A DNA stretch of 64,000 bases from Trueperaceae bacterium (GCA_034521815.1 JAXHLW010000001.1:128001-192000), one strand, 5' to 3'. Positions 1 through 64,000 are shown, counted from the first letter of the stretch. Numbers and translations are program-made. The notes: generated by a model not told the origin, from the letters alone.

Positions 1-184
1 GCCCGTCGGCGCGATCCGGCTCTGGTTCGATCCGGAGCGTGGCGACGCCGCCTCGCTGTCCGACCTGATGGAGCCCAACGACCCGGCCGAGCTCGAGGCG
101 ATCCCGATCGGGACGGCCGTGAACCGTCCCGGCAACGAGGGGCCCGAGCTGCTGGAGCCGCACGGGGAGGCGCTGCGGGTCTAG
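1..184 (+). CDS. SOS response-associated peptidase (SRAP/YedK/HMCES family), 3' fragment
   Basis: Frame 2 translates to ...IRLWFDPERGDAASLSDLMEPNDPAELEAIPIGTAVNRPGNEGPELLEP..., with TAG at 182-184. This matches the SRAP C-terminal pattern W.DP...PV...VN...N.GPEL.EP. Truncated by the window edge. Confidence 0.8.
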   Translation, partial: PVGAIRLWFDPERGDAASLSDLMEPNDPAELEAIPIGTAVNRPGNEGPELLEPHGEALRV

Positions 185-195
185 CGCCCGGCTCT

Positions 196-251
196 CGTCG
201 CGAAACCCGCGTCGCGACACCCGCGTCGCTACACCCGCGTCGCTACACACC
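196..251. repeat. 14-bp tandem repeat, 4 degenerate copies
   Basis: CGTCGCGAAACCCG / CGTCGCGACACCCG / CGTCGCTACACCCG / CGTCGCTACACACC. Confidence 0.9.
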
Positions 252-280
252 TCGGCTTCGGCCGCGGCGACAATGACGCC

Positions 281-2089
<1,809 letters not shown>

Positions 2090-2094
2090 GCGGC

Positions 2095-4635
2095 GTGGAC
2101 GCAGGCGTGGACGCAGCCGTTCCGTTCGGCCGAGGCGCGCACGATCCCGACCGAGCGGTCGACGCAGCTCGCAGGCGGCTGTCGGAGCTGGGCAGCGAGA
2201 CGGTGGCGGCACGCTCGCTGCCGCCGCGCGAGGGAAGCTTCGCGCCGCTTCCCAGCGACCTCCCGCGTCCGCTGGCGTCGGCGCTGGCGGAGGCGGGGAT
2301 CGAGAGGCTGTACCTGCACCAGCGGGCGGCCATCGACGCCGTTCGGGCGGGCGACGACGTGCTCCTCACGACCGGCACCGCCAGCGGCAAGAGCCTCGCC
2401 TATCAGCTTCCGATCGTGGCCGGCCAGCTGGCCGATCCGGCCGCGACCGCGTTGGCGTTGTTCCCCACCAAGGCGCTGGCGCACGACCAGGCGGACGGCT
2501 TCGCGCGGCTGGCGTCGGACGCCGGGCTGCCCGCCGGCACGGTCGCCGACTACGACGGCGACACCCAGACCCACCGCCGGCCCGGGATCCGGGCCGAGGC
2601 GCGGACGCTGCTCACGAATCCCGACATGCTGCACGCCGCGATCCTGCCGCACCACACCCTTTGGCGACGGTTCCTGACCGGGCTTCGCTGGATCGTGGTG
2701 GACGAGGTGCACGTCTACCGCGGCGTGTTCGGCGGGCACCTCGCCGGGGTGCTGCGGCGCCTGGTCCGGGTCGCGCGCCACTACGGCGCCGACCCGCGCG
2801 TGATCGCCACCAGCGCCACGCTGGGCAACCCGGTCGAGCACGCACGGCGGGTGCTGGGCCGCGACGTCGTCCATATCGACCGGGACGCCGCGCCCCGCGG
2901 GCCGCGCGAGGTGCTGCTGGTGCGCCCGCCGCTGGTCGACGAGGCGCTGGGGCTTCGCCGTCCGGCGTTGGCCGAGGCCGCCTCGTTGGCCGGACGGCTG
3001 GCGGAGGACGGCCTGCAGGTCCTGGTGTTCGCCGGCTCGCGTCAGGGGGCCGAGGAGGCGGTGGTGCAGCTGCGGGGCCGGACGAGCGGCGTCCGGACCT
3101 ACCGAAGCGGCCTGCTGGCCGGCGAGCGGCGCCTCATCGAGCGGGAGCTGCGCGACGGCGTGGCGCGCGTGGTCGTGGCGACCAGCGCGCTGGAGCTGGG
3201 CATCGACGTGGGCGGCGTGGACGCCGTCGTGATCGCGGGCTACCCGGGGTCGGCGGCGGCGTTCTGGCAGCAGATCGGCCGGGCGGGCCGGCGCGGCAGG
3301 CCCGGCCTGGGCGTGCTGGTGCTGGCGGGCGGGCCGTTGGATCAGTACCTCGCTCGGCACCCTGAGCACCTGTTCGGCGCCGCGCCCGAGCGTGCGCTGA
3401 GCGATCCCGACCACCTCCTGCTGGCGCTCGATCATCTGCGCTGCGCGGCGTTCGAGCTGCCGATCGAGCCGGACGAGCGCTTCGGCGGCTACGGACCGGA
3501 GGAGATCGCGGCGCTGGGCCAGCAGATGCGGGCCGACGGCGAGGCGCACGTCGCGGGCGGGCGGATCTACTGGCTGGGGGATCGCTACCCGGCGGAGGGC
3601 GTGTCGCTCCGCTCGGCCGGGCGCGACGAGGTCGCGTTGCTGGCGGACGGGGTCGCGATCGGCACGATCGATGCGCCCAGCGCCCGCTGGATGGTGCACC
3701 CGGGGGCGGTGTACCTGCACGACGGTCGCCCTCACCTGGTCGAGGAGCTGGACCTGGCCGAGCGGGTCGCCCGGCTGCGTCCGACCGACGATGCCGTGCT
3801 GACGCGCGCCAACCGGGAGACGCGGATCGATCCGGTCGGTCGGCCCGACGCCCGGGCCGTGCGCGGCGCGACGGTGCTGACGGGCGAGGTGACCGTCACC
3901 GAGCGCGTGACCGGCTACCGCAGGATGCGGCGCGTGACGCGCGAGACGCTGGGCCGGTTTCCGTTGGTGCTGGAGCCGTCGCGTCTGCGGACGCGGGCGT
4001 ACGCGTTCGCCCCGGACGAGGCCACGGTCGGGCGTCTGCGCGCCGCGGGCGCGTGGAGCAACGACGCCAACGACTACGGTCCCGACTGGCCCAGGCGGCG
4101 CGCGGCCGCGCTGGCGCGCGACGGCCACGCCTGCCGGGTGTGCGGCACCAAGGCGACGTCGGGGACGCGGCTGCACGTTCACCACGTCGTGCCGTTCCGA
4201 GCGTTCGCGAGCGCGCGCGAGGCCAACCGGGCGGACAACCTCGCCACGCTCTGCCCGTCGTGCCACCGCCGTGCCGAGCAGGGCGTCAGGGTGCGGAGCG
4301 GCCTCGCAGCGGTGGCGTACGCGATGCGGTCGCTGGCGCCGTTGCGGGTGCTGTGCGACGCCCGCGATCTGGGCGTGCACGCCGATCCGAGCAGCGCCGT
4401 GGCGGACGGCGGACCGGCGCTGCTGATCTACGAGACGGTGCCGGGGGGCGTGGGGCTGACCGACGAGCTGGCGCGGCGCCATGACGAGCTGGTGGCGGCC
4501 GCGTTGGAGCTGGTCGCCGGCTGCGGCTGCGAGGACGGCTGCCCCGCCTGCGTGGGGCCGGCCGGCGAGCCGGGGCACGCGGGCAAGCCCGAGGCGATCG
4601 CGGTCCTGACGGCGCTGACGGGGAACGACGCGTGA
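2095..4635 (+). CDS. MrfA/YprA/Hrq1-family DEAH helicase with C-terminal DUF1998 Zn domain and an inserted HNH nuclease domain
   Basis: 3' part of ORF 421..4635; start GTG 2095 or 2107, just after the uvrC stop. Motifs LYLHQ, TGTASGKS, TNPDMLH, DEVH, SAT, ATSALELGIDVG, QQIGRAGR; C-terminal CDARD...YETVPGGVG...CGCEDGCPAC; internal CRVC...HVHH...N...N..TLCPSCH. Confidence 0.9.
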   Translation: MDAGVDAAVPFGRGAHDPDRAVDAARRRLSELGSETVAARSLPPREGSFAPLPSDLPRPLASALAEAGIERLYLHQRAAIDAVRAGDDVLLTTGTASGKSLAYQLPIVAGQLADPAATALALFPTKALAHDQADGFARLASDAGLPAGTVADYDGDTQTHRRPGIRAEARTLLTNPDMLHAAILPHHTLWRRFLTGLRWIVVDEVHVYRGVFGGHLAGVLRRLVRVARHYGADPRVIATSATLGNPVEHARRVLGRDVVHIDRDAAPRGPREVLLVRPPLVDEALGLRRPALAEAASLAGRLAEDGLQVLVFAGSRQGAEEAVVQLRGRTSGVRTYRSGLLAGERRLIERELRDGVARVVVATSALELGIDVGGVDAVVIAGYPGSAAAFWQQIGRAGRRGRPGLGVLVLAGGPLDQYLARHPEHLFGAAPERALSDPDHLLLALDHLRCAAFELPIEPDERFGGYGPEEIAALGQQMRADGEAHVAGGRIYWLGDRYPAEGVSLRSAGRDEVALLADGVAIGTIDAPSARWMVHPGAVYLHDGRPHLVEELDLAERVARLRPTDDAVLTRANRETRIDPVGRPDARAVRGATVLTGEVTVTERVTGYRRMRRVTRETLGRFPLVLEPSRLRTRAYAFAPDEATVGRLRAAGAWSNDANDYGPDWPRRRAAALARDGHACRVCGTKATSGTRLHVHHVVPFRAFASAREANRADNLATLCPSCHRRAEQGVRVRSGLAAVAYAMRSLAPLRVLCDARDLGVHADPSSAVADGGPALLIYETVPGGVGLTDELARRHDELVAAALELVAGCGCEDGCPACVGPAGEPGHAGKPEAIAVLTALTGNDA

Positions 4636-5879
4636 GCGATCTGCTGGATCGTCTGCGGGCGCTTCGCGGCGACGCGCCGGCAGACGACGCCGCTCCGGAG
4701 CTCCCTGCGGCCGATCCGGGCTGGGAGGGCGTCGCCGCGCAGCTGGACGCCGCGTCGGTGGTGGTCGAGAACGGGGTGCACCTGGTGCGACGGGCCCGGC
4801 TGGAGCGGGGATCCGTCCACGGTCGGTCGCCGATCGGTGGGGACGGTCTCCACCCCTGGCTCGGCCGCTGGGCGTCCAAAGGCGCCGGTGCGCCAAGGAC
4901 CGTACGCGCGCCCTCGCCGACGGCTCGGACCGCTCCCGCCAAGGTCGTCTACCTGGATACCGAGACGACCGGCCTGGCGGGGGGAACGGGGACGTACGCG
5001 TTCCTGGTGGGCGTCGGGACGCACGACGCGGACGGGTTCCTGGTCGAGCAGCTGTTCCTGCCCGGTCCGGAGCACGAGCGCGCCTACCTGACCGCGCTGT
5101 CGGAACGACTCGCGGGCGCGTCGGCGGTGGTGAGCTACAACGGCGCGAGCTTCGACCTGCCGCTGGTGCGCACGCGCTTCGCGATGCACGGGCTCGCCGA
5201 TCCTCTGGAGGGCGTGCCGCACCTGGACCTGCTTCCCCTGGCCCGGAGGCTGTGGCGCCGAAGCCTGCCGGACTGCACCCTTGGAACGGTGGAGCGCGAG
5301 GTGCTCGGGGTGCGACGGAGCATCCGGGACGTCCCCGGCGCCGAGGTGCCGGCGCGCTACCTGGCGTTCCTGAGGTCTCGCGACGCGCGCCCGCTACGCG
5401 GCGTGCTGGAGCACAACCTGGACGACATCGTCGCGCTGACTGCGATGCGGTCGCGGATCGAGGCGATGCTCACCGTCCGGCTCGCACCGTCGGCGCCGTC
5501 GCGACCCGGGCCGGCTGCCGACCCGTTGGAGCTCCACGGGCTGGGCCGCTGGCTGGAGGCGATCGGCGAGCTGGACGCCGCGCTGGCGCACTACCACGCG
5601 GCCGAGACGCAGCTTGCGGACGCCGCCTGGGACGTGGCGCGATTGCTGCGGCGGGCCGGCCGGCATGGCGAGGCGGCCGCCCGCTGGAGCCGCCTGGCGG
5701 CCGGCGGCGACGCCCGGGCGTGGATCGAGCTGGCCAAGTACCGCGAGCACCGCCTGGGCGACGTCGACGGAGCTCTCGACGCGCTCGAGGCCGGGCGGCG
5801 TTGCGGCGGAGCGCGACACGACGACCTCGAGCGACGCCGGGCACGGCTGCTGTCGCGGAGGGCGCGAGAGCGCGGCTGA
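4632..5879 (+). CDS. MrfB/YprB-like RNase H-fold (DEDD) exonuclease with C-terminal TPR-like helices
   Basis: YLDTETTGLAGGTGT, SYNGASFDLP, HLDLL, EHNLDDI; C-terminal IELAKYREH. GTGA overlap with the helicase, the usual mrfA-mrfB order. Confidence 0.88.
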   Translation: MSDLLDRLRALRGDAPADDAAPELPAADPGWEGVAAQLDAASVVVENGVHLVRRARLERGSVHGRSPIGGDGLHPWLGRWASKGAGAPRTVRAPSPTARTAPAKVVYLDTETTGLAGGTGTYAFLVGVGTHDADGFLVEQLFLPGPEHERAYLTALSERLAGASAVVSYNGASFDLPLVRTRFAMHGLADPLEGVPHLDLLPLARRLWRRSLPDCTLGTVEREVLGVRRSIRDVPGAEVPARYLAFLRSRDARPLRGVLEHNLDDIVALTAMRSRIEAMLTVRLAPSAPSRPGPAADPLELHGLGRWLEAIGELDAALAHYHAAETQLADAAWDVARLLRRAGRHGEAAARWSRLAAGGDARAWIELAKYREHRLGDVDGALDALEAGRRCGGARHDDLERRRARLLSRRARERG

Positions 5880-5897
5880 TCGGCGGGTGTCCGAGGT

Positions 5898-6545
5898 TCA
5901 GTCGTCGCCCGACGCTGCGCCGCGCGCCCCGTCCGTTCCGGCCCCCGACCTGAAGCGACCGCCGCAGCCCTTGTGCCGATAGGCGGCCGGGGGATGCTTG
6001 GGTCTGCGGTAAAGGCCGACCTCGGCGCCACAGCGTGCGCACACGAGCACGTGGGGCGCCGGCACCAGCGGCCCGGCCCGACAGGTCGCCTCCGGCCGAG
6101 CCCCGATCTCGCGCGCCACCGCCCGCCACAACGGACCGTGGTTCATCGCCGCGCGCCCGTGGCGGACGTAGGCGACCGCGTGGGCGATCTCGTGAAGCAG
6201 GGTGTCGCGGACCATCTCGGGCGTGCCGTCCGTCACCAGGTGCCGACTGATGCGGATCGTCCCCGTGGCCGCGCCCGCCCGGACGCGGGTCGTTCCCAGC
6301 GTCCGTTTCCCCCGTCCGAAGCCGAAGGCCCAGTCGTCGAGCCCGTGGCGGAGCATGCGCTCCGCCGCGTCCGCCTCGACGGTGGCGAACGCGGACGGCG
6401 TGGGGCGCGGGCGCAGCAGCCAGACCTTTCCGCGTTCGTCCTCGACGAGGTGGGACGCCGTTCGGCCGCGCGTGGCGTCGTCGGGGGGACGAACGGCGCC
6501 GAGGAGGCGCTGCGCGTGAGCGTGTCGGGACCGGGCGTGGCTCAT
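5898..6545 (-). CDS. SprT-like Zn metalloprotease
   Basis: DTLLHEIAHA (HExxH), HGPLWRAVA, C-terminal CARC...HKGC Zn ribbon. ATG 6545 lies 7 nt after a TAGCCT -10 box. Confidence 0.85.
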   Translation of the reverse strand: MSHARSRHAHAQRLLGAVRPPDDATRGRTASHLVEDERGKVWLLRPRPTPSAFATVEADAAERMLRHGLDDWAFGFGRGKRTLGTTRVRAGAATGTIRISRHLVTDGTPEMVRDTLLHEIAHAVAYVRHGRAAMNHGPLWRAVAREIGARPEATCRAGPLVPAPHVLVCARCGAEVGLYRRPKHPPAAYRHKGCGGRFRSGAGTDGARGAASGDD

Positions 6546-6725
6546 GGCTCGAAGGCTACCGCGCGTCGTCGTACGGGCGCGCGGCCATGGGGTGGTCGTG
6601 CCGAGCGTCAGCACGGCTCGGGCCCGGCGCTCGTGAACGCGTGCCGCGACGAGACTGGCTCACGACCCGGAACGGAAACCCGGCCGCCGCACGCGTCTAT
6701 ACTCGGCCCACACGGAGGAGGACCG

Positions 6726-7613
6726 ATGGATCACGACCGAGACGAGCTCGAGGCCGCCGCGAGGCGGCTCGAGGCGCATCCCGACTACCGCGTCCAACGC
6801 AGGCTGCCCGACGATCCGTGCAGCGAGGAGGCCGGACCGGTGTTCCGGCGCGGCCTGTACGTCGACGTGGAGACGACCGGCATCGACGCGGGCAGGGAGA
6901 AGATCATCGAGCTGGCCATGGTCCTGTTCGGCTACGACGCCGAGGGTCGCATCACCGGCGTCGAGGCTCGGTTCGACCAGCTCGAGGACCCCGGTCGGCC
7001 GATTCCGCCCGAGATCGTCGAGCTCACCGGCATTTCGGACGAGGACGTCCGTGGACGCCGCATCGACGAGGGCGAGGTCGCCGAGCTGGTCCGCCGGGCC
7101 GACCTGATCGTCGCGCACAACGCCGGGTTCGACCGAGCGTTCCTCGAGAAGAGGATCGGCGTCTTCGCCGAGCAGCCGTGGGCGTGCAGCGCGCAGGACG
7201 TTCCTTGGCGCTACGAGGGGATGGAGAGCCGCAAGCTCGAGTTCCTCGCCTATCGGTCGGGCGTCTTCTACGACGGCCACAGAGCGATCGCGGACTGCCT
7301 GGCGGGCGTGTACGTGCTGGCGCGCCCCTTGCCGCGAAGCGGCGTGACCGGCATGGCGAAGCTGCTCGAGTCCGCGCGCCGTAGCGACGTGCTGTTCAGG
7401 GCCGTGGGCGCTCCGTTCTCGACCAAGGACGTGCTCAAGGCGCGTGGCTATCGTTGGCGGCCCGACGCCAAGGTGTGGTGGAAGCAGGTTCCCGAGGCGG
7501 ACGCCGATGCCGAGCGCGCCTGGCTGGCGAGCGACGTGTACGGCGGGAACGTCAGTCGCGCCACCGAAGCGGTCGTGACGGCGTACGAGCGCTACTCGTC
7601 CCGAGGGTCGTAA
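6726..7613 (+). CDS. DnaQ-like 3'-5' exonuclease (DEDDh)
   Basis: YVDVETTG, AHNAGFDRAFLE, HRAIADC; C-terminal APFSTKDVLKARGYRW domain; GGAGGAGG RBS before ATG 6726. Confidence 0.9.
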   Translation: MDHDRDELEAAARRLEAHPDYRVQRRLPDDPCSEEAGPVFRRGLYVDVETTGIDAGREKIIELAMVLFGYDAEGRITGVEARFDQLEDPGRPIPPEIVELTGISDEDVRGRRIDEGEVAELVRRADLIVAHNAGFDRAFLEKRIGVFAEQPWACSAQDVPWRYEGMESRKLEFLAYRSGVFYDGHRAIADCLAGVYVLARPLPRSGVTGMAKLLESARRSDVLFRAVGAPFSTKDVLKARGYRWRPDAKVWWKQVPEADADAERAWLASDVYGGNVSRATEAVVTAYERYSSRGS

Positions 7614-7750
7614 GGCTCCAGCCCGGCCCTCGCACGCCGAAGCACGCGCGCGTCCGAAGACCGTGCGCGCGTCTGCCACGCGGTCCCGGCGTGCGCAGCG
7701 TCCCCAGTGTGATACTCTTCTCAAAACCCCGCGCTAGCTGGGAGGTCGTC

Positions 7751-9166
7751 ATGGACGAAGGCAACGTCCGGCCGCATGCCGGACAGCAGGGAGACGGAAC
7801 CGTACACCGTGTCGGCCTGACGCGGCACTGCATCGCCTCCGGCGTCGTCCAGCTACCCTTCGCCCTCAGGGACACTCTTCCTGAGGGCGAGCTCTTGGCG
7901 CTGGACGTCGAGCGGGACGAAGCCGTCGTGCTCGAGGTCGTACCGCCTCGTGCGCTGTCCGGTCTCGCCGACTTCTTCGAGGCCCACGATCTGCAGGTGA
8001 ACGATCGGCTCGAGATCCGCATCCGTGGCCGCGACCTGGGCGAGGTGCGGCTCGTCGCGGTTCGCAGCGCTCGCCGCCCGACCAGGAGCGAGGACCGTCG
8101 GCTCGGAGCCGACGATCGTGCGGCGGAGCCCAGCAGCGAGCCATCATCCCCGTCCGCCGACTCCCCGAGCGGCTCGGCTGTCCGTGACGACGTGCCCTCG
8201 TCGGTGTCGCGGCCGGGACCGTCGCCGCTGCCCGACACATCGGTCCAGGACGCCCTGGATCACGGCGACTGGTCCTCTGCGCGTGCGTCCTCGGATGGAC
8301 CGGACGTCGTCGAGACGATCGGCAGCGTGACGGTCCGGCGCCTCGGCGCGGGCCGGTTCGCCGCTCCGGCCCCCACCACCCTCGCGCGACGGGCCGAGGA
8401 TCTGGAGGCCGAAGCACCGTCCACGCGCGATGCCCGGCTGGGCGTCAGCGGCCGGACCGACGCCGTGGCCGACACGAGCGCCGACGCGGCCGCCGAAGAG
8501 TCCCCCGGCGAGCCGCTGGACGCGCCTGTCGAGACGCGAACCGAGCCGACCGAGCCGGCCGAGCCGACCGAGCCGACCGACCGACCGACCGGCCGAGCCG
8601 GCCGAGCCGGCCGACGCGGAGCTCGATGACCTGCTGGTCGTGGACGACGCCCAGACGCCGACGCTCGACGGCGCCGTACGACAGCCCAGCCTGTTCGCTC
8701 CGCGAGACGGTGTGCGCCCACCGTTCCGCCCGCCGGCACGACCTCGACCCGCTCCCGATCCTGCGGCGAGCTCTCCTGCGGCGAGTCCACCTGCGGCGAG
8801 TCCTCCGACGACGAGTACTCCGCGGCGAGTACTCCCGCGGCCCGCCCGCGGCCGGAGGCCGTTCAGCTGAGCGAGAGCGACCTCGCCGATCCCGATGTCG
8901 TCGCGACCGTCCGGCAGCGCGCGCGCGAAGAGGAGCTCAGCCGCGCCGGCGACCTGCGCAGCCGGGTCGTGCGCTGGCTGTTGGCACCCACCACGCCCGT
9001 GATCGTGCCGATCGAGCGTGTGCAGCACGCGTTCGATCTTCCGGTCGACGTCGCGCGCGACGTGGTCGACGGCGTTCTCGAGGAGCCGCCTCCCAGCCTG
9101 CGCCTGACGCGCCTGCGCGAAGACCTGCTTCGGGTCTCGCGCGTCACCGTCGAGCACGACGCCTGA
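7751..9166 (+). CDS. Hypothetical protein, two predicted folded ends joined by a Pro/Ser/Asp-rich linker; frameshifted in this sequence
   Basis: GGAGG RBS and ATG 7751. Three missing bases inside tandem repeats (after ~8580, after ~8588, at ~8821) join ORFs 7454..8629, 8430..8870 and 8969..9166 into one ~470-aa ORF. Confidence 0.65.
8540..8615. repeat. 9-bp coding tandem repeat (EPT/EPA)
   Basis: (A/G)CCGAGCCG units; two units lack a G. Confidence 0.9.
8760..8833. repeat. 15-bp coding tandem repeat x5
   Basis: CCTGCGGCGAGCTCT / CCTGCGGCGAGTCCA / CCTGCGGCGAGTCCT / CCGACGACGAGTACT / CCGCGGCGAGTACT (last unit 14 nt). Confidence 0.9.
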
Positions 9167-9185
9167 GCCGAGACGCTGGGCCGCC

Positions 9186-12100
9186 CTACGCCAGCCAGTC
9201 CGACGCCAGCCAGCCCGACTCCAGCCAGGCCGCGAGCGTCGTGGCGGAGGCTCCCGAATGAGCAGCACGGTCGTCGCGCCGGCCTTCGCGCGACGCTTCG
9301 TGCAGGGCGTGCTCGACGGCCAGCACCCGCTCGGCGGGCGTGGACGCCGGTCGCGGATCCAGGTAGCCGTGCTCGCGTAGCCAGGCCGCCAGCGCTTCGC
9401 GGGCGTCGTCCCGGAACCGCTTGACCTCGCCTCGCGCCAGGGCGGCCAGCAGTGCCTCCGCATCCCCGGACGACGCGTCCGCGATCTCGGCGACGCGGTC
9501 CAGGAACGCCGCGCTCACGGCGTCGCTGGCGGCCAGTGCGGCGCGGTCCACGGCACGTCCGCGACCGATGCGCCAGCGGCGCGACCAGGCGCGCGTCGCC
9601 GTCACCCGCGCGCCGAGGAGCTCGAGGTCGGCGGTGCCGAGGAGGCGTTCCGCCTGAGGGCCGTCCGCCAGGAGCGACGACAGCGCACCGATCGTCACGA
9701 TCCTGAGTCGCACCAGGGCGTGCACCAGGTCCAGCCGGTCGTGCAGCAGGTGAAGCGGATGGATCCGCTCCGGTCGCCACGGATCCACGGGCGGTACGCC
9801 CAGCACCGACGCGTAGCCCACGGCGTCCAATCCGTTCGGAGCCGGCGGCTCGCGCCACGCCGGGGGGCGCGCCCCGAGCGTCGGCGTCGTTTCCTGGCGG
9901 CCCCGAATCTCGGCCAGGTCCAGGACGGTGGGCGCCTCGATCCGGCCTTCCGACCGATCGGCCAGCTCGCGCCACAGCACCGCATCGTCCCGGCGAGCGC
10001 TGAGGTAGAGGACCTGCCGGCCCTCGTCGCGCGTCAGCGTGGTGAGCGCCTCTGCCACGGCAGCGAACCGTCCGACGTCGCTGGTCGTCAGCGCCTCGTC
10101 CAGCACCAGCGGCAGCGACGGACCGCCCTGCTCCGCCTCGAGCGCATGGGCCAGCCGGAGAGCCAGCAGGAGCTGTGCCTTCGTTCCGCTGGATAGCTCG
10201 TCCAGGGCGCGCTTGCGACCGTCCGTGCGACCGTCCGTGCGATCCACGGCGTGCACGCGCTCGGCGCCGTCTGCCGTGGTATCGAACGCCAGGGCGAAGG
10301 CGTGATGCGTGAACCGAGCGAACCAGGTCTCGGCCCGCTGGAGCGCGGCGGGCCTGCGCTCGCTGCGAAACGCGTGCTCGAGATGATCGAGCACGGCTGC
10401 GGCCGCTTCGCCGTCCAGCACCTGCTCGTACGCGTGCTCGAGCGCGTCGTGAGCTTGGCGCTCGACCTGACGCGCTGCGGTCAGGTCCCGCTCGCGGCGG
10501 GCGCGCGCCAGCCGCTCGTCGATGGCGGCGATCGCCCCGGTGGCCTCGTCGGCACGGTCGGCGGCCGCTAGCGCCTCGTCCAAGGCGTGACGAAGAGCGG
10601 TCTCGTCGCCTGCCTCGACCTGGGCACGAACGCCCGCGTCCGCGTCGACGATGGCCAGGTGGTGATCGAGAACGCCCTCCAGCCGGATGCGCTCGTCGCG
10701 CAGGCGTCGCCAGTCGGGCAGGCGGTCGGCGCGACGCCGGAGCTCGCGCATGGCGTCCGCGGGGTCGTGCTGGACCTGGTCCAGCGGTCGGTCCGACATG
10801 GCGGCCAGCAGCTCGTCGCGGCGGGCCCGTACCCGATCGAGCTCTTCATGGGCCCGGGCACGGGCGCGATCGGCCGCCTCGCGCCGGGCGGCGGCCTGGT
10901 CGCGCCGACGGACGCGCTCCGCCAGCTGGGCCAGGCGTGCCCGTACCGTCGCCGAGGCCGGCACGGTCGCCGGCGTCGGCTCGTCACCGTGCGCACGCAG
11001 GATCTCCGCCAGGCCGGCCGCACGCAGCTCGGTGTCGAGCCTCGAGCGGGCCTGCTGCAGGTGAGCGATCGCTGCGGCCTCGGCCTGGCGTGCGCCGCGC
11101 AGCGACTGGCCCGCCTCGCGCAGCTCGGCGGCGCGGCGCGCTCGCTCCAGCGCGGATCGCCCCGCCTCGCCTGCGTGCAGGCCGGCGCGTGCGGCACGAT
11201 CCGCGAGCTGACGCTCCAGACGATCCGAGCGGATCTCGGCTTCCTCGAGCTCGGCGTGAAGCTGGACGCGTCGGGCCGAGCGGATGGCCTCGGCCTCCCG
11301 CGCGTGCCGGGCCTCGGCCGCGTCGCTCGCGGCCTGGGCCAGACGGGCGCGAACCGCGGCGCGGGTCCAGACCGTGGGCGGCTCGGCGACCGCGTCCGCG
11401 AACGAGGTCCGCGCCTCCCGCCTCGCTCGCCGGGCACGGTGCCTCTCCGCAGCCGCTCCGGCGTCCAGCACGACACCCACCGCAGCCGACGCGCCCGCCA
11501 GGATCAGCAGTCGTGCGGCGCGGCTGGACAGGTCCAGCGCATCGAGCGAGAGCCAGGCCGCGCCCGCAGCGCCGACGACGGCGGCGAGGTAGGCGACGGA
11601 GCGCGCGCGGCGCCGCCACCGTCCACGGGCGTCGGGCGTCGCCAGCCAGTCGCTGAGCAGGTCCACGGCCCGGTGGGCGCGGTCCGGGTCGACCGACGGC
11701 TCGGGCGAAGGCGGTATCTCCCGCAGCGCGAGCCGCGCCACACGAGCCTCGCTTCGCGCCCTCTGGGCCTCGTCCGCGATCGCATCGAGCTCGTCCAGCT
11801 CCAGCGGCGTCGGTCCCACGACCGCGCCCAAGGGGTCGGGTCCCGACGCTTCCTGCAACGCGGCCACCCGGCCGGCCCGCTCGGCGGCGTGCCGCTCTGC
11901 GTCGCGGACCGTTCGTTCCGCGTCGGCCAGCGCCTCGGCGGCGGCCTGCCACGACGCGACCTGCGCGGCGTCGGGCCGACCGTCCTCGAGACCGGTCGCG
12001 GCCTTCTGGGCGTCGGCCGCGTCGAGCTCGGCCTCCTGCCGGCCCACCTCGCTCACCGCCCGGTCGACGGCGTCTGCGAGAGCGTCGGCGTCCTGAACGA

Positions 12101-12806
12101 CGCCTTCGTGCAGCCCGTCCAGCCCGGCGGGGTACGTCCTGGCGCGCGCCTCGACGGACGCGAGCGCCCGCCGGGTCGCGAGCACGTCCAGCGCGGAGCG
12201 CAGCAGGGGAGCCGAGGCCGCCTGCGCTTGCGCACGCCCACGGCGCTCCTCCCAGTGAACGAGCTCCTGCTCGTCGGCCGCGAGAGCGTCCCGCTGCCTG
12301 CGCACCTTGCCCAGCGCTTCGCGGGCGCGCTCCAGCTCGCTTCGCAGCGGGGAGCCGTAGCGCGGACCCAGGCCGGCCAGCTCGCTCCGGGCGCGAGGAA
12401 GATCGACGCCGCCGGCCAGCTCGCTGGCCAGCCGGTCGGCGATCCTCAGGTCGGCACGTCCGAACCGGTGCAGGTCCTCGAGGTTCAAGAACAGCCCGTC
12501 CAGCAGGTGGCCGGCAGGCAGGGGCGGGGGATCTGCCGGCTCGCCGTCCCGCTCCCAGCGCACGGCGTCCCCGACCCGGGTCGCTCGCCATACCTGGCCG
12601 TCCCGGTCGTCGAAACGAGCCTCGACGTGCGCCCCTGCGCCACGCGAGGCCTCCGGGTCGACCAGGGTGCGGACGGCGTGGACCAGACGGCTCTTGCCCG
12701 ACGCGTTCGGTCCGACCACGAGGTTCGTCCCTGGCGCGAATCCACGCACCACGAACGGCTCGTCGACGCCCGGAAGCGCGTGGACGCGCAGCTCGACCAG
12801 CCTCAT
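9186..12806 (-). CDS. Rad50/SbcC-like SMC-type ATPase (YhaN-type) with long C-terminal extension
   Basis: Walker A GPNASGKS, coiled coils, central hydrophobic hairpin, signature LSSGTKAQLLLALRLA, Walker B LPLVLDEAL; overlaps the upstream metallophosphoesterase gene. Confidence 0.85.
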   Translation of the reverse strand: MRLVELRVHALPGVDEPFVVRGFAPGTNLVVGPNASGKSRLVHAVRTLVDPEASRGAGAHVEARFDDRDGQVWRATRVGDAVRWERDGEPADPPPLPAGHLLDGLFLNLEDLHRFGRADLRIADRLASELAGGVDLPRARSELAGLGPRYGSPLRSELERAREALGKVRRQRDALAADEQELVHWEERRGRAQAQAASAPLLRSALDVLATRRALASVEARARTYPAGLDGLHEGVVQDADALADAVDRAVSEVGRQEAELDAADAQKAATGLEDGRPDAAQVASWQAAAEALADAERTVRDAERHAAERAGRVAALQEASGPDPLGAVVGPTPLELDELDAIADEAQRARSEARVARLALREIPPSPEPSVDPDRAHRAVDLLSDWLATPDARGRWRRRARSVAYLAAVVGAAGAAWLSLDALDLSSRAARLLILAGASAAVGVVLDAGAAAERHRARRARREARTSFADAVAEPPTVWTRAAVRARLAQAASDAAEARHAREAEAIRSARRVQLHAELEEAEIRSDRLERQLADRAARAGLHAGEAGRSALERARRAAELREAGQSLRGARQAEAAAIAHLQQARSRLDTELRAAGLAEILRAHGDEPTPATVPASATVRARLAQLAERVRRRDQAAARREAADRARARAHEELDRVRARRDELLAAMSDRPLDQVQHDPADAMRELRRRADRLPDWRRLRDERIRLEGVLDHHLAIVDADAGVRAQVEAGDETALRHALDEALAAADRADEATGAIAAIDERLARARRERDLTAARQVERQAHDALEHAYEQVLDGEAAAAVLDHLEHAFRSERRPAALQRAETWFARFTHHAFALAFDTTADGAERVHAVDRTDGRTDGRKRALDELSSGTKAQLLLALRLAHALEAEQGGPSLPLVLDEALTTSDVGRFAAVAEALTTLTRDEGRQVLYLSARRDDAVLWRELADRSEGRIEAPTVLDLAEIRGRQETTPTLGARPPAWREPPAPNGLDAVGYASVLGVPPVDPWRPERIHPLHLLHDRLDLVHALVRLRIVTIGALSSLLADGPQAERLLGTADLELLGARVTATRAWSRRWRIGRGRAVDRAALAASDAVSAAFLDRVAEIADASSGDAEALLAALARGEVKRFRDDAREALAAWLREHGYLDPRPASTPAERVLAVEHALHEASREGRRDDRAAHSGASATTLAAWLESGWLASDWLA

Positions 12807-14139
12807 GAGGTCTCCGACGATCGCTGAGCCAGCAGGTGGTCCAGCACCCGTGCCGCGGCCGCCTCGAGCCGCCCCACGATCTCGTCGTCGCTGGGCGCGG
12901 ACGCGTCGAGCGGGGCGAACGCGGCACGGTCGCGCACCTGGGTCAGGCGCGGCCGTGCGTCGTTCACGAGCGCCGACATCGCTGGCGAGGGTCCTCCCCG
13001 GAGGATCTGGAGCGTCCTGGCGGCGATCCCGATCGGGTCGCTCCCTTGGGCCAGACGGGCCAGGTCGACCGCCGGTCGAAGGCGGACGTCGACGTCGTGA
13101 ACGATGGCGTGCACGCCGCGGTGTTCGACGCGCAGCTCACGGGGATCCTGGCGCGCGAGATGCGAGCGCAACGCGTCCGGGTGCTCGACGCGGCCCGTGA
13201 GACGCAGCCGGACGGCGACCAGGCGCAGGACGGACGCCCTCCTCTGCGCGCTCCCGCCCGCATCCCCGCCCGCGCCCCGGGCGCGTCGCCTGGCGCATCG
13301 ACGAGGTCGGCCAGCCGGTCGCGCACCGCCCGGATCAGCCGGGGCGCGACCGTTTCGGGCGTCGCTCCAGCGAGGTCCACCTCCACCGTCTCGTACCGCA
13401 ACGGCGAGAGCGCACGGTGCTCGAAACGCAGCTCGCCGGCGTCCGTCGTCACGACCCAGGCGCCCCGGCGTCCCGCCTCGCCCGGATCGCAGGCCGAGAG
13501 CGAGCCCAGGTACCCCATGCGCGCTCCCTCGTCGAACCGTCCGGGCACGTGGACGTGGCCCAGCAGCCAGGCCGAGACGGGGATCGCCGACAGCTCGGAG
13601 CCGCGGACCGGCGCGTAGGGGCTGGCCGTCTGACCTACATCGGCGTGCAGCAGACCCAGGGTGGTGCTGGGCCCCGGCGCTCGCACGATCGCCGCGAGGC
13701 GGTCGTCCAGCGGCGACGCGTCGACCTGCTCGCTGGGAAACGACCAGCCCACGACGCGGACCGCGTTCGGGCCGCCTCCCACCGTCGTGGCCTCCCAGCG
13801 GCCGCCGTCGCCCAGGAGCCGCACGCCGGGGATCGTCTCGGCCAGCCGCGGCAGGACGCGCACGTCGTGGTTCCCGGCGACGGCGAGGACCGGGATTCCC
13901 GCTCCGACGAGCCGCCGGACGCCCTCCTCCAGGTCGGCGTACGCCTCGTACAGGTCGCGCGGATCGTCGACGACGTCGCCCGCGAGCAGCAACGCGTCGG
14001 CACCCTCGTGCACGCAAGCGTCCACGAGGGTGCGCCACGCCGCGGCGGGACCGAGCTCCGTGGGGTCGACGGCGAGGTCGGACGGGAGCCGGGAGGGAAC
14101 GCGTCCCAGGTGCAGGTCGGCGGCGCAGAACAGCTTCAT
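12803..14139 (-). CDS. Mre11/SbcD-like metallophosphoesterase nuclease (YhaO-type); frameshift near 13275
   Basis: ADLHLG, AGDVVD, AGNHD, LLHAD, LGHVH. The C-terminal domain continues in the frame of ORF 12803..14038 if one base is added to the C4 run at 13275-13278. Confidence 0.85.
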
Positions 14140-14190
14140 CGACGCCCCGAGGCTACCGCGTGCGCGACGCGTCGGAAGCAGCGCCCCTCG

Positions 14191-14224
14191 CGCCACCGGG
14201 ATCCTGGCGCCACCGGGATCCTGG
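14191..14224. repeat. Perfect 17-bp tandem duplication
   Basis: CGCCACCGGGATCCTGG x2, intergenic. Confidence 0.95.
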
Positions 14225-15349
14225 TCAGTCGACGCGGCCCCGGGTCGCGACCGGCAGGACCCGGGTCACCTCTCCGTCGCGGACCACGATCAGCCGATCG
14301 AAGAGGTTCACGACCGGGCAGACGTGGTTCGGAACGATGCGAACGCGCTGGCCCACGACCAGGTCCTCGGCATCGTCGCCCACGACGACGCCGTGCTCCT
14401 CCGACAGCCGCGCTATGACGCCGCCGGTCTCGAGCAGGACGCCGTGGCCGCGGGTGGCGCACACCCCCTCGGCCCGCGTGTCGGTGGTGAGGCTCTTGCT
14501 ACCGGCGTCCAGGATCGCGCGGGATCCGATGCGGGAGACCACGGTGGCCAGCACCTGGGCGGCGCAGTGGTGGAGTCCGCCCGCCAGGGCGGCCTGCGCG
14601 GCGTCGAAGAAGATCGAGGTGCCGGGCCGGATCTCGGTGATTCCGGGCGCCAGCGGGACGTCGGCCGCGAGGCTGGGCGTGGATCCCATCGACACGACCG
14701 GAGGCGCGTCGATGTCGGCGGCGAGCTTCTCGGCGAGGGCCGTCATCGTCGCCTGCGCCTCCCGGTGCCGTTCGGTCAGGGCGGTCACGTCGGCCGCGTC
14801 GTAGGTGTAGCCCTCGTAGGTGTAGAGACCCTCGAGGCGAAGCCCGGGAAGCTCTCGCCCCAAGGCCACGAGGGCGGGCACCGCTTCGGGCGGCTGACCG
14901 CCACGTCCGGCGCCGGTGTCGACCTCGACGCGGACGCGAAGCTCGACCCCTTCGTCGGTGGCGGCGGCGGACAGGGCGCGAAGCTGGTCGGGATGATCGG
15001 CGCCGATCGCGAACCGGACGCGGGCCGCGAGCCTCGCCGCGCGGCGAGCGTTCTCGGCTCCGAACGTCGTGTTCGCCATGACCAGGTCGTCGATGCCGGC
15101 GGCGGCGAACGTCTCGGCCTCGCCCAGCTTGGCGACGCAGATGCCGACCGCGCCCCGGGCGATCTGCTCGCGGGCCAGCGCGGGGCTCTTGTGGGTCTTC
15201 GCGTGGGGCCGGAGGGCGACGTCGTTGGCGTCGGCGTACGCCTGAGCGCGATCCAGGTTGGCGTCGAGCCGGCCCTCGTCGACGATCGCCGCGGGGGTCG
15301 GGATCGCGCTCAGAGGCGTGCCGGCGGCGATTCGAGACGGGGTGGACAT
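14225..15349 (-). CDS. Fold-type III PLP enzyme, D-threonine aldolase/D-serine dehydratase (DSD1) family
   Basis: RPHAKTHK PLP-lysine motif, SMGSTPS, EIRPGT, LDAGSKSLT, LSEEHG, PNHVCPVVN. Confidence 0.88.
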   Translation of the reverse strand: MSTPSRIAAGTPLSAIPTPAAIVDEGRLDANLDRAQAYADANDVALRPHAKTHKSPALAREQIARGAVGICVAKLGEAETFAAAGIDDLVMANTTFGAENARRAARLAARVRFAIGADHPDQLRALSAAATDEGVELRVRVEVDTGAGRGGQPPEAVPALVALGRELPGLRLEGLYTYEGYTYDAADVTALTERHREAQATMTALAEKLAADIDAPPVVSMGSTPSLAADVPLAPGITEIRPGTSIFFDAAQAALAGGLHHCAAQVLATVVSRIGSRAILDAGSKSLTTDTRAEGVCATRGHGVLLETGGVIARLSEEHGVVVGDDAEDLVVGQRVRIVPNHVCPVVNLFDRLIVVRDGEVTRVLPVATRGRVD

Positions 15350-15464
15350 GAAGCGAATCTACCAGCGCTCCTGCCGGTCCGGCGAGACCCTCGGCGGACG
15401 GACGCAATCGGTAGGCTGGTGCCGTGTCTTGCCGCGATCGGTCGCGACCCTTTGGAGGATCCAC

Positions 15465-18199
15465 GTGAGCTCGCCCCGCATCGTGCGGGTCGGTCCGCGC
15501 GTTCCTCGCCGCGACGACGTGCCGGGCGGCGCCGTCGTCCTGACCCCGTCGCGGCGAGCCGCGGCCGCCCTGGGGACGCCGTACGCCTCGCTGCACGGAG
15601 CGGCGACCGAGGACCTGAACCGGGCAGGCTGGAGCGTGGCCGCGCCGCTGCGCTGCTGGCGGGCGCTGGGCACAGCGGTGCGCGAGGTGGTCGGCGACGA
15701 CGACGCGGTCGCTTGGCGGCGGGCCCTGGCCGCTCCGGTGCGCGAGCTGCTCCGTCTGGGGGCCGTCCACGACGACCCGGACGGAACTGCGCCGCCCGGC
15801 CTGTCGCTGGCGTCGCGTCGGGCGTGGCGGGTCGCCGCCGGCTATCACGCGCTGCTGGCGAGCGAGGCGCAGGTGGACCCTGTCGCCGTGCTGGACTGGG
15901 CGTCACGGACGGCGCGCGCTCCACGCCGGACGCCCTGGGCGGTGATGGGCTTCGCCGACCTGGAGCCGGCGGCGTGCCGCTACCTGGACGCGGTGGCGGC
16001 GCCGGGCACGCTGGTGACGCTTCCGCCCGACGCGACCTTCGCCGCGAGCCGGCTCACGGCGCTGGGCTGGACGGCACGCAGGGACGAGCGGCCCCCGGAG
16101 AGCAGCGGCGAGCGTTGGGCGGCGCGCTTTCTGGGCACCCTGGCGCCGGAAGCGACGGGTGGCGCGGAGGGGGAGGCGAGCTCGCCCCGTGACGAGGAAG
16201 GGGAGGACGCCCCGGCCGCGTTCGCCTTCGCGTCGGCCGACGACGAGGCCCGCTGGGTGCTGGCCCGCGTGCAGCGTCTGCTGGCGCAGGGAACGCCGCC
16301 GGCCGAGCTGCTGATCGTGGTGGCCGATCCCCCCGGCGCGGCCGCGCGCCTGGACGCCGTCGCCTGGGAGCTGGGCGTCCCGCTGCGCATCGACCGGCCC
16401 GTCCCGCTCTCGGCGACGGCGGTCGGCGGCGTGGTGGCCCTGATGGGCGAGGTCGTCGCGCGCAGCGCACCGTACGAGGCGACGGCGCGGCTGCTGCGCC
16501 ACCGCCTGGTCGGCGGCCTGGACGACGAGGCGTGGACGCGGGCGCGAGCGGTCCGGCCCGCCGGAACGGCCGCCTGGTCGAGAATCGATCCCCGAACCGC
16601 CGAGCTGGCCTGGCCCGAGCGCGCTACGCGCGCCGAGCTGGGCGAGCGCTTCCAGCGGACGCTGAGCGTCCTGGGCCTGCCGCGTGAAGGTCTGGCGCCG
16701 CCCGCCGCGGCGACCGTCGGTCTGGTGCTGCGAGGCGTCCAGGAGGCGTGCAGCCCGGCCGCCGAGGTCGTGACCCGGCGGGCGTTCCTGGATGACGTGA
16801 ACGATCTGCTGACGCTGCTGACCGTGCGTCCTCCACCGGCCGTGCCCGCGCCGCGCGGGCGCGCCGTCGAGGTGGTGGCCCCGCGAGCGGCGGCCGGCGC
16901 CCGCGTCCGTCACCTCTTCGTGCTGGGCCTGAACGAGGGGGCTCTTCCTGCCGACCTGCGCGACGACGCGGTGCTGGACTTCGTGGACCGGGGTCGGGCG
17001 CGCCAGGCGGGGCTCGACCTCCCGGACGCGGCGCAGCGGGCGCAGGCCGAGGTGGGCGCGTTCGCGGCGACGCTGCGGACGGCGGAGGGCGAGGCGGTTC
17101 TCGGCGTTCCGGGCCGTGGCGGGGGAGCGACGCTGCTGCCCAGCCCGTTCCTGGCTCGCCTCGGCGTTCGTCCGTCGCGTCCACCGGATCGCGCGCCCGC
17201 CAGTCTGGAGGAGGCTCGCCGCAGCTGGCTGCAGAGCGCCGAACCGCCGGCCGGAGACGAGGAGGTGTGGGCCCACGCCCGGCGATCGTGGTCGGTCGAG
17301 CTGACGCGCGAAGGCGCCGGCGCTCCGGGTGTGCACGACGGGGTGACGGGGCGACCTTCGGACGCTTCCGAGCACACCTTCAGCGCCACCAGTCTGGTGG
17401 ACCTGGGGCAGTGCCCGTTCCGTTGGTTCGGCCGCTACCGCCTCCATCTTCGCGACGTCGAGGAGGCGGACGAGCTGGTGACCCCGATGCTTCGTGGGCG
17501 GCTTTGGCACGCCGCGCTGGAGCGGGCGGTCGCGCGTGCCGGCGCCGGGGAGGGCAGGGCGTCACGCGACGCCGTGCTGGCCGTTCTGGACGACGCGTTC
17601 GCCGAGGCCGAGAGGCTGGTGGGGGTGCCGGACCCGGACGGTCCGGCCTGGGGTCGCGTCCGCGGCGGCGAGCTGCGGGCGCTGCAGCGACTGGTGAGAT
17701 CCGACGCGTTCGTGACGGCGGGGCTGGTGCCGGTCGAGGTCGAGCGGCCGTTCACCGCGACGTGGCGCGGCCTGCCCGTCCGCGGCGTCGTCGACCGCGT
17801 CGACGAAGGACCCGGCGGCGTCGAGCTGATCGACTACAAGTCCGGCACCAGCGCGCCGAAGGGCGCGCAACGCGCCTCCGGGCGGGGCTGGATCGACGTT
17901 CAGCTGCCGCTGTACCTCGAGGCCGCCGCTCCCCAGCTCGGACGGGAGGGGGCGCCCGCGACCGCCCGCTACCTGTCGGTCCGGGCCGCTGCCACGCTCA
18001 AGTCGGTGACGCCGGGGAGAACGACGCCGACCTGGACGAGCTGGCCTCGCGGGTGCGCCACCACCTGGCGGAGGGCGACTACCGCCTGGCGCCGGATGCG
18101 CGCCGCGAGGTGTGCAGGACGTGCGAGCTGGGGCTCGTCTGCCGCGTGGGGCCGCGTATCGAGCGCAAGCGGGACGCCGCCGCCGCGGAGGCGCCGTGA
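15465..18199 (+). CDS. AddB-like protein: inactive helicase scaffold plus PD-(D/E)xK nuclease with 4-Cys cluster; frameshift near 18014
   Basis: GGAGG RBS and GTG 15465. FVLGLNEGALP, SATSLVDLGQCPFRWF, RGVVDRVD, LIDYKSG, QLPLY. Adding one G to the G4 run at 18014-18017 gives ...CRTCELGLVCR, ending in a GTGA overlap with the next gene. Confidence 0.82.
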
Positions 18200-21141
18200 G
18201 CCTCACCGACCGTCAGCGACGCGCGGTCGATGCGCTCTCGGGGGTCGCGATCGTGGCCGGTGCGGGGACGGGCAAGACGCACACCGTGGGCCACCGCTAC
18301 CTGGCGCATCTCGAGGCGGGCCTCTCGCCGCTGTCCATCGTGGCGGTCACCTTCACCGAGCGCGCCGCGCACGAGCTCCGCGCCCGGGTCCGCGCCTACG
18401 CCGGGGAGCGGCTGGACCGCCACGATCCGAGGCTGGCCGAGCTCGAGGCGGCCACGATCGGCACCGTCCACGCGCTCTGCCTGCGCATCTGCCGCGATCA
18501 CCCCGAGGCGGCCGGCGTGCCGCCCGACGTCCGCATCCTGGACCCGCTCGAGGGGACCGTGTGGACGGCGGAGCGGCTCGAGAGCGCCCTCCAGCGGCTG
18601 CCTCCGGAGCTGTTCGACGCTTTGCCGTACGAGCGGGTCCGGGAGCTGCTCGCGGCGTTGCTGGACGACCCCTGGCAGGCCGAGCGCGCGCTGGGGCACG
18701 GTCCCGAGAGCTGGCCGGCCCGGGTCGAGGAGGCCCGCCGCGAGGCGTTCGCGGCGTGGCTGGCGTCGCCGGCCGCCGTCGCGGCCCGGACCACGTTGGC
18801 CGGGCTGTCCGGTCCGCCCGCCGACGCAGGCGACGCTGGCGAGGCGGCGCGAGCGGCGGTGCTCGCGGCGTTCGACGCGGCCGAGGCGGGGGACGAGGAC
18901 CGCGTCAGCGAGCTGCTGCACGGCCGGCGGCCCAACGTCGGTGCGCGCAAGGCGTGGGGCGGCGATCAGGACACGCTCAGGGGGGCGCTCGGCGTCGCGC
19001 TCGGCGCGCTGCGCGGCTGGCGCCACGATCCGCTGGCCACCCTGCGGCTGGGCCCCGCCGACGAGACGCTCGCGGCCTTGCTGCCGGAGATCCGCGCAGG
19101 CTTCGCGGCGGCCCGCGCCGAGCTGGACGCCGCCAAGCGGCGCCAGGCGGTTCTCGATTTCGCGGACGTCGAGGTGGGCGCGCTCCGTGCCCTGCAGCGG
19201 CCCGAGGTGGTGTCGCACTATCGCGAGCGCTGGTCGGTGCTGCTGGTGGACGAGGTGCAGGACACGAGCCCCGTCCAAGAAGCGATTCTCTCGGTATTGT
19301 CCGGCTTCTGTACGACGACGCTGGTCGGCGACGCCAAGCAGGCGATCTACGGCTTCCGGGGCGCCGACGCCGCCGTGTTCCGTCGCATGACCGACCGGGT
19401 GGTCGCCGGAGGCGGAGAAGCCGTGGTACTGGACCGCAGCTTCCGGACGCATCAGCCGCTGGTCGACGCCGGGAACCGGACGTTCGAGGTGATGTTGGGC
19501 CCCGATCACGAGCCGCTCGGGTCCGCCATCGCCCAGGCGCCGCAGGCGGAGCCGTCGCTGCGCCGCTGGACGCTGGAGGCGCCGAAGGGGACGCCGACCG
19601 GCGTCCTCCGCCTGGCCGAGGCGCACCGCATCGCCGACGAGATCCTGGACCGGCTCGCGGCCGCCACGCCGGTCCGCGACGACGGCGCCGAGGGCGGAAC
19701 GCGCCCGCTCAGGCCGGGAGACGTCGCGGTTCTGGCGCGTACCTGGGCGCCACTGGACCTGCTGGCCGAGATCCTTCCTGCCCGGGGCGTGCCGGCCGTC
19801 CACACGGGGGGCGGCGATCTTCTGGCCACCCGCGAAGCCCAGGACGGCATGGCCGCGCTCAGGTTCTTGGCCGATCCGAACGACGACGTGGCGTTGGTGG
19901 CGCTGCTTCGGGGTCCGTGCTTCTCGGCGTCGGACGCCGATCTGGAGGCGTTCGCGCAGTCGTCGCTGGTCGTCCCGGACGGGGGCGACCGCCGGCCGCC
20001 GTGGTGGTCCGCTCTGTCGGAGCTCCGGCCGCGCTGGGCGGTGCCGGCGGTCGACGTGCTGGACGAGCTGCGTCGTGCGGCAGCGTACGAGCCGCCGGGC
20101 CGTCTGCTGCAGCTTCTCGACCGCGCGACCGGCTGGAGCGCCGTGGTCGCGAACCTGCCCGGCGGTCCGCGCAGGCTCGCCGATCTGGACGGCTTCGCGG
20201 ACCGGGTGCGTGAGCTCGAGCGTGCGGGCCGCGACGTGTTCGGCGTCGTCCGCCGGCTTCGGCGCCTGCTTCGCGCCGGCGTGGAGGTCGAGCGACCGGC
20301 GCTGGAGGCCGAGGACGCCGTGACCCTGACGACGATCCACCGAAGCAAGGGGCTCGAGTGGCCGTTCGTGATCGTTGCGGCGCTGGACGCGCGCGGGCGG
20401 CCCGGCGGAGAGCGGGTCCGCATCGATCCGGAGGTGGGCGTCGGCGTGCGCGTCGAGGGCGAGGACGACCGGAACGCCCGGCCGGCGATCTGGACGCTTC
20501 TGGACGCGCGCGCCCAGGCGGCTGCCGCTGCGGAGGATCGACGCCTTCTCTACGTGGCCCTGACGCGGGCCGCGGATCAGGTCGCCGTCTCGGACGCCGG
20601 GGGCGGAGGGCCGTTCGTTCAGATCGTCGCGCCGGCGCTCGAGGCGGCCGGCGTGGCGACGGAGCTCGTCGAGGTCGATCCGGCCGAGGTCGGCTGGCCA
20701 AGCCCGCCGCTTCCGCGTCCGGGCGGGCTCGCGTCGTCCGCGGCGGATGGCCCGGGCCCCGCTTCGGTGGCCACGCCTGGCGAGGTCGCGTCCGTCGACG
20801 TCGCGTCCGTCGACGTCGCCGAGGAGCTCGCCTGGGAGGCGGCGCTATGGCGGGTCGAGGCGATCGCGCCCGAAGCCGCAGACCTGCTGCGCCGTGTGCG
20901 TGACGCCGGGGTCCGTGCTCCGGCTCCCGTCGCGACGGTCGACGATGCGACGTGGCTGGCGCGCTGGGTGCACGGCCCGACCGAGATCCGGCTGCTGGAG
21001 CCGGGGGTGCGGGACGGTCCGGGCGGGGACGGTCCTAGCGGCGGTTCGGACGGCGCCAGGTCGACCGTCGACGTCTCGCCGTCCGATCCCGAGGCGGCCT
21101 ACCGGCGACTGCTCGGGCTGCTTCGGGCCCCCGCGGGCTAG
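18196..21141 (+). CDS. AddA/UvrD-like SF1 helicase
   Basis: AGAGTGKT, TFTERAAHEL, GTVHAL, VDEVQDT, VGDAKQAIYGFRGAD, SFRTH, TIHRSKGLEW, RLLYVALTRA. Confidence 0.9.
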   Translation: MSLTDRQRRAVDALSGVAIVAGAGTGKTHTVGHRYLAHLEAGLSPLSIVAVTFTERAAHELRARVRAYAGERLDRHDPRLAELEAATIGTVHALCLRICRDHPEAAGVPPDVRILDPLEGTVWTAERLESALQRLPPELFDALPYERVRELLAALLDDPWQAERALGHGPESWPARVEEARREAFAAWLASPAAVAARTTLAGLSGPPADAGDAGEAARAAVLAAFDAAEAGDEDRVSELLHGRRPNVGARKAWGGDQDTLRGALGVALGALRGWRHDPLATLRLGPADETLAALLPEIRAGFAAARAELDAAKRRQAVLDFADVEVGALRALQRPEVVSHYRERWSVLLVDEVQDTSPVQEAILSVLSGFCTTTLVGDAKQAIYGFRGADAAVFRRMTDRVVAGGGEAVVLDRSFRTHQPLVDAGNRTFEVMLGPDHEPLGSAIAQAPQAEPSLRRWTLEAPKGTPTGVLRLAEAHRIADEILDRLAAATPVRDDGAEGGTRPLRPGDVAVLARTWAPLDLLAEILPARGVPAVHTGGGDLLATREAQDGMAALRFLADPNDDVALVALLRGPCFSASDADLEAFAQSSLVVPDGGDRRPPWWSALSELRPRWAVPAVDVLDELRRAAAYEPPGRLLQLLDRATGWSAVVANLPGGPRRLADLDGFADRVRELERAGRDVFGVVRRLRRLLRAGVEVERPALEAEDAVTLTTIHRSKGLEWPFVIVAALDARGRPGGERVRIDPEVGVGVRVEGEDDRNARPAIWTLLDARAQAAAAAEDRRLLYVALTRAADQVAVSDAGGGGPFVQIVAPALEAAGVATELVEVDPAEVGWPSPPLPRPGGLASSAADGPGPASVATPGEVASVDVASVDVAEELAWEAALWRVEAIAPEAADLLRRVRDAGVRAPAPVATVDDATWLARWVHGPTEIRLLEPGVRDGPGGDGPSGGSDGARSTVDVSPSDPEAAYRRLLGLLRAPAG

Positions 21142-21173
21142 GCTGGCGCCATGAGACACGTGGGCGGCGGGCG

Positions 21174-21935
21174 ATGAGCGCGACGGGCGACGAGTCGGAG
21201 CCGGACGTGCGTCAGCGACGGTCGTGGGAGGTCAACGCGGACGCCTGGACCGAGGCGATTCGTGGCGGCGCCGTGGCCAGCCGTGAGGCCGGCACGAACG
21301 CCGCGGTGCTGAACGCGGTCCGAGCCTGTGGGCCGGCGAGCGTCCTGGACGTCGGATGCGGCGAGGGCTGGCTGGCTCACGCCCTCGCCCGCAGGGGCGC
21401 CAGCGTGGTCGGCATCGACGGGTCCGAGGGATTGATCCGGGCCGCGTCCGACGGACCGGGCCGCTTCCTGGTCGCGGACTACCGGTCGCTGGCCGACGAC
21501 CCGACGATCGTGCCCGGACCGTTCGACGTGGTGGTCTGCAACTTTTCGCTGCTGGACGAGGACGTGGTGCCGCTGTTGCGGGCGTTGCGTCGCCGTCTCG
21601 CACCGACGCGTGGGCGGCTGGTCGTCCAGACGCTCCATCCGTGGGCCGCGAACGGCGACGCTCCCTACCTCGACGGTTGGCGTGTCGAGCGGTTCGACGC
21701 CTTCGGGAGCGCGTTCCCCGCCGCCATGCCGTGGTACTTCCGCACCTTGGGCTCGTGGTGGCGCACGCTCGGGGAGGCGGACCTCGAGGTGGTCCGGATC
21801 GAGGAGCCCGGCGTGCCTGGAGGCGACCCGTCCGGCCCAGGTGCGCCTCTGTCGCTTCTTATCGTTGCTCGGGGTCACCTAGGGGGTCGCCGTCCCAGAG
21901 GACGTGCAGCTAGCTTCAGCCAGCCTCTGGCGTGA
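21174..21935 (+). CDS. Class I SAM-dependent methyltransferase
   Basis: VLDVGCGEGW motif I, FDVVVCNFSL, QTLHP. Confidence 0.85.
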   Translation: MSATGDESEPDVRQRRSWEVNADAWTEAIRGGAVASREAGTNAAVLNAVRACGPASVLDVGCGEGWLAHALARRGASVVGIDGSEGLIRAASDGPGRFLVADYRSLADDPTIVPGPFDVVVCNFSLLDEDVVPLLRALRRRLAPTRGRLVVQTLHPWAANGDAPYLDGWRVERFDAFGSAFPAAMPWYFRTLGSWWRTLGEADLEVVRIEEPGVPGGDPSGPGAPLSLLIVARGHLGGRRPRGRAASFSQPLA

Positions 21936-22542
21936 CTTCGCTTCCCCAGAGCGCCTCGGGCGGAAGGTCCGCCTTGGAGGTCCGCCAGTACGCGCCTCCG
22001 CCACCTTCGCGCGCCATGAGCCCCTCGTCGACCAAGCCTCGCCGCAGACGTGCGGTGTCCTCGTGGAGCGCCGCGAGCGTCTCGTTCACCGCCTGCTCCG
22101 AGTAGCGCCGGTCGGGCTCGAAGCGCTCGACCGCCCAGCGGAGAAGCACGAGCTGCTTCTTGCGCTGCGACGGAAACGCTTCGATCCGACCGTCGGTCAC
22201 GAAGGTCGCGAGGACCTTGCGCTCGTACGCGTCGGCGCCGGTTCCGGCGCTGAGGCGTGGAAGGGTCTCGTGGGTCAGCAGCTCACGAGCCGTGGCCTGA
22301 AGGTGGTCGAGGTTGAGCTCGTAGATACGCTGATGCGAGCGGCCGTGGGAGCGTACCAGCCCGGCACCCGACAGGACTCTCAGGTGATGGCTGACGGTGG
22401 GGCTCTCGAGCCCGAGGTGCGCAGCGAGGTCCTCGACCGCCCGTCCCCCGTCGGCGAGCAGCCCGACGATCTTCAGGCGGCTCTCGTCGGCCAGAGCCTT
22501 GAAGAAACGGACGAGGATGGCCCGCTCATCGGGCTCGGTCAT
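21916..22542 (-). CDS. ArsR/SmtB-family regulator with C-terminal DUF2087-like domain
   Basis: FKALADESRLKIVGLL...PTVSHHLRVL; C-terminal PSQRKK...YSEQAVN...DTARLRRGLVDEG. Confidence 0.88.
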   Translation of the reverse strand: MTEPDERAILVRFFKALADESRLKIVGLLADGGRAVEDLAAHLGLESPTVSHHLRVLSGAGLVRSHGRSHQRIYELNLDHLQATARELLTHETLPRLSAGTGADAYERKVLATFVTDGRIEAFPSQRKKQLVLLRWAVERFEPDRRYSEQAVNETLAALHEDTARLRRGLVDEGLMAREGGGGAYWRTSKADLPPEALWGSEVTPEAG

Positions 22543-22563
22543 GGCCCTCTCCGAGACGAGTGC

Positions 22564-22599
22564 ATAGATGATGGTCGAAACAAGTAGATCATCATCTAT
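22564..22599. promoter_or_regulatory. Candidate autoregulatory operator upstream of the ArsR gene
   Basis: ATAGATGATGGTC-N10-GATCATCATCTAT (13-bp arms, 1 mismatch); also readable as two TAGAT-N4-RTCKA boxes 20 bp apart. Confidence 0.6.
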
Positions 22600-22663
22600 T
22601 CATCATCGGGGGTGCGAGCGCCGACGTCAAGGGGGCGAGGGCTCCGCCGGACCCTGGTCGCGC

Positions 22664-23986
22664 TCAGGTGGTCGCGGCGGCCGCGAGCGAGCGTCGCGCG
22701 CCGCGGAGCCGCCACAGCAGCCAGGCGATCTGAGCGATCGTTCCCGCCACGAACGACACCATCGCCAAGACCAGGCCCTCGCCACGCTGCAGCGCCACGC
22801 CCAGCGTCAGCAGGGCGGTGGCGACGACCAGGAACACGGCCACCGACTCGCTGATTCCCCGCGTGCGCCGGGCGTGCACCAAGCGTCCCTGGAGGTAGTT
22901 GCGCACCACGTCCAGCGGCGCCCAAGCGAGCCCGAACCAGAACGCGTGACGAGCCAGCTCCACCAGCGCTGGCGGCAGTCCGGACACCACCCCGAACCAG
23001 AGCGTCGCCAGCGGCGTCGTGGCGATCGTCACGGTCGCCACGAGCGAGCCCACGGCCAGCAAAACGGTGAACCGTTGCAGCGCCGACTCCGCACCCGGCT
23101 CGTCCATCAGCGCCACGACCACCTCGTTGTAGGCGTAGCCCATGCTCCTGAACAGGAACACCAGTCCGTTCACGACCGGCCACGCCGCCAACGACGCCAG
23201 AGCGGCCGGCATGCGGCCGATCGCGGCGGCACCGATCGGCTGCACCAACAGCAGCAGCAAGCTGGTGAGCGCCAACGGTACGTAGAAGTCGACGAAGCCG
23301 CGCCAAGAAAGACCCGAGCCGGGATCGGCCGCATTCGCCAGCGGTCCGCGCACCACCGGCCGGGTCCGCAAGCCGGTGTAGAGCGCTTCGGCGCTGACGC
23401 CGGCGGCGATCGCGAGGGTGGCCACCACCACGCCAGGCACGGAGCCGATCGCGAGGCCCGAGAGAGCCACGGTGGTGACCGTGGCCAGCCGGACGCCGGT
23501 CCCCACGCCGACGGCCCCCGGGTGGCCGAAGCGGATCAGCAAGCCCTGATGGAAACGCCGATACGCGATCGTCCACGTCCACGGCAGCATGATCATCAGC
23601 CCGATCCGAGCCGGCTCGATCACCGCCTCGGGCGGATTGAGGAGCGGCACCAGGACGGAATCGAACGCTGGCGTGAACGCGAAGATCGCGTGCACGGCGG
23701 TCAGCAGTCCGCCCGCCACCATCATGAATCGGTGCATCAGTCGGTACGACTGAGGATCGCGCCCCAGAGCGGTCGTGGCGGCCAGCAGCATGATGATCGG
23801 CGCTTCGATGATCAGCGCCACCGGGAACACGACGCCGCCGTACGCGGCCAGGTGGATCTCCGGATCGGCCAAGCGCGCCATCACGGCACTCACCAACGGC
23901 ATTTCCACGCCCATGAACGCCCAGCTGGCGGCCAACGGCCACCAGCTGGCGAACACGCGTGCGAGCGAGAGGGGCTGCTTGGTCAC
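22664..23986 (-). CDS. MOP/MATE-superfamily membrane transporter (possibly ANKH-like)
   Basis: About 12 hydrophobic segments in two repeated halves (WWPLA...LAAYG / FYVPLA...LAAWP); TACGCT -10 box 7 nt before GTG. Confidence 0.7.
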   Translation of the reverse strand: MTKQPLSLARVFASWWPLAASWAFMGVEMPLVSAVMARLADPEIHLAAYGGVVFPVALIIEAPIIMLLAATTALGRDPQSYRLMHRFMMVAGGLLTAVHAIFAFTPAFDSVLVPLLNPPEAVIEPARIGLMIMLPWTWTIAYRRFHQGLLIRFGHPGAVGVGTGVRLATVTTVALSGLAIGSVPGVVVATLAIAAGVSAEALYTGLRTRPVVRGPLANAADPGSGLSWRGFVDFYVPLALTSLLLLLVQPIGAAAIGRMPAALASLAAWPVVNGLVFLFRSMGYAYNEVVVALMDEPGAESALQRFTVLLAVGSLVATVTIATTPLATLWFGVVSGLPPALVELARHAFWFGLAWAPLDVVRNYLQGRLVHARRTRGISESVAVFLVVATALLTLGVALQRGEGLVLAMVSFVAGTIAQIAWLLWRLRGARRSLAAAATT

Positions 23987-24166
23987 GACGGAGAGCGTAC
24001 GCCCCTCTTCCCGTGACCGACGAGCAACGCGCTACATCGCCGCGGTGCCGCAGCTGGACCTTGCCGAACGGACCGTCCGAACGCACCGTTCCACAGCGAT
24101 TCGAGCCGGTTCGGTGCTGCACGAAGGGCGTAGGAGCCTGCTCGCGACGAGGTCGCACGCAAGCCC

Positions 24167-24195
24167 TTGACGAATGCCGCATACCGGGGTATCTT
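24167..24195 (+). promoter_or_regulatory. Sigma70-type promoter
   Basis: TTGACG-N17-TATCTT; shares ACCGGGGTAT with the rRNA promoter at 38276. Confidence 0.7.
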
Positions 24196-24201
24196 TTCCT
24201 C

Positions 24202-24263
24202 ATAAGCAGTTGAACGAAATCAGCAGTTGAACGAACCGCCGCGCGGAGAGCGCGGCTTTCTTC
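24202..24263 (+). ncRNA. Candidate small RNA (~60 nt) with duplicated AGCAGTTGAACGAA
   Basis: Lies between the promoter above and a + strand terminator; no credible + strand CDS nearby. Confidence 0.55.
24238..24263 (+). terminator. Intrinsic terminator
   Basis: GCCGCGC-GGAGA-GCGCGGC followed by TTTCTTC. Confidence 0.7.
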
Positions 24264-24374
24264 ATGCTTCATGGCGTGACGCATCGTGGCGCGGGACGCC
24301 GCTCGGCGTCACTCGCTCGGCGTCCACGCTTCGACGCCGAGCTTCCGGCGTCGTTGCGAGGCTGCCTCGGAGGT

Positions 24375-24869
24375 CTACAGGCGGGCTTCGTCGACGACAC
24401 GTCCGTCGACCCAGTGCTCGCCGGTCTCGTCCGACTCGTGCTTCCAGATCGGGAGTCTCGCCTTGCACCGCTCCAGCGCTTCGCGGCAGGCGTCGAACGC
24501 CGCGTCGCGATGGGGGCTGCAGGCGATGATGGCGATCGACGCCTCGCCGGGAAGGCATCGTCCGAGCCGGTGCGCCAGCGCGAGGCCCAGAAGAGGGAAC
24601 GCCTCGCGGAGCTCCGTCGCGATGCGACCCAGCTCGGCTTCGATCATCGCGTCGTACCCTTCGTAGTCGATCCAGAACACGTCGCGGCCGTGGTTCGGAC
24701 TGCGGACCGTGCCGACGAAGCTCGCGATCGCTCCGGAACGAGCGTCGGCCACCTCCGACGCCAACGCATCCGCGCTCAGCGCATCGCGGGTCAGCAGCAG
24801 CCGCTGACGGTACGTCCCATCCTTCTGCCCCTCGAGGGGCGTGGCGTGTCCCTCGGGTCCGGGCGGCAC
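24375..24869 (-). CDS. moaE: Molybdopterin synthase catalytic subunit
   Basis: GAIASFVGTVR, YEGY, HRLG, SPHRDAAFDAC, LPIWKHE. Confidence 0.92.
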   Translation of the reverse strand: MPPGPEGHATPLEGQKDGTYRQRLLLTRDALSADALASEVADARSGAIASFVGTVRSPNHGRDVFWIDYEGYDAMIEAELGRIATELREAFPLLGLALAHRLGRCLPGEASIAIIACSPHRDAAFDACREALERCKARLPIWKHESDETGEHWVDGRVVDEARL

Positions 24870-24870
24870 C

Positions 24871-25851
24871 TCAGCCGCCGATCGCGACCATCGTCCGGTC
24901 GCGCACGACAGGCGCGGTGACGCCGCTCGCCACCTTCCGGTGGGCAGCGACGAGGAACGCGTCGATCACGGCGGAGACCGGATCGCTCGCTTCGAGCGCC
25001 TCGCGCATCGGGTACTCGCGATCGGTCAGCAGGCACGGTCGCAAGCGCGCGTCGCTGGTGACGCGCATGCGGCTGCACGCCCCGCAGAACGGGTTCGAGA
25101 CCGGGTCGATGAAGCCGAGCGCGCCGGCGAAGCCGTCCGCGCGGTACAGGCGTGCGGGCGCGGACGGGTCGGTCGGCACCGCGGTCAGCTGGCCGAACGC
25201 GGTCTCGATCCGCTCCCGGCTCTCGGCGCCCGAGACGAAGCGAGCCCGGTACGCGTCCGGATCGGCGTTGTTCAGGTGCATGTACTCGATGAAGCGCACG
25301 TGCCAGGGACGGTCTCGGGTGAGCTCCGCCAGCGGCACCAGCTGATCGTCGTTGATGCCACGAACGACCACGGCGTTGAGCTTGATCGGGGTCATGCCGG
25401 CCTGCTCCGCGGCCCGGATGCCGTCCCAGACCTGCGCGATCGTCCCGCCGCCGGTGGCTTCGCGGAACGCGTCCGCGTCGGCAGCGTCCAGGCTGACGTT
25501 GATCCGGTCCAGGCCGGCGTCGAGCAGATCGGGAAGGCGTCGCGCCAAGAGGCTGGCGTTCGTGGTCATGGCGATGTCGGGAATGCCGTGCTTCTTCGCG
25601 AGGGCGATCATCTCGGGCAGCTCGCGGCGGAGAAGCGGCTCGCCACCGGTGAACCTGACCGATTCGATGCCCAGCGCGACGGCGGCCTCGAGGATCACGT
25701 CGACGTCGGCCACGCTGACGGTCCCGACGGGGTCCTTCGCGCCCTCGCGCAGAGGGTCGCAGTAGAAGCAGGCGTAGTTGCAGCGTGGCGTGACGGATAA
25801 GCGCAGGTCACGCACCACGCGTCCGTGTTGATCGATCAGGGAACGGCTCAC
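24871..25851 (-). CDS. moaA: GTP 3',8-cyclase
   Basis: LRLSVTPRCNYACFYC radical-SAM motif, TGGEPLLR, FCGACSRMR...PCL, C-terminal IGG. Confidence 0.95.
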   Translation of the reverse strand: MSRSLIDQHGRVVRDLRLSVTPRCNYACFYCDPLREGAKDPVGTVSVADVDVILEAAVALGIESVRFTGGEPLLRRELPEMIALAKKHGIPDIAMTTNASLLARRLPDLLDAGLDRINVSLDAADADAFREATGGGTIAQVWDGIRAAEQAGMTPIKLNAVVVRGINDDQLVPLAELTRDRPWHVRFIEYMHLNNADPDAYRARFVSGAESRERIETAFGQLTAVPTDPSAPARLYRADGFAGALGFIDPVSNPFCGACSRMRVTSDARLRPCLLTDREYPMREALEASDPVSAVIDAFLVAAHRKVASGVTAPVVRDRTMVAIGG

Positions 25852-26393
25852 CGCGTCGTCTCCTCGGGTCGCGTCGCGTATCGGCCCGCGTCAGGGCCGT
25901 CGTGCACGTGAGGCGACGTCGCGCCGCCCCGGAACGGCGCCGGGTCGTCCGGACCCGGTCCGCCTACGATACGGACCGGGTCGCCCCGCTGCAAGCGACC
26001 AACGTCCCGAACGCGCAGGTACACCCCGCGTCGCCCGTACGCCGCCTTGGGCAGGCGCGGATGCACGGCCGCGAGCGAGCGACAGACCGGGCACGGCCCG
26101 ACGACCTCGCAGGCCACACCTCCCATATCGATACGCGTGCCCGGGGCCAGGCCATCCGCCGGTAGCTCGGTGACGACGAGGTTCTCGCCGAGGCTCCCGT
26201 AGGGCAGATCCAGTCCCCGAGTCCGAAGATCGTCGTAGCTGGCGTCCGGCACGAGCAGCAGGGCGCGGTCGGGGGACCGCCCGTAGTGCCGGTCCCCGTG
26301 CACGCCGAGGCCGTCCACCCGTACCGACGCCCGGGCCTCTTTCACGAACGCAGGCCCGCCGGCGAAGAGCCCGACGATACGCGGACGGCCCAT
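25848..26393 (-). CDS. MOSC domain protein
   Basis: GVHGDRH, GENLV, PCPVC, RGVYLRV...G.LQRGD. Confidence 0.85.
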   Translation of the reverse strand: MGRPRIVGLFAGGPAFVKEARASVRVDGLGVHGDRHYGRSPDRALLLVPDASYDDLRTRGLDLPYGSLGENLVVTELPADGLAPGTRIDMGGVACEVVGPCPVCRSLAAVHPRLPKAAYGRRGVYLRVRDVGRLQRGDPVRIVGGPGPDDPAPFRGGATSPHVHDGPDAGRYATRPEETTR

Positions 26394-26394
26394 C

Positions 26395-27114
26395 TCAGGG
26401 AACGCTCGGGCGTCGCTCGAGCACGTCCCGTGGGCCCAGATCCCGACCTCGGGCTTCGGCGACGTCCTCGGGCGCGTAGCGGTCGAAGTCCGGCGGCAAG
26501 GCGCCGTCCTCGTCCCACGCGATCACGACGTGATTCAGCACGGCTGCGAGGCTGGCATCGGAAAGCTGTTGCCAGCCCGGCATGACGCCGTTGTACGACG
26601 TGCCGTCCACCGTGATCTGTCCGTTCAGGCCGTAGAGCAGGACATCGACCAGATAGCTTCGGTCGGCGGCGGCCAGATCGGCGGCGTGGCCGGCCAGCGG
26701 GGGAAAGCCGCCGGGAACGCCCGCGCCCTCGGCGCCGTGGCACGACGCGCAGCTCGTCGCGTACACCTGAGCGCCGTCCACGTCGGCCATGGTCTCTGGC
26801 GCGTCGTCGGCGGACGCTTCCGGCGGCTCCGGCGGCGGCTCGGTCCCCAGGTAGGTGGTGAGGTACTCGAACAGGATCTCTTCCTCCTCCTCGGTGACCT
26901 GCATCCCGAGCTGCTTCATCAGCTGAATCGTGTCGGCCCAGAGGAAGTCGGGAAGGCCGGCGTTGCTCACCGTGTAGTTGATGGGGTGGCACTGCTGACA
27001 CTTGCCGTAGACCAGGTCCACGCCCGGTCCTTGGGGAAGGGGACCGTCTTCCTGGGCCCAGGCGAAAGCGAGGACGAGCGCTGCGAAAAGCGCGATGACG
27101 GTGCGATGGGTCAC
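26395..27114 (-). CDS. Exported diheme cytochrome c, probable electron acceptor of the sulfite dehydrogenase
   Basis: Signal peptide; CQQCH and CASCH heme motifs; FPPLAG and GVMP in the second domain. Confidence 0.88.
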   Translation of the reverse strand: MTHRTVIALFAALVLAFAWAQEDGPLPQGPGVDLVYGKCQQCHPINYTVSNAGLPDFLWADTIQLMKQLGMQVTEEEEEILFEYLTTYLGTEPPPEPPEASADDAPETMADVDGAQVYATSCASCHGAEGAGVPGGFPPLAGHAADLAAADRSYLVDVLLYGLNGQITVDGTSYNGVMPGWQQLSDASLAAVLNHVVIAWDEDGALPPDFDRYAPEDVAEARGRDLGPRDVLERRPSVP

Positions 27115-27187
27115 GTTGTGGACTCCGATACGGCACCGTCGGACCGGGTGCGCCGGTCCGACGGGTGCGAGGCTGAAAATGCTGGGG

Positions 27188-28465
27188 TCAGGACGCGGCG
27201 ACGTCGACGTAGTCGGCGCCGTGCCATTCGTACCCCGACGGGTTCCAGAGGATGCTGCCGTTGAGAGGCTGCGCGCGGCCCCGCTCGTCGATGGCGCGCG
27301 ACCAGATGCGGTTCTGGCCGGAGCCGAGGTTCACGACCGTGCTGAACTCGTACCATCCGTAGCCGCCGTGGGGAGCGCTCAGATCGGCGCGACGCCAGGT
27401 CTGGCCGTCGTCGATCGAGATCTCCACCGCGGTGACCGGCACGGTTCCGTCGTTCCAAGCGACGCCGCTCACCTCGACCTCGCCCGCCGCCACGTCGCTC
27501 TCGTTGCTCGGAGAGAAGATCACGCTCTTGACGAGCTGACGCCAGTCGGGCGTGCTGTTGTCGAAGGTGTAGGTGATCGGCGTCCCCGGCTCGATCGGAT
27601 CGTTCGGGATGCGGTAGCGCGGGATCTGGTTGACGTTGTTGGTCTGAAGCCCCTCGAAGCGAAGGCGGGAGAGCCACTTCACGTTCATCGTCCCGTAGTA
27701 CCCCGGCACGACCAGGCGGACGGGGCCGCCGTGCGCTCCGGGAAGCGGCTCGCCGTTCATGTGCGTGGCCAGGATCGCGCGCTCCATGACGTCGTCCAGG
27801 GGAAGCGAGTGCTCGAAGTCCGGGCGCGCGCTGCCTTCGGGCGGCGCGTCTCTGCCCTCTGCGGTGACGAAGTTCACCTCGTCACGGGGCGCGAGGGCCG
27901 GCTCGAACGTGTCCAGCAGGCTCGTCAGCTTCGGTCCACGGAAGGTGACCTGACCCATGCCGCCGTGCGCCCACTGCGTGCCGCGCGTCTGCACCGAGCG
28001 AGCGTAGAAGCTCCGCCCGTTTCCGCTGCACTGCAGCACCATCGTGACCTCCTCCTGCGGGAGGTCGGCCAGGGTCGCGGCGTCCACGACGCGCGGGAAG
28101 GCCACGCTGCCCATCAGCTCGATCGTCCAGCCCTCGAGCGGCACGCCTTCCAGGCTGCGCCCCTCGGGCTCCTGAATCTGGTTGTTGCGGACGTAGAGGA
28201 TCTCCTTGGGGGTGATGGCGTGCTCGCTCAACAGGTCCAGCGGCGTCTCCAGCACGCCGGTCCGGTCGTTGTGCACGATCATCGCGTCGCTCTTGCCGGC
28301 GATCACCTGCGAGGCCGGCTGCAGATCCTGGGCACGCGCGAACTGCGTGATGGTGGGCAGTCCGGCGCTAGCGGCGGCGGTGAGCCCCATCATCCGCAAC
28401 AGCTCGCGACGTTCGAGCTTCGCTTGCTGGACACGGTGAAGAGCGCGAGAAAGATGCTCCGACAT
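27188..28465 (-). CDS. Sulfite oxidase-family molybdoenzyme (SorA/SorT-like), Tat-exported
   Basis: RRELL Tat motif, YVRNN, LQCSGNGR (Mo-ligating Cys), HGGPVRLVVPGYYG, VKWL, WNPSGY. Confidence 0.92.
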   Translation of the reverse strand: MSEHLSRALHRVQQAKLERRELLRMMGLTAAASAGLPTITQFARAQDLQPASQVIAGKSDAMIVHNDRTGVLETPLDLLSEHAITPKEILYVRNNQIQEPEGRSLEGVPLEGWTIELMGSVAFPRVVDAATLADLPQEEVTMVLQCSGNGRSFYARSVQTRGTQWAHGGMGQVTFRGPKLTSLLDTFEPALAPRDEVNFVTAEGRDAPPEGSARPDFEHSLPLDDVMERAILATHMNGEPLPGAHGGPVRLVVPGYYGTMNVKWLSRLRFEGLQTNNVNQIPRYRIPNDPIEPGTPITYTFDNSTPDWRQLVKSVIFSPSNESDVAAGEVEVSGVAWNDGTVPVTAVEISIDDGQTWRRADLSAPHGGYGWYEFSTVVNLGSGQNRIWSRAIDERGRAQPLNGSILWNPSGYEWHGADYVDVAAS

Positions 28466-28553
28466 CGAGGACCTCCTTGGGACAGGGGCGAAGACGGACG
28501 GGCTACGCGAGACGCGGGACCACGGTCGACGGCGAACGGGACATTCGTCCCGC

Positions 28554-28604
28554 AGTATGCGACGGGCGACGCTCTCCGCGCAACTACCTGACAGAGATGG
28601 TCAG
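28554..28604 (-). promoter_or_regulatory. Candidate promoter and upstream palindrome for the sulfite dehydrogenase operon
   Basis: Minus strand TTGCGC-N18-CATACT; CTGAC-N7-GTCAG at 28588-28604. Confidence 0.45.
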
Positions 28605-28678
28605 AAAAGCGTCCAACCGATCGATCCTCGAGCGTCCACGGCTGAACCATGGCGTCGGTGTCGCGTCGGCGCGCGGCG

Positions 28679-29971
28679 TCAGGCGGCGGGCCCCGCGTCG
28701 TCGCGGTCCGGCGTCGACGCTTCGCGTGCCGGCGGCTTCAGGCCCAGGGACGCCAGCGCCAAGGCGGCGGGGATCGTGGCTGAGACCAGCAGCACCGGCA
28801 GGTAGCTGCCGGCCAGGTCGTAGCCGACCGCGAACAGCAGCGGACCCACCGCCGTGCCGGCCACGCCCAGCGTGGTCGCGAAGCCCTTGATCGAGCCGAT
28901 GTGGGCGCGGCCGAAGTACGCGGCGTACGCCGAGCCGCCCAACGCGCCCTTCATCCCTTGCGCCAAGCCGATGAACGCTCCGTAGACCAGCAGCAACGGC
29001 GCGGGAATCCAGCCGGCCATCACCAGGGCCGCCGCCTGGAACACCAGCATCGTGGCCAGCACGAAGCGCGGCGCGACACGGTCCAGGAGCGCGCCCGTCG
29101 CCACGTTCGCCCCGGCGGTGATCAGGCCGAGGGGCACGAACACGGCTGCGGCGGCCGCCCGGTCGAACCCGCTCTGCGTGACGATGTCGAAGTGGTGGAA
29201 CACCAGCCCGGTCGATAGCGCAGCGACCGCCACGTCTCCCGCCGTGACCAGCCAGAACGCTCCGGTGCGGCGCGCCTGGGCCAGCGTCAGGTTCGATTCG
29301 ACGACCGGCGCGGGCGGGGTTCGCCCCGCGCGATGGCCGTCGGGCGCGGTGCCGTACCGCTCCGGAGCGCCGCGGAAGAAGGCGACGCCCAGCGGGAGCG
29401 CCACCACCGCGACCATCACGGCCATCCATGCGTAGCCCCCGCGCCACCCCACGCGTCCGATGAGCGCCTCGAGCAAGCCCGGGAAGACCGCGGTCGCGAC
29501 GGCCATCCCGAGCCCGGTCAGGCCGACCGCCAAGCCGCGCCGCCGCACGAACCAGAGGTTCACCGTGTGCAGGCTCACCAGGCTCAGCGCGCCCTGACCC
29601 AAGCCCCGGATCAGCACGAAGCCGATCGCCAGCATCGCCAACGTCGTCACGCCGCTCATGAACAGGCACGCCAGGGCGAAGCCGCCCGCGATCAGCCCGA
29701 CGGAAAGCCGCGGACCGCGAGCGTCGATGAAACGGCCGACGAACGGCAGCGCGAGCGAGCCGAGCAAGGTGCCGACGGTGTAGAGCAGCGACACCGTGCT
29801 CCGCGACACCTCGAGATCCGTCAGGATCGGATCGAGGAACACCGACACCCCCACCGTCTGGCCGGGCACCGTCATCATCGTCGTGACGACGGCGGTCGCC
29901 AGGACGACCCAGGCGTACGGCAAGGGCGATCGGTCGACGAACTTGCTGTGGCGAACCGGTGGAGCCGGCAT
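28679..29971 (-). CDS. MFS transporter
   Basis: About 12 TM segments; motif A GRFIDARGPR; WFVRRRGLAVG; YFGRAHIGSIKG. Confidence 0.9.
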   Translation of the reverse strand: MPAPPVRHSKFVDRSPLPYAWVVLATAVVTTMMTVPGQTVGVSVFLDPILTDLEVSRSTVSLLYTVGTLLGSLALPFVGRFIDARGPRLSVGLIAGGFALACLFMSGVTTLAMLAIGFVLIRGLGQGALSLVSLHTVNLWFVRRRGLAVGLTGLGMAVATAVFPGLLEALIGRVGWRGGYAWMAVMVAVVALPLGVAFFRGAPERYGTAPDGHRAGRTPPAPVVESNLTLAQARRTGAFWLVTAGDVAVAALSTGLVFHHFDIVTQSGFDRAAAAAVFVPLGLITAGANVATGALLDRVAPRFVLATMLVFQAAALVMAGWIPAPLLLVYGAFIGLAQGMKGALGGSAYAAYFGRAHIGSIKGFATTLGVAGTAVGPLLFAVGYDLAGSYLPVLLVSATIPAALALASLGLKPPAREASTPDRDDAGPAA

Positions 29972-30064
29972 GGGCGACCTCGAAGCGGGGCGGAGGGTGG
30001 TGAACCGCGAAAGCGCCCCCGAGCCTACACCTGCGTCAGGGGCGCCGAGCGTCGCGAGCCGGGC

Positions 30065-30853
30065 TCAGTCGACGCGCACGTACCGTTCGGCGCTGAGCGT
30101 GAACGGGCCGTTCCCCTCGCTCCAGGCAGCGACCGCCACGCGGTAGCTTCCCGGCTGCAGCTCGAGGAACAGCTCCGAGTCGGTCGTGCCGCCCGCATCG
30201 TCGTTCTGATCCAGCCAGCCCTCGTCGTCGAACAGCGCCAAGACCGTGTCGAACGCGTTCGACGACGCCCGCAGCCGAACCAGCGAACGCTCCTCGACCT
30301 CGAGCGTGAACGAGCGGGTGGGACCGTAGCCCACCTCCGGGTCGGCGGGCTCCGTCCCCTGCAGCGACGCCTCGACGCTTCCGGAAAGCGGGAGCGCCTG
30401 GGTCTCGACCGGTTCAGGGGCGCGGGCCCTGACCTCGAACGCGCCGAGGTCCCACGGTCCGAAGCCACTCACGGCGAGCAGGTGAGCGCCCGGCTGCCGA
30501 GGCGTGAACACGATCTGCGGATCGACCCCGCTGGGCCCGTCGTCGATCGCGTCGAGGACCGAGCCGTCGGGCGCGTAGACGGTGAGGTAGGCGTCGAACG
30601 CATCGCTGACGACGTCCACCACGACGGGCGTGCCTGGCTCGGAACGCAGCACGACGACCTCGACGCGGCTTCCGTCCTTGAAGTTCTGGCCGGACTGGAG
30701 GGTCAGCTCGCTGGTCACCGACCCGCCCACGGAAAGCTCCGGCGCGGACGCGTAGTAGAAGATGGCGGGCGACAGCGTCTGCGTCACGCCGACGGAGCCG
30801 ACCGAGAGGGCGAGAACGAAGAGCGGAACGAGGACGTGGATCGGCTGACGCAT
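30065..30853 (-). CDS. Secreted protein with two PPC (pre-peptidase C-terminal)-like domains
   Basis: Signal peptide; repeated S.AFD..L.....G..LD..DD motif. Confidence 0.75.
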   Translation of the reverse strand: MRQPIHVLVPLFVLALSVGSVGVTQTLSPAIFYYASAPELSVGGSVTSELTLQSGQNFKDGSRVEVVVLRSEPGTPVVVDVVSDAFDAYLTVYAPDGSVLDAIDDGPSGVDPQIVFTPRQPGAHLLAVSGFGPWDLGAFEVRARAPEPVETQALPLSGSVEASLQGTEPADPEVGYGPTRSFTLEVEERSLVRLRASSNAFDTVLALFDDEGWLDQNDDAGGTTDSELFLELQPGSYRVAVAAWSEGNGPFTLSAERYVRVD

Positions 30854-31072
30854 GGGTGAGGCCCCTTCCTGGACGGTCGCCGTGCACGGCGGGCGCATGG
30901 CCGAGCGCGGCGCCGAGCGCGAGGTCGAGCGCGAGGCCGCCCTGCGCGGTGGTGCCCGGCGCGCATCCGTCCGCCCGAGCGTCGCTGCGCCCGGGAGCAG
31001 ACCCATCGTACGCCGGGCCGCCGACCCGGCGGCCGTCGGACGCCCGTCCCCCGAAGCGACTACACTTCAGCG

Positions 31073-31717
31073 ATGACCTTCGCACCGAACGACACCCTCC
31101 CGGCTCGTCGGCTGTCGCTGCTTCGGCTGTCGCCCCGTCGGCTGCTGTCCCTCGTGGTGGCGACGATCGCGATGGCGATCCTCGCCCTCTCGACGTCCGT
31201 CGCCGTCGCTCAGGGGGTCGACCGCCCGCCGTTCGGCGTCGTCGAGGGGATGACCGGACCGGACTTCACGATGATGAGCCTCGAGGGGGAGCCGGTCACG
31301 CTCAGCGACCTGCGCGGCCGCCCGGTGCTGGTGAACTTCTGGGCGTCCTGGTGCCCGCCTTGCGTGGCCGAGCTGCCGTTGCTGGACCGGACGGCCGCCG
31401 AGGCGAGCGACCAGGTCCGCGTCGTGCTCCTCAACGTCGGCGAGCCTCACGACGTCGTGGCGCCGTTCCTGGCCCGCCTCGAGGTGGGGTCCGCGATCGT
31501 GCTTCGGGACGCTCGCGACGAGGAGCGGCCGCTGCCGGACGGGGTCGTGCCCAGCCGGGCGGTGGCGCAGGTGTACGAGACGTTCGGACTCCCGACCTCG
31601 CTGTTGCTGGACGAGGAGGGCGTGATCCGCGCCCGCATCTCGGGACCGATCGACGAGCCGATGCTGACCGCGCTGCTGCGCCGGGTCGGCGTCCAGCTGG
31701 GCGATCGTGCGCCGTAG
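31073..31717 (+). CDS. TlpA/ResA-family thiol-disulfide oxidoreductase
   Basis: GRPVLVNFWASWCPPCVAELP, GLPTS; N-terminal hydrophobic segment. Confidence 0.9.
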   Translation: MTFAPNDTLPARRLSLLRLSPRRLLSLVVATIAMAILALSTSVAVAQGVDRPPFGVVEGMTGPDFTMMSLEGEPVTLSDLRGRPVLVNFWASWCPPCVAELPLLDRTAAEASDQVRVVLLNVGEPHDVVAPFLARLEVGSAIVLRDARDEERPLPDGVVPSRAVAQVYETFGLPTSLLLDEEGVIRARISGPIDEPMLTALLRRVGVQLGDRAP

Positions 31718-32585
31718 CGTCGTCCTTCCCGACATCCTGGCCATGGATCCTGTTCGGGACCACCAGCGCATCGGCCGACTGTCGGCCTCGGTGGACTTCC
31801 CCTGGGACACCCGGCGCGCGTACGAGCTGGCGCTTCTCAAGACCTTCGCCGTTCCGTCGTCGTCGCACCTGCTGGCCGGGACGGGCGAGTTCCTCGAGCG
31901 CACGGCGAAGAGGCACGACGACACCGTCGCCGTCATCGCGACGCTGGGGCTCGAAGGCTACGACAGTCCGCAAGGTCGCGAGGCGCTGCGCGCCATGAAC
32001 CGGGCGCACCGGGGTCATGCGATTCCGGCGGACGAGTATCGCTACACCTTGTCGCTCTTCGTGCTGGAACCGCTCCGCTGGAACGAGCGGTTCGGCTGGC
32101 GACCCCTGAGCGAGGTCGAGCGGCAGGCCGGGTTCCACTTCTGGCGGGAAGTCGGACGCCGCATGGGCATCCCCGACCTGCCGCCGTCGCTAGCCGCGAT
32201 GGAGGACGAGAGCCGGGCGTTCGAGGAGCGCAAGGTGCGGTTCGACCCGGTCAATCGCAGGCTGCTCGACGTCACGATCGACCGCGTGCTGGCGCGCTCG
32301 CTTCCAGGTCCGCTGCGCCGGCTGGGCGCTGGGGCGGTGCACGTGCTGTTCGACGACGCCACGCGGGCGGCGTTCGGCGTCGGCACGCCGCCGGCGGCCC
32401 TCCGGTGGGCCGTTCTCGGCGGTCTACGAGCGCGAGCGGCGGCGTTGCGGCGCCTCCCTGCGCGGCGCGAGCCGGTCGGGCTGCCGTCGCTGCCCAGCCA
32501 TCCCGGCGGCGTCGATTGGGACCGCGTCGGGCCGGACCTGCCCGAACGCGAAGCGTCGGCACGATCGTCGTCGCGGGACGCCTGA
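31707..32585 (+). CDS. MpaB/DUF2236-family oxygenase-like protein
   Basis: LLKTFAVPS, KRHDDT, MNRAH, YRYTLSLF, FWREVGRRMGI; start could be 31743. Confidence 0.8.
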   Translation: MRRSVVLPDILAMDPVRDHQRIGRLSASVDFPWDTRRAYELALLKTFAVPSSSHLLAGTGEFLERTAKRHDDTVAVIATLGLEGYDSPQGREALRAMNRAHRGHAIPADEYRYTLSLFVLEPLRWNERFGWRPLSEVERQAGFHFWREVGRRMGIPDLPPSLAAMEDESRAFEERKVRFDPVNRRLLDVTIDRVLARSLPGPLRRLGAGAVHVLFDDATRAAFGVGTPPAALRWAVLGGLRARAAALRRLPARREPVGLPSLPSHPGGVDWDRVGPDLPEREASARSSSRDA

Positions 32586-32924
32586 GCCTGGACCCGGTCG
32601 TGCGCGCCGGGCGCCTCCACGACGAGGGCGACACGGTGCGGCTCGCCGGCCGGGGACGGGAAGGGTCGCTCACGTACGGCGTCCGCGCGCCGTGCTAGCG
32701 TGGTGCACGGCAAGCCGAAGGAGCGTGAAAGCCGATCTGACGACCCTGTAGTGCGAGTACGACCGAACGAGCCCTCGCCGCGGCGAGCCGCTCGGAAGGT
32801 CCTGCTCTCGCGTGAAGGTTCTGGCGACGGCGCTGACGGTTGGGCCCCTCGCGGCCAACGTCGTGCTCGCGTTTCCCCTCGCGCATCGCTGAACGTCCTC
32901 GCACCCGCGTCACCGGCCGACGTC

Positions 32925-33800
32925 ATGAGACGTGTCCCCACCCCCAAACGAACCTCCTCGCGTCGCGCATCCGCGACGTTCCGGATCGTCCCGACCGCGC
33001 TTCGTCACACGGCGAGCATCGTGCGCATCGTCCGTCGCGCGCACGCCGTCGACGACGACGAGCTCTGTCTCAGCTGCCCCACCTCCGCGATGGTGCGTCG
33101 GCAGATTCGACGGTTCCCCGAAGGCCAGTTCGTCGCGGTCCGTGGCGAGGGCGACGACGAGCGCGTGCTGGGCGTGGCGGTGCTGATGCGCACCGATCGC
33201 CCGCCCAGCGCCGAGCCGAAGTCGTGGCTCAGCATGATCGGCGGCCTGGGCCTGCGGAATCACGAGCCGAACGGACGCTGGCTGTACGGGGTCGAGACGG
33301 CCGTCGATCCGGACGCTCAGGGCCAGGGCGTGGGCAGCGCGCTGTACCGGCGCCGGCTGGAGCTGGTCCGCGAGCTCGGCGTGGAGGGGATGTACGCGGG
33401 CGGCATGCTCAAGGGCTACCGCCGGTTCCGGGACCGCATGACGCCCCTCGAGTACGCCGAGCGCGTCCGGAGCGGCGAGCTCGTGGATCCCACGGTCACG
33501 ATGCAGCTCCGTCGTGGGTTCCAGGCGGTCGGCGTCATCGAGAACTACGAGGACGACGAAGAGGCGGGGAACTGCGCCATGCTGATCGTCTGGCGGCCGG
33601 AACAGGCGGAGGCGGGCGGTTCCGAGGGACGCGTGGCCGCTGCCCCAGCCGGCTCCGAGCGGCGCTCCACGAGCCCGCTGGGGACGCGGCGCAGCGGCGG
33701 GGCCGTCGGGTCGCGCACCGGGTCGAAGGGGTCGCGCACCGGCGCGAAACGGGTACCCGCCGTGGTGCCCGCACGGTCCGACCCGGACTCGGCGAGCTGA
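32925..33800 (+). CDS. GNAT-family N-acetyltransferase
   Basis: FPEGQFVA, LYGVETAVDPDAQGQGVGSALY (acetyl-CoA motif), DPTVTMQ; start uncertain. Confidence 0.85.
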   Translation: MRRVPTPKRTSSRRASATFRIVPTALRHTASIVRIVRRAHAVDDDELCLSCPTSAMVRRQIRRFPEGQFVAVRGEGDDERVLGVAVLMRTDRPPSAEPKSWLSMIGGLGLRNHEPNGRWLYGVETAVDPDAQGQGVGSALYRRRLELVRELGVEGMYAGGMLKGYRRFRDRMTPLEYAERVRSGELVDPTVTMQLRRGFQAVGVIENYEDDEEAGNCAMLIVWRPEQAEAGGSEGRVAAAPAGSERRSTSPLGTRRSGGAVGSRTGSKGSRTGAKRVPAVVPARSDPDSAS

Positions 33801-33822
33801 CCGCTCGGTTCCCGACCGCCGT

Positions 33823-34401
33823 TCAGTCGTCGTCCGCCTTGAAGCGCTCGATCGCGACCACGCCGCCTGGGAGAAGCAGGTGCGTCATCCGTACGTCGTG
33901 ACGCTCGCAGGGAAGCTCGTGCGCGACGAGCGCCGGGTGCGCGACGCCGACGCGCGGCGTGCCTGGGCGGAGCAACGGTAGCCAAGCATCGTAGTAGCCG
34001 GCGCCGTGACCCAGCCGAACCCCCGTGCGATCGAACGCCAGGCCGGGGACCAGCACCAGGTCGATCGCCGTCGGATCGACGCGAGGGGCGTCGGCCGCTG
34101 GCTCCATCATGCCCATGGCGTGCTGCCGAAGCGCGCCCCCGATGCGATGGAAGCCGAGAGGCCCCCCGGCAGGATCCACCCGCGGCACCACGAAGACCCG
34201 GTCGTCGCCCAGCAACCGGCCCAGATCGGCTTCGCTCCCGAACGCCAGGTAGCTCGCCACGGTCGAGGCGGCCGCGTACGTCGGCCAGCGTCGGAGGACC
34301 TCGACCAACGCGGTCGACCACGCCCCGGTGTCCAGGTCGCGGCGCGTGCGTCGGGCCCAGCGTCGCCAGGCGGCTTTGTCGGTCGGGGCGTCGCGATGCA
34401 T
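33823..34401 (-). CDS. 5-formyltetrahydrofolate cyclo-ligase
   Basis: DLVLVPGLAFDRTGVRLGHGAGYYD, EP, HDVRM. Confidence 0.92.
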   Translation of the reverse strand: MHRDAPTDKAAWRRWARRTRRDLDTGAWSTALVEVLRRWPTYAAASTVASYLAFGSEADLGRLLGDDRVFVVPRVDPAGGPLGFHRIGGALRQHAMGMMEPAADAPRVDPTAIDLVLVPGLAFDRTGVRLGHGAGYYDAWLPLLRPGTPRVGVAHPALVAHELPCERHDVRMTHLLLPGGVVAIERFKADDD

Positions 34402-34476
34402 CGACGGCGAGCGTATCGCGCTCGCCTGGTCGTGGGCGCGACCCGTGGCCTGGGCGAAGAGGGTCATCCTCTCGGC

Positions 34477-34935
34477 ATGGCACGAACCACGGAAACGACC
34501 GTCCACCACCTCGTCGACAAGCGATTCGTCGGCATCACGCCCGACGGCATGCGCGTCATGATCGACGGCGAGAACGAAGCGCAGACCGGCATGCGGCCGA
34601 TGCACCTGTTGCTGAACGCGGTCGGCGGCTGCGCGGCGTACGACATCGTGGCGATGCTCGCCAAGCGGCGGCTCGAGGTGCGCTCGTACACGATCGAGCT
34701 CGTCGGCGAACGCGCCGACGAGACGCCGAGCCCGTTCACGAAGATCCGCGCGCTGCATCGCTTCGACGTGCCGGGGCTCGACGAGCGGACCGCTCGCCGC
34801 TTCGCGGAGCTGGGCATGACGAAGTACTGTTCGGTCGCTGCGAGCCTGAAGGCCGAGATCGAGGTCGAGGTCGAGCTGCTGCACGATCAGCTCGAGTCGG
34901 GCGCCGAGCCCGGCAGCGAGTCCGACGACGCCTGA
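34477..34935 (+). CDS. OsmC/YhfA-family protein
   Basis: GMRPMHLLLNAVGGCAAYDI...KYCSVAASL (two Cys). Confidence 0.88.
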   Translation: MARTTETTVHHLVDKRFVGITPDGMRVMIDGENEAQTGMRPMHLLLNAVGGCAAYDIVAMLAKRRLEVRSYTIELVGERADETPSPFTKIRALHRFDVPGLDERTARRFAELGMTKYCSVAASLKAEIEVEVELLHDQLESGAEPGSESDDA

Positions 34936-34971
34936 TCGGCCGGCCCGTCGGACGGCTCGGCTCGCTCGCGC

Positions 34972-35217
34972 TCAGGCCTGCAGCGGGCCGATCTGACCGT
35001 CCGGCTCGCTCTCGCCGGCGTGGCCGGCGGCGTAGCCGTTCTGGAGTCCCATCAGGTAGCCGAGCTTGAGCATGAACAGCAGCGTGTCGGCGTCGCCCTC
35101 GGCGATCCGCTCGGCGACGAACTCCCGAGTGCCCTCGGGAAGCTCCATGGCGTCGATCTGCTGGGCGTTCCGGGCACGCATCTCGTTCAGGAAGGCTCGG
35201 ATCGTCTCTTTGCTCAC
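34972..35217 (-). CDS. ddrH: DdrH-like small protein
   Basis: MELPEG...EGDADTLLFMLKLGYLMGLQNGYAAG resembles, from memory, the Deinococcus DdrH core; TAGGGT -10 box 6 nt before GTG. Confidence 0.7.
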   Translation of the reverse strand: MSKETIRAFLNEMRARNAQQIDAMELPEGTREFVAERIAEGDADTLLFMLKLGYLMGLQNGYAAGHAGESEPDGQIGPLQA

Positions 35218-35273
35218 GACGCGACCCTACCGCGGCCCGGGTCGCGCTCGGGTGACCGACGCAGCGCGGCGGC

Positions 35274-35681
35274 TCACGTGGACGGGTCGCCCTCGCTCTC
35301 GATCTGCTCCTCGAGCCACGCCACGACCGCTTGGGCCGTTCCGAGGTTCGTCGCCAGCGGCACGCTGTGCACGTCGCAGATGCGGAGCAGCGCGCTGACG
35401 TCGGGCTCGTGGGGCTGCGACGTGAGCGGATCCCGGAAGAAGATGACGGCCAGCACCTCGTCCTGAGCGATGCGAGCCCCTACCTGCAGATCGCCCCCCT
35501 TGGGGCCTGACTGGAGGAGCTCGATCTTCAGTCCGGCCTTCTTCTGCAGCACGCTTCCCGTGGTGCCGGTCGCGATCAGCCGAAACCGCCCCAAGATGTG
35601 CGCATGGTCGCGCGCGAACATCGCTAGATCGAGCTTCTTGTTGTCGTGAGCGATCAAGGCGAGCTGCCGGGGTGGAGTCAT
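35274..35681 (-). CDS. mgsA: Methylglyoxal synthase
   Basis: ALIAHDNKK, ATGTTG, SGPKGGDLQVG, FFRDPL, PHEPDV, PLATN. Confidence 0.96.
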   Translation of the reverse strand: MTPPRQLALIAHDNKKLDLAMFARDHAHILGRFRLIATGTTGSVLQKKAGLKIELLQSGPKGGDLQVGARIAQDEVLAVIFFRDPLTSQPHEPDVSALLRICDVHSVPLATNLGTAQAVVAWLEEQIESEGDPST

Positions 35682-37276
35682 GCTCCGAAGTCTAGCGGCT
35701 CCTCGGCCGCGTCGTCCCGGCGAGCGTCGAGAAGCCAGACCTCGTCGCCCGTCCGTGCCTGGGCCAATCGCCACAGATCCCGGGGGTCGGCGACGGCGGG
35801 CTTGGCGTACCCGCCGGTCCGGCCGCGATCGGCCAGCAGCACGATCGGCTTGCCGTCGGGCGGGATCTGGACCGCTCCGAGCGGGCTGCCGTCGCTGGCG
35901 ATGGAGGGCGTAGGCGCGCGAACGGGCCGGCCGTCCAGTCGGGCTCCGGTCCGATCGACGTCCGCCAGACGAAAGCCTGTGGTGACCAGGGCGTCGAACG
36001 CCTCCGCGTCGTACTGCGGCCCCGGATGGAGTCTCAGCAGCACGCGGGGAGGCGGAAGCGGCCGCCCGGGATGGGCGAGGAGGGGCCGTGCGATCGCCGT
36101 GCCAAGGCCGATCCGGTCGCCGGCCGCCAGCCAGCGCTTGGATCCGCCGGCGCCGGCGCGGACGTCCGTGCTGTCCGAGCCCAGCCAACGCTCGCCGACG
36201 AAGCCGCCTTCGACCGCGAGGAGCACGGTCCGGCCCCGAACGGCGGGGTCGGGAAGCAGCTCCAGCGTCGCGCCCGCGGGCCAGCGAAACGTCGACCAGG
36301 TCCGCACCGGCGTCCCGTTCAGGAGGACCAGCGTCCCGCCTCCGGCGACGGCGGCGAGCCGGTCCTGCTCGACGCGAAGCGTGAGCGCCTGGCCCAGCGC
36401 CTCGAGCGCCAGGGTGTCCGGCGGGTTGCCGACCATCCGGTTCGCAGCCTCGAGCGCCGGTCGGTCGATCGCTCCCGCGTGCGCGGCACCGATGTGGCCG
36501 ACGTCGTGGCGAGGCGCGCCTTGCAGCGAGGCGCTGCCCGGGACCGCCTCGACGACCTCGGCGGCGGGTTCGCCGAGCGACAGGACCGGGGGCGTGGCCG
36601 CGTCGCCGTTCTCGGCCAGAACCGCGGCGTCCAGCTCCTCGGGAGCGACCGCCTCGAACGTGACGCGATCGCCCGCGGCCAGCCAGGCTGGAGGATCACG
36701 GCCGGGGTCGAACAGGCGCGCGTCCGTTCGTCCCAGGACCCACCAGCCTCCTGGGCTGGCGGCGGGGTAGATGCCGCCCATGCCCGCGGCGATCGCGACG
36801 GCGCCGCGAGGGATCCTGGAGCGGGGTGTCTCGCGGCGCGGGATCCGCAACGTCTCGGGAAGCCCCAGAAGGTAGGGGAAGCCGGGCGTGAAGCCGAGGA
36901 AGGCGACGGTCGCCTCGTGCGCTTCGTGCAGCCGGACGATCTCGGCGAACGGGCGTCCGAGGGCGGTTTCGAGCTCGGCCACGTCCGCGTCCGCGCCGTA
37001 CGCGACGCGGACGTGACGGCGGCGGGGGATGGGCGGGGCGACGTCGGCCGACGTCGCTCGGCGCGCCCATGCGTGCAGCGATCTGAGCGTGAGGGTCGGT
37101 CGGTGCTCGACGAGGATGGTCGCGAAGCCGGGAATCAGGTCGCGCACCTCGGGGGGCGCCGTCGCTGCGAGGCGCTCACGGAGCGCGGCCACGCGTCGCG
37201 ACGTCTCGGGCGACGGGTCGGCCGCGAGGTCCAGGACGCTCGCGAACGGTCCGGCACGGCGCAGCTTCATCTCCAT
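35678..37276 (-). CDS. Fused 5-oxoprolinase PxpB/PxpC (carboxyltransferase CT_C_D plus CT_A_B) protein
   Basis: FLGFTPGFPYL, GIYPAASPGGWWVLG, ANRMVGN, GAVQIPPDGKPIVLLADRGRTGGYAK. Confidence 0.88.
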   Translation of the reverse strand: MEMKLRRAGPFASVLDLAADPSPETSRRVAALRERLAATAPPEVRDLIPGFATILVEHRPTLTLRSLHAWARRATSADVAPPIPRRRHVRVAYGADADVAELETALGRPFAEIVRLHEAHEATVAFLGFTPGFPYLLGLPETLRIPRRETPRSRIPRGAVAIAAGMGGIYPAASPGGWWVLGRTDARLFDPGRDPPAWLAAGDRVTFEAVAPEELDAAVLAENGDAATPPVLSLGEPAAEVVEAVPGSASLQGAPRHDVGHIGAAHAGAIDRPALEAANRMVGNPPDTLALEALGQALTLRVEQDRLAAVAGGGTLVLLNGTPVRTWSTFRWPAGATLELLPDPAVRGRTVLLAVEGGFVGERWLGSDSTDVRAGAGGSKRWLAAGDRIGLGTAIARPLLAHPGRPLPPPRVLLRLHPGPQYDAEAFDALVTTGFRLADVDRTGARLDGRPVRAPTPSIASDGSPLGAVQIPPDGKPIVLLADRGRTGGYAKPAVADPRDLWRLAQARTGDEVWLLDARRDDAAEEPLDFGA

Positions 37277-37370
37277 CGTCCGGAAAGGGCAGGGAGAACG
37301 CCGTCGCGAATGAACGTGGCGGGTCCGCATGAGCGCGTCGCGTGACAGATCACGTGGCACAGTGTACGGC

Positions 37371-38279
37371 GTGCCCGACCTCGCTCCCATTCGCATCGGC
37401 CCGCTCGCGCTCGCCGGAGATCGTGCCCTCGTCGCGCTGGCCCTGGTCGCCGGCCTGGCCGTCGCCGAGATCGTGGCCCGCCGCCGCGGTCGCGACGCCG
37501 ACTGGGCCTGGTCGTCCGTCGTCGTCGGTCTGCTCGTCGCGCGCGCGGCGTGGGTGGCGCTGCATCCGGCGAGCTACCTCGCGCGACCGCTCGAGGTCGT
37601 GTACGTCTGGCAGGGCGGGTTCGCGGCTTGGGCGGGGGTGCTGGGCGGGGGCGCCTGGGCGGTGATCCAGACGGTCCGGCGCGACGCGTCGATCCGAGAG
37701 CTGCTCGCTCCGGGAGGGGCCGCGCTCGCGATGACCGCAGCGGCGCTGCTGGTGTTTCCGGTCGCACCGCAGCGGCCGTCCCTCGAGGCCATGGACGTGA
37801 CGGTCGCGCGCCTGGACGGATCGACCGTGGACGTCGCAGCGTGGCAGGGGCGACCGACCGTGGTCAACCTGTGGGCGACGTGGTGCGGTCCGTGTCGGCG
37901 CGAGCTGCCGATGCTGATCGAGGTGGTGGGCGGTCGGGACGACGTCCGGCTGGCGCTGGTCTCGCAAGGCGAGGCCGAGGAAACCGTGCGCGACTACCTG
38001 GCGCGCGAGCGACTCGCGGACGGGGACGTGTGGCTCGACCGTGCGGGGGCGCTGGGACGCGCGGTCTCGTTGACGGGCCTGCCGACCACGCTTTTCGTAG
38101 ACGCCTCGGGAGAGGTGCGACAGGTGGCCTTCGGCGAGCTGTCGCGCGCCCGCGTGACCGAGGAGCTGCGGCGGATCACGTCGACCGACGCCGCGCGGGA
38201 GGCGTCTGCGGCGCGCTCCCAGCCTGGCGTTCGGGCGCCTGGGGCCGTCTCGCGACCGGGCTCGTTCGGCGGGGGTTGA
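37371..38279 (+). CDS. TlpA-family oxidoreductase with N-terminal Lgt-like membrane domain
   Basis: IRIGPL...GLLVARAAWV...VWQGG membrane region, then VNLWATWCGPCRRELP and GLPTT. Confidence 0.82.
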   Translation: MPDLAPIRIGPLALAGDRALVALALVAGLAVAEIVARRRGRDADWAWSSVVVGLLVARAAWVALHPASYLARPLEVVYVWQGGFAAWAGVLGGGAWAVIQTVRRDASIRELLAPGGAALAMTAAALLVFPVAPQRPSLEAMDVTVARLDGSTVDVAAWQGRPTVVNLWATWCGPCRRELPMLIEVVGGRDDVRLALVSQGEAEETVRDYLARERLADGDVWLDRAGALGRAVSLTGLPTTLFVDASGEVRQVAFGELSRARVTEELRRITSTDAAREASAARSQPGVRAPGAVSRPGSFGGG

Positions 38280-38305
38280 CATGCTCCTGGACCGGGGTAT
38301 ACACT
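38276..38305 (+). promoter_or_regulatory. rRNA operon promoter
   Basis: TTGACA followed after 16-18 nt by TATACA/TACACT. Confidence 0.8.
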
Positions 38306-38479
38306 TATTTTTGCCGCTCGAGAGAGAGGCGCGAACGATGACAAGCGAAGACGAAGCGAGACATCCGCGCTCGAACCGTCGATTCAGGCCGTCCAGGTCG
38401 ATCGATCTCGAGCGTAGAGCAAGAACGGATTTCGATCCGATCTTGCGTGTCATTGACTCTTAGTACTTGCAACTGAAAA

Positions 38480-41420
<2,941 letters not shown>

Positions 41421-41479
41421 TTTGCAATCATCCTCGACTCAGGACACTGTCCGCTTCGTCTTCGTCTTGTCTATTTATT

Positions 41480-41599
<120 letters not shown>

Positions 41600-41651
41600 T
41601 TATTTTTCCAGAAGAGGCACCGGCCCACGGGGTGGGTGCCTCTTCGCGAAT

Positions 41652-41728
<77 letters not shown>

Positions 41729-41731
41729 GAT

Positions 41732-41758
41732 ACGGCCGCCTTCCGGGGCGGCCGTTCG
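41732..41758 (+). terminator. Hairpin closing the rRNA operon
   Basis: ACGGCCGCC/GGCGGCCGT stem with a weak U tract. Confidence 0.55.
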
Positions 41759-41992
41759 CATGGTCCGATCGCGGTCGGGCCCCTGGAATCCGCGATGAAC
41801 CGATGCAGGGGGCCGCGACGCGTATGCTTGGCAGGTCGTAGGCGTGCCCCAGCGGGCACGCCGACAGGTGCCCGTCGGCCATGCGGCCTGGAGCCGCACC
41901 CGCACGCCATGCGGACTGACGGGCGGAACCGTCCCAGTCCAAGCGCCCCGGACGCGACGACGCGTCCAGGCGCACTCGTAAGGAGCGATTAC

Positions 41993-43249
<1,257 letters not shown>

Positions 43250-43253
43250 GGAC

Positions 43254-44102
43254 ATGACGACATTCCTGAACGTGTTCGATACGTACACCGTGCCGCTCGA
43301 TCAATGGGTGCAGGCCGGTGTCGATTGGCTGTCCATCAACGCCCGTGGCTTCTTCCAGGCGATCAAGTGGCCGGTGGAGCAGGTGCTCGACGGGATCGAG
43401 ATGCTGCTGCAGGTGGTGCCGCCGACGATCATGCTGGTTCTGATCGCCCTCCTGGCATGGCGCACCGTCGGCTGGAAGATGGGCCTGTTCGCGCTGGCCG
43501 CGATGGGGCTCGTGGGCTTCACCGGCATGTGGGAGCTGACGATGACGACCCTGTCGATGGTGCTGGCGGCGGTCGTGTTCTGCGTGGTGGTCGGCGTGCC
43601 GCTCGGCATCGTGGCGGCGCGCAGCGACACCTTCGCCTCCGGGATCCGGCCCGTGTTGGACGTGATGCAGACGACGCCCGCGTTCGTGTACCTGGTCCCG
43701 GTGGTGATGCTGTTCGGCATCGGCACCGTCGCGGGCGTGCTGGCGACGATCGTGTTCGCGCTGCCACCCATCATCCGGCTCACGAACCTGGGCATCCGCC
43801 AGGTCGAGCCCGAGGCGGTGGAAGCCGCCGTGGCGTTCGGCTCGAGCCCGAGCCAGATCCTGTTCAAGGTCCAGATGCCCCTGGCCATGCCGACCATCAT
43901 GGCCGGCCTGAATCAGACGATCATGCTCTCGCTCTCGATGGTCGTGATCGCGGCGCTCATCGGTGCCGGCGGTCTCGGGACCCCGGTCTTCAGGGGCTTG
44001 AACTCGCTGAACGTCGGGTTGGCAGCCGTGGGCGGTCTCGGCATCGTGCTGCTCGCGATCGTGCTGGACCGCATCACCCAGGGGCTGAGCGAGAACACCT
44101 GA
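43254..44102 (+). CDS. proW: Glycine betaine/proline ABC transporter permease
   Basis: LDVMQTTPAFVYL, EAAVAFG loop, AGLNQTIM. Confidence 0.9.
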   Translation: MTTFLNVFDTYTVPLDQWVQAGVDWLSINARGFFQAIKWPVEQVLDGIEMLLQVVPPTIMLVLIALLAWRTVGWKMGLFALAAMGLVGFTGMWELTMTTLSMVLAAVVFCVVVGVPLGIVAARSDTFASGIRPVLDVMQTTPAFVYLVPVVMLFGIGTVAGVLATIVFALPPIIRLTNLGIRQVEPEAVEAAVAFGSSPSQILFKVQMPLAMPTIMAGLNQTIMLSLSMVVIAALIGAGGLGTPVFRGLNSLNVGLAAVGGLGIVLLAIVLDRITQGLSENT

Positions 44103-44378
44103 CCCTGGCGGCCTTGGCGCGGACGCTGTCAAGTGCTTGGACGACATGCCGACCCCCGGGGGGCGCTGCTACTGTCTGGACACGGGCACGCAGTGCCCGC
44201 GTCGAACGCGTCCCCGCAGCCGGTGACTTCCACCGCACAAGGCCGCCACCGGGCAAGGCCGTCGCGGGACGACGATGGCAGAGCGTACGCCGCCCCGTGC
44301 TGCGCCGTGACGCAGGCACGAGGGTCGCGGACGTACGTGGTCTGCCGACACCACAGCTTCATTCCGAACGGAGACACG

Positions 44379-45413
44379 ATGATGCAACGCAAACTATGGA
44401 TTCCGCTTCTAGCGTCCCTGCTGCTGGCCTTCGGCACCGCCGTCGCCCAGGATCAGGACCGGCCCGGCGAGGGCACCACCGTCCAGCCGGCGGTCGCCAC
44501 CTGGCAGTCGGCTCTGCCGATCGAGGCGATCTTCGCCGAGCTGCTCGGCGAGCTCGGCTACGACGTCGCCCCCGCCCAGTCGGTGTCCAACCCGATCTTC
44601 TACCAGTCGGTCGTCCAGGGCGACGTCGATTACTGGGCCAACGGTTGGTTCCCGCTGCACAACGCCCAGCTTCCCGCCACGTTCGAGGACACCGCCTCGG
44701 TCGTCGGCACGATCGTCGAGAACGGCGCGATCCAGGGCTACCTGGTCGACAAGGCCTCTGCCGAGGAGTACGACATCACCTCGCTCGAGGACTTCAAGCG
44801 GCCCGAGGTCAAGGAGGCGTTCGACTCCAACGGCGACGGCAAGGCCGACATGGTCGCCTGCCCGCCCGGATGGGGCTGCGAGCAGGTCATCTCGCACCAC
44901 ATGAACGTCTACGACCTCGATGATCACATCAACCTGATCACCGCCTCCTACGCCGCCTCGTTCGCGGACGCGCTGGCGCGCTACCGTAACGGCGAGCCCG
45001 TCCTGTACTACACCTGGACCCCGAACTTCACCGTGGTGGAGCTCGAGCCGGGCGAGGACGTCGTCTGGATCAACGTGCCCGAGACCATTCCGTCCGAAGC
45101 GCAGACGGGCCTCGAGGACGCCATGGTCGCGTCCGGCGTGACCGGCGCCGTCACCGACCCGCTGATGTTCGGCTTCGTCGCCAACGACATCCGGCCGGTC
45201 GCCAACAACGACTTCCTGGAAGCGAACCCCGCCGCGGCCGCGCTCTTCGATGCGGTGCAGATCCCGCTCGGCGACATCTCCGAGATGACCCGCCGCATCA
45301 GCGAGGGCGAGGCTAGCGAGGACGCGATCGTGGACATGGCCGCGGAATGGATCGAGAACAACCGCGACACCGTCGACGGCTGGCTCGAGCAGGCGCGCGC
45401 CGCCGCGATGTGA
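44379..45413 (+). CDS. proX: Glycine betaine/proline ABC transporter substrate-binding protein
   Basis: Signal peptide, WFPLH, FDSNGDGKAD, CPPGWGC, YTWTPN. Confidence 0.9.
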   Translation: MMQRKLWIPLLASLLLAFGTAVAQDQDRPGEGTTVQPAVATWQSALPIEAIFAELLGELGYDVAPAQSVSNPIFYQSVVQGDVDYWANGWFPLHNAQLPATFEDTASVVGTIVENGAIQGYLVDKASAEEYDITSLEDFKRPEVKEAFDSNGDGKADMVACPPGWGCEQVISHHMNVYDLDDHINLITASYAASFADALARYRNGEPVLYYTWTPNFTVVELEPGEDVVWINVPETIPSEAQTGLEDAMVASGVTGAVTDPLMFGFVANDIRPVANNDFLEANPAAAALFDAVQIPLGDISEMTRRISEGEASEDAIVDMAAEWIENNRDTVDGWLEQARAAAM

Positions 45414-45586
45414 TCCCAACGATCCTGCGATGCGTAGGGGCGCGTCAGCGCCCCCGCCACGCGGTCGGGCCGAGGACGCGCAACGCGTCCTCGGCCCGTT
45501 CTCGTCGGTCGGGCCGATACACGTTCGACCCGTCGGGCGAGCCGAGCGCGATCGCCTCGCCATCACCCCGCGCCGGGGTGGCTGTC

Positions 45587-46675
45587 GTGAGTCGTCTCGT
45601 CGCGCGACGGCGCTTCATCGCCGGGGCGGCGAGCGTGGTCGCGGCCGCGGCGGGCGGCGGCGGGATCGCGGCGCGGGTCGCACGGGATGGTGGACTCGCC
45701 CACCCGCGACGGGCCCAGAACGACGGAGCGCCTGCCCGCGAGGTCGAGGTCCAGCCCGGCGAGTCCATCCAGGCCGCCGTCGACCGCGCCACCCCCGGCG
45801 CCGTCGTGCGGATCCCTCCAGGCACGTACCAGGAGACCGTGGTGATCGAGAAGCCGCTGGCGCTGATCGGTGCCGGCTACCGCCGCACCACGCTGGTGGC
45901 CGACCGCGGCCGCTTTCGCTGGGCCGGCCTGGCGCGCGAGCGCTACGTCGTCGGCGCCGTCAACGTGCGGAACACGCGCAACGTGCTGATCGCCGGCATG
46001 ACGGTGCAGGGCGCTCTCGAGGGCGTATGGGTGTCCGCCTCGCGCTACGTCACGATCAGCGACTGCATGTCGTGCGCGCACGACTCGTCGGGCTACTACC
46101 TGTGGGGAAGCGTGGCGTGCACGGTGGTGCGCAGCGAGGGGTCCGACTGCGCGGTGGGCATCTACCAGGGGGGCTCGGTCGACATCCGCATCGCTCGGAA
46201 CGTGTTTCGCCGCAACCGCGGCGGGCGCGTCCCGCACCTCGACGACGACGACTACCCGGGCATCGGGCTGCTGATGGGGAACCTCTCGCGGGGCTGCCGC
46301 GTCGAGGGCAACCTGCTGGCCGAGAACACCGACTGGGGGATGGGCGTCTCTCTGGGCGTCCACGAGGTGTCGACGCTGGGCAACACGATCCGCGACAACC
46401 CGACCGGCGTGTTCGTGGGCGAGCGCGGCCTGCGGATGCGTGCCGACAACGTCGCTGGGAACGCCGACTGGGGCGTCGACTCCGCTGCAGAGGTCGACGC
46501 GCGCGAGGTGTGGTGGGGCGCGCCGGACGGCCCGTCCGGCGCCGGACCGGGTCGAGGCGACGCGGTCCGGGCGCCCGTCCTGGTGACGCCGTGGCGGCGA
46601 GCGCCGTCGCGGCTCGCTCAGGTCGGGCCGCGCGCGCGCCCGCCCATGGTCGGCGAGGGCGCGACGGAGGGCTGA
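45587..46675 (+). CDS. Tat-exported right-handed beta-helix (NosD/pectin lyase-like) protein
   Basis: RRRFIAG signal, SIQAAVD...PGTYQE, repeated N..N...GI motifs, WWGAPDGP. Confidence 0.75.
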   Translation: MSRLVARRRFIAGAASVVAAAAGGGGIAARVARDGGLAHPRRAQNDGAPAREVEVQPGESIQAAVDRATPGAVVRIPPGTYQETVVIEKPLALIGAGYRRTTLVADRGRFRWAGLARERYVVGAVNVRNTRNVLIAGMTVQGALEGVWVSASRYVTISDCMSCAHDSSGYYLWGSVACTVVRSEGSDCAVGIYQGGSVDIRIARNVFRRNRGGRVPHLDDDDYPGIGLLMGNLSRGCRVEGNLLAENTDWGMGVSLGVHEVSTLGNTIRDNPTGVFVGERGLRMRADNVAGNADWGVDSAAEVDAREVWWGAPDGPSGAGPGRGDAVRAPVLVTPWRRAPSRLAQVGPRARPPMVGEGATEG

Positions 46676-46708
46676 CCCGAGCCTTGCGACCGTAGGGCCG
46701 CGTGCCTC

Positions 46709-46747
46709 TCGGTCGCCGCGATCGGTCGCCGCGATCGGTCGCCACGA
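46709..46747. repeat. 13-bp tandem repeat x3
   Basis: TCGGTCGCCGCGA x2 plus TCGGTCGCCACGA, between convergent genes. Confidence 0.9.
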
Positions 46748-46813
46748 CAGGCGAGCGCGCCGGACCCGCGTACAGCGGGTCCGGCGCGCTCTTCGCTCGG
46801 GCGGGGCCGTCGC

Positions 46814-47839
46814 TCAGGCAGGACCGACCTGGTCCTTGCGCATCGGCTCGGGTCGCCAGGTATCCAGCGTCGCCTTGTACTGCGCGCGCGAGAACGCCTC
46901 TTCGTCCCGTGCGCCACGGCGGCTCATCGCGCCGCGCAGCTGGCGGATCGACTCGTACTCGTTCTCCTCGAGCCAGATTCGCATGGCCTGCTCGATCTCG
47001 CCGAAGCGCGCCGGCCCGCGTCGCAGGATCTCCGACGTCATCATCGTCACGGTCGCGCCGGCCGCGACGCCCTTCAGCGCTCCCTGCGCATCGTGCACGC
47101 CGCTGGTCAGCGCCATGTCGGTCGGCACCTGCCCGTAGAGCATGCCGATCCAGCGCACCCCGAGGCGAGCCTCCTCCGGCGTCGACAGCGTCAGGCGGGG
47201 AAGCACCTCGAACTCTTCTAGATCGACGTCCGGCTGGTAGAACCGGTTGAACAGGACCAGGCCGTCCGCACCGATCTCCGACAGGCGCGACGCCATGTGC
47301 ATCGTGGCGCTCCAGAACGGCGAGAGCTTGACGGCGACCGGGATCTTCACGAGCTCGCGGACGTCGCGCAGGACCGCGACGGTCCGGTCCTCGATCTGGG
47401 CTCCCGACACGGAGGGATCGGTCGGCAAGAAGAACACGTTCAACTCCAGCGCGTCCGCGCCGGCCTCCTCGAGCATGGCGGCGTAGCGGGTCCAGCCGCC
47501 GGGCGTTTCCCCGTTCAGGCTCGCGATCACGGGGACGTCGACCGAGGCCTTCGCGGAGCGGAGCAGCTCCAGGTAGCTTTCCGGCCCGGGCGTGGTCTGC
47601 GGGATCGGGACGTAGTCGAGCGCCTCGGCGAACGCCTCGGCGCCGTAGTCCATGAAGTGGTCGTGCGCCGCTTGCTGGCCCTTGATCTCTTCCTCGTAGA
47701 GCGAGTGCATCACGATCGCCGACGCGCCACCGTCCTCGAGGATGCGGAACCCGTCGAGATTCTTCGTGAGGGGCGAGGACGAGGCCACCAGCGGGCTCGC
47801 CAGATCGAGGCCGAGGTAGCGGGTACGGAGGTCGATCAC
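46814..47839 (-). CDS. Dihydroorotate dehydrogenase-like flavoprotein
   Basis: YLGLDLASPLVASSS, PVIASLNG, ALELN, VKLSP, LFNRFYQPD; overlaps the PFOR stop. Confidence 0.85.
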   Translation of the reverse strand: MIDLRTRYLGLDLASPLVASSSPLTKNLDGFRILEDGGASAIVMHSLYEEEIKGQQAAHDHFMDYGAEAFAEALDYVPIPQTTPGPESYLELLRSAKASVDVPVIASLNGETPGGWTRYAAMLEEAGADALELNVFFLPTDPSVSGAQIEDRTVAVLRDVRELVKIPVAVKLSPFWSATMHMASRLSEIGADGLVLFNRFYQPDVDLEEFEVLPRLTLSTPEEARLGVRWIGMLYGQVPTDMALTSGVHDAQGALKGVAAGATVTMMTSEILRRGPARFGEIEQAMRIWLEENEYESIRQLRGAMSRRGARDEEAFSRAQYKATLDTWRPEPMRKDQVGPA

Positions 47840-50800
47840 GACTGGGCTCCCTTCGCGTCGCTCGGCGCTTCGGACTCGGCGGCCGTGGAGGCCGCCTGCG
47901 CCGGCTCGGCGGCCATGCGCTCGAGATCGGCCCAGTGCGCCTCGACGGCGAGCTGGGCGGCGTCCATGACGGCTTCTGCGTCATCGGGCGCGGTGAGGCG
48001 CATCAGGCGGTAGCGGTTCTCCTGGAGCGCGTAGTCGCGGAACGAGATCTTGGGCGGACGCGAGTCGAGCTGAAGCGGGTTCTTGCCCTCCTCGGCGCGG
48101 CGCGGATCGAAGCGGAACAACGGCCAGTAGCCGCTCAGCGTCGCCTTCTTCTGCTGGTCGAGGCCCTTGGACATGTCGATGCCGTGGGCGATGCAGTGCG
48201 AGTAGGCGATCACCAGCGACGGACCGTCGTACGACTCGGCCTCGATCAGCGCTTTGACGGTCTGACCGTCGTTCGCGCCCATCGCGACCTGCGCGATGTA
48301 GATGTTGCCGTACGACATCAGCATCTTCGCGAGGTCCTTCTTCGGGCTGCGCTTGCCTCCCGCCGCGAACTTCGCGACCGCGCCCATGCCCGTCGCCTTG
48401 GACGCCTGGCCACCGGTGTTGCTGTACACCTCGGTATCGAGCACCAGGACGTTCACGTTCGCACCGGAGGCGAGCACGTGATCGAGTCCGCCGTAGCCGA
48501 TGTCGTACGCCCAGCCGTCGCCGCCGACGATCCAGACGTCGGTTCTGACCAGCGCGTCCGCCAAGGCCCTGAGGTCTTTCGCCAGCGGATCGTCGCGGCC
48601 CTCGATGCGCTTCTTGAGGTCGGCGACCAGCTCGCGCTGACGTGCGATCGCCTCTTCGCTGCCGCCTTCGGCCTCGTCGAGCGCGCTCACGAGGTCCGCT
48701 GCGTCCAGCGAGGGATCGGCCAGCAGCTGACGCGCGCGGGAGCGCTGGGCGTCGAGCGCCAGGCGCATGCCCATGCCGAACTCGGCGTTGTCTTCGAACA
48801 GCGAGTTGGACCAGGCCGGACCGAAGCCTTGGGCGTTCTTCGTCCACGGCGTCGTCGGCAGGTTGCCGCCGTAGATCGACGAGCAGCCCGTCGCGTTCGC
48901 GATCACGCTACGGTCGCCGAACAGCTGGCTGAGCAGCCGGACGTACGGCGTCTCGCCACAGCCGGCGCAGGCGCCCGAGAACTCGAACAGCGGCTCGAGC
49001 AGCTGAACGTTCTTGACGTTCGTGAACGCGAGGCCGTCGTACCGCGGTACCTGCGGCAGCGACAGGAAGAAGTCCCAGTCGCGCCGGCCCTTCTCGCGAT
49101 GCGGCAGCTGCGGCTCCATCATCAGCGCCTTGCGGCCGACCTCGGACTTGTCCTTGGCCGGGCACACCTCGTAGCAGAGCGAGCAGCCGGTGCAGTCCTC
49201 GACCGCGACCTGCAGCGTGTAGCGCACGTCGCCGGCGTCCTTGAAGCGCGGCTCGACGTGCACGAAGCCCTCGGGCGCGTCCGCCATCGCCTCTGCGGGC
49301 GCCAAGGTCGAGCGGATCGTCGAGTGAGGGCAGACCATCACGCACTTGCCGCACTGGATGCAGAGATCCTCGTCCCAGACGGGGATCGCCTGCGCCAGAT
49401 TGCGCTTCTCGTACGCGGCCGTGCCCACCGGCCAGGTGCCGTCCTCGGGCATCGCCGAGACGGGCAGCTCGTCACCGCGATCCTCGAGGAGCAGCGAGGT
49501 CACGTCACGCACGAACTCCGGCACGTCCCCACGGACCGCCGGTGGCCGGGCCGCTCCGACCTCGCCTCCGGCCGGGATCTCGACGCGCTCCATGCGACCC
49601 GGTGCTGCGTCGACGGCAGCGAGGTTGCGGCGCACGATCGCTTCGCCCCTCGCGCCGTAGGTGTCGCGGATCGCTTGGCGGACCCGCTCCATCGCCTCGT
49701 CCTTGGGAAGCACGTCGCTCAGCGCGAAGAAGCACGCCTGCATGATCGTGTTGATGCGCGGCCCGAGCTCGAGCTCCTGGGCGAGCCCGTAGGCGTCGAT
49801 CGTCCACAGCTCGGCGTTCTTCTCTCGCAGGATCCGTTGCGCCTCGGCGGGAAGCTCGTCCCACACCGCGTCCGCCGCGTGGGGCGCGTTGATCAGCACC
49901 GTCGCGCCGGGGGCGACGTTCGCGAGCACGTCGTAGCGCTCGAAGAAGCCGAACTGGTGCACGCCGACGAAGCCGGCGTTGCCGATCAGGTACGCGCTGC
50001 GGATCGGCTCGGGTCCGAAGCGCAGGTGACTGATCGTCCGTGCGCCCGACTTCTTCGAGTCGTACACGAACGAGCCTTGCGCCTCGAGGCCAGCGCCCTC
50101 GCCGATGATCTTGATCGTGTTCTTCGCCGCTCCGACGGTCCCGTCGGACCCGAGGCCCCAGAAGACGGCCCTCGTCACGGAGTCCGGTTCGATGTCGAGA
50201 TTCGCGTCCCAGTCGACGCTGCTGTTCGAGACGTCGTCGTGAATGCCCAGCGTCAGGCGCGAGCGCGGACGTTCGGTCGCCATCTCGGCGAACAGACCGA
50301 CCAGCATCGCGGGGGTGAGCTCCTTCGACGACAGGCCGTAACGGACGCCTAGCGCGTGCGGGGGCCTGGCGAAGCGCGGCTCGGCCGCGTGCGCGTCCTC
50401 GTGCAGGGCGCTCAGCACGTCCTGGAGCAGCGGCTCGCCACCGGCGCCCGGCTCCTTGGTGCGGTCCATGACCGCCATCACGCGGGTGGTGGACGGTAGC
50501 GCCGCGAGGAGCCTGGAGGCGTCGAACGGACGGAACAGCCGGACCTTCACCACGCCGACGCGCTCGCCACGGGCGTTGGCCCAGGCGACGGTCTCCTCGG
50601 CGGTGTCGGCGGCCGACCCCATCACGACCAGAACGCGCTCGGCGTCCGGCGCGCCGATGTACTCGAACGGCGCGTAGGCGCGGCCGGTGTGCTCTGCGAA
50701 CGTGTCCATCACGTCCGCGACGATGTCGGGCATGGCGCGGTAGACCGGCTCGATCCGCTCGCGCGCCTGGAAGAACACGTCGGGGTTCTGGGCGGTTCCC

Positions 50801-51447
50801 CGGACGACCGGGTGCGCCGGCGACAGGGCGCGCGCGCGGAAGTCGCGAATGTCGGCCTCGTCGATCAGCGCGTGCAGCACGTCGTCGTCGACCAGGGAGA
50901 TCCGGTGCACCTCGTGCGAGGTCCGGAAACCGTCCATGACGTGCACGAAAGGAATCCGGCCGCGCAGGGTGGCGGCCTGGGCGATCGCCGCGAAGTCGTG
51001 CGCCTCCTGGACCGACGCGGCGAACAGCATGGCCATGCCGGTCTGCCTCGCGGCCATCACGTCGGAGTGGTCGCCGAAGATCGACAGGGCGTGCGTGGCG
51101 ACGGATCTCGCCGCGACGTGGATCACGGCGGGGGTGAGCTCGCCCGCGATCTTGTAGAGGTTCGGGACCATCAGCAGCAGCCCTTGGCTGGCGGTGAAGG
51201 TCGTCGTGAGGGCACCCGCTTGGAGAGAGCCGTGCACGGCGCCGGCGGCGCCGCCCTCGGCCTGCATCTCCTGCACGACGGGCACGGAGCCGAACAGGTT
51301 CGCTTTCTCCCGTTGGGCCCACTCGTCCGCCAGCTCGCCCATCGGCGAGGAAGGGGTGATCGGGTAGATGGCGACGACTTCGTTGAGGGCGTAGGCCACT
51401 CGGGCCACGGCCTCGTTGCCGTCGACGGTCTTGAACGTCGTTCGCAT
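47836..51447 (-). CDS. nifJ: Pyruvate:ferredoxin/flavodoxin oxidoreductase
   Basis: YPITPS, FTASQGLLLM, GSDGTVGA, CIQCGKCVMVCP, CTGCSLCYEVCP, GACAGCGETPY, GGDGWAYDIG. Confidence 0.96.
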   Translation of the reverse strand: MRTTFKTVDGNEAVARVAYALNEVVAIYPITPSSPMGELADEWAQREKANLFGSVPVVQEMQAEGGAAGAVHGSLQAGALTTTFTASQGLLLMVPNLYKIAGELTPAVIHVAARSVATHALSIFGDHSDVMAARQTGMAMLFAASVQEAHDFAAIAQAATLRGRIPFVHVMDGFRTSHEVHRISLVDDDVLHALIDEADIRDFRARALSPAHPVVRGTAQNPDVFFQARERIEPVYRAMPDIVADVMDTFAEHTGRAYAPFEYIGAPDAERVLVVMGSAADTAEETVAWANARGERVGVVKVRLFRPFDASRLLAALPSTTRVMAVMDRTKEPGAGGEPLLQDVLSALHEDAHAAEPRFARPPHALGVRYGLSSKELTPAMLVGLFAEMATERPRSRLTLGIHDDVSNSSVDWDANLDIEPDSVTRAVFWGLGSDGTVGAAKNTIKIIGEGAGLEAQGSFVYDSKKSGARTISHLRFGPEPIRSAYLIGNAGFVGVHQFGFFERYDVLANVAPGATVLINAPHAADAVWDELPAEAQRILREKNAELWTIDAYGLAQELELGPRINTIMQACFFALSDVLPKDEAMERVRQAIRDTYGARGEAIVRRNLAAVDAAPGRMERVEIPAGGEVGAARPPAVRGDVPEFVRDVTSLLLEDRGDELPVSAMPEDGTWPVGTAAYEKRNLAQAIPVWDEDLCIQCGKCVMVCPHSTIRSTLAPAEAMADAPEGFVHVEPRFKDAGDVRYTLQVAVEDCTGCSLCYEVCPAKDKSEVGRKALMMEPQLPHREKGRRDWDFFLSLPQVPRYDGLAFTNVKNVQLLEPLFEFSGACAGCGETPYVRLLSQLFGDRSVIANATGCSSIYGGNLPTTPWTKNAQGFGPAWSNSLFEDNAEFGMGMRLALDAQRSRARQLLADPSLDAADLVSALDEAEGGSEEAIARQRELVADLKKRIEGRDDPLAKDLRALADALVRTDVWIVGGDGWAYDIGYGGLDHVLASGANVNVLVLDTEVYSNTGGQASKATGMGAVAKFAAGGKRSPKKDLAKMLMSYGNIYIAQVAMGANDGQTVKALIEAESYDGPSLVIAYSHCIAHGIDMSKGLDQQKKATLSGYWPLFRFDPRRAEEGKNPLQLDSRPPKISFRDYALQENRYRLMRLTAPDDAEAVMDAAQLAVEAHWADLERMAAEPAQAASTAAESEAPSDAKGAQS

Positions 51448-51564
51448 CCGGCCTCCCGTCCCCCGGCAGGCTCGTAGTGACGTTCGTAGCGTACGTTCGG
51501 CGCGCCGGCACGGACGTGGGGCAATCTCCGACAGGGGACGGGGGCGGGCTCCGACGAGGCGCCC

Positions 51565-53385
51565 TCAGCGACTGGCCAGGCCGGCCTCGATCTCGGCGAG
51601 CCTGTCGTAGATCCAGCGGGTGACGAGCACGTTCTGAAGGTACTCGCGCGTCTCGAGCGCATCGATGGCGCGGTAGAGATCGTCCTTGTCGCGGCGGACC
51701 TCGTCGCTGTCGTACAGGCGGCGGATGTAGCCCTGCCCGCGGTTGTAGCTGGGCACGACGAGCTCCTCGTCGCCGGAGAAGTACTCCTGCAGCCAGCCGA
51801 GGTAGTGGACGCCGTAGCGGATGTTGTCCGCCACCTCGAACGGGTCGGCCGGGGCCTCGTTCTGGAGCTCGGCGATCCAATCCCACGTGCTCGGCATCAC
51901 CTGCATCAGGCCTTGGGCGCCCGAGCGGGAGATCGCGCCTGGGTAGAACGCCGACTCGCGCCGCATCACGGCCCATACCAGGTGCGGATCCACATCGGCG
52001 CGCTTGGCCTGGACCCGGACCAGGTCGGGCCACGCCTCGGGGTAGGCCAGTCGCCAGGTGCGCAGCTGGGCGCTGCCGTCGCTCAGCAGCGCGGTGGCGG
52101 CACGCTGCGGAATGCGGTACTCGTTCAGCGCCTGCAGCGCTTCGCCCAGGGCCACGATCTCGGCTTCGTCGCTGGCGGTCCGCAACGCGAACGCCAGCAC
52201 CAGCCGTGCGCCCTCTGGGTCGTCGCTCTCGGCCAGCCAGCGAGCCGTCTCCAGCGCTTCCGGCCGGGTGGCGGCAAGGTCGTCGTGCGTCGGCAGTCTC
52301 GGAGCGATCGCTCCGTCGTCGAGCCGCAGGGCGAAGAAGCTCCCCGCCGGGATCGCCTGCTCGGCGCGGGCGACCAGCTCGGTCGCGCCCGTTCGCCGGG
52401 CGAGAACGAGAGCGCGCCAGGCCGCATCGTCGGCGTAGACGGAGTCGCCCGCAGCGAGGTCCAGGTAGACGTCGATCGCCTCGCTCCAGCGCTGGTCGCC
52501 CTCCAGCAGGCTCGTCGCGAGCCACAGACGAGCAGGCACGCCGGTGGCCCGCAGCAGCCGGACGGCTTCGGGCCGGTCGCCGCGCCGGTTCGCGATCAGC
52601 GCGCGCCCGTACAGGGCTTGCGGCCCGTCCAGATCGCGGAACGCCGCTTCGGCGGCCGCGAGGTCGCCGAGGTACCAGTGCGACCAGGCCACGCCGAAAC
52701 GGGCGTCCACGTGTCCCGGAACCTGGTCCAGCCAGGCTCGGTAGGCGTTCAGTGCCTCCTCGTGCCGGTCCAGCGCACGCAGCGCCGGCGCTTCGATGGA
52801 CGGCGCGGCCAGGCCGTCCAAGGCGTCCAGGGCGGCCTGATGGAGGCGGCCCTGCAGGAACGCGTTGGCGAGGCGGTACGGGTCGTCGATCAAGGCGCGG
52901 AGCGCGTCCCTGGCCCGTGGGTCGGGAAGCGCCTCGCGGTAGGCCTCGACCGCGAGGCTCGTGCGGCCCGCGGCGTCGGAGGTCCGTCCCAGCGTGAGGT
53001 GGAGCTCGGTGAGCTCGCGTCGCGCGAGCGGCTCGTCGATTCGGAGCTCGAGCACGCGCCGGGTCGCATCGCTACGCGTAGCGGCGTCCAAGGCGTCGTC
53101 CTCGGCCAGGTCGCGGGCCGCGCGGTACGCCGCGACGTCGTCGCCCCGGCTCAGCTCCAGCAGCGTCTGCTGGTCGCCGCGCGACCGAGCCACGGCGTGC
53201 TCGACCAGGCGCTGTGCGAGCTCGCTGGTGGGCTGCGTCGCGGCCGTCGTCGCGGCCGTCGTCGCTGGGCCCGTCGACCCCGGGGCGTCGCCCGGCGGCA
53301 CGCCGGTCCGGGGAAGACCGACGGCCACGGCCAGCGTGATCGCTGCGAGCAGGAGGACGAGAAGGACGGCACGACGTCGCGTCAT
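51565..53385 (-). CDS. Lytic transglycosylase (SLT domain) with TPR-like repeats
   Basis: N-terminal TM; AVMRRES, GLMQVMPST, SYNRGQG, ETREY; TAGAGT -10 box 7 nt before ATG 53385. Confidence 0.9.
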   Translation of the reverse strand: MTRRRAVLLVLLLAAITLAVAVGLPRTGVPPGDAPGSTGPATTAATTAATQPTSELAQRLVEHAVARSRGDQQTLLELSRGDDVAAYRAARDLAEDDALDAATRSDATRRVLELRIDEPLARRELTELHLTLGRTSDAAGRTSLAVEAYREALPDPRARDALRALIDDPYRLANAFLQGRLHQAALDALDGLAAPSIEAPALRALDRHEEALNAYRAWLDQVPGHVDARFGVAWSHWYLGDLAAAEAAFRDLDGPQALYGRALIANRRGDRPEAVRLLRATGVPARLWLATSLLEGDQRWSEAIDVYLDLAAGDSVYADDAAWRALVLARRTGATELVARAEQAIPAGSFFALRLDDGAIAPRLPTHDDLAATRPEALETARWLAESDDPEGARLVLAFALRTASDEAEIVALGEALQALNEYRIPQRAATALLSDGSAQLRTWRLAYPEAWPDLVRVQAKRADVDPHLVWAVMRRESAFYPGAISRSGAQGLMQVMPSTWDWIAELQNEAPADPFEVADNIRYGVHYLGWLQEYFSGDEELVVPSYNRGQGYIRRLYDSDEVRRDKDDLYRAIDALETREYLQNVLVTRWIYDRLAEIEAGLASR

Positions 53386-53477
53386 GGACGCCACTCTACG
53401 GGCGCCTTCGGTGAACGTGGTGAGCGCCAGGAGAGGCCTTCGCGACAGGCCGAGCATCGGTATCGCGGCGTGAAAGT

Positions 53478-53507
53478 TTGCATACGTGTACCTGCGGATG
53501 CTAACTT
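53478..53507 (+). promoter_or_regulatory. Candidate promoter of the second osmoprotectant operon
   Basis: TTGCAT-N18-TAACTT with an extended TG. Confidence 0.5.
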
Positions 53508-53562
53508 GAGGGGTGGTCGGCCGCTGCGACCGTTTCGCACGTGGCTTGATTCCGCTTCGCCG

Positions 53563-53636
53563 ACCGTTCGTCGGCAAACCGTTCGTCGGCAAACCGTACG
53601 TCCACAGACCGAACTGTACGTCCGCAGACCGTACGC
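53563..53636. repeat. 15-bp degenerate tandem repeat in the 5' leader
   Basis: ACCGTTCGTCGGCAA x2, ACCGTACGTCCACAG, ACTGTACGTCCGCAG, ACCGTACGC. Confidence 0.85.
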
Positions 53637-53661
53637 TTCGCCCTTCACCTAGGAGGACCGT

Positions 53662-54618
53662 GTGAAGAAGTTCCTGACAGTTCTAGCCATCGCCGCCACG
53701 GCGTCGTTCGGCATCAACGCCTTCGCCCAGGCGCCCAACGCCGGCGACCCGATCGTGGTCGGCTCCAAGCAGTTCACCGAGCAGATCGTTCTCGGCCAGG
53801 TCATCATCGCCGCGCTCGAAGACGCCGGCTACGAAGTCACCGACCGCACGAACCTCGGCGGCACCGCCGTCAATCGCGATGCGCTCGAGGCCGGCGAGAT
53901 CGACGTCTACCCGAACTACAACGGCACCGCGATCAGCAACTGGTACCGCGACATCCCGTGGGCCCAGGAGTCGATCTCCGAGGGTGCCTCGGGCGACGCC
54001 TACGCCAGCTACGCCACGGTGTCGTCGCTCGACGCCGCGATCTTCGATCTGGTCTGGCTCCGTCCGGCGCCCGCCAACAACACCTACGCGCTGGCCGTGA
54101 CGCGCGAGTGGTCGGAAGAGAACGGAATCACCACCCTGCCCGAGTTCGCGGCGTACGTGAACGACGGTGGAGAGGTCGTGCTGTCCACGGGTGACGAGTT
54201 CGCGCAGCGCCCCGACGGCCTGCCCGCGTTCTACGAGACGTACGGCTTCGAGCTCGACGAAGACCAGCTGATCATCATCGCGGGCGCGACGCCCGCGCAG
54301 ACCGAACAGGCGCTCGCCTCGGGCCAGAACAACGTGAACGTGGCGATGGCGTACGGGACCGACGGTGCGCTGCTGGCGTACGACTTCGTCGTTCTCGACG
54401 ACCCGAACGGCGCGCAGCCCGTGTTCCAGCCCACCCCGGTGTTCCGCGGCGAAGTGATCCGCGCGTACCCCGAGATCGCGGGGATCCTGAACCCGATCTT
54501 CGCGACGTTCGACAACACCAGCCTGCAGTCGCTGAACGCCGCCGTCGAAGTCGATGGCATCAGCCCAGCGGTCGCAGCGCAGACCTACCTCGTCGACAAC
54601 GGTTTCATCGGAAACTGA
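53662..54618 (+). CDS. Osmoprotectant ABC substrate-binding protein (OsmF/YehZ/OpuAC family)
   Basis: AGGAGG RBS; VVGSKQFTEQ, IDVYPNYNGT, ANNTYALAV, EFAQRPDG, AYGTDG. Confidence 0.9.
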   Translation: MKKFLTVLAIAATASFGINAFAQAPNAGDPIVVGSKQFTEQIVLGQVIIAALEDAGYEVTDRTNLGGTAVNRDALEAGEIDVYPNYNGTAISNWYRDIPWAQESISEGASGDAYASYATVSSLDAAIFDLVWLRPAPANNTYALAVTREWSEENGITTLPEFAAYVNDGGEVVLSTGDEFAQRPDGLPAFYETYGFELDEDQLIIIAGATPAQTEQALASGQNNVNVAMAYGTDGALLAYDFVVLDDPNGAQPVFQPTPVFRGEVIRAYPEIAGILNPIFATFDNTSLQSLNAAVEVDGISPAVAAQTYLVDNGFIGN

Positions 54619-54623
54619 CCGAC

Positions 54624-54661
54624 ACGGTCGCCGGTCCGGGACGTCCCGGACCGGCGACCGT
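54624..54661. repeat. Perfect 38-bp palindrome after the binding-protein gene
   Basis: ACGGTCGCCGGTCCGGGAC|GTCCCGGACCGGCGACCGT. Confidence 0.95.
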
Positions 54662-54744
54662 TCTCGTCGCGCCGCCGCTCGGGCTTCTCCTGAGCGCTCT
54701 CGTCGACGTCGGGCCCAGCGGGGCCCGGAGGGGGGTTACGCACC

Positions 54745-56379
54745 GTGAACCGCATCGCCATGCTGGGGGGCTTGATCGCAGGTCTGGGGTTCTTCTTCCT
54801 GCCCATTCTCAACCTCAAGCCGAACCGCCTCGCCTCGGGCACGAGCTTCAACCTGCTCGAGTTCCAAGGCGACGATCGTTATCTGATTCTTTTCATCCTC
54901 GCCCTCGTTCCGCTCGCGCTCGCGTTCCGGGACGAGCTCGGAAGTCGTGGCTGGCTCCTCGTCGGCACCGGCTCGATGCTGTTCCTGCTGACGCTGATCC
55001 TGCCGGCCATGGCCGGCAGGATGCTTCTGCTGGACCCCGAGCCGTACCTGTCCGGCGGCGCGTTCATCCGCAACCCCCGGATCCTGCCCTCCGGCGGCTT
55101 CGCCCTGGGCCTGGTCGGCGCGTACGTGACGATCTTCGCCGGCGTGCGCGACCTGGCGCGCGCGGGCGCGCAGTCGTGGCTGCAGACGGTGGCCACCTGG
55201 TTCGCGCCTGCCGTGGCCGTGGTTCTGCTGCTCAACGGCACCTTCGACGTCTACTCGATCCTCGTCGAGTTCTACGCCAACGGCGCTGCGCTGGAGCAGA
55301 AGTTCGTCGAGCACCTCATGTTCGTGGGCATTTCGCTCCTCGTCGGCTTCGTCATCGGCGTCGGCCTGGGCCTCTGGGCGTCGCGTGACGAGCGGGTGGC
55401 GCCGATCATCCTCTACGCGGTCGGCATCATCCAGACGATCCCGTCGCTCGCGCTGTTCGGGGTGTTGCTCGTGCCGCTCGCCACGCTCGGCAGTATGGCG
55501 TTCCTGCCCGTCGCCGCGTTCTTCGGCGTCTCGGCGGTCATCGCGATCGCGATCGGCGCCTCGTACGTGGTCCTGGCCGACCGCGAGCCCGCCCAGCTCC
55601 GCATCGTGCACCTGCTGGCGACCGCGCTGAGCGCGGCCGTGCCGCTGGCGCTGTTCGTCGGCGTGCTGGTCAGCTTCGTGTTCCAGCTCGCCAGCATCGG
55701 CTTCACAAGCGGTGACTACGGCGGCACCACCTCGGCGATCGGCAGCCTGGTGCTCGCCGCGATCGTCGCCTGGGTCGTGGGTCGCTGGATGGTGGCGCCC
55801 GACGGCCGGCTGCGTCGAGTCCTGCGCTGGGCGAACTGGGCCCTGAGCGGGGCGGCGGTCGTCGGCGTGATCGTGCTGTTCGTGCAGGCCTCGGGCTCCA
55901 GCCGCGCGTTGGGCGGGGTCGAGTCGCTCCAGGCCCTCACGATCCGCGATCTGGGCGTGTCGGGCATCGGGGTCGCGCCGGCGCTGATCGCCTTGACGCT
56001 CTACTCCCTCCTGCCGCTGGTCCGAAACACCTACGCCGGCCTGAACAACGTCGACAACGCCATCATCGACTCGGGTCGCGGCATGGGCATGACGCCCTCG
56101 CAGCGGTTCATGCAGATCGAGCTTCCCCTGGCGTTCCCGGTCATCATGGCCGGCGTGCGCAACGCCGGCGTCGCCCTCGTCGGCATCGGAACGGTCGCGA
56201 CGGTCATCGGCGCCGGCGGGCTCGGCGACTTCGTGATCCAGGGCATCGTGAACACGTCCATCGACCAGATTCTGCTCGGCGCCATCCCGGCGATCGGCCT
56301 GGCGCTGGTGCTCGACGCGGGACTCCGTGGCGTCGAGGGCCTGCTGACCTCGCCCGGCATCAAGCAGGTGCAGAGCTGA
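54745..56379 (+). CDS. Osmoprotectant ABC permease with extra TM segments
   Basis: PNRLASG, IQTIPSLALFG, DSGRGMGMT, IGAGGLG. Confidence 0.88.
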   Translation: MNRIAMLGGLIAGLGFFFLPILNLKPNRLASGTSFNLLEFQGDDRYLILFILALVPLALAFRDELGSRGWLLVGTGSMLFLLTLILPAMAGRMLLLDPEPYLSGGAFIRNPRILPSGGFALGLVGAYVTIFAGVRDLARAGAQSWLQTVATWFAPAVAVVLLLNGTFDVYSILVEFYANGAALEQKFVEHLMFVGISLLVGFVIGVGLGLWASRDERVAPIILYAVGIIQTIPSLALFGVLLVPLATLGSMAFLPVAAFFGVSAVIAIAIGASYVVLADREPAQLRIVHLLATALSAAVPLALFVGVLVSFVFQLASIGFTSGDYGGTTSAIGSLVLAAIVAWVVGRWMVAPDGRLRRVLRWANWALSGAAVVGVIVLFVQASGSSRALGGVESLQALTIRDLGVSGIGVAPALIALTLYSLLPLVRNTYAGLNNVDNAIIDSGRGMGMTPSQRFMQIELPLAFPVIMAGVRNAGVALVGIGTVATVIGAGGLGDFVIQGIVNTSIDQILLGAIPAIGLALVLDAGLRGVEGLLTSPGIKQVQS

Positions 56380-56395
56380 TGCGAAAGGAGTCCTC

Positions 56396-57533
56396 GTGAT
56401 CGAGTTCCAGAACGTCGGCAAGCGGTTCCCCGACGGCTTCCAGGCCGTCAAGGCACTGGACCTCACGGTCCACGACGGCGAGATCTGCGTCTTCATCGGA
56501 CCGTCCGGCTGCGGCAAGACGACCTCGATGCGGATGGTGAACCGGCTCCTGTCGATCACCGAAGGCAAGATCATGGTGGACGGTCGCGACAATCGCGAGT
56601 TTCCCGCCGAGGAGCTGCGCCGAAAGATCGGCTACGCCATCCAGCAGATCGGCCTGTTCCCGCACTTCACCGTGCTGGACAACATCGCCGTCGTTCCCCG
56701 CATGCTGGGGTGGGACGAGACCCGCATCCGCAAGCGGGTCGACGAGCTGCTCGACCTCGTCGGGCTCGATCCCGACATCAACCGCGACAAGTACCCGCGC
56801 CAGCTCTCGGGCGGTCAGCAGCAGCGCGTCGGCGTGGCCCGCGCACTCGGAGCGGACCCGCCCATCATGTTGATGGACGAGCCGTTCGGAGCGATCGACC
56901 CGATCACCCGCGAGGTGCTCCAAGAGGAGTTCCTGCAGATCCAGAAGGAGATCAGCAAGACGATCATCTTCGTCACGCACGACATCGACGAGGCGATCAA
57001 GATGGGCGACCGGATCGCCATCCTGCGCGACGGATCGCTGGAGCAGTACGACACGCCGGACAACATCCTGGCCCACCCGAAGGATCGTTTCGTCCGCGAC
57101 TTCGTCGGGTCGGATCGGTCGCTCAAGCGACTCGGACTCATCCGCGTCCACGAGCTGATGGATCCCGACCTGCTGCCCACCGTGCGTCTGCGCGACAGCG
57201 TCGAGCACGCCAAGAAGGTCATCGCCGAATACAAGGTGCGAAGCGCATTCGTGGTCGACGAGGACGGCATGCTCAAGGGCTGGGTCGACATGGACGGCAT
57301 CCGTCAGAGCCCGAACAGCCTGGTCGACGCGATGATGGAGGCCGATTTCAACGAGATCGGCGTCCGCAAGAACCAGACCGCCCGCGAGGCGCTGTCGGCC
57401 ATGGTCGCCCGCAGCTTCCGCATCACGCCGGTCGTCGACCGCAAGGGCCAGCTTGCTCGGCAGCATCACCCTGAAGTCGCTCCAGGAGCTCGCGGAGCAG
57501 GGCTGGGCCGACGAGGACGCGGGGACGTCGTGA
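56396..57533 (+). CDS. Osmoprotectant ABC ATPase with CBS domains; frameshift near 57453
   Basis: GPSGCGKTT, LSGGQQQRVG, MDEPFGAID. Removing one T at 57453-57454 gives VVDRKGQLLGSITLKSL...TGA 57531-57533, overlapping the next GTG. Confidence 0.88.
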
Positions 57534-58639
57534 GCTGGACGCGGGTACCGGGCGTCGCCTCGCTGGCCTGGCTGGTGCTGGCGGGCGCGTTGTTCGCGCT
57601 GCAGACGGTGCAGGTCGGCATCACCGACCCCGAGCTCTTCGAAAGGGTGGGCGAGACCGCGCCGCTGATTCCCGACGTGTGGCTGCCGCTGTTCGGGCTC
57701 AGCAGCTCGACGGTCCTGGATATGCAGGCCAGCAACGACATGCGTGTCCTCGGCTTCGGGCTGTTCGACGCCGAGACCGACGCCGAGGCGGCGTTGGGGG
57801 CGACGACGGTGAGCGTCGCGCTCGGCTGGTTCGCCCTGCTCATGGCGGTGCTCGAGGGGTTCTTGGCGTGGGTCTTCCGAAACCGCGAGGAGAAGCTGGT
57901 CCGGCCCCTCGTCCGGGCGGCGGGCATCTTCGTGATGATCTGGTCGTTCTACGGTCACGAGCCGATCTGGGACTGGATGCTCCACGGCCTGTTCCCGACC
58001 AGCCCCGACCTGCTGTACAACTCGAACACCCTGATCAGCCTGGCGGCCCAGCACTTGGAGCTGGTGATCGTCTCGTCGATCATCACCATCACCCTCGGTC
58101 TCGTCCTGGGCATCGCGGTGACGCGCGCCACCTTCCGCGAGTTCCTGCCGCTCGTGAGCGACGTCGTGAACTCCGGACAGACGGTGCCGACGCTGGCGAT
58201 CATCGCGATCATGGCGCCGATCATCGGCTTCGGATTCTGGCCCGCGATCGTGGCGCTGATCCTCTACGGCCTGCTGCCGATCGTGCGCAACACGATCGTC
58301 GGCCTCGAAGGGATCGATCCGGCGCTGATCGACGCGGCCAAGGGAATGGGCATGACGCCCACGCAGGTGCTCTGGCAGATCGAGGTCCCCAACGCCTCGA
58401 GCATCATCCTGGCGGGCGTTCGCACCAGCGTGGTGATCAACGTCGGAACGGCCGCGCTCGGCGCTTACGTGGGGTCTGGCGGTCTGGGCAATCCGATCGC
58501 GTCGGGACTGAACCAGTCGATCAGCCCGTGGGTGCTGCTCGGGGCGCTGGCCGCCGCGCTGCTCGCCATTCTGCTGGACTACATTCTGAGCAGCGTCGAG
58601 TACGTGATGACGCCGAAGGGGCTGCAGATCGAGCAGTGA
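57530..58639 (+). CDS. Osmoprotectant ABC permease
   Basis: GQTVPTLA, LLPIVRNT, DAAKGMGMT, GSGGLG. Confidence 0.88.
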   Translation: MSWTRVPGVASLAWLVLAGALFALQTVQVGITDPELFERVGETAPLIPDVWLPLFGLSSSTVLDMQASNDMRVLGFGLFDAETDAEAALGATTVSVALGWFALLMAVLEGFLAWVFRNREEKLVRPLVRAAGIFVMIWSFYGHEPIWDWMLHGLFPTSPDLLYNSNTLISLAAQHLELVIVSSIITITLGLVLGIAVTRATFREFLPLVSDVVNSGQTVPTLAIIAIMAPIIGFGFWPAIVALILYGLLPIVRNTIVGLEGIDPALIDAAKGMGMTPTQVLWQIEVPNASSIILAGVRTSVVINVGTAALGAYVGSGGLGNPIASGLNQSISPWVLLGALAAALLAILLDYILSSVEYVMTPKGLQIEQ

Positions 58640-58667
58640 GCCGGGCGTAACGGAACACGCGAAGGCG

Positions 58668-58678
58668 TGTGCTAGACT
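58668..58678 (+). promoter_or_regulatory. Extended -10 promoter element upstream of gfh1
   Basis: TGTGC-TAGACT. Confidence 0.5.
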
Positions 58679-58768
58679 TCCTTAAACACCGGAACCGCGC
58701 GCGCTTGCTCCCTTCCGGGAGCAAGCCGCTTCCATACGGCTCATCCGGGCTCTGAAAGGGGTCACGCC

Positions 58769-59237
58769 ATGGCACGGGAAGTCCGCGTCACCAAGGAAGG
58801 CTACGAGCGCCTGCAGCAGCGCGTCACGAACGAACGGGAGCGTCTCGACGAGGCGACCCGCATCTTGCGCGAGCTGTCCGGCACCAGCGACGACTACGAC
58901 GACACCGGCCTCGAAGAGGCCAAGCGAGAGAAGATCGCGATCGAGGACCGGCTCGACGATCTCGAGGACCAGTTCTCCCGCGCCGTGATCATCGAAGACC
59001 ACGACATGGACTCCGTCGAGCTCGGTGCCCTGGTCCGGCTCGAAGGCGAGGACGGCGATGCGTTCGTCGTCCAGGTCGTCGCGCCGGTCGAGGCCGGGCG
59101 TGCTCGACGGCGACGTGCCGCACATCTCCGACGAGTCGCCGATGGGCAAGGCCCTGCTGGGCAGAAAGCCCGGCGAGAAGGTCCAGGTCGTCACGGAGGA
59201 CCGGTCCGCGAGCTACACGATCGTCGCGATCGAGTGA
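58769..59237 (+). CDS. gfh1: Gre-family transcription factor Gfh1; frameshift near 59096
   Basis: MAREVRVTKEGYERL...SDDYDDTGLEEAK, the acidic DDYDD tip typical of Thermus Gfh1. Removing one G at 59096-59098 joins ISDESPMGKALLG...IVAIE. Confidence 0.85.
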
Positions 59238-59293
59238 GGGCGTCGTGGCTGCCGGACGCGGCTCGGCGTCCGGCAGCCGCTATCCTAGACCGC

Positions 59294-60784
59294 ATGTCGC
59301 AAACGTCCTTAGGGGAACAACGCCAGCAGCGGCTTCGCAACCTCGCGAGCCTGGTCGAGCGCGGGTTCGAGCCGTACCCGTACGGCTATCGCGCGACGCA
59401 TACCGCAGCGGAGCTGCACGACGACCATCCAGGTGCCGCCCCCGGAACGTCGTGGGACGCGCCCGTCGTCACCGTCGCCGGGCGCGCGATGACGATTCGT
59501 GGCATGGGCAAGGTCACGTTCGTGACGATTCAGGACGCCACGGGCCGAATTCAGGCGTACTTCCAGAGGGACTCGCTCGAGCGCTACGCGGCCCTGAAGA
59601 AGGTGGACCTGGGCGACTGGCTCGAGGTCACCGGAACGTTGTTCGTCACGAAGACCGGCGAGCTCACGGTGGACGCGACCGCGTTCCGGCCGCTCGCCAA
59701 GAGTCTGCGCCCCCTTCCCGACAAGTTCCACGGCCTGACCGACAAGGAGCAGCGCTACCGCCAGCGCTACCTGGACCTGATGACCGACCCGGGGGTCCAG
59801 CGGACGTTCGCGCTGCGGAGTCGCATGGTGGCCAGGATCCGGCGCTACCTCGACGAGCTCGGCTTCCTGGAGGTCGAGACGCCGGTGCTGCAGTCCGTTC
59901 CCGGTGGCGCCGAGGCCCGTCCGTTCACGACGCACCACAACGCCCTGGACCACGACTTCCACCTGCGAATCAGCCTGGAGCTGCATCTCAAGCGACTGAT
60001 CGTGGGCGGGTTCGACGCCGTGTTCGAGATCGGACGCAACTTCCGAAACGAAGGGATCAGCCACAAGCACAACCCCGAGTACACGATGCTGGAGCTGTAC
60101 TGGGCGGGACGGGACTACCTGGACGTCCTGGAGCTGGTCGAGGACCTGTACGCGACCGTCGTGCGCGACCTGGTCGGCGGTACGAAGCTCGTCTGGCAGG
60201 GCGTCGAGCTGGACTTCGCGCCGCCGTGGCCGCGGATCGACTACACCGGCGAGCTCGCCGCCCGCTCGGGGATGGACTGCGACCCGCTGGACGAGCCCGC
60301 CCTGCGGGCCTGGGTCGCGCGGGAGCTCGGAGACGCGCGCGACGACGAGGGGCCGTGGAGCGAGAAGCCGCTGAATCAGCTCTACGACAAGCTGTACGAC
60401 CGCTTCGTCGAGCCGCACGTGGTCGGCCCGGCGTTCGTGATGGACCATCCGCTGGCGATCAGCCCGCTCGCGAAGGAGCATCGCACCCGTCCGGGCCTCG
60501 TCGAGCGATTCGAGCCGGTCGCGGTGGGGATGGAGCTCGGCAACGCCTTCAGCGAGCTGAACGATCCGCTGGAGCAGCGTCGCCGCTTCGAGCGTCAGAT
60601 GGAGCTGCGCGCCGACGGTGACGAGGAGGCGATGCGCTTGGACGAGGACTTCCTCACGGCGCTCGAGTACGGCATGCCGCCCACCGGAGGTCTTGGACTG
60701 GGCATCGATCGGTTCGCGATGCTGCTGGCCGACGTGCCCAGCATTCGCGACGTGATCCTCTTCCCGCTTCTGAGGCCCGAGTAG
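59294..60784 (+). CDS. lysS: Lysine--tRNA ligase (class II)
   Basis: PLPDKFHGL, RYRQRYLDL, EVETP, FRNEG...HNPEY, EYGMPPTGGLGLGIDR, DVILFP; TATCCT -10 box 7 nt before ATG. Confidence 0.97.
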   Translation: MSQTSLGEQRQQRLRNLASLVERGFEPYPYGYRATHTAAELHDDHPGAAPGTSWDAPVVTVAGRAMTIRGMGKVTFVTIQDATGRIQAYFQRDSLERYAALKKVDLGDWLEVTGTLFVTKTGELTVDATAFRPLAKSLRPLPDKFHGLTDKEQRYRQRYLDLMTDPGVQRTFALRSRMVARIRRYLDELGFLEVETPVLQSVPGGAEARPFTTHHNALDHDFHLRISLELHLKRLIVGGFDAVFEIGRNFRNEGISHKHNPEYTMLELYWAGRDYLDVLELVEDLYATVVRDLVGGTKLVWQGVELDFAPPWPRIDYTGELAARSGMDCDPLDEPALRAWVARELGDARDDEGPWSEKPLNQLYDKLYDRFVEPHVVGPAFVMDHPLAISPLAKEHRTRPGLVERFEPVAVGMELGNAFSELNDPLEQRRRFERQMELRADGDEEAMRLDEDFLTALEYGMPPTGGLGLGIDRFAMLLADVPSIRDVILFPLLRPE

Positions 60785-60788
60785 AGAC

Positions 60789-61046
60789 TCAGTCGCCCGA
60801 GGGCCCGCCATCCTCTCCGTCGTGATCCTGGCCGTCGTGATCCGCGCCGTGATGGTCCTCGTCGGCGTGGATCCGCGGCTGCGCGCGGTCCCAGATCAGA
60901 TGGTAGAGGCGGTCCTGCAACGCGGCTCGCTGCCGCTCGTCGAGCTCGCGATCCCGATCGATCTCGTGGAGCAGGTCACCGAGGTCCTCCACGCTCCAAG
61001 CCCCGCAGCGCGATACCAGGGTGTCGTACTCCCGAAAGCTCCCCAC
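60789..61046 (-). CDS. Small acidic hypothetical protein (~85 aa)
   Basis: GTG 61046 after a purine-rich stretch; helical-looking core and a DH-repeat tail; fills the gap between lysS and the GH13 gene. Confidence 0.45.
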   Translation of the reverse strand: MGSFREYDTLVSRCGAWSVEDLGDLLHEIDRDRELDERQRAALQDRLYHLIWDRAQPRIHADEDHHGADHDGQDHDGEDGGPSGD

Positions 61047-61142
61047 CGGTTTCCGCTCCCTTCCGCTGCGTGCGGCTCGCGCACAGCATAGGTACGGTCG
61101 GCAGCCGTCCCCCACGGGCAAAGGTCCCGGTAGGCTGACGCC

Positions 61143-62618
61143 ATGACGCGACGCCTTCGTTCGGACGAGCCGCCGGCCTGGATCGGCGACGCCGTGGTCT
61201 ACCAGATCTTCCCTGACCGCTTCGCGCGCAGCGACGCCGTGCCGAAGCCGGCCGGGTTGGAGCGGTGGGACGACGCCCCCACCACGTTCGGGTACAAGGG
61301 GGGCGACCTGATGGGGGTGGTCGAGCGCCTCGACCACCTGGGCGAGCTGGGCGTGAATGTGGTCTACCTCAATCCGATCTTTCAATCCGGAGCGAACCAT
61401 CGCTACCACACGCACGACCACCACCGAGTCGACCCGATGCTGGGCGGCGACGCGGCGTTCCACGCCCTGCGCGACGCGCTGCACGACCGGGGGATGCGGC
61501 TCGTGCTCGACGGCGTGTTCAACCACGCGAGCCGCGGGTTCCTGCAGTTCCACGACGTGCTCGAGAACGGGCGAGACTCGGCCTACCTCGACTGGTGGCA
61601 TATCGAGGGCTTTCCGCTGGACGCCTACGCGGAGGGCGACGCGGAGCACCGGTACGCGTCGTGGTGGGGCATGCCGGCGCTGCCGACGTTCAACGTCGCC
61701 ACGCCGGCCGTGCGGCGCCACCTGTGGGGCGTCGCGACGCGCTGGCTCGAGGAGGGTGCCGACGGCTGGCGACTCGACGTGCCCGAGGAGATCGACGACC
61801 GCTCGTTCTGGCGCGAGTTCCGGCGCCGTTGCCTGGAGGCTCGCAGCGACGCCTGGCTGGTGGGCGAGATCTGGGACGAGGGCGATTCGTGGGTCGGAGG
61901 CGATCCGTTCGACGGGACGAGCTACTATCCGCTGACCCGCGCGATCCTGGGGCTTCTGGGCCGCGCGCTCGACCACGACCTCGCGGCGAAGAGCGGGCTG
62001 GGCCGGATCGCTCCGCTGAGCGAGGCGACGTTCGCCGACCGGCTCCGCCGTCTGGTGACCGATCGCCCCGCGGCGGAGCGCGAGGCTCGCATGACGTTGT
62101 TGGGCTCGCACGACACGGCTCGGGTGCGGACGCTGCTGGGGGACGACCGGGCGGCCGTTCGGCAGGCGTACGGACTGCTGCTGGCGCTCCCGGGTGCGCC
62201 CTGCATCTACTACGGTGACGAGATCGGGTTGCAGGGGGGCCACGACCCGGCGAATCGCGGCACGTTCCCGTGGGACGCGCCGGACCGGTGGGACCGTGAG
62301 CTGCTTGGCGAGCTACGGGACAGGATCGCCGCCAGGAAGCGACACCTCGCGCTTCGCCGCGGCGAGACCGAGGTGCTGTGGGCCCGGGACGGGCTGCTTT
62401 GGCTGGGCCGCGAGGCGGGGGACGAGCAGGCGATCGTGGTGGTACGACTGCCGGACGACGCCGCGCCGCCGGAGGCCGGGTCGGTGGAGCTTCCACCCCG
62501 CCTGCGCGGGCGCTGGTCGTCGGTGCTGGGCGGCGGGGGCTTCGAGGTGGAGCAGGACGGCCGGGTGCGGGGCGATCCGATCGCTGGGCGGAGCACGTCC
62601 TGGTTCGTTCGGCGCTGA
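61143..62618 (+). CDS. GH13 neopullulanase/cyclomaltodextrinase-type glycosidase
   Basis: YQIFPDRF, GGDL, YLNPIF, DGVFNH, DGWRLDVP, GEIW, GSHDT, YYGDEIG. Confidence 0.93.
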   Translation: MTRRLRSDEPPAWIGDAVVYQIFPDRFARSDAVPKPAGLERWDDAPTTFGYKGGDLMGVVERLDHLGELGVNVVYLNPIFQSGANHRYHTHDHHRVDPMLGGDAAFHALRDALHDRGMRLVLDGVFNHASRGFLQFHDVLENGRDSAYLDWWHIEGFPLDAYAEGDAEHRYASWWGMPALPTFNVATPAVRRHLWGVATRWLEEGADGWRLDVPEEIDDRSFWREFRRRCLEARSDAWLVGEIWDEGDSWVGGDPFDGTSYYPLTRAILGLLGRALDHDLAAKSGLGRIAPLSEATFADRLRRLVTDRPAAEREARMTLLGSHDTARVRTLLGDDRAAVRQAYGLLLALPGAPCIYYGDEIGLQGGHDPANRGTFPWDAPDRWDRELLGELRDRIAARKRHLALRRGETEVLWARDGLLWLGREAGDEQAIVVVRLPDDAAPPEAGSVELPPRLRGRWSSVLGGGGFEVEQDGRVRGDPIAGRSTSWFVRR

Positions 62619-62871
62619 GCGACGGGCCGCGTGGCGAGGTGCATTTGCGACGGCACGCCGGCGCCCCTCGCGCTAGGGTGCGGTCAGGGCGCCGGCGTAC
62701 TGCCTCCCAGCAGGGGCCGATGGACGGTCCGTCCGTCGGCATTTCCGAACCGCTCGCCCATCCTCGAACGGATCCGGTACGGTCCCGGCGCCCCTATCTT
62801 GATCCGTCGCGCTCGAAGACGATGCGAACCATTTCCCACTCGGGGCCGAGGGGGTCGCCACGGCGGCCTCC

Positions 62872-63225
62872 TCAGCCGCCGACGGGGGTGAGCGCCTCCG
62901 CGTCCTGCTCGCCGGTTCGGATGCGGACGACCCGCTCGAGCGGCTGGATGAAGATCTTTCCGTCGCCGACGTTCCCTGTCCGGGCCGCCTTGACCAGCGC
63001 CTCGACGGCGGGATCGACGAACGGCTCGGACACCGCGATCTGGATCTGGACCTTCTCGTGGAACTCGACGACGTACGGGCTGCCGCGGTAGGTCTCGACG
63101 ATGCCGCCTTGGCCGCCGTGACCGCTGACGCGCGAGATGGTGATGCCGCGCACGCCGGCTGCGAACAGCGACTCCTTCACGGCGGGAAGGCGTTCGGGAC
63201 GGATGACGGCGGTGATCAGCTTCAT
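62872..63225 (-). CDS. glnK: P-II nitrogen regulatory protein
   Basis: MKLITAVIRP, YRG T-loop, TGNVGDGKIF, RIRTGE; directly downstream of amtB. Confidence 0.92.
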   Translation of the reverse strand: MKLITAVIRPERLPAVKESLFAAGVRGITISRVSGHGGQGGIVETYRGSPYVVEFHEKVQIQIAVSEPFVDPAVEALVKAARTGNVGDGKIFIQPLERVVRIRTGEQDAEALTPVGG

Positions 63226-63236
63226 CACGATGCTCC

Positions 63237-64000
63237 TCAGTCGCCCGCGCCGACCACGATGGGATCGCGCAGGCGGTCTTCGCTGCTGTAGCCGGGCAGG
63301 CCGTGCTCGACGATGTCGAGGCCCTGCACCTCTTCGTTGGGACTCACGCGGATACCGATCGTGACCTTCAGGGCGAGGAAGACGAGGTAGCCGGCGACGA
63401 ACGCGCCGGCGCCGTACGACAACGCGCCGAGCAGCTGCACGCCGAGGTTCGCGCCGCCGAACACGCCGACGGCGGCGGTGCCCCACAGGCCCGCGACGCC
63501 GTGGACGCTGATCGCGCCGACCGGATCGTCGACGTGCAGGCGGTCGAACATCACGACGCTGCCGACGACCAGGGCGCCCCCGATCGCCCCGGCCGCCACG
63601 GCGGACAGGCCGGTGACGACGTCGGGGCCGGCGGTGATCGACACCAGCCCGCCCAGCACCCCGTTGATCGTCATCGAGATGTCGGGCTTCTTGAACAGCC
63701 CCCAGCTCACCAGCAGGGCGGCGACGCCGCCGGCGGCCGCGGCGAGGTTGGTATGGAGGAAGATGTCGGCCACCGCGGTGGCGTCGGCCTGGCTGGAGAA
63801 CGCCAGCTGCGAGCCGCCGTTGAAGCCGAACCAGCCGATCCAGAGCAGGAACAGGCCCAGCCCGGCGTACGCCAGGTTGTGTCCGGGCATGGCGATCGCG
63901 CGTCCACCAGCGTAGCGGCCCAGCCGCGGACCGATGGCCAGAACGGCGCCCAGCGCGGCGAACCCTCCGACCGCGTGCACGACCGACGAGCCGGCGAAGT
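63237..64000 (-). CDS. amtB: Ammonium transporter, 3' part
   Basis: FAGSSVVH, GPRLG, LWIGWFGFNGGS, NGVLGGLVSIT, DDPVGAISVHG, EEVQGLD; truncated by the window edge. Confidence 0.95.
   Translation of the reverse strand, partial: FAGSSVVHAVGGFAALGAVLAIGPRLGRYAGGRAIAMPGHNLAYAGLGLFLLWIGWFGFNGGSQLAFSSQADATAVADIFLHTNLAAAAGGVAALLVSWGLFKKPDISMTINGVLGGLVSITAGPDVVTGLSAVAAGAIGGALVVGSVVMFDRLHVDDPVGAISVHGVAGLWGTAAVGVFGGANLGVQLLGALSYGAGAFVAGYLVFLALKVTIGIRVSPNEEVQGLDIVEHGLPGYSSEDRLRDPIVVGAGD

What the first reader, a model, noticed from the sequence alone, without database searches (positions are those of the whole stretch)
4054..4290. Intact-looking HNH nuclease domain inserted inside an MrfA/Hrq1-family helicase
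Seen: between the helicase core and the DUF1998 Zn domain there is a ~75-aa in-frame insert, WSNDANDYGPDWPRRRAAALARDGHACRVCG...LHVHHVVPFRAF...ANRADNLATLCPSCHRRAE. It has the CxxC...HH...N...N..LCxxCH pattern of McrA-like HNH endonucleases, and I see no intein termini. Known: characterised MrfA, Hrq1 and SftH proteins are helicases without a nuclease, and related DUF1998 helicases occur in defence systems such as DISARM. Inference: a single-chain helicase-endonuclease that could nick or cut at lesions and pass ends to the coupled MrfB-like exonuclease. Similar architectures may already exist in databases; I know of no functional description.
Basis: partly seen in the sequence, partly recalled or inferred. 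Interest (0 to 1): 0.75.

Follow-up and report, generated by a model that had tools for sequence, protein, structure and literature searches.

The report
Repair helicase with built-in DNA cutter
A DNA-repair helicase of the MrfA family carries an intact, strongly conserved DNA-cutting (HNH) domain and is inherited together with its exonuclease partner MrfB, so it may supply the cutting step that published models of this repair pathway leave unassigned.

Summary
Confirmed. Gene 2095-4635 (+) is an MrfA/YprA helicase with an HNH domain (Pfam 37.2 bits, cut-off 21.4) between the connector and the zinc domain. H696/H697/N715/H724 match the GVE2 nickase active site and are intact in 309 of 313 distinct helicase-linked inserts. 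The insert is under purifying selection like the motor (dN/dS 0.11 vs 0.13) and its divergence tracks the helicase: a domesticated phage-type HNH, not an intein or active homing element. It occurs in at least 96 of 131 Anaerolineae genomes, 93 with mrfB. In Deinococcota it occurs in 15 of 301 genomes and mrfB in 15, 14 shared; trees favour transfer from an Anaerolineae-type lineage. Here it lies in polA-SRAP-uvrC-mrfA-mrfB. Best reading: a motor-coupled, ZRANB3-like nickase serving MrfAB repair (0.55); no activity shown. No description found in the searches run. This scan noted the same architecture before on other genomes.

The parts
1..184 (+). 3' end of a SRAP/YedK-like gene (abasic-site protection); a polA-like gene lies upstream of it, outside the window
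   Evidence: Own-genome ORF C1:127363-128181 contains a MCGRY start (motif recalled as the SRAP N-terminus). The syntenic genes in relatives score as SRAP (L252, E 3.8e-65) and Pol I (L261). The 60-aa tail alone had no Pfam hit.
281..2089 (+). uvrC, with GIY-YIG and RNase H nuclease domains
   Evidence: Pfam PF01541, PF08459, PF22920. Adjacent in 6 of 12 long loci of the family, all six of the same genus.
2095..4635 (+). MrfA/YprA-family SF2 helicase, 846 aa from a GTG start (true start may lie a little later): RecA1, RecA2, WH, OB, CON, HNH insert, MZB
   Evidence: 6ZNP E 5e-154; AlphaFold pLDDT 89.6; Foldseek 6ZNP E 1.3e-69. Motifs I, II, III, VI and the MZB cysteines are present.
4054..4290 (+). 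HNH nuclease insert (W654-R732): zinc site C680/C683/C720/C723; H696 (4180-82, metal ligand), H697 (4183-85, general base), N715 (4237-39), H724 (4264-66, metal ligand), E728 (helix +4 position)
   Evidence: Residue roles inferred from GVE2 HNH (PMC5304195), ZRANB3 (PMC5481773) and the His-Me finger survey (PMC5714182).
4315..4554 (+). MZB/DUF1998 zinc-binding domain (C754, C810, C812, C816, C819)
   Evidence: Pfam PF09369 E 2.3e-19; C810, C812, C816 invariant, C754 and C819 in at least 90% of A1.
4632..5879 (+). mrfB: DEDDh 3'-5' exonuclease with TPR tail; its start overlaps the mrfA stop (GTGA)
   Evidence: Pfam RNase_H_2 E 1.2e-34; 8UN9 E 5.6e-30; D/E/D/H/D invariant in 28 of 28 aligned sequences; overlap.

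Best explanation
A single-chain helicase-endonuclease of the MrfAB repair pathway. Shown: the anatomy, the intact active site, purifying selection, and co-inheritance with mrfB. Inferred: (1) the motor loads on 3' single-stranded DNA and moves 3'-to-5', as B. subtilis MrfA does; (2) the HNH domain has lost the sequence-reading modules of its phage relatives, so the motor positions it; (3) riding on the MZB domain, which lines the duplex entry funnel and the proposed exit channel of the displaced strand, it nicks one strand at or near the fork that the motor opens, probably only during ATP hydrolysis, as ZRANB3 does; (4) MrfB degrades from the 3' end and Pol I fills the gap. Whether the cut is the entry nick, a second cut 5' of the lesion, or a trim of the displaced strand is not resolved; the position on MZB fits the last two better than a first nick in unbroken duplex.
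For: Active site intact in 309 of 313 distinct helicase-linked inserts and 115 of 116 further proteins. In GVE2 the H697-equivalent H93A abolishes nicking without changing the CD spectrum (PMC5304195), so a structural role alone does not explain its conservation. dN/dS 0.113 (HNH) vs 0.129 (RecA core) over 14 non-overlapping pairs. Fold matches: GVE2 HNH Z 8.8 (rmsd 4.0, 86 aligned), EcoKMcrA Z 6.5 (3.6, 73), ZRANB3 HNH Z 6.3 (2.9, 76). Deinococcota: HNH form in 15 of 301 genomes, mrfB in 15 of 301, 14 shared, while 273 have some MrfA-like match. Anaerolineae: 93 of 96 HNH+ genomes have mrfB; 12 of 12 genomes whose only match is the HNH-less paralogue lack it. Local context polA-SRAP-uvrC-mrfA-mrfB. 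A 2026 review states that at least one factor of the pathway is still unknown (PMC13705206); the published model names no incising enzyme (10.1101/426304).
Against: No activity was tested. B. subtilis MrfAB works without the insert, and 58 of 80 best genome-contig loci lack it, with no similar free HNH in their flanks, so the domain is not needed for the pathway in general. uvrC is next door and uvrA is found in all 10 other genomes of the genus, so another incision source exists. In Chloroflexota mrfB lies within the fetched flank in only 9 of 89 HNH+ loci. No LexA-box enrichment upstream (3 of 87, 1.1 expected; 0 of 15 in this family). The 'unknown factor' in PMC7797055 is proposed for lesion targeting, not for cutting. 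Related genomes are not independent samples.
Confidence: 0.55

Rival explanations
1. Active nuclease, but used for fork, flap or D-loop processing in replication restart or recombination, not for adduct excision with MrfB.
For: ZRANB3 precedent; mrfB usually not adjacent in Chloroflexota (9 of 89 loci); no LexA box enrichment; MrfAB function is proposed to differ between species.
Against: mrfB tracks the HNH form genome by genome and is directly downstream in 13 of 15 loci of this family, the other two ending at a contig edge.
Confidence: 0.17
2. The insert no longer cuts; it serves as a zinc-stabilised DNA-binding or lesion-sensing module.
For: No activity shown; lesion targeting is the open question named in PMC7797055; H696 replaces the Asp of GVE2 and ZRANB3.
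Against: General base and metal ligands intact in 309 of 313; His at that position is also found in 64 of 64 free relatives and in EcoKMcrA.
Confidence: 0.12
3. A selfish, intein-less homing endonuclease that keeps itself by cutting insert-free alleles.
For: Nearest free relatives are homing-type HNH proteins with NUMOD3, HTH, zinc-finger or HNH_repeat modules and HNH genes of haloviruses and mycobacteriophages. Patchy in this family (18 of 128 genomes; 1 of 10 in one genus). One HNH+ gene (L222) falls at the base of the HNH-less Bacillus-type clade.
Against: No DNA-reading module in the insert. HNH distances track the core as well as MZB does (Spearman 0.68 vs 0.63); the nearest neighbour by HNH is in the top five by core in 78 of 103 (86 of 103 for MZB). 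Apart from the Bacillus-type clade, no insert-free gene lies among the 103 HNH+ rows. Almost no decayed copies.
Confidence: 0.07
4. An anti-phage helicase-nuclease like the defensive YprA branches (DISARM, ARMADA, Druantia).
For: YprA helicases with fused nucleases are defence effectors (PMC12458937); weak PADLOC hits of the insert to ZorE (E 3.5e-8).
Against: PADLOC hits cover only generic helicase or HNH parts; the tree places it with MrfAB repair helicases; none of the recurring neighbours that were scanned is a defence gene, several had no Pfam hit; present in most genomes of a class; no match covering 80% of the query in phages or plasmids.
Confidence: 0.06

Closest known systems
Bacillus subtilis MrfA (YprA; PDB 6ZNP/6ZNQ/6ZNS) with MrfB (YprB; PDB 8UN9)
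   Same: Same domain order, motor motifs and zinc domain; coupled downstream DEDDh+TPR exonuclease.
   Different: About 78 extra residues forming an HNH nuclease at the CON/MZB junction; host lineage; mitomycin specificity untested.
Human ZRANB3 (SNF2 motor + HNH; PDB 5MKW)
   Same: SF2 motor and HNH domain in one chain; HNH fold match Z 6.3, rmsd 2.9, 76 aligned; works-like model: ATP-dependent, structure-specific nicking.
   Different: Different motor family (a dsDNA translocase; recalled), C-terminal rather than inserted HNH, PCNA motifs; an analogue, not a relative of the whole protein.
Phage HNH nickases (GVE2 HNH, 5H0M/5H0O) and homing-type HNH proteins of haloviruses and mycobacteriophages; EcoKMcrA (6GHC)
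   Same: Catalytic module with [CxxC]2 zinc site and H-N-H residues.
   Different: The free proteins stand alone, many with their own DNA-binding modules; here only the catalytic module is kept, inside a helicase.
Defensive YprA helicase-nucleases (ARMADA, Druantia, TALON, DISARM DrmA/B)
   Same: YprA/DUF1998 helicase joined to or paired with a nuclease.
   Different: Their nucleases are Vsr, PLD, RNase H or EEP types at the C-terminus or in separate genes; HNH is not named for any YprA branch in the text or supplements searched.

Membership tests
MrfA/YprA (DUF1998) helicases | SF2 RecA1/RecA2 core with intact motifs I, II, III, VI | tested here: met
MrfA/YprA (DUF1998) helicases | WH, OB, CON and four-cysteine MZB domain in MrfA order | tested here: met
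   (TM by target 0.76 to 6ZNP).
MrfA/YprA (DUF1998) helicases | 3'-to-5' DNA unwinding | not testable with these tools
   Inferred from B. subtilis MrfA.
MrfAB repair system | Partner DEDDh exonuclease with intact catalytic residues, linked or co-occurring | tested here: met
MrfAB repair system | Protects against mitomycin C adducts independently of UvrABC | not testable with these tools
   Needs genetics; UvrABC coexists.
HNH (His-Me finger) nucleases | Profile score above the curated cut-off and beta-beta-alpha-metal fold | tested here: met
   PF01844 37.2 bits vs 21.4; fold matches.
HNH (His-Me finger) nucleases | General-base His, loop Asn, helix His/Asn metal ligand, [CxxC]2 | tested here: met
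HNH (His-Me finger) nucleases | Metal-dependent DNA cleavage | not testable with these tools
   No assay possible.
Inteins | Hint splicing domain with Cys/Ser start and His-Asn end | tested here: not met
   No such Pfam hit at E 0.1; insert of about 78 aa, ends do not fit (intein termini recalled).
Active homing endonuclease genes | Patchy spread with empty alleles and a history discordant with the host gene | tested here: not met
   residual doubt from L222 and from the position of the Bacillus-type clade.
DISARM/ARMADA/Druantia defence systems | Conserved operon with methylase, second helicase or other system genes | tested here: not met
   Only mrfB recurs across genera.
ZRANB3-type ATP-dependent endonucleases (works-like claim) | Cleavage that needs ATP hydrolysis by the linked motor | not testable with these tools
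   Analogy.

The most novel reading that the evidence does not exclude
HNH-MrfA plus MrfB is a complete two-protein excision system (cut, unwind, resect) independent of UvrC, and it is the ancestral state of MrfAB: the widespread Bacillus-type MrfA descends from HNH-bearing forms by loss of the domain, so the factor still missing from the B. subtilis pathway would be a free-standing nickase. The best trees nest the Bacillus-type clade inside the HNH-bearing grade; a single gain without loss is only narrowly not rejected (AU p 0.13 and 0.055).
Probability: 0.2. Interest if true: 0.82.

Novelty: new variant of a known kind. Interest (0 to 1): 0.62.

Why it matters
MrfAB is an excision pathway made of a helicase that needs a 3' tail and an exonuclease that needs an end; no enzyme that opens the DNA has been assigned and a 2026 review still lists an unknown factor. 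A natural MrfA with a built-in, selected HNH site makes the question testable with one protein and one mutation (H697A). It would also be a bacterial parallel of ZRANB3, and a case of a phage homing-type nuclease module taken into chromosomal repair, kept across most of a bacterial class and moved to another phylum.

Tried and rejected
Intein or intron: no Hint domain, no Rfam match. Recent insertion: codon composition equals the host gene. Duplication of the resident Deinococcota paralogue: rejected (AU p 0.001 and 0.0006). Replacement of a lost UvrA: uvrA was not found in this 83.5% complete assembly but is in 125 of the 127 other family genomes, including all 10 of the genus. LexA control: no enrichment of GAAC-N4-GTTC-type boxes (pattern recalled) upstream of HNH+ genes, whereas HNH-less Bacillus-type genes gave 7 of 56 against 0.7 expected; first genes of operons were not scanned. 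No sigma-70 promoter or terminator in 1-7800. Rosetta-stone test: no similar free HNH beside 58 HNH-less loci (narrow profile, flanks up to 6 kb). Joint transfer of mrfB from Anaerolineae: the MrfB tree keeps this family's 13 sequences together (0.95) but does not join them to the Anaerolineae MrfBs, with weak deep support, so it is not shown. Expression: one RNA run with share 0.14; its contigs lie in pieces on uvrC, mrfA and mrfB, thinly on the insert, with no joint skipping it: too weak to use. The first AU test did not finish and was redone on a 49-row set (constrained trees from a fast search). The cluster look-up for names of divergent relatives could not be made, so the range outside Chloroflexota and this family is not settled. 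No complex prediction was sent (textbook pair, over the size limit). Literature searches without a description of an HNH-bearing MrfA: MrfA+HNH+helicase, DUF1998+HNH, MrfA/MrfB/mitomycin/incision, Hrq1+HNH, YprA+HNH, SftH+helicase+endonuclease; most subscription papers are outside the library.

Full report
Observation. The ORF 2095-4635 (+) encodes 846 residues. Pfam gives DEAD 75-247, Helicase_C 303-401, WHD_HRQ1 437-508, HNH 680-727 (37.2 bits, cut-off 21.4) and MZB 741-820. B. subtilis MrfA (6ZNP) aligns on both sides of the insert and is the best fold match of an AlphaFold model with mean pLDDT 89.6. It lies after the connector, at the start of the MZB domain as delimited in PMC7797055. 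It has no intein domain or termini and its third-position GC equals that of the rest of the gene.

The insert looks like a working nuclease. Its best solved relative by sequence and fold is the phage GVE2 HNH nickase (E 1e-6; Z 8.8, rmsd 4.0, 86 aligned), then EcoKMcrA and the ZRANB3 HNH domain (Z 6.5 and 6.3, which is in the middling range). GVE2 H93, N109 and H118 align with H697, N715 and H724; H93A abolishes nicking without changing the CD spectrum (PMC5304195). H696 precedes the general base and E728 lies four residues after H724, both usual metal-ligand positions (PMC5714182). H696, H697, N715 and H724 are all kept in 309 of 313 distinct helicase-linked inserts; the four exceptions are short database fragments that look locally frameshifted. 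In 116 further proteins 115 keep the motif and one has N715 replaced. These sets were partly chosen by similarity to the insert, but loci chosen with the whole helicase also showed no exception at those four positions. Over 14 non-overlapping close pairs dN/dS is 0.113 for the HNH and 0.129 for the RecA core.

Origin. The closest free relatives are 100-480-residue HNH proteins, many with NUMOD3, HTH, zinc-finger or HNH_repeat modules (30 of them scanned; sequences), and HNH genes of haloviruses and mycobacteriophages (55 phage records). Only the catalytic module is in the helicase. Among 103 HNH+ rows, HNH distances follow the core as closely as the neighbouring domains do, and no insert-free gene lies among them except the Bacillus-type clade discussed below. 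This fits one old capture followed by vertical inheritance, not current homing.

Distribution. The closest named homologues are labelled Trueperaceae, the next Chloroflexota; I infer that the window's family is Trueperaceae (Deinococcota). In 301 Deinococcota genomes the HNH form was found in 15, all in this family, 13 of them with a second, HNH-less MrfA-like match; the window's genome has such a paralogue on contig C13. In the whole family it is in 18 of 128 genomes and 7 of 36 genera. Of 80 best genome-contig loci, 22 carry the insert (one split across two frames) and all 22 are titled Chloroflexota. An even sample of 301 genomes from that phylum gave 32 with the insert in a long frame. In 131 genomes of the class of an Anaerolineales genome, at least 96 have it: 72 confirmed by profile on fetched DNA, 24 by a match that spans the insert. 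Atlas clusters with HNH+MZB are mostly Chloroflexota where a phylum is known. The range in other phyla is not settled.

History. Trees were built without the insert columns; loci lacking the MZB end, duplicates and the short loci L111-L140 were left out of the 221-row tree. The family's 15 genes form one clade that joins Anaerolineales genes. On a 49-row subset, grouping them with the resident Deinococcota paralogues is rejected (AU p 0.001 and 0.0006), as is a Chloroflexota HNH clade that excludes them (p 0.002 and 0.0006). Transfer from an Anaerolineae-type lineage is the simplest reading. The best trees nest the HNH-less Bacillus-type MrfA clade inside the HNH-bearing grade; monophyly of HNH+ genes is not rejected (p 0.13; 0.055 with a mixture model). 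Gain once, or gain followed by loss in the Bacillus-type ancestor, both remain open; long-branch attraction of the outgroup could produce the nesting.

Partner. mrfB overlaps the helicase stop codon, matches 8UN9 and keeps its DEDDh residues. In Deinococcota it was found in 15 of 301 genomes, 14 of which are the HNH+ ones; the HNH+ exception ends at a contig edge 238 bases after the helicase, and the mrfB-only genome is 80% complete. In Anaerolineae 93 of 96 HNH+ genomes have it; of the 35 others 12 have it (three beside a Bacillus-type MrfA) and 23 do not, including all 12 whose single match is the HNH-less paralogue. Against a tight unit: it lies within the fetched flank in only 9 of 89 Chloroflexota HNH+ loci, and the MrfB tree does not show joint transfer. 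Kin are not independent, so I give no p-values. Locally the order is polA, SRAP, uvrC, mrfA, mrfB, with uvrB about 2 kb before polA on the other strand; this order is shared only within the genus (uvrC in 6 of 12 long loci, polA and SRAP in 4). No recurring neighbour that was scanned is a defence gene and no LexA box is enriched.

Mechanism. B. subtilis MrfA unwinds 3'-tailed DNA 3'-to-5'; the duplex enters a funnel formed by RecA2, OB, CON and MZB, the displaced strand is proposed to leave between MZB and RecA2, and MZB rotates on DNA binding (PMC7797055). MrfB is a 3'-5' exonuclease modelled near the emerging 3' end (PMC11194089). The pathway is independent of UvrABC and its model names no incising enzyme (10.1101/426304); a 2026 review says at least one factor is unknown (PMC13705206). 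An HNH on MZB would ride on the part that meets the fork. I infer a motor-coupled single-strand cut at or near the junction, as in ZRANB3, whose HNH needs ATP hydrolysis by its motor (PMC5481773), with MrfB resection and Pol I filling. Confidence 0.55. The side of MZB on which the site lies could not be measured. Rivals: fork or recombination processing apart from MrfB (0.17), non-catalytic binding (0.12), homing (0.07), defence (0.06).

Comparison and novelty. It is a member of the MrfA/YprA family and of the HNH family by every sequence feature tested, works most likely like ZRANB3 in coupling motor and cut, and fails the intein, homing and defence-operon tests. The survey of about 52,000 YprA proteins (PMC12458937) has 'HNH' only in a reference title and, in its supplements, in one unrelated structure name (the large table was cut when stored and one supplement store did not answer). 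Six searches found no description. Automatic names in the Atlas already list HNH+MZB, so the architecture is visible in databases. Verdict: new variant of a known kind, interest 0.62. Seven earlier notes of this scan report the same architecture on other genomes with the same reading; they are not independent support.

What I saw of each paper: PMC12458937, abstract, passages, section 9, supplement term search; PMC7797055, passages and sections 15 and 25; 10.1101/426304, passages and discussion; PMC11194089, PMC5304195, PMC5481773, PMC13705206 and 10.1101/2025.09.30.679545, passages; PMC5714182, passages and a supplement term search (no DUF1998, PF09369, COG1205 or YprA). Others were seen only as search listings.

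Noticed in passing
window 5898-6545 (-) and 6726-7613 (+): A SprT-like metalloprotease gene and a DEDDh (RNase_T family) exonuclease gene follow mrfB; both recur in 5 of 12 long loci of the family, extending the repair-gene cluster.
   Followed up: partly
window 9186-14196 (-): A 1206-aa protein with an SMC-type P-loop and an overlapping metallophosphoesterase gene: looks like an SbcCD/YhaN-YhaO-type nuclease pair (family name recalled).
   Followed up: no
window about 15350-21140 (+): An AddB-like gene (PD-(D/E)XK) followed by a UvrD/AddA-like helicase start near 18200; the AddB-like reading frame appears to change near 18000, a frameshift or an assembly error.
   Followed up: partly
window about 205-250: A short tandem repeat of about 15 bases, three to four copies, in the spacer between the SRAP-like gene and uvrC.
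   Followed up: no
window 7751-9261 (+): A low-complexity ORF without Pfam hit that seems to continue in another frame after a run of short repeats near 8545-8625.
   Followed up: no
G000:C1:119927-124594 (-), upstream of the window: uvrB and, before it, a P-loop ATPase gene of HerA/FtsK appearance (motif recalled) lie back to back with polA.
   Followed up: no
Anaerolineae loci L173-L210, L215, L216; own paralogue G000:C13:302974-305754: A second, HNH-less MrfA-like paralogue without mrfB forms its own clade shared by Anaerolineae and Deinococcota; many genomes carry both types.
   Followed up: partly
L222 (G628:C104:1496-3955): An HNH-bearing gene whose helicase part falls at the base of the HNH-less Bacillus-type clade: a key sequence for deciding gain versus loss.
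   Followed up: partly
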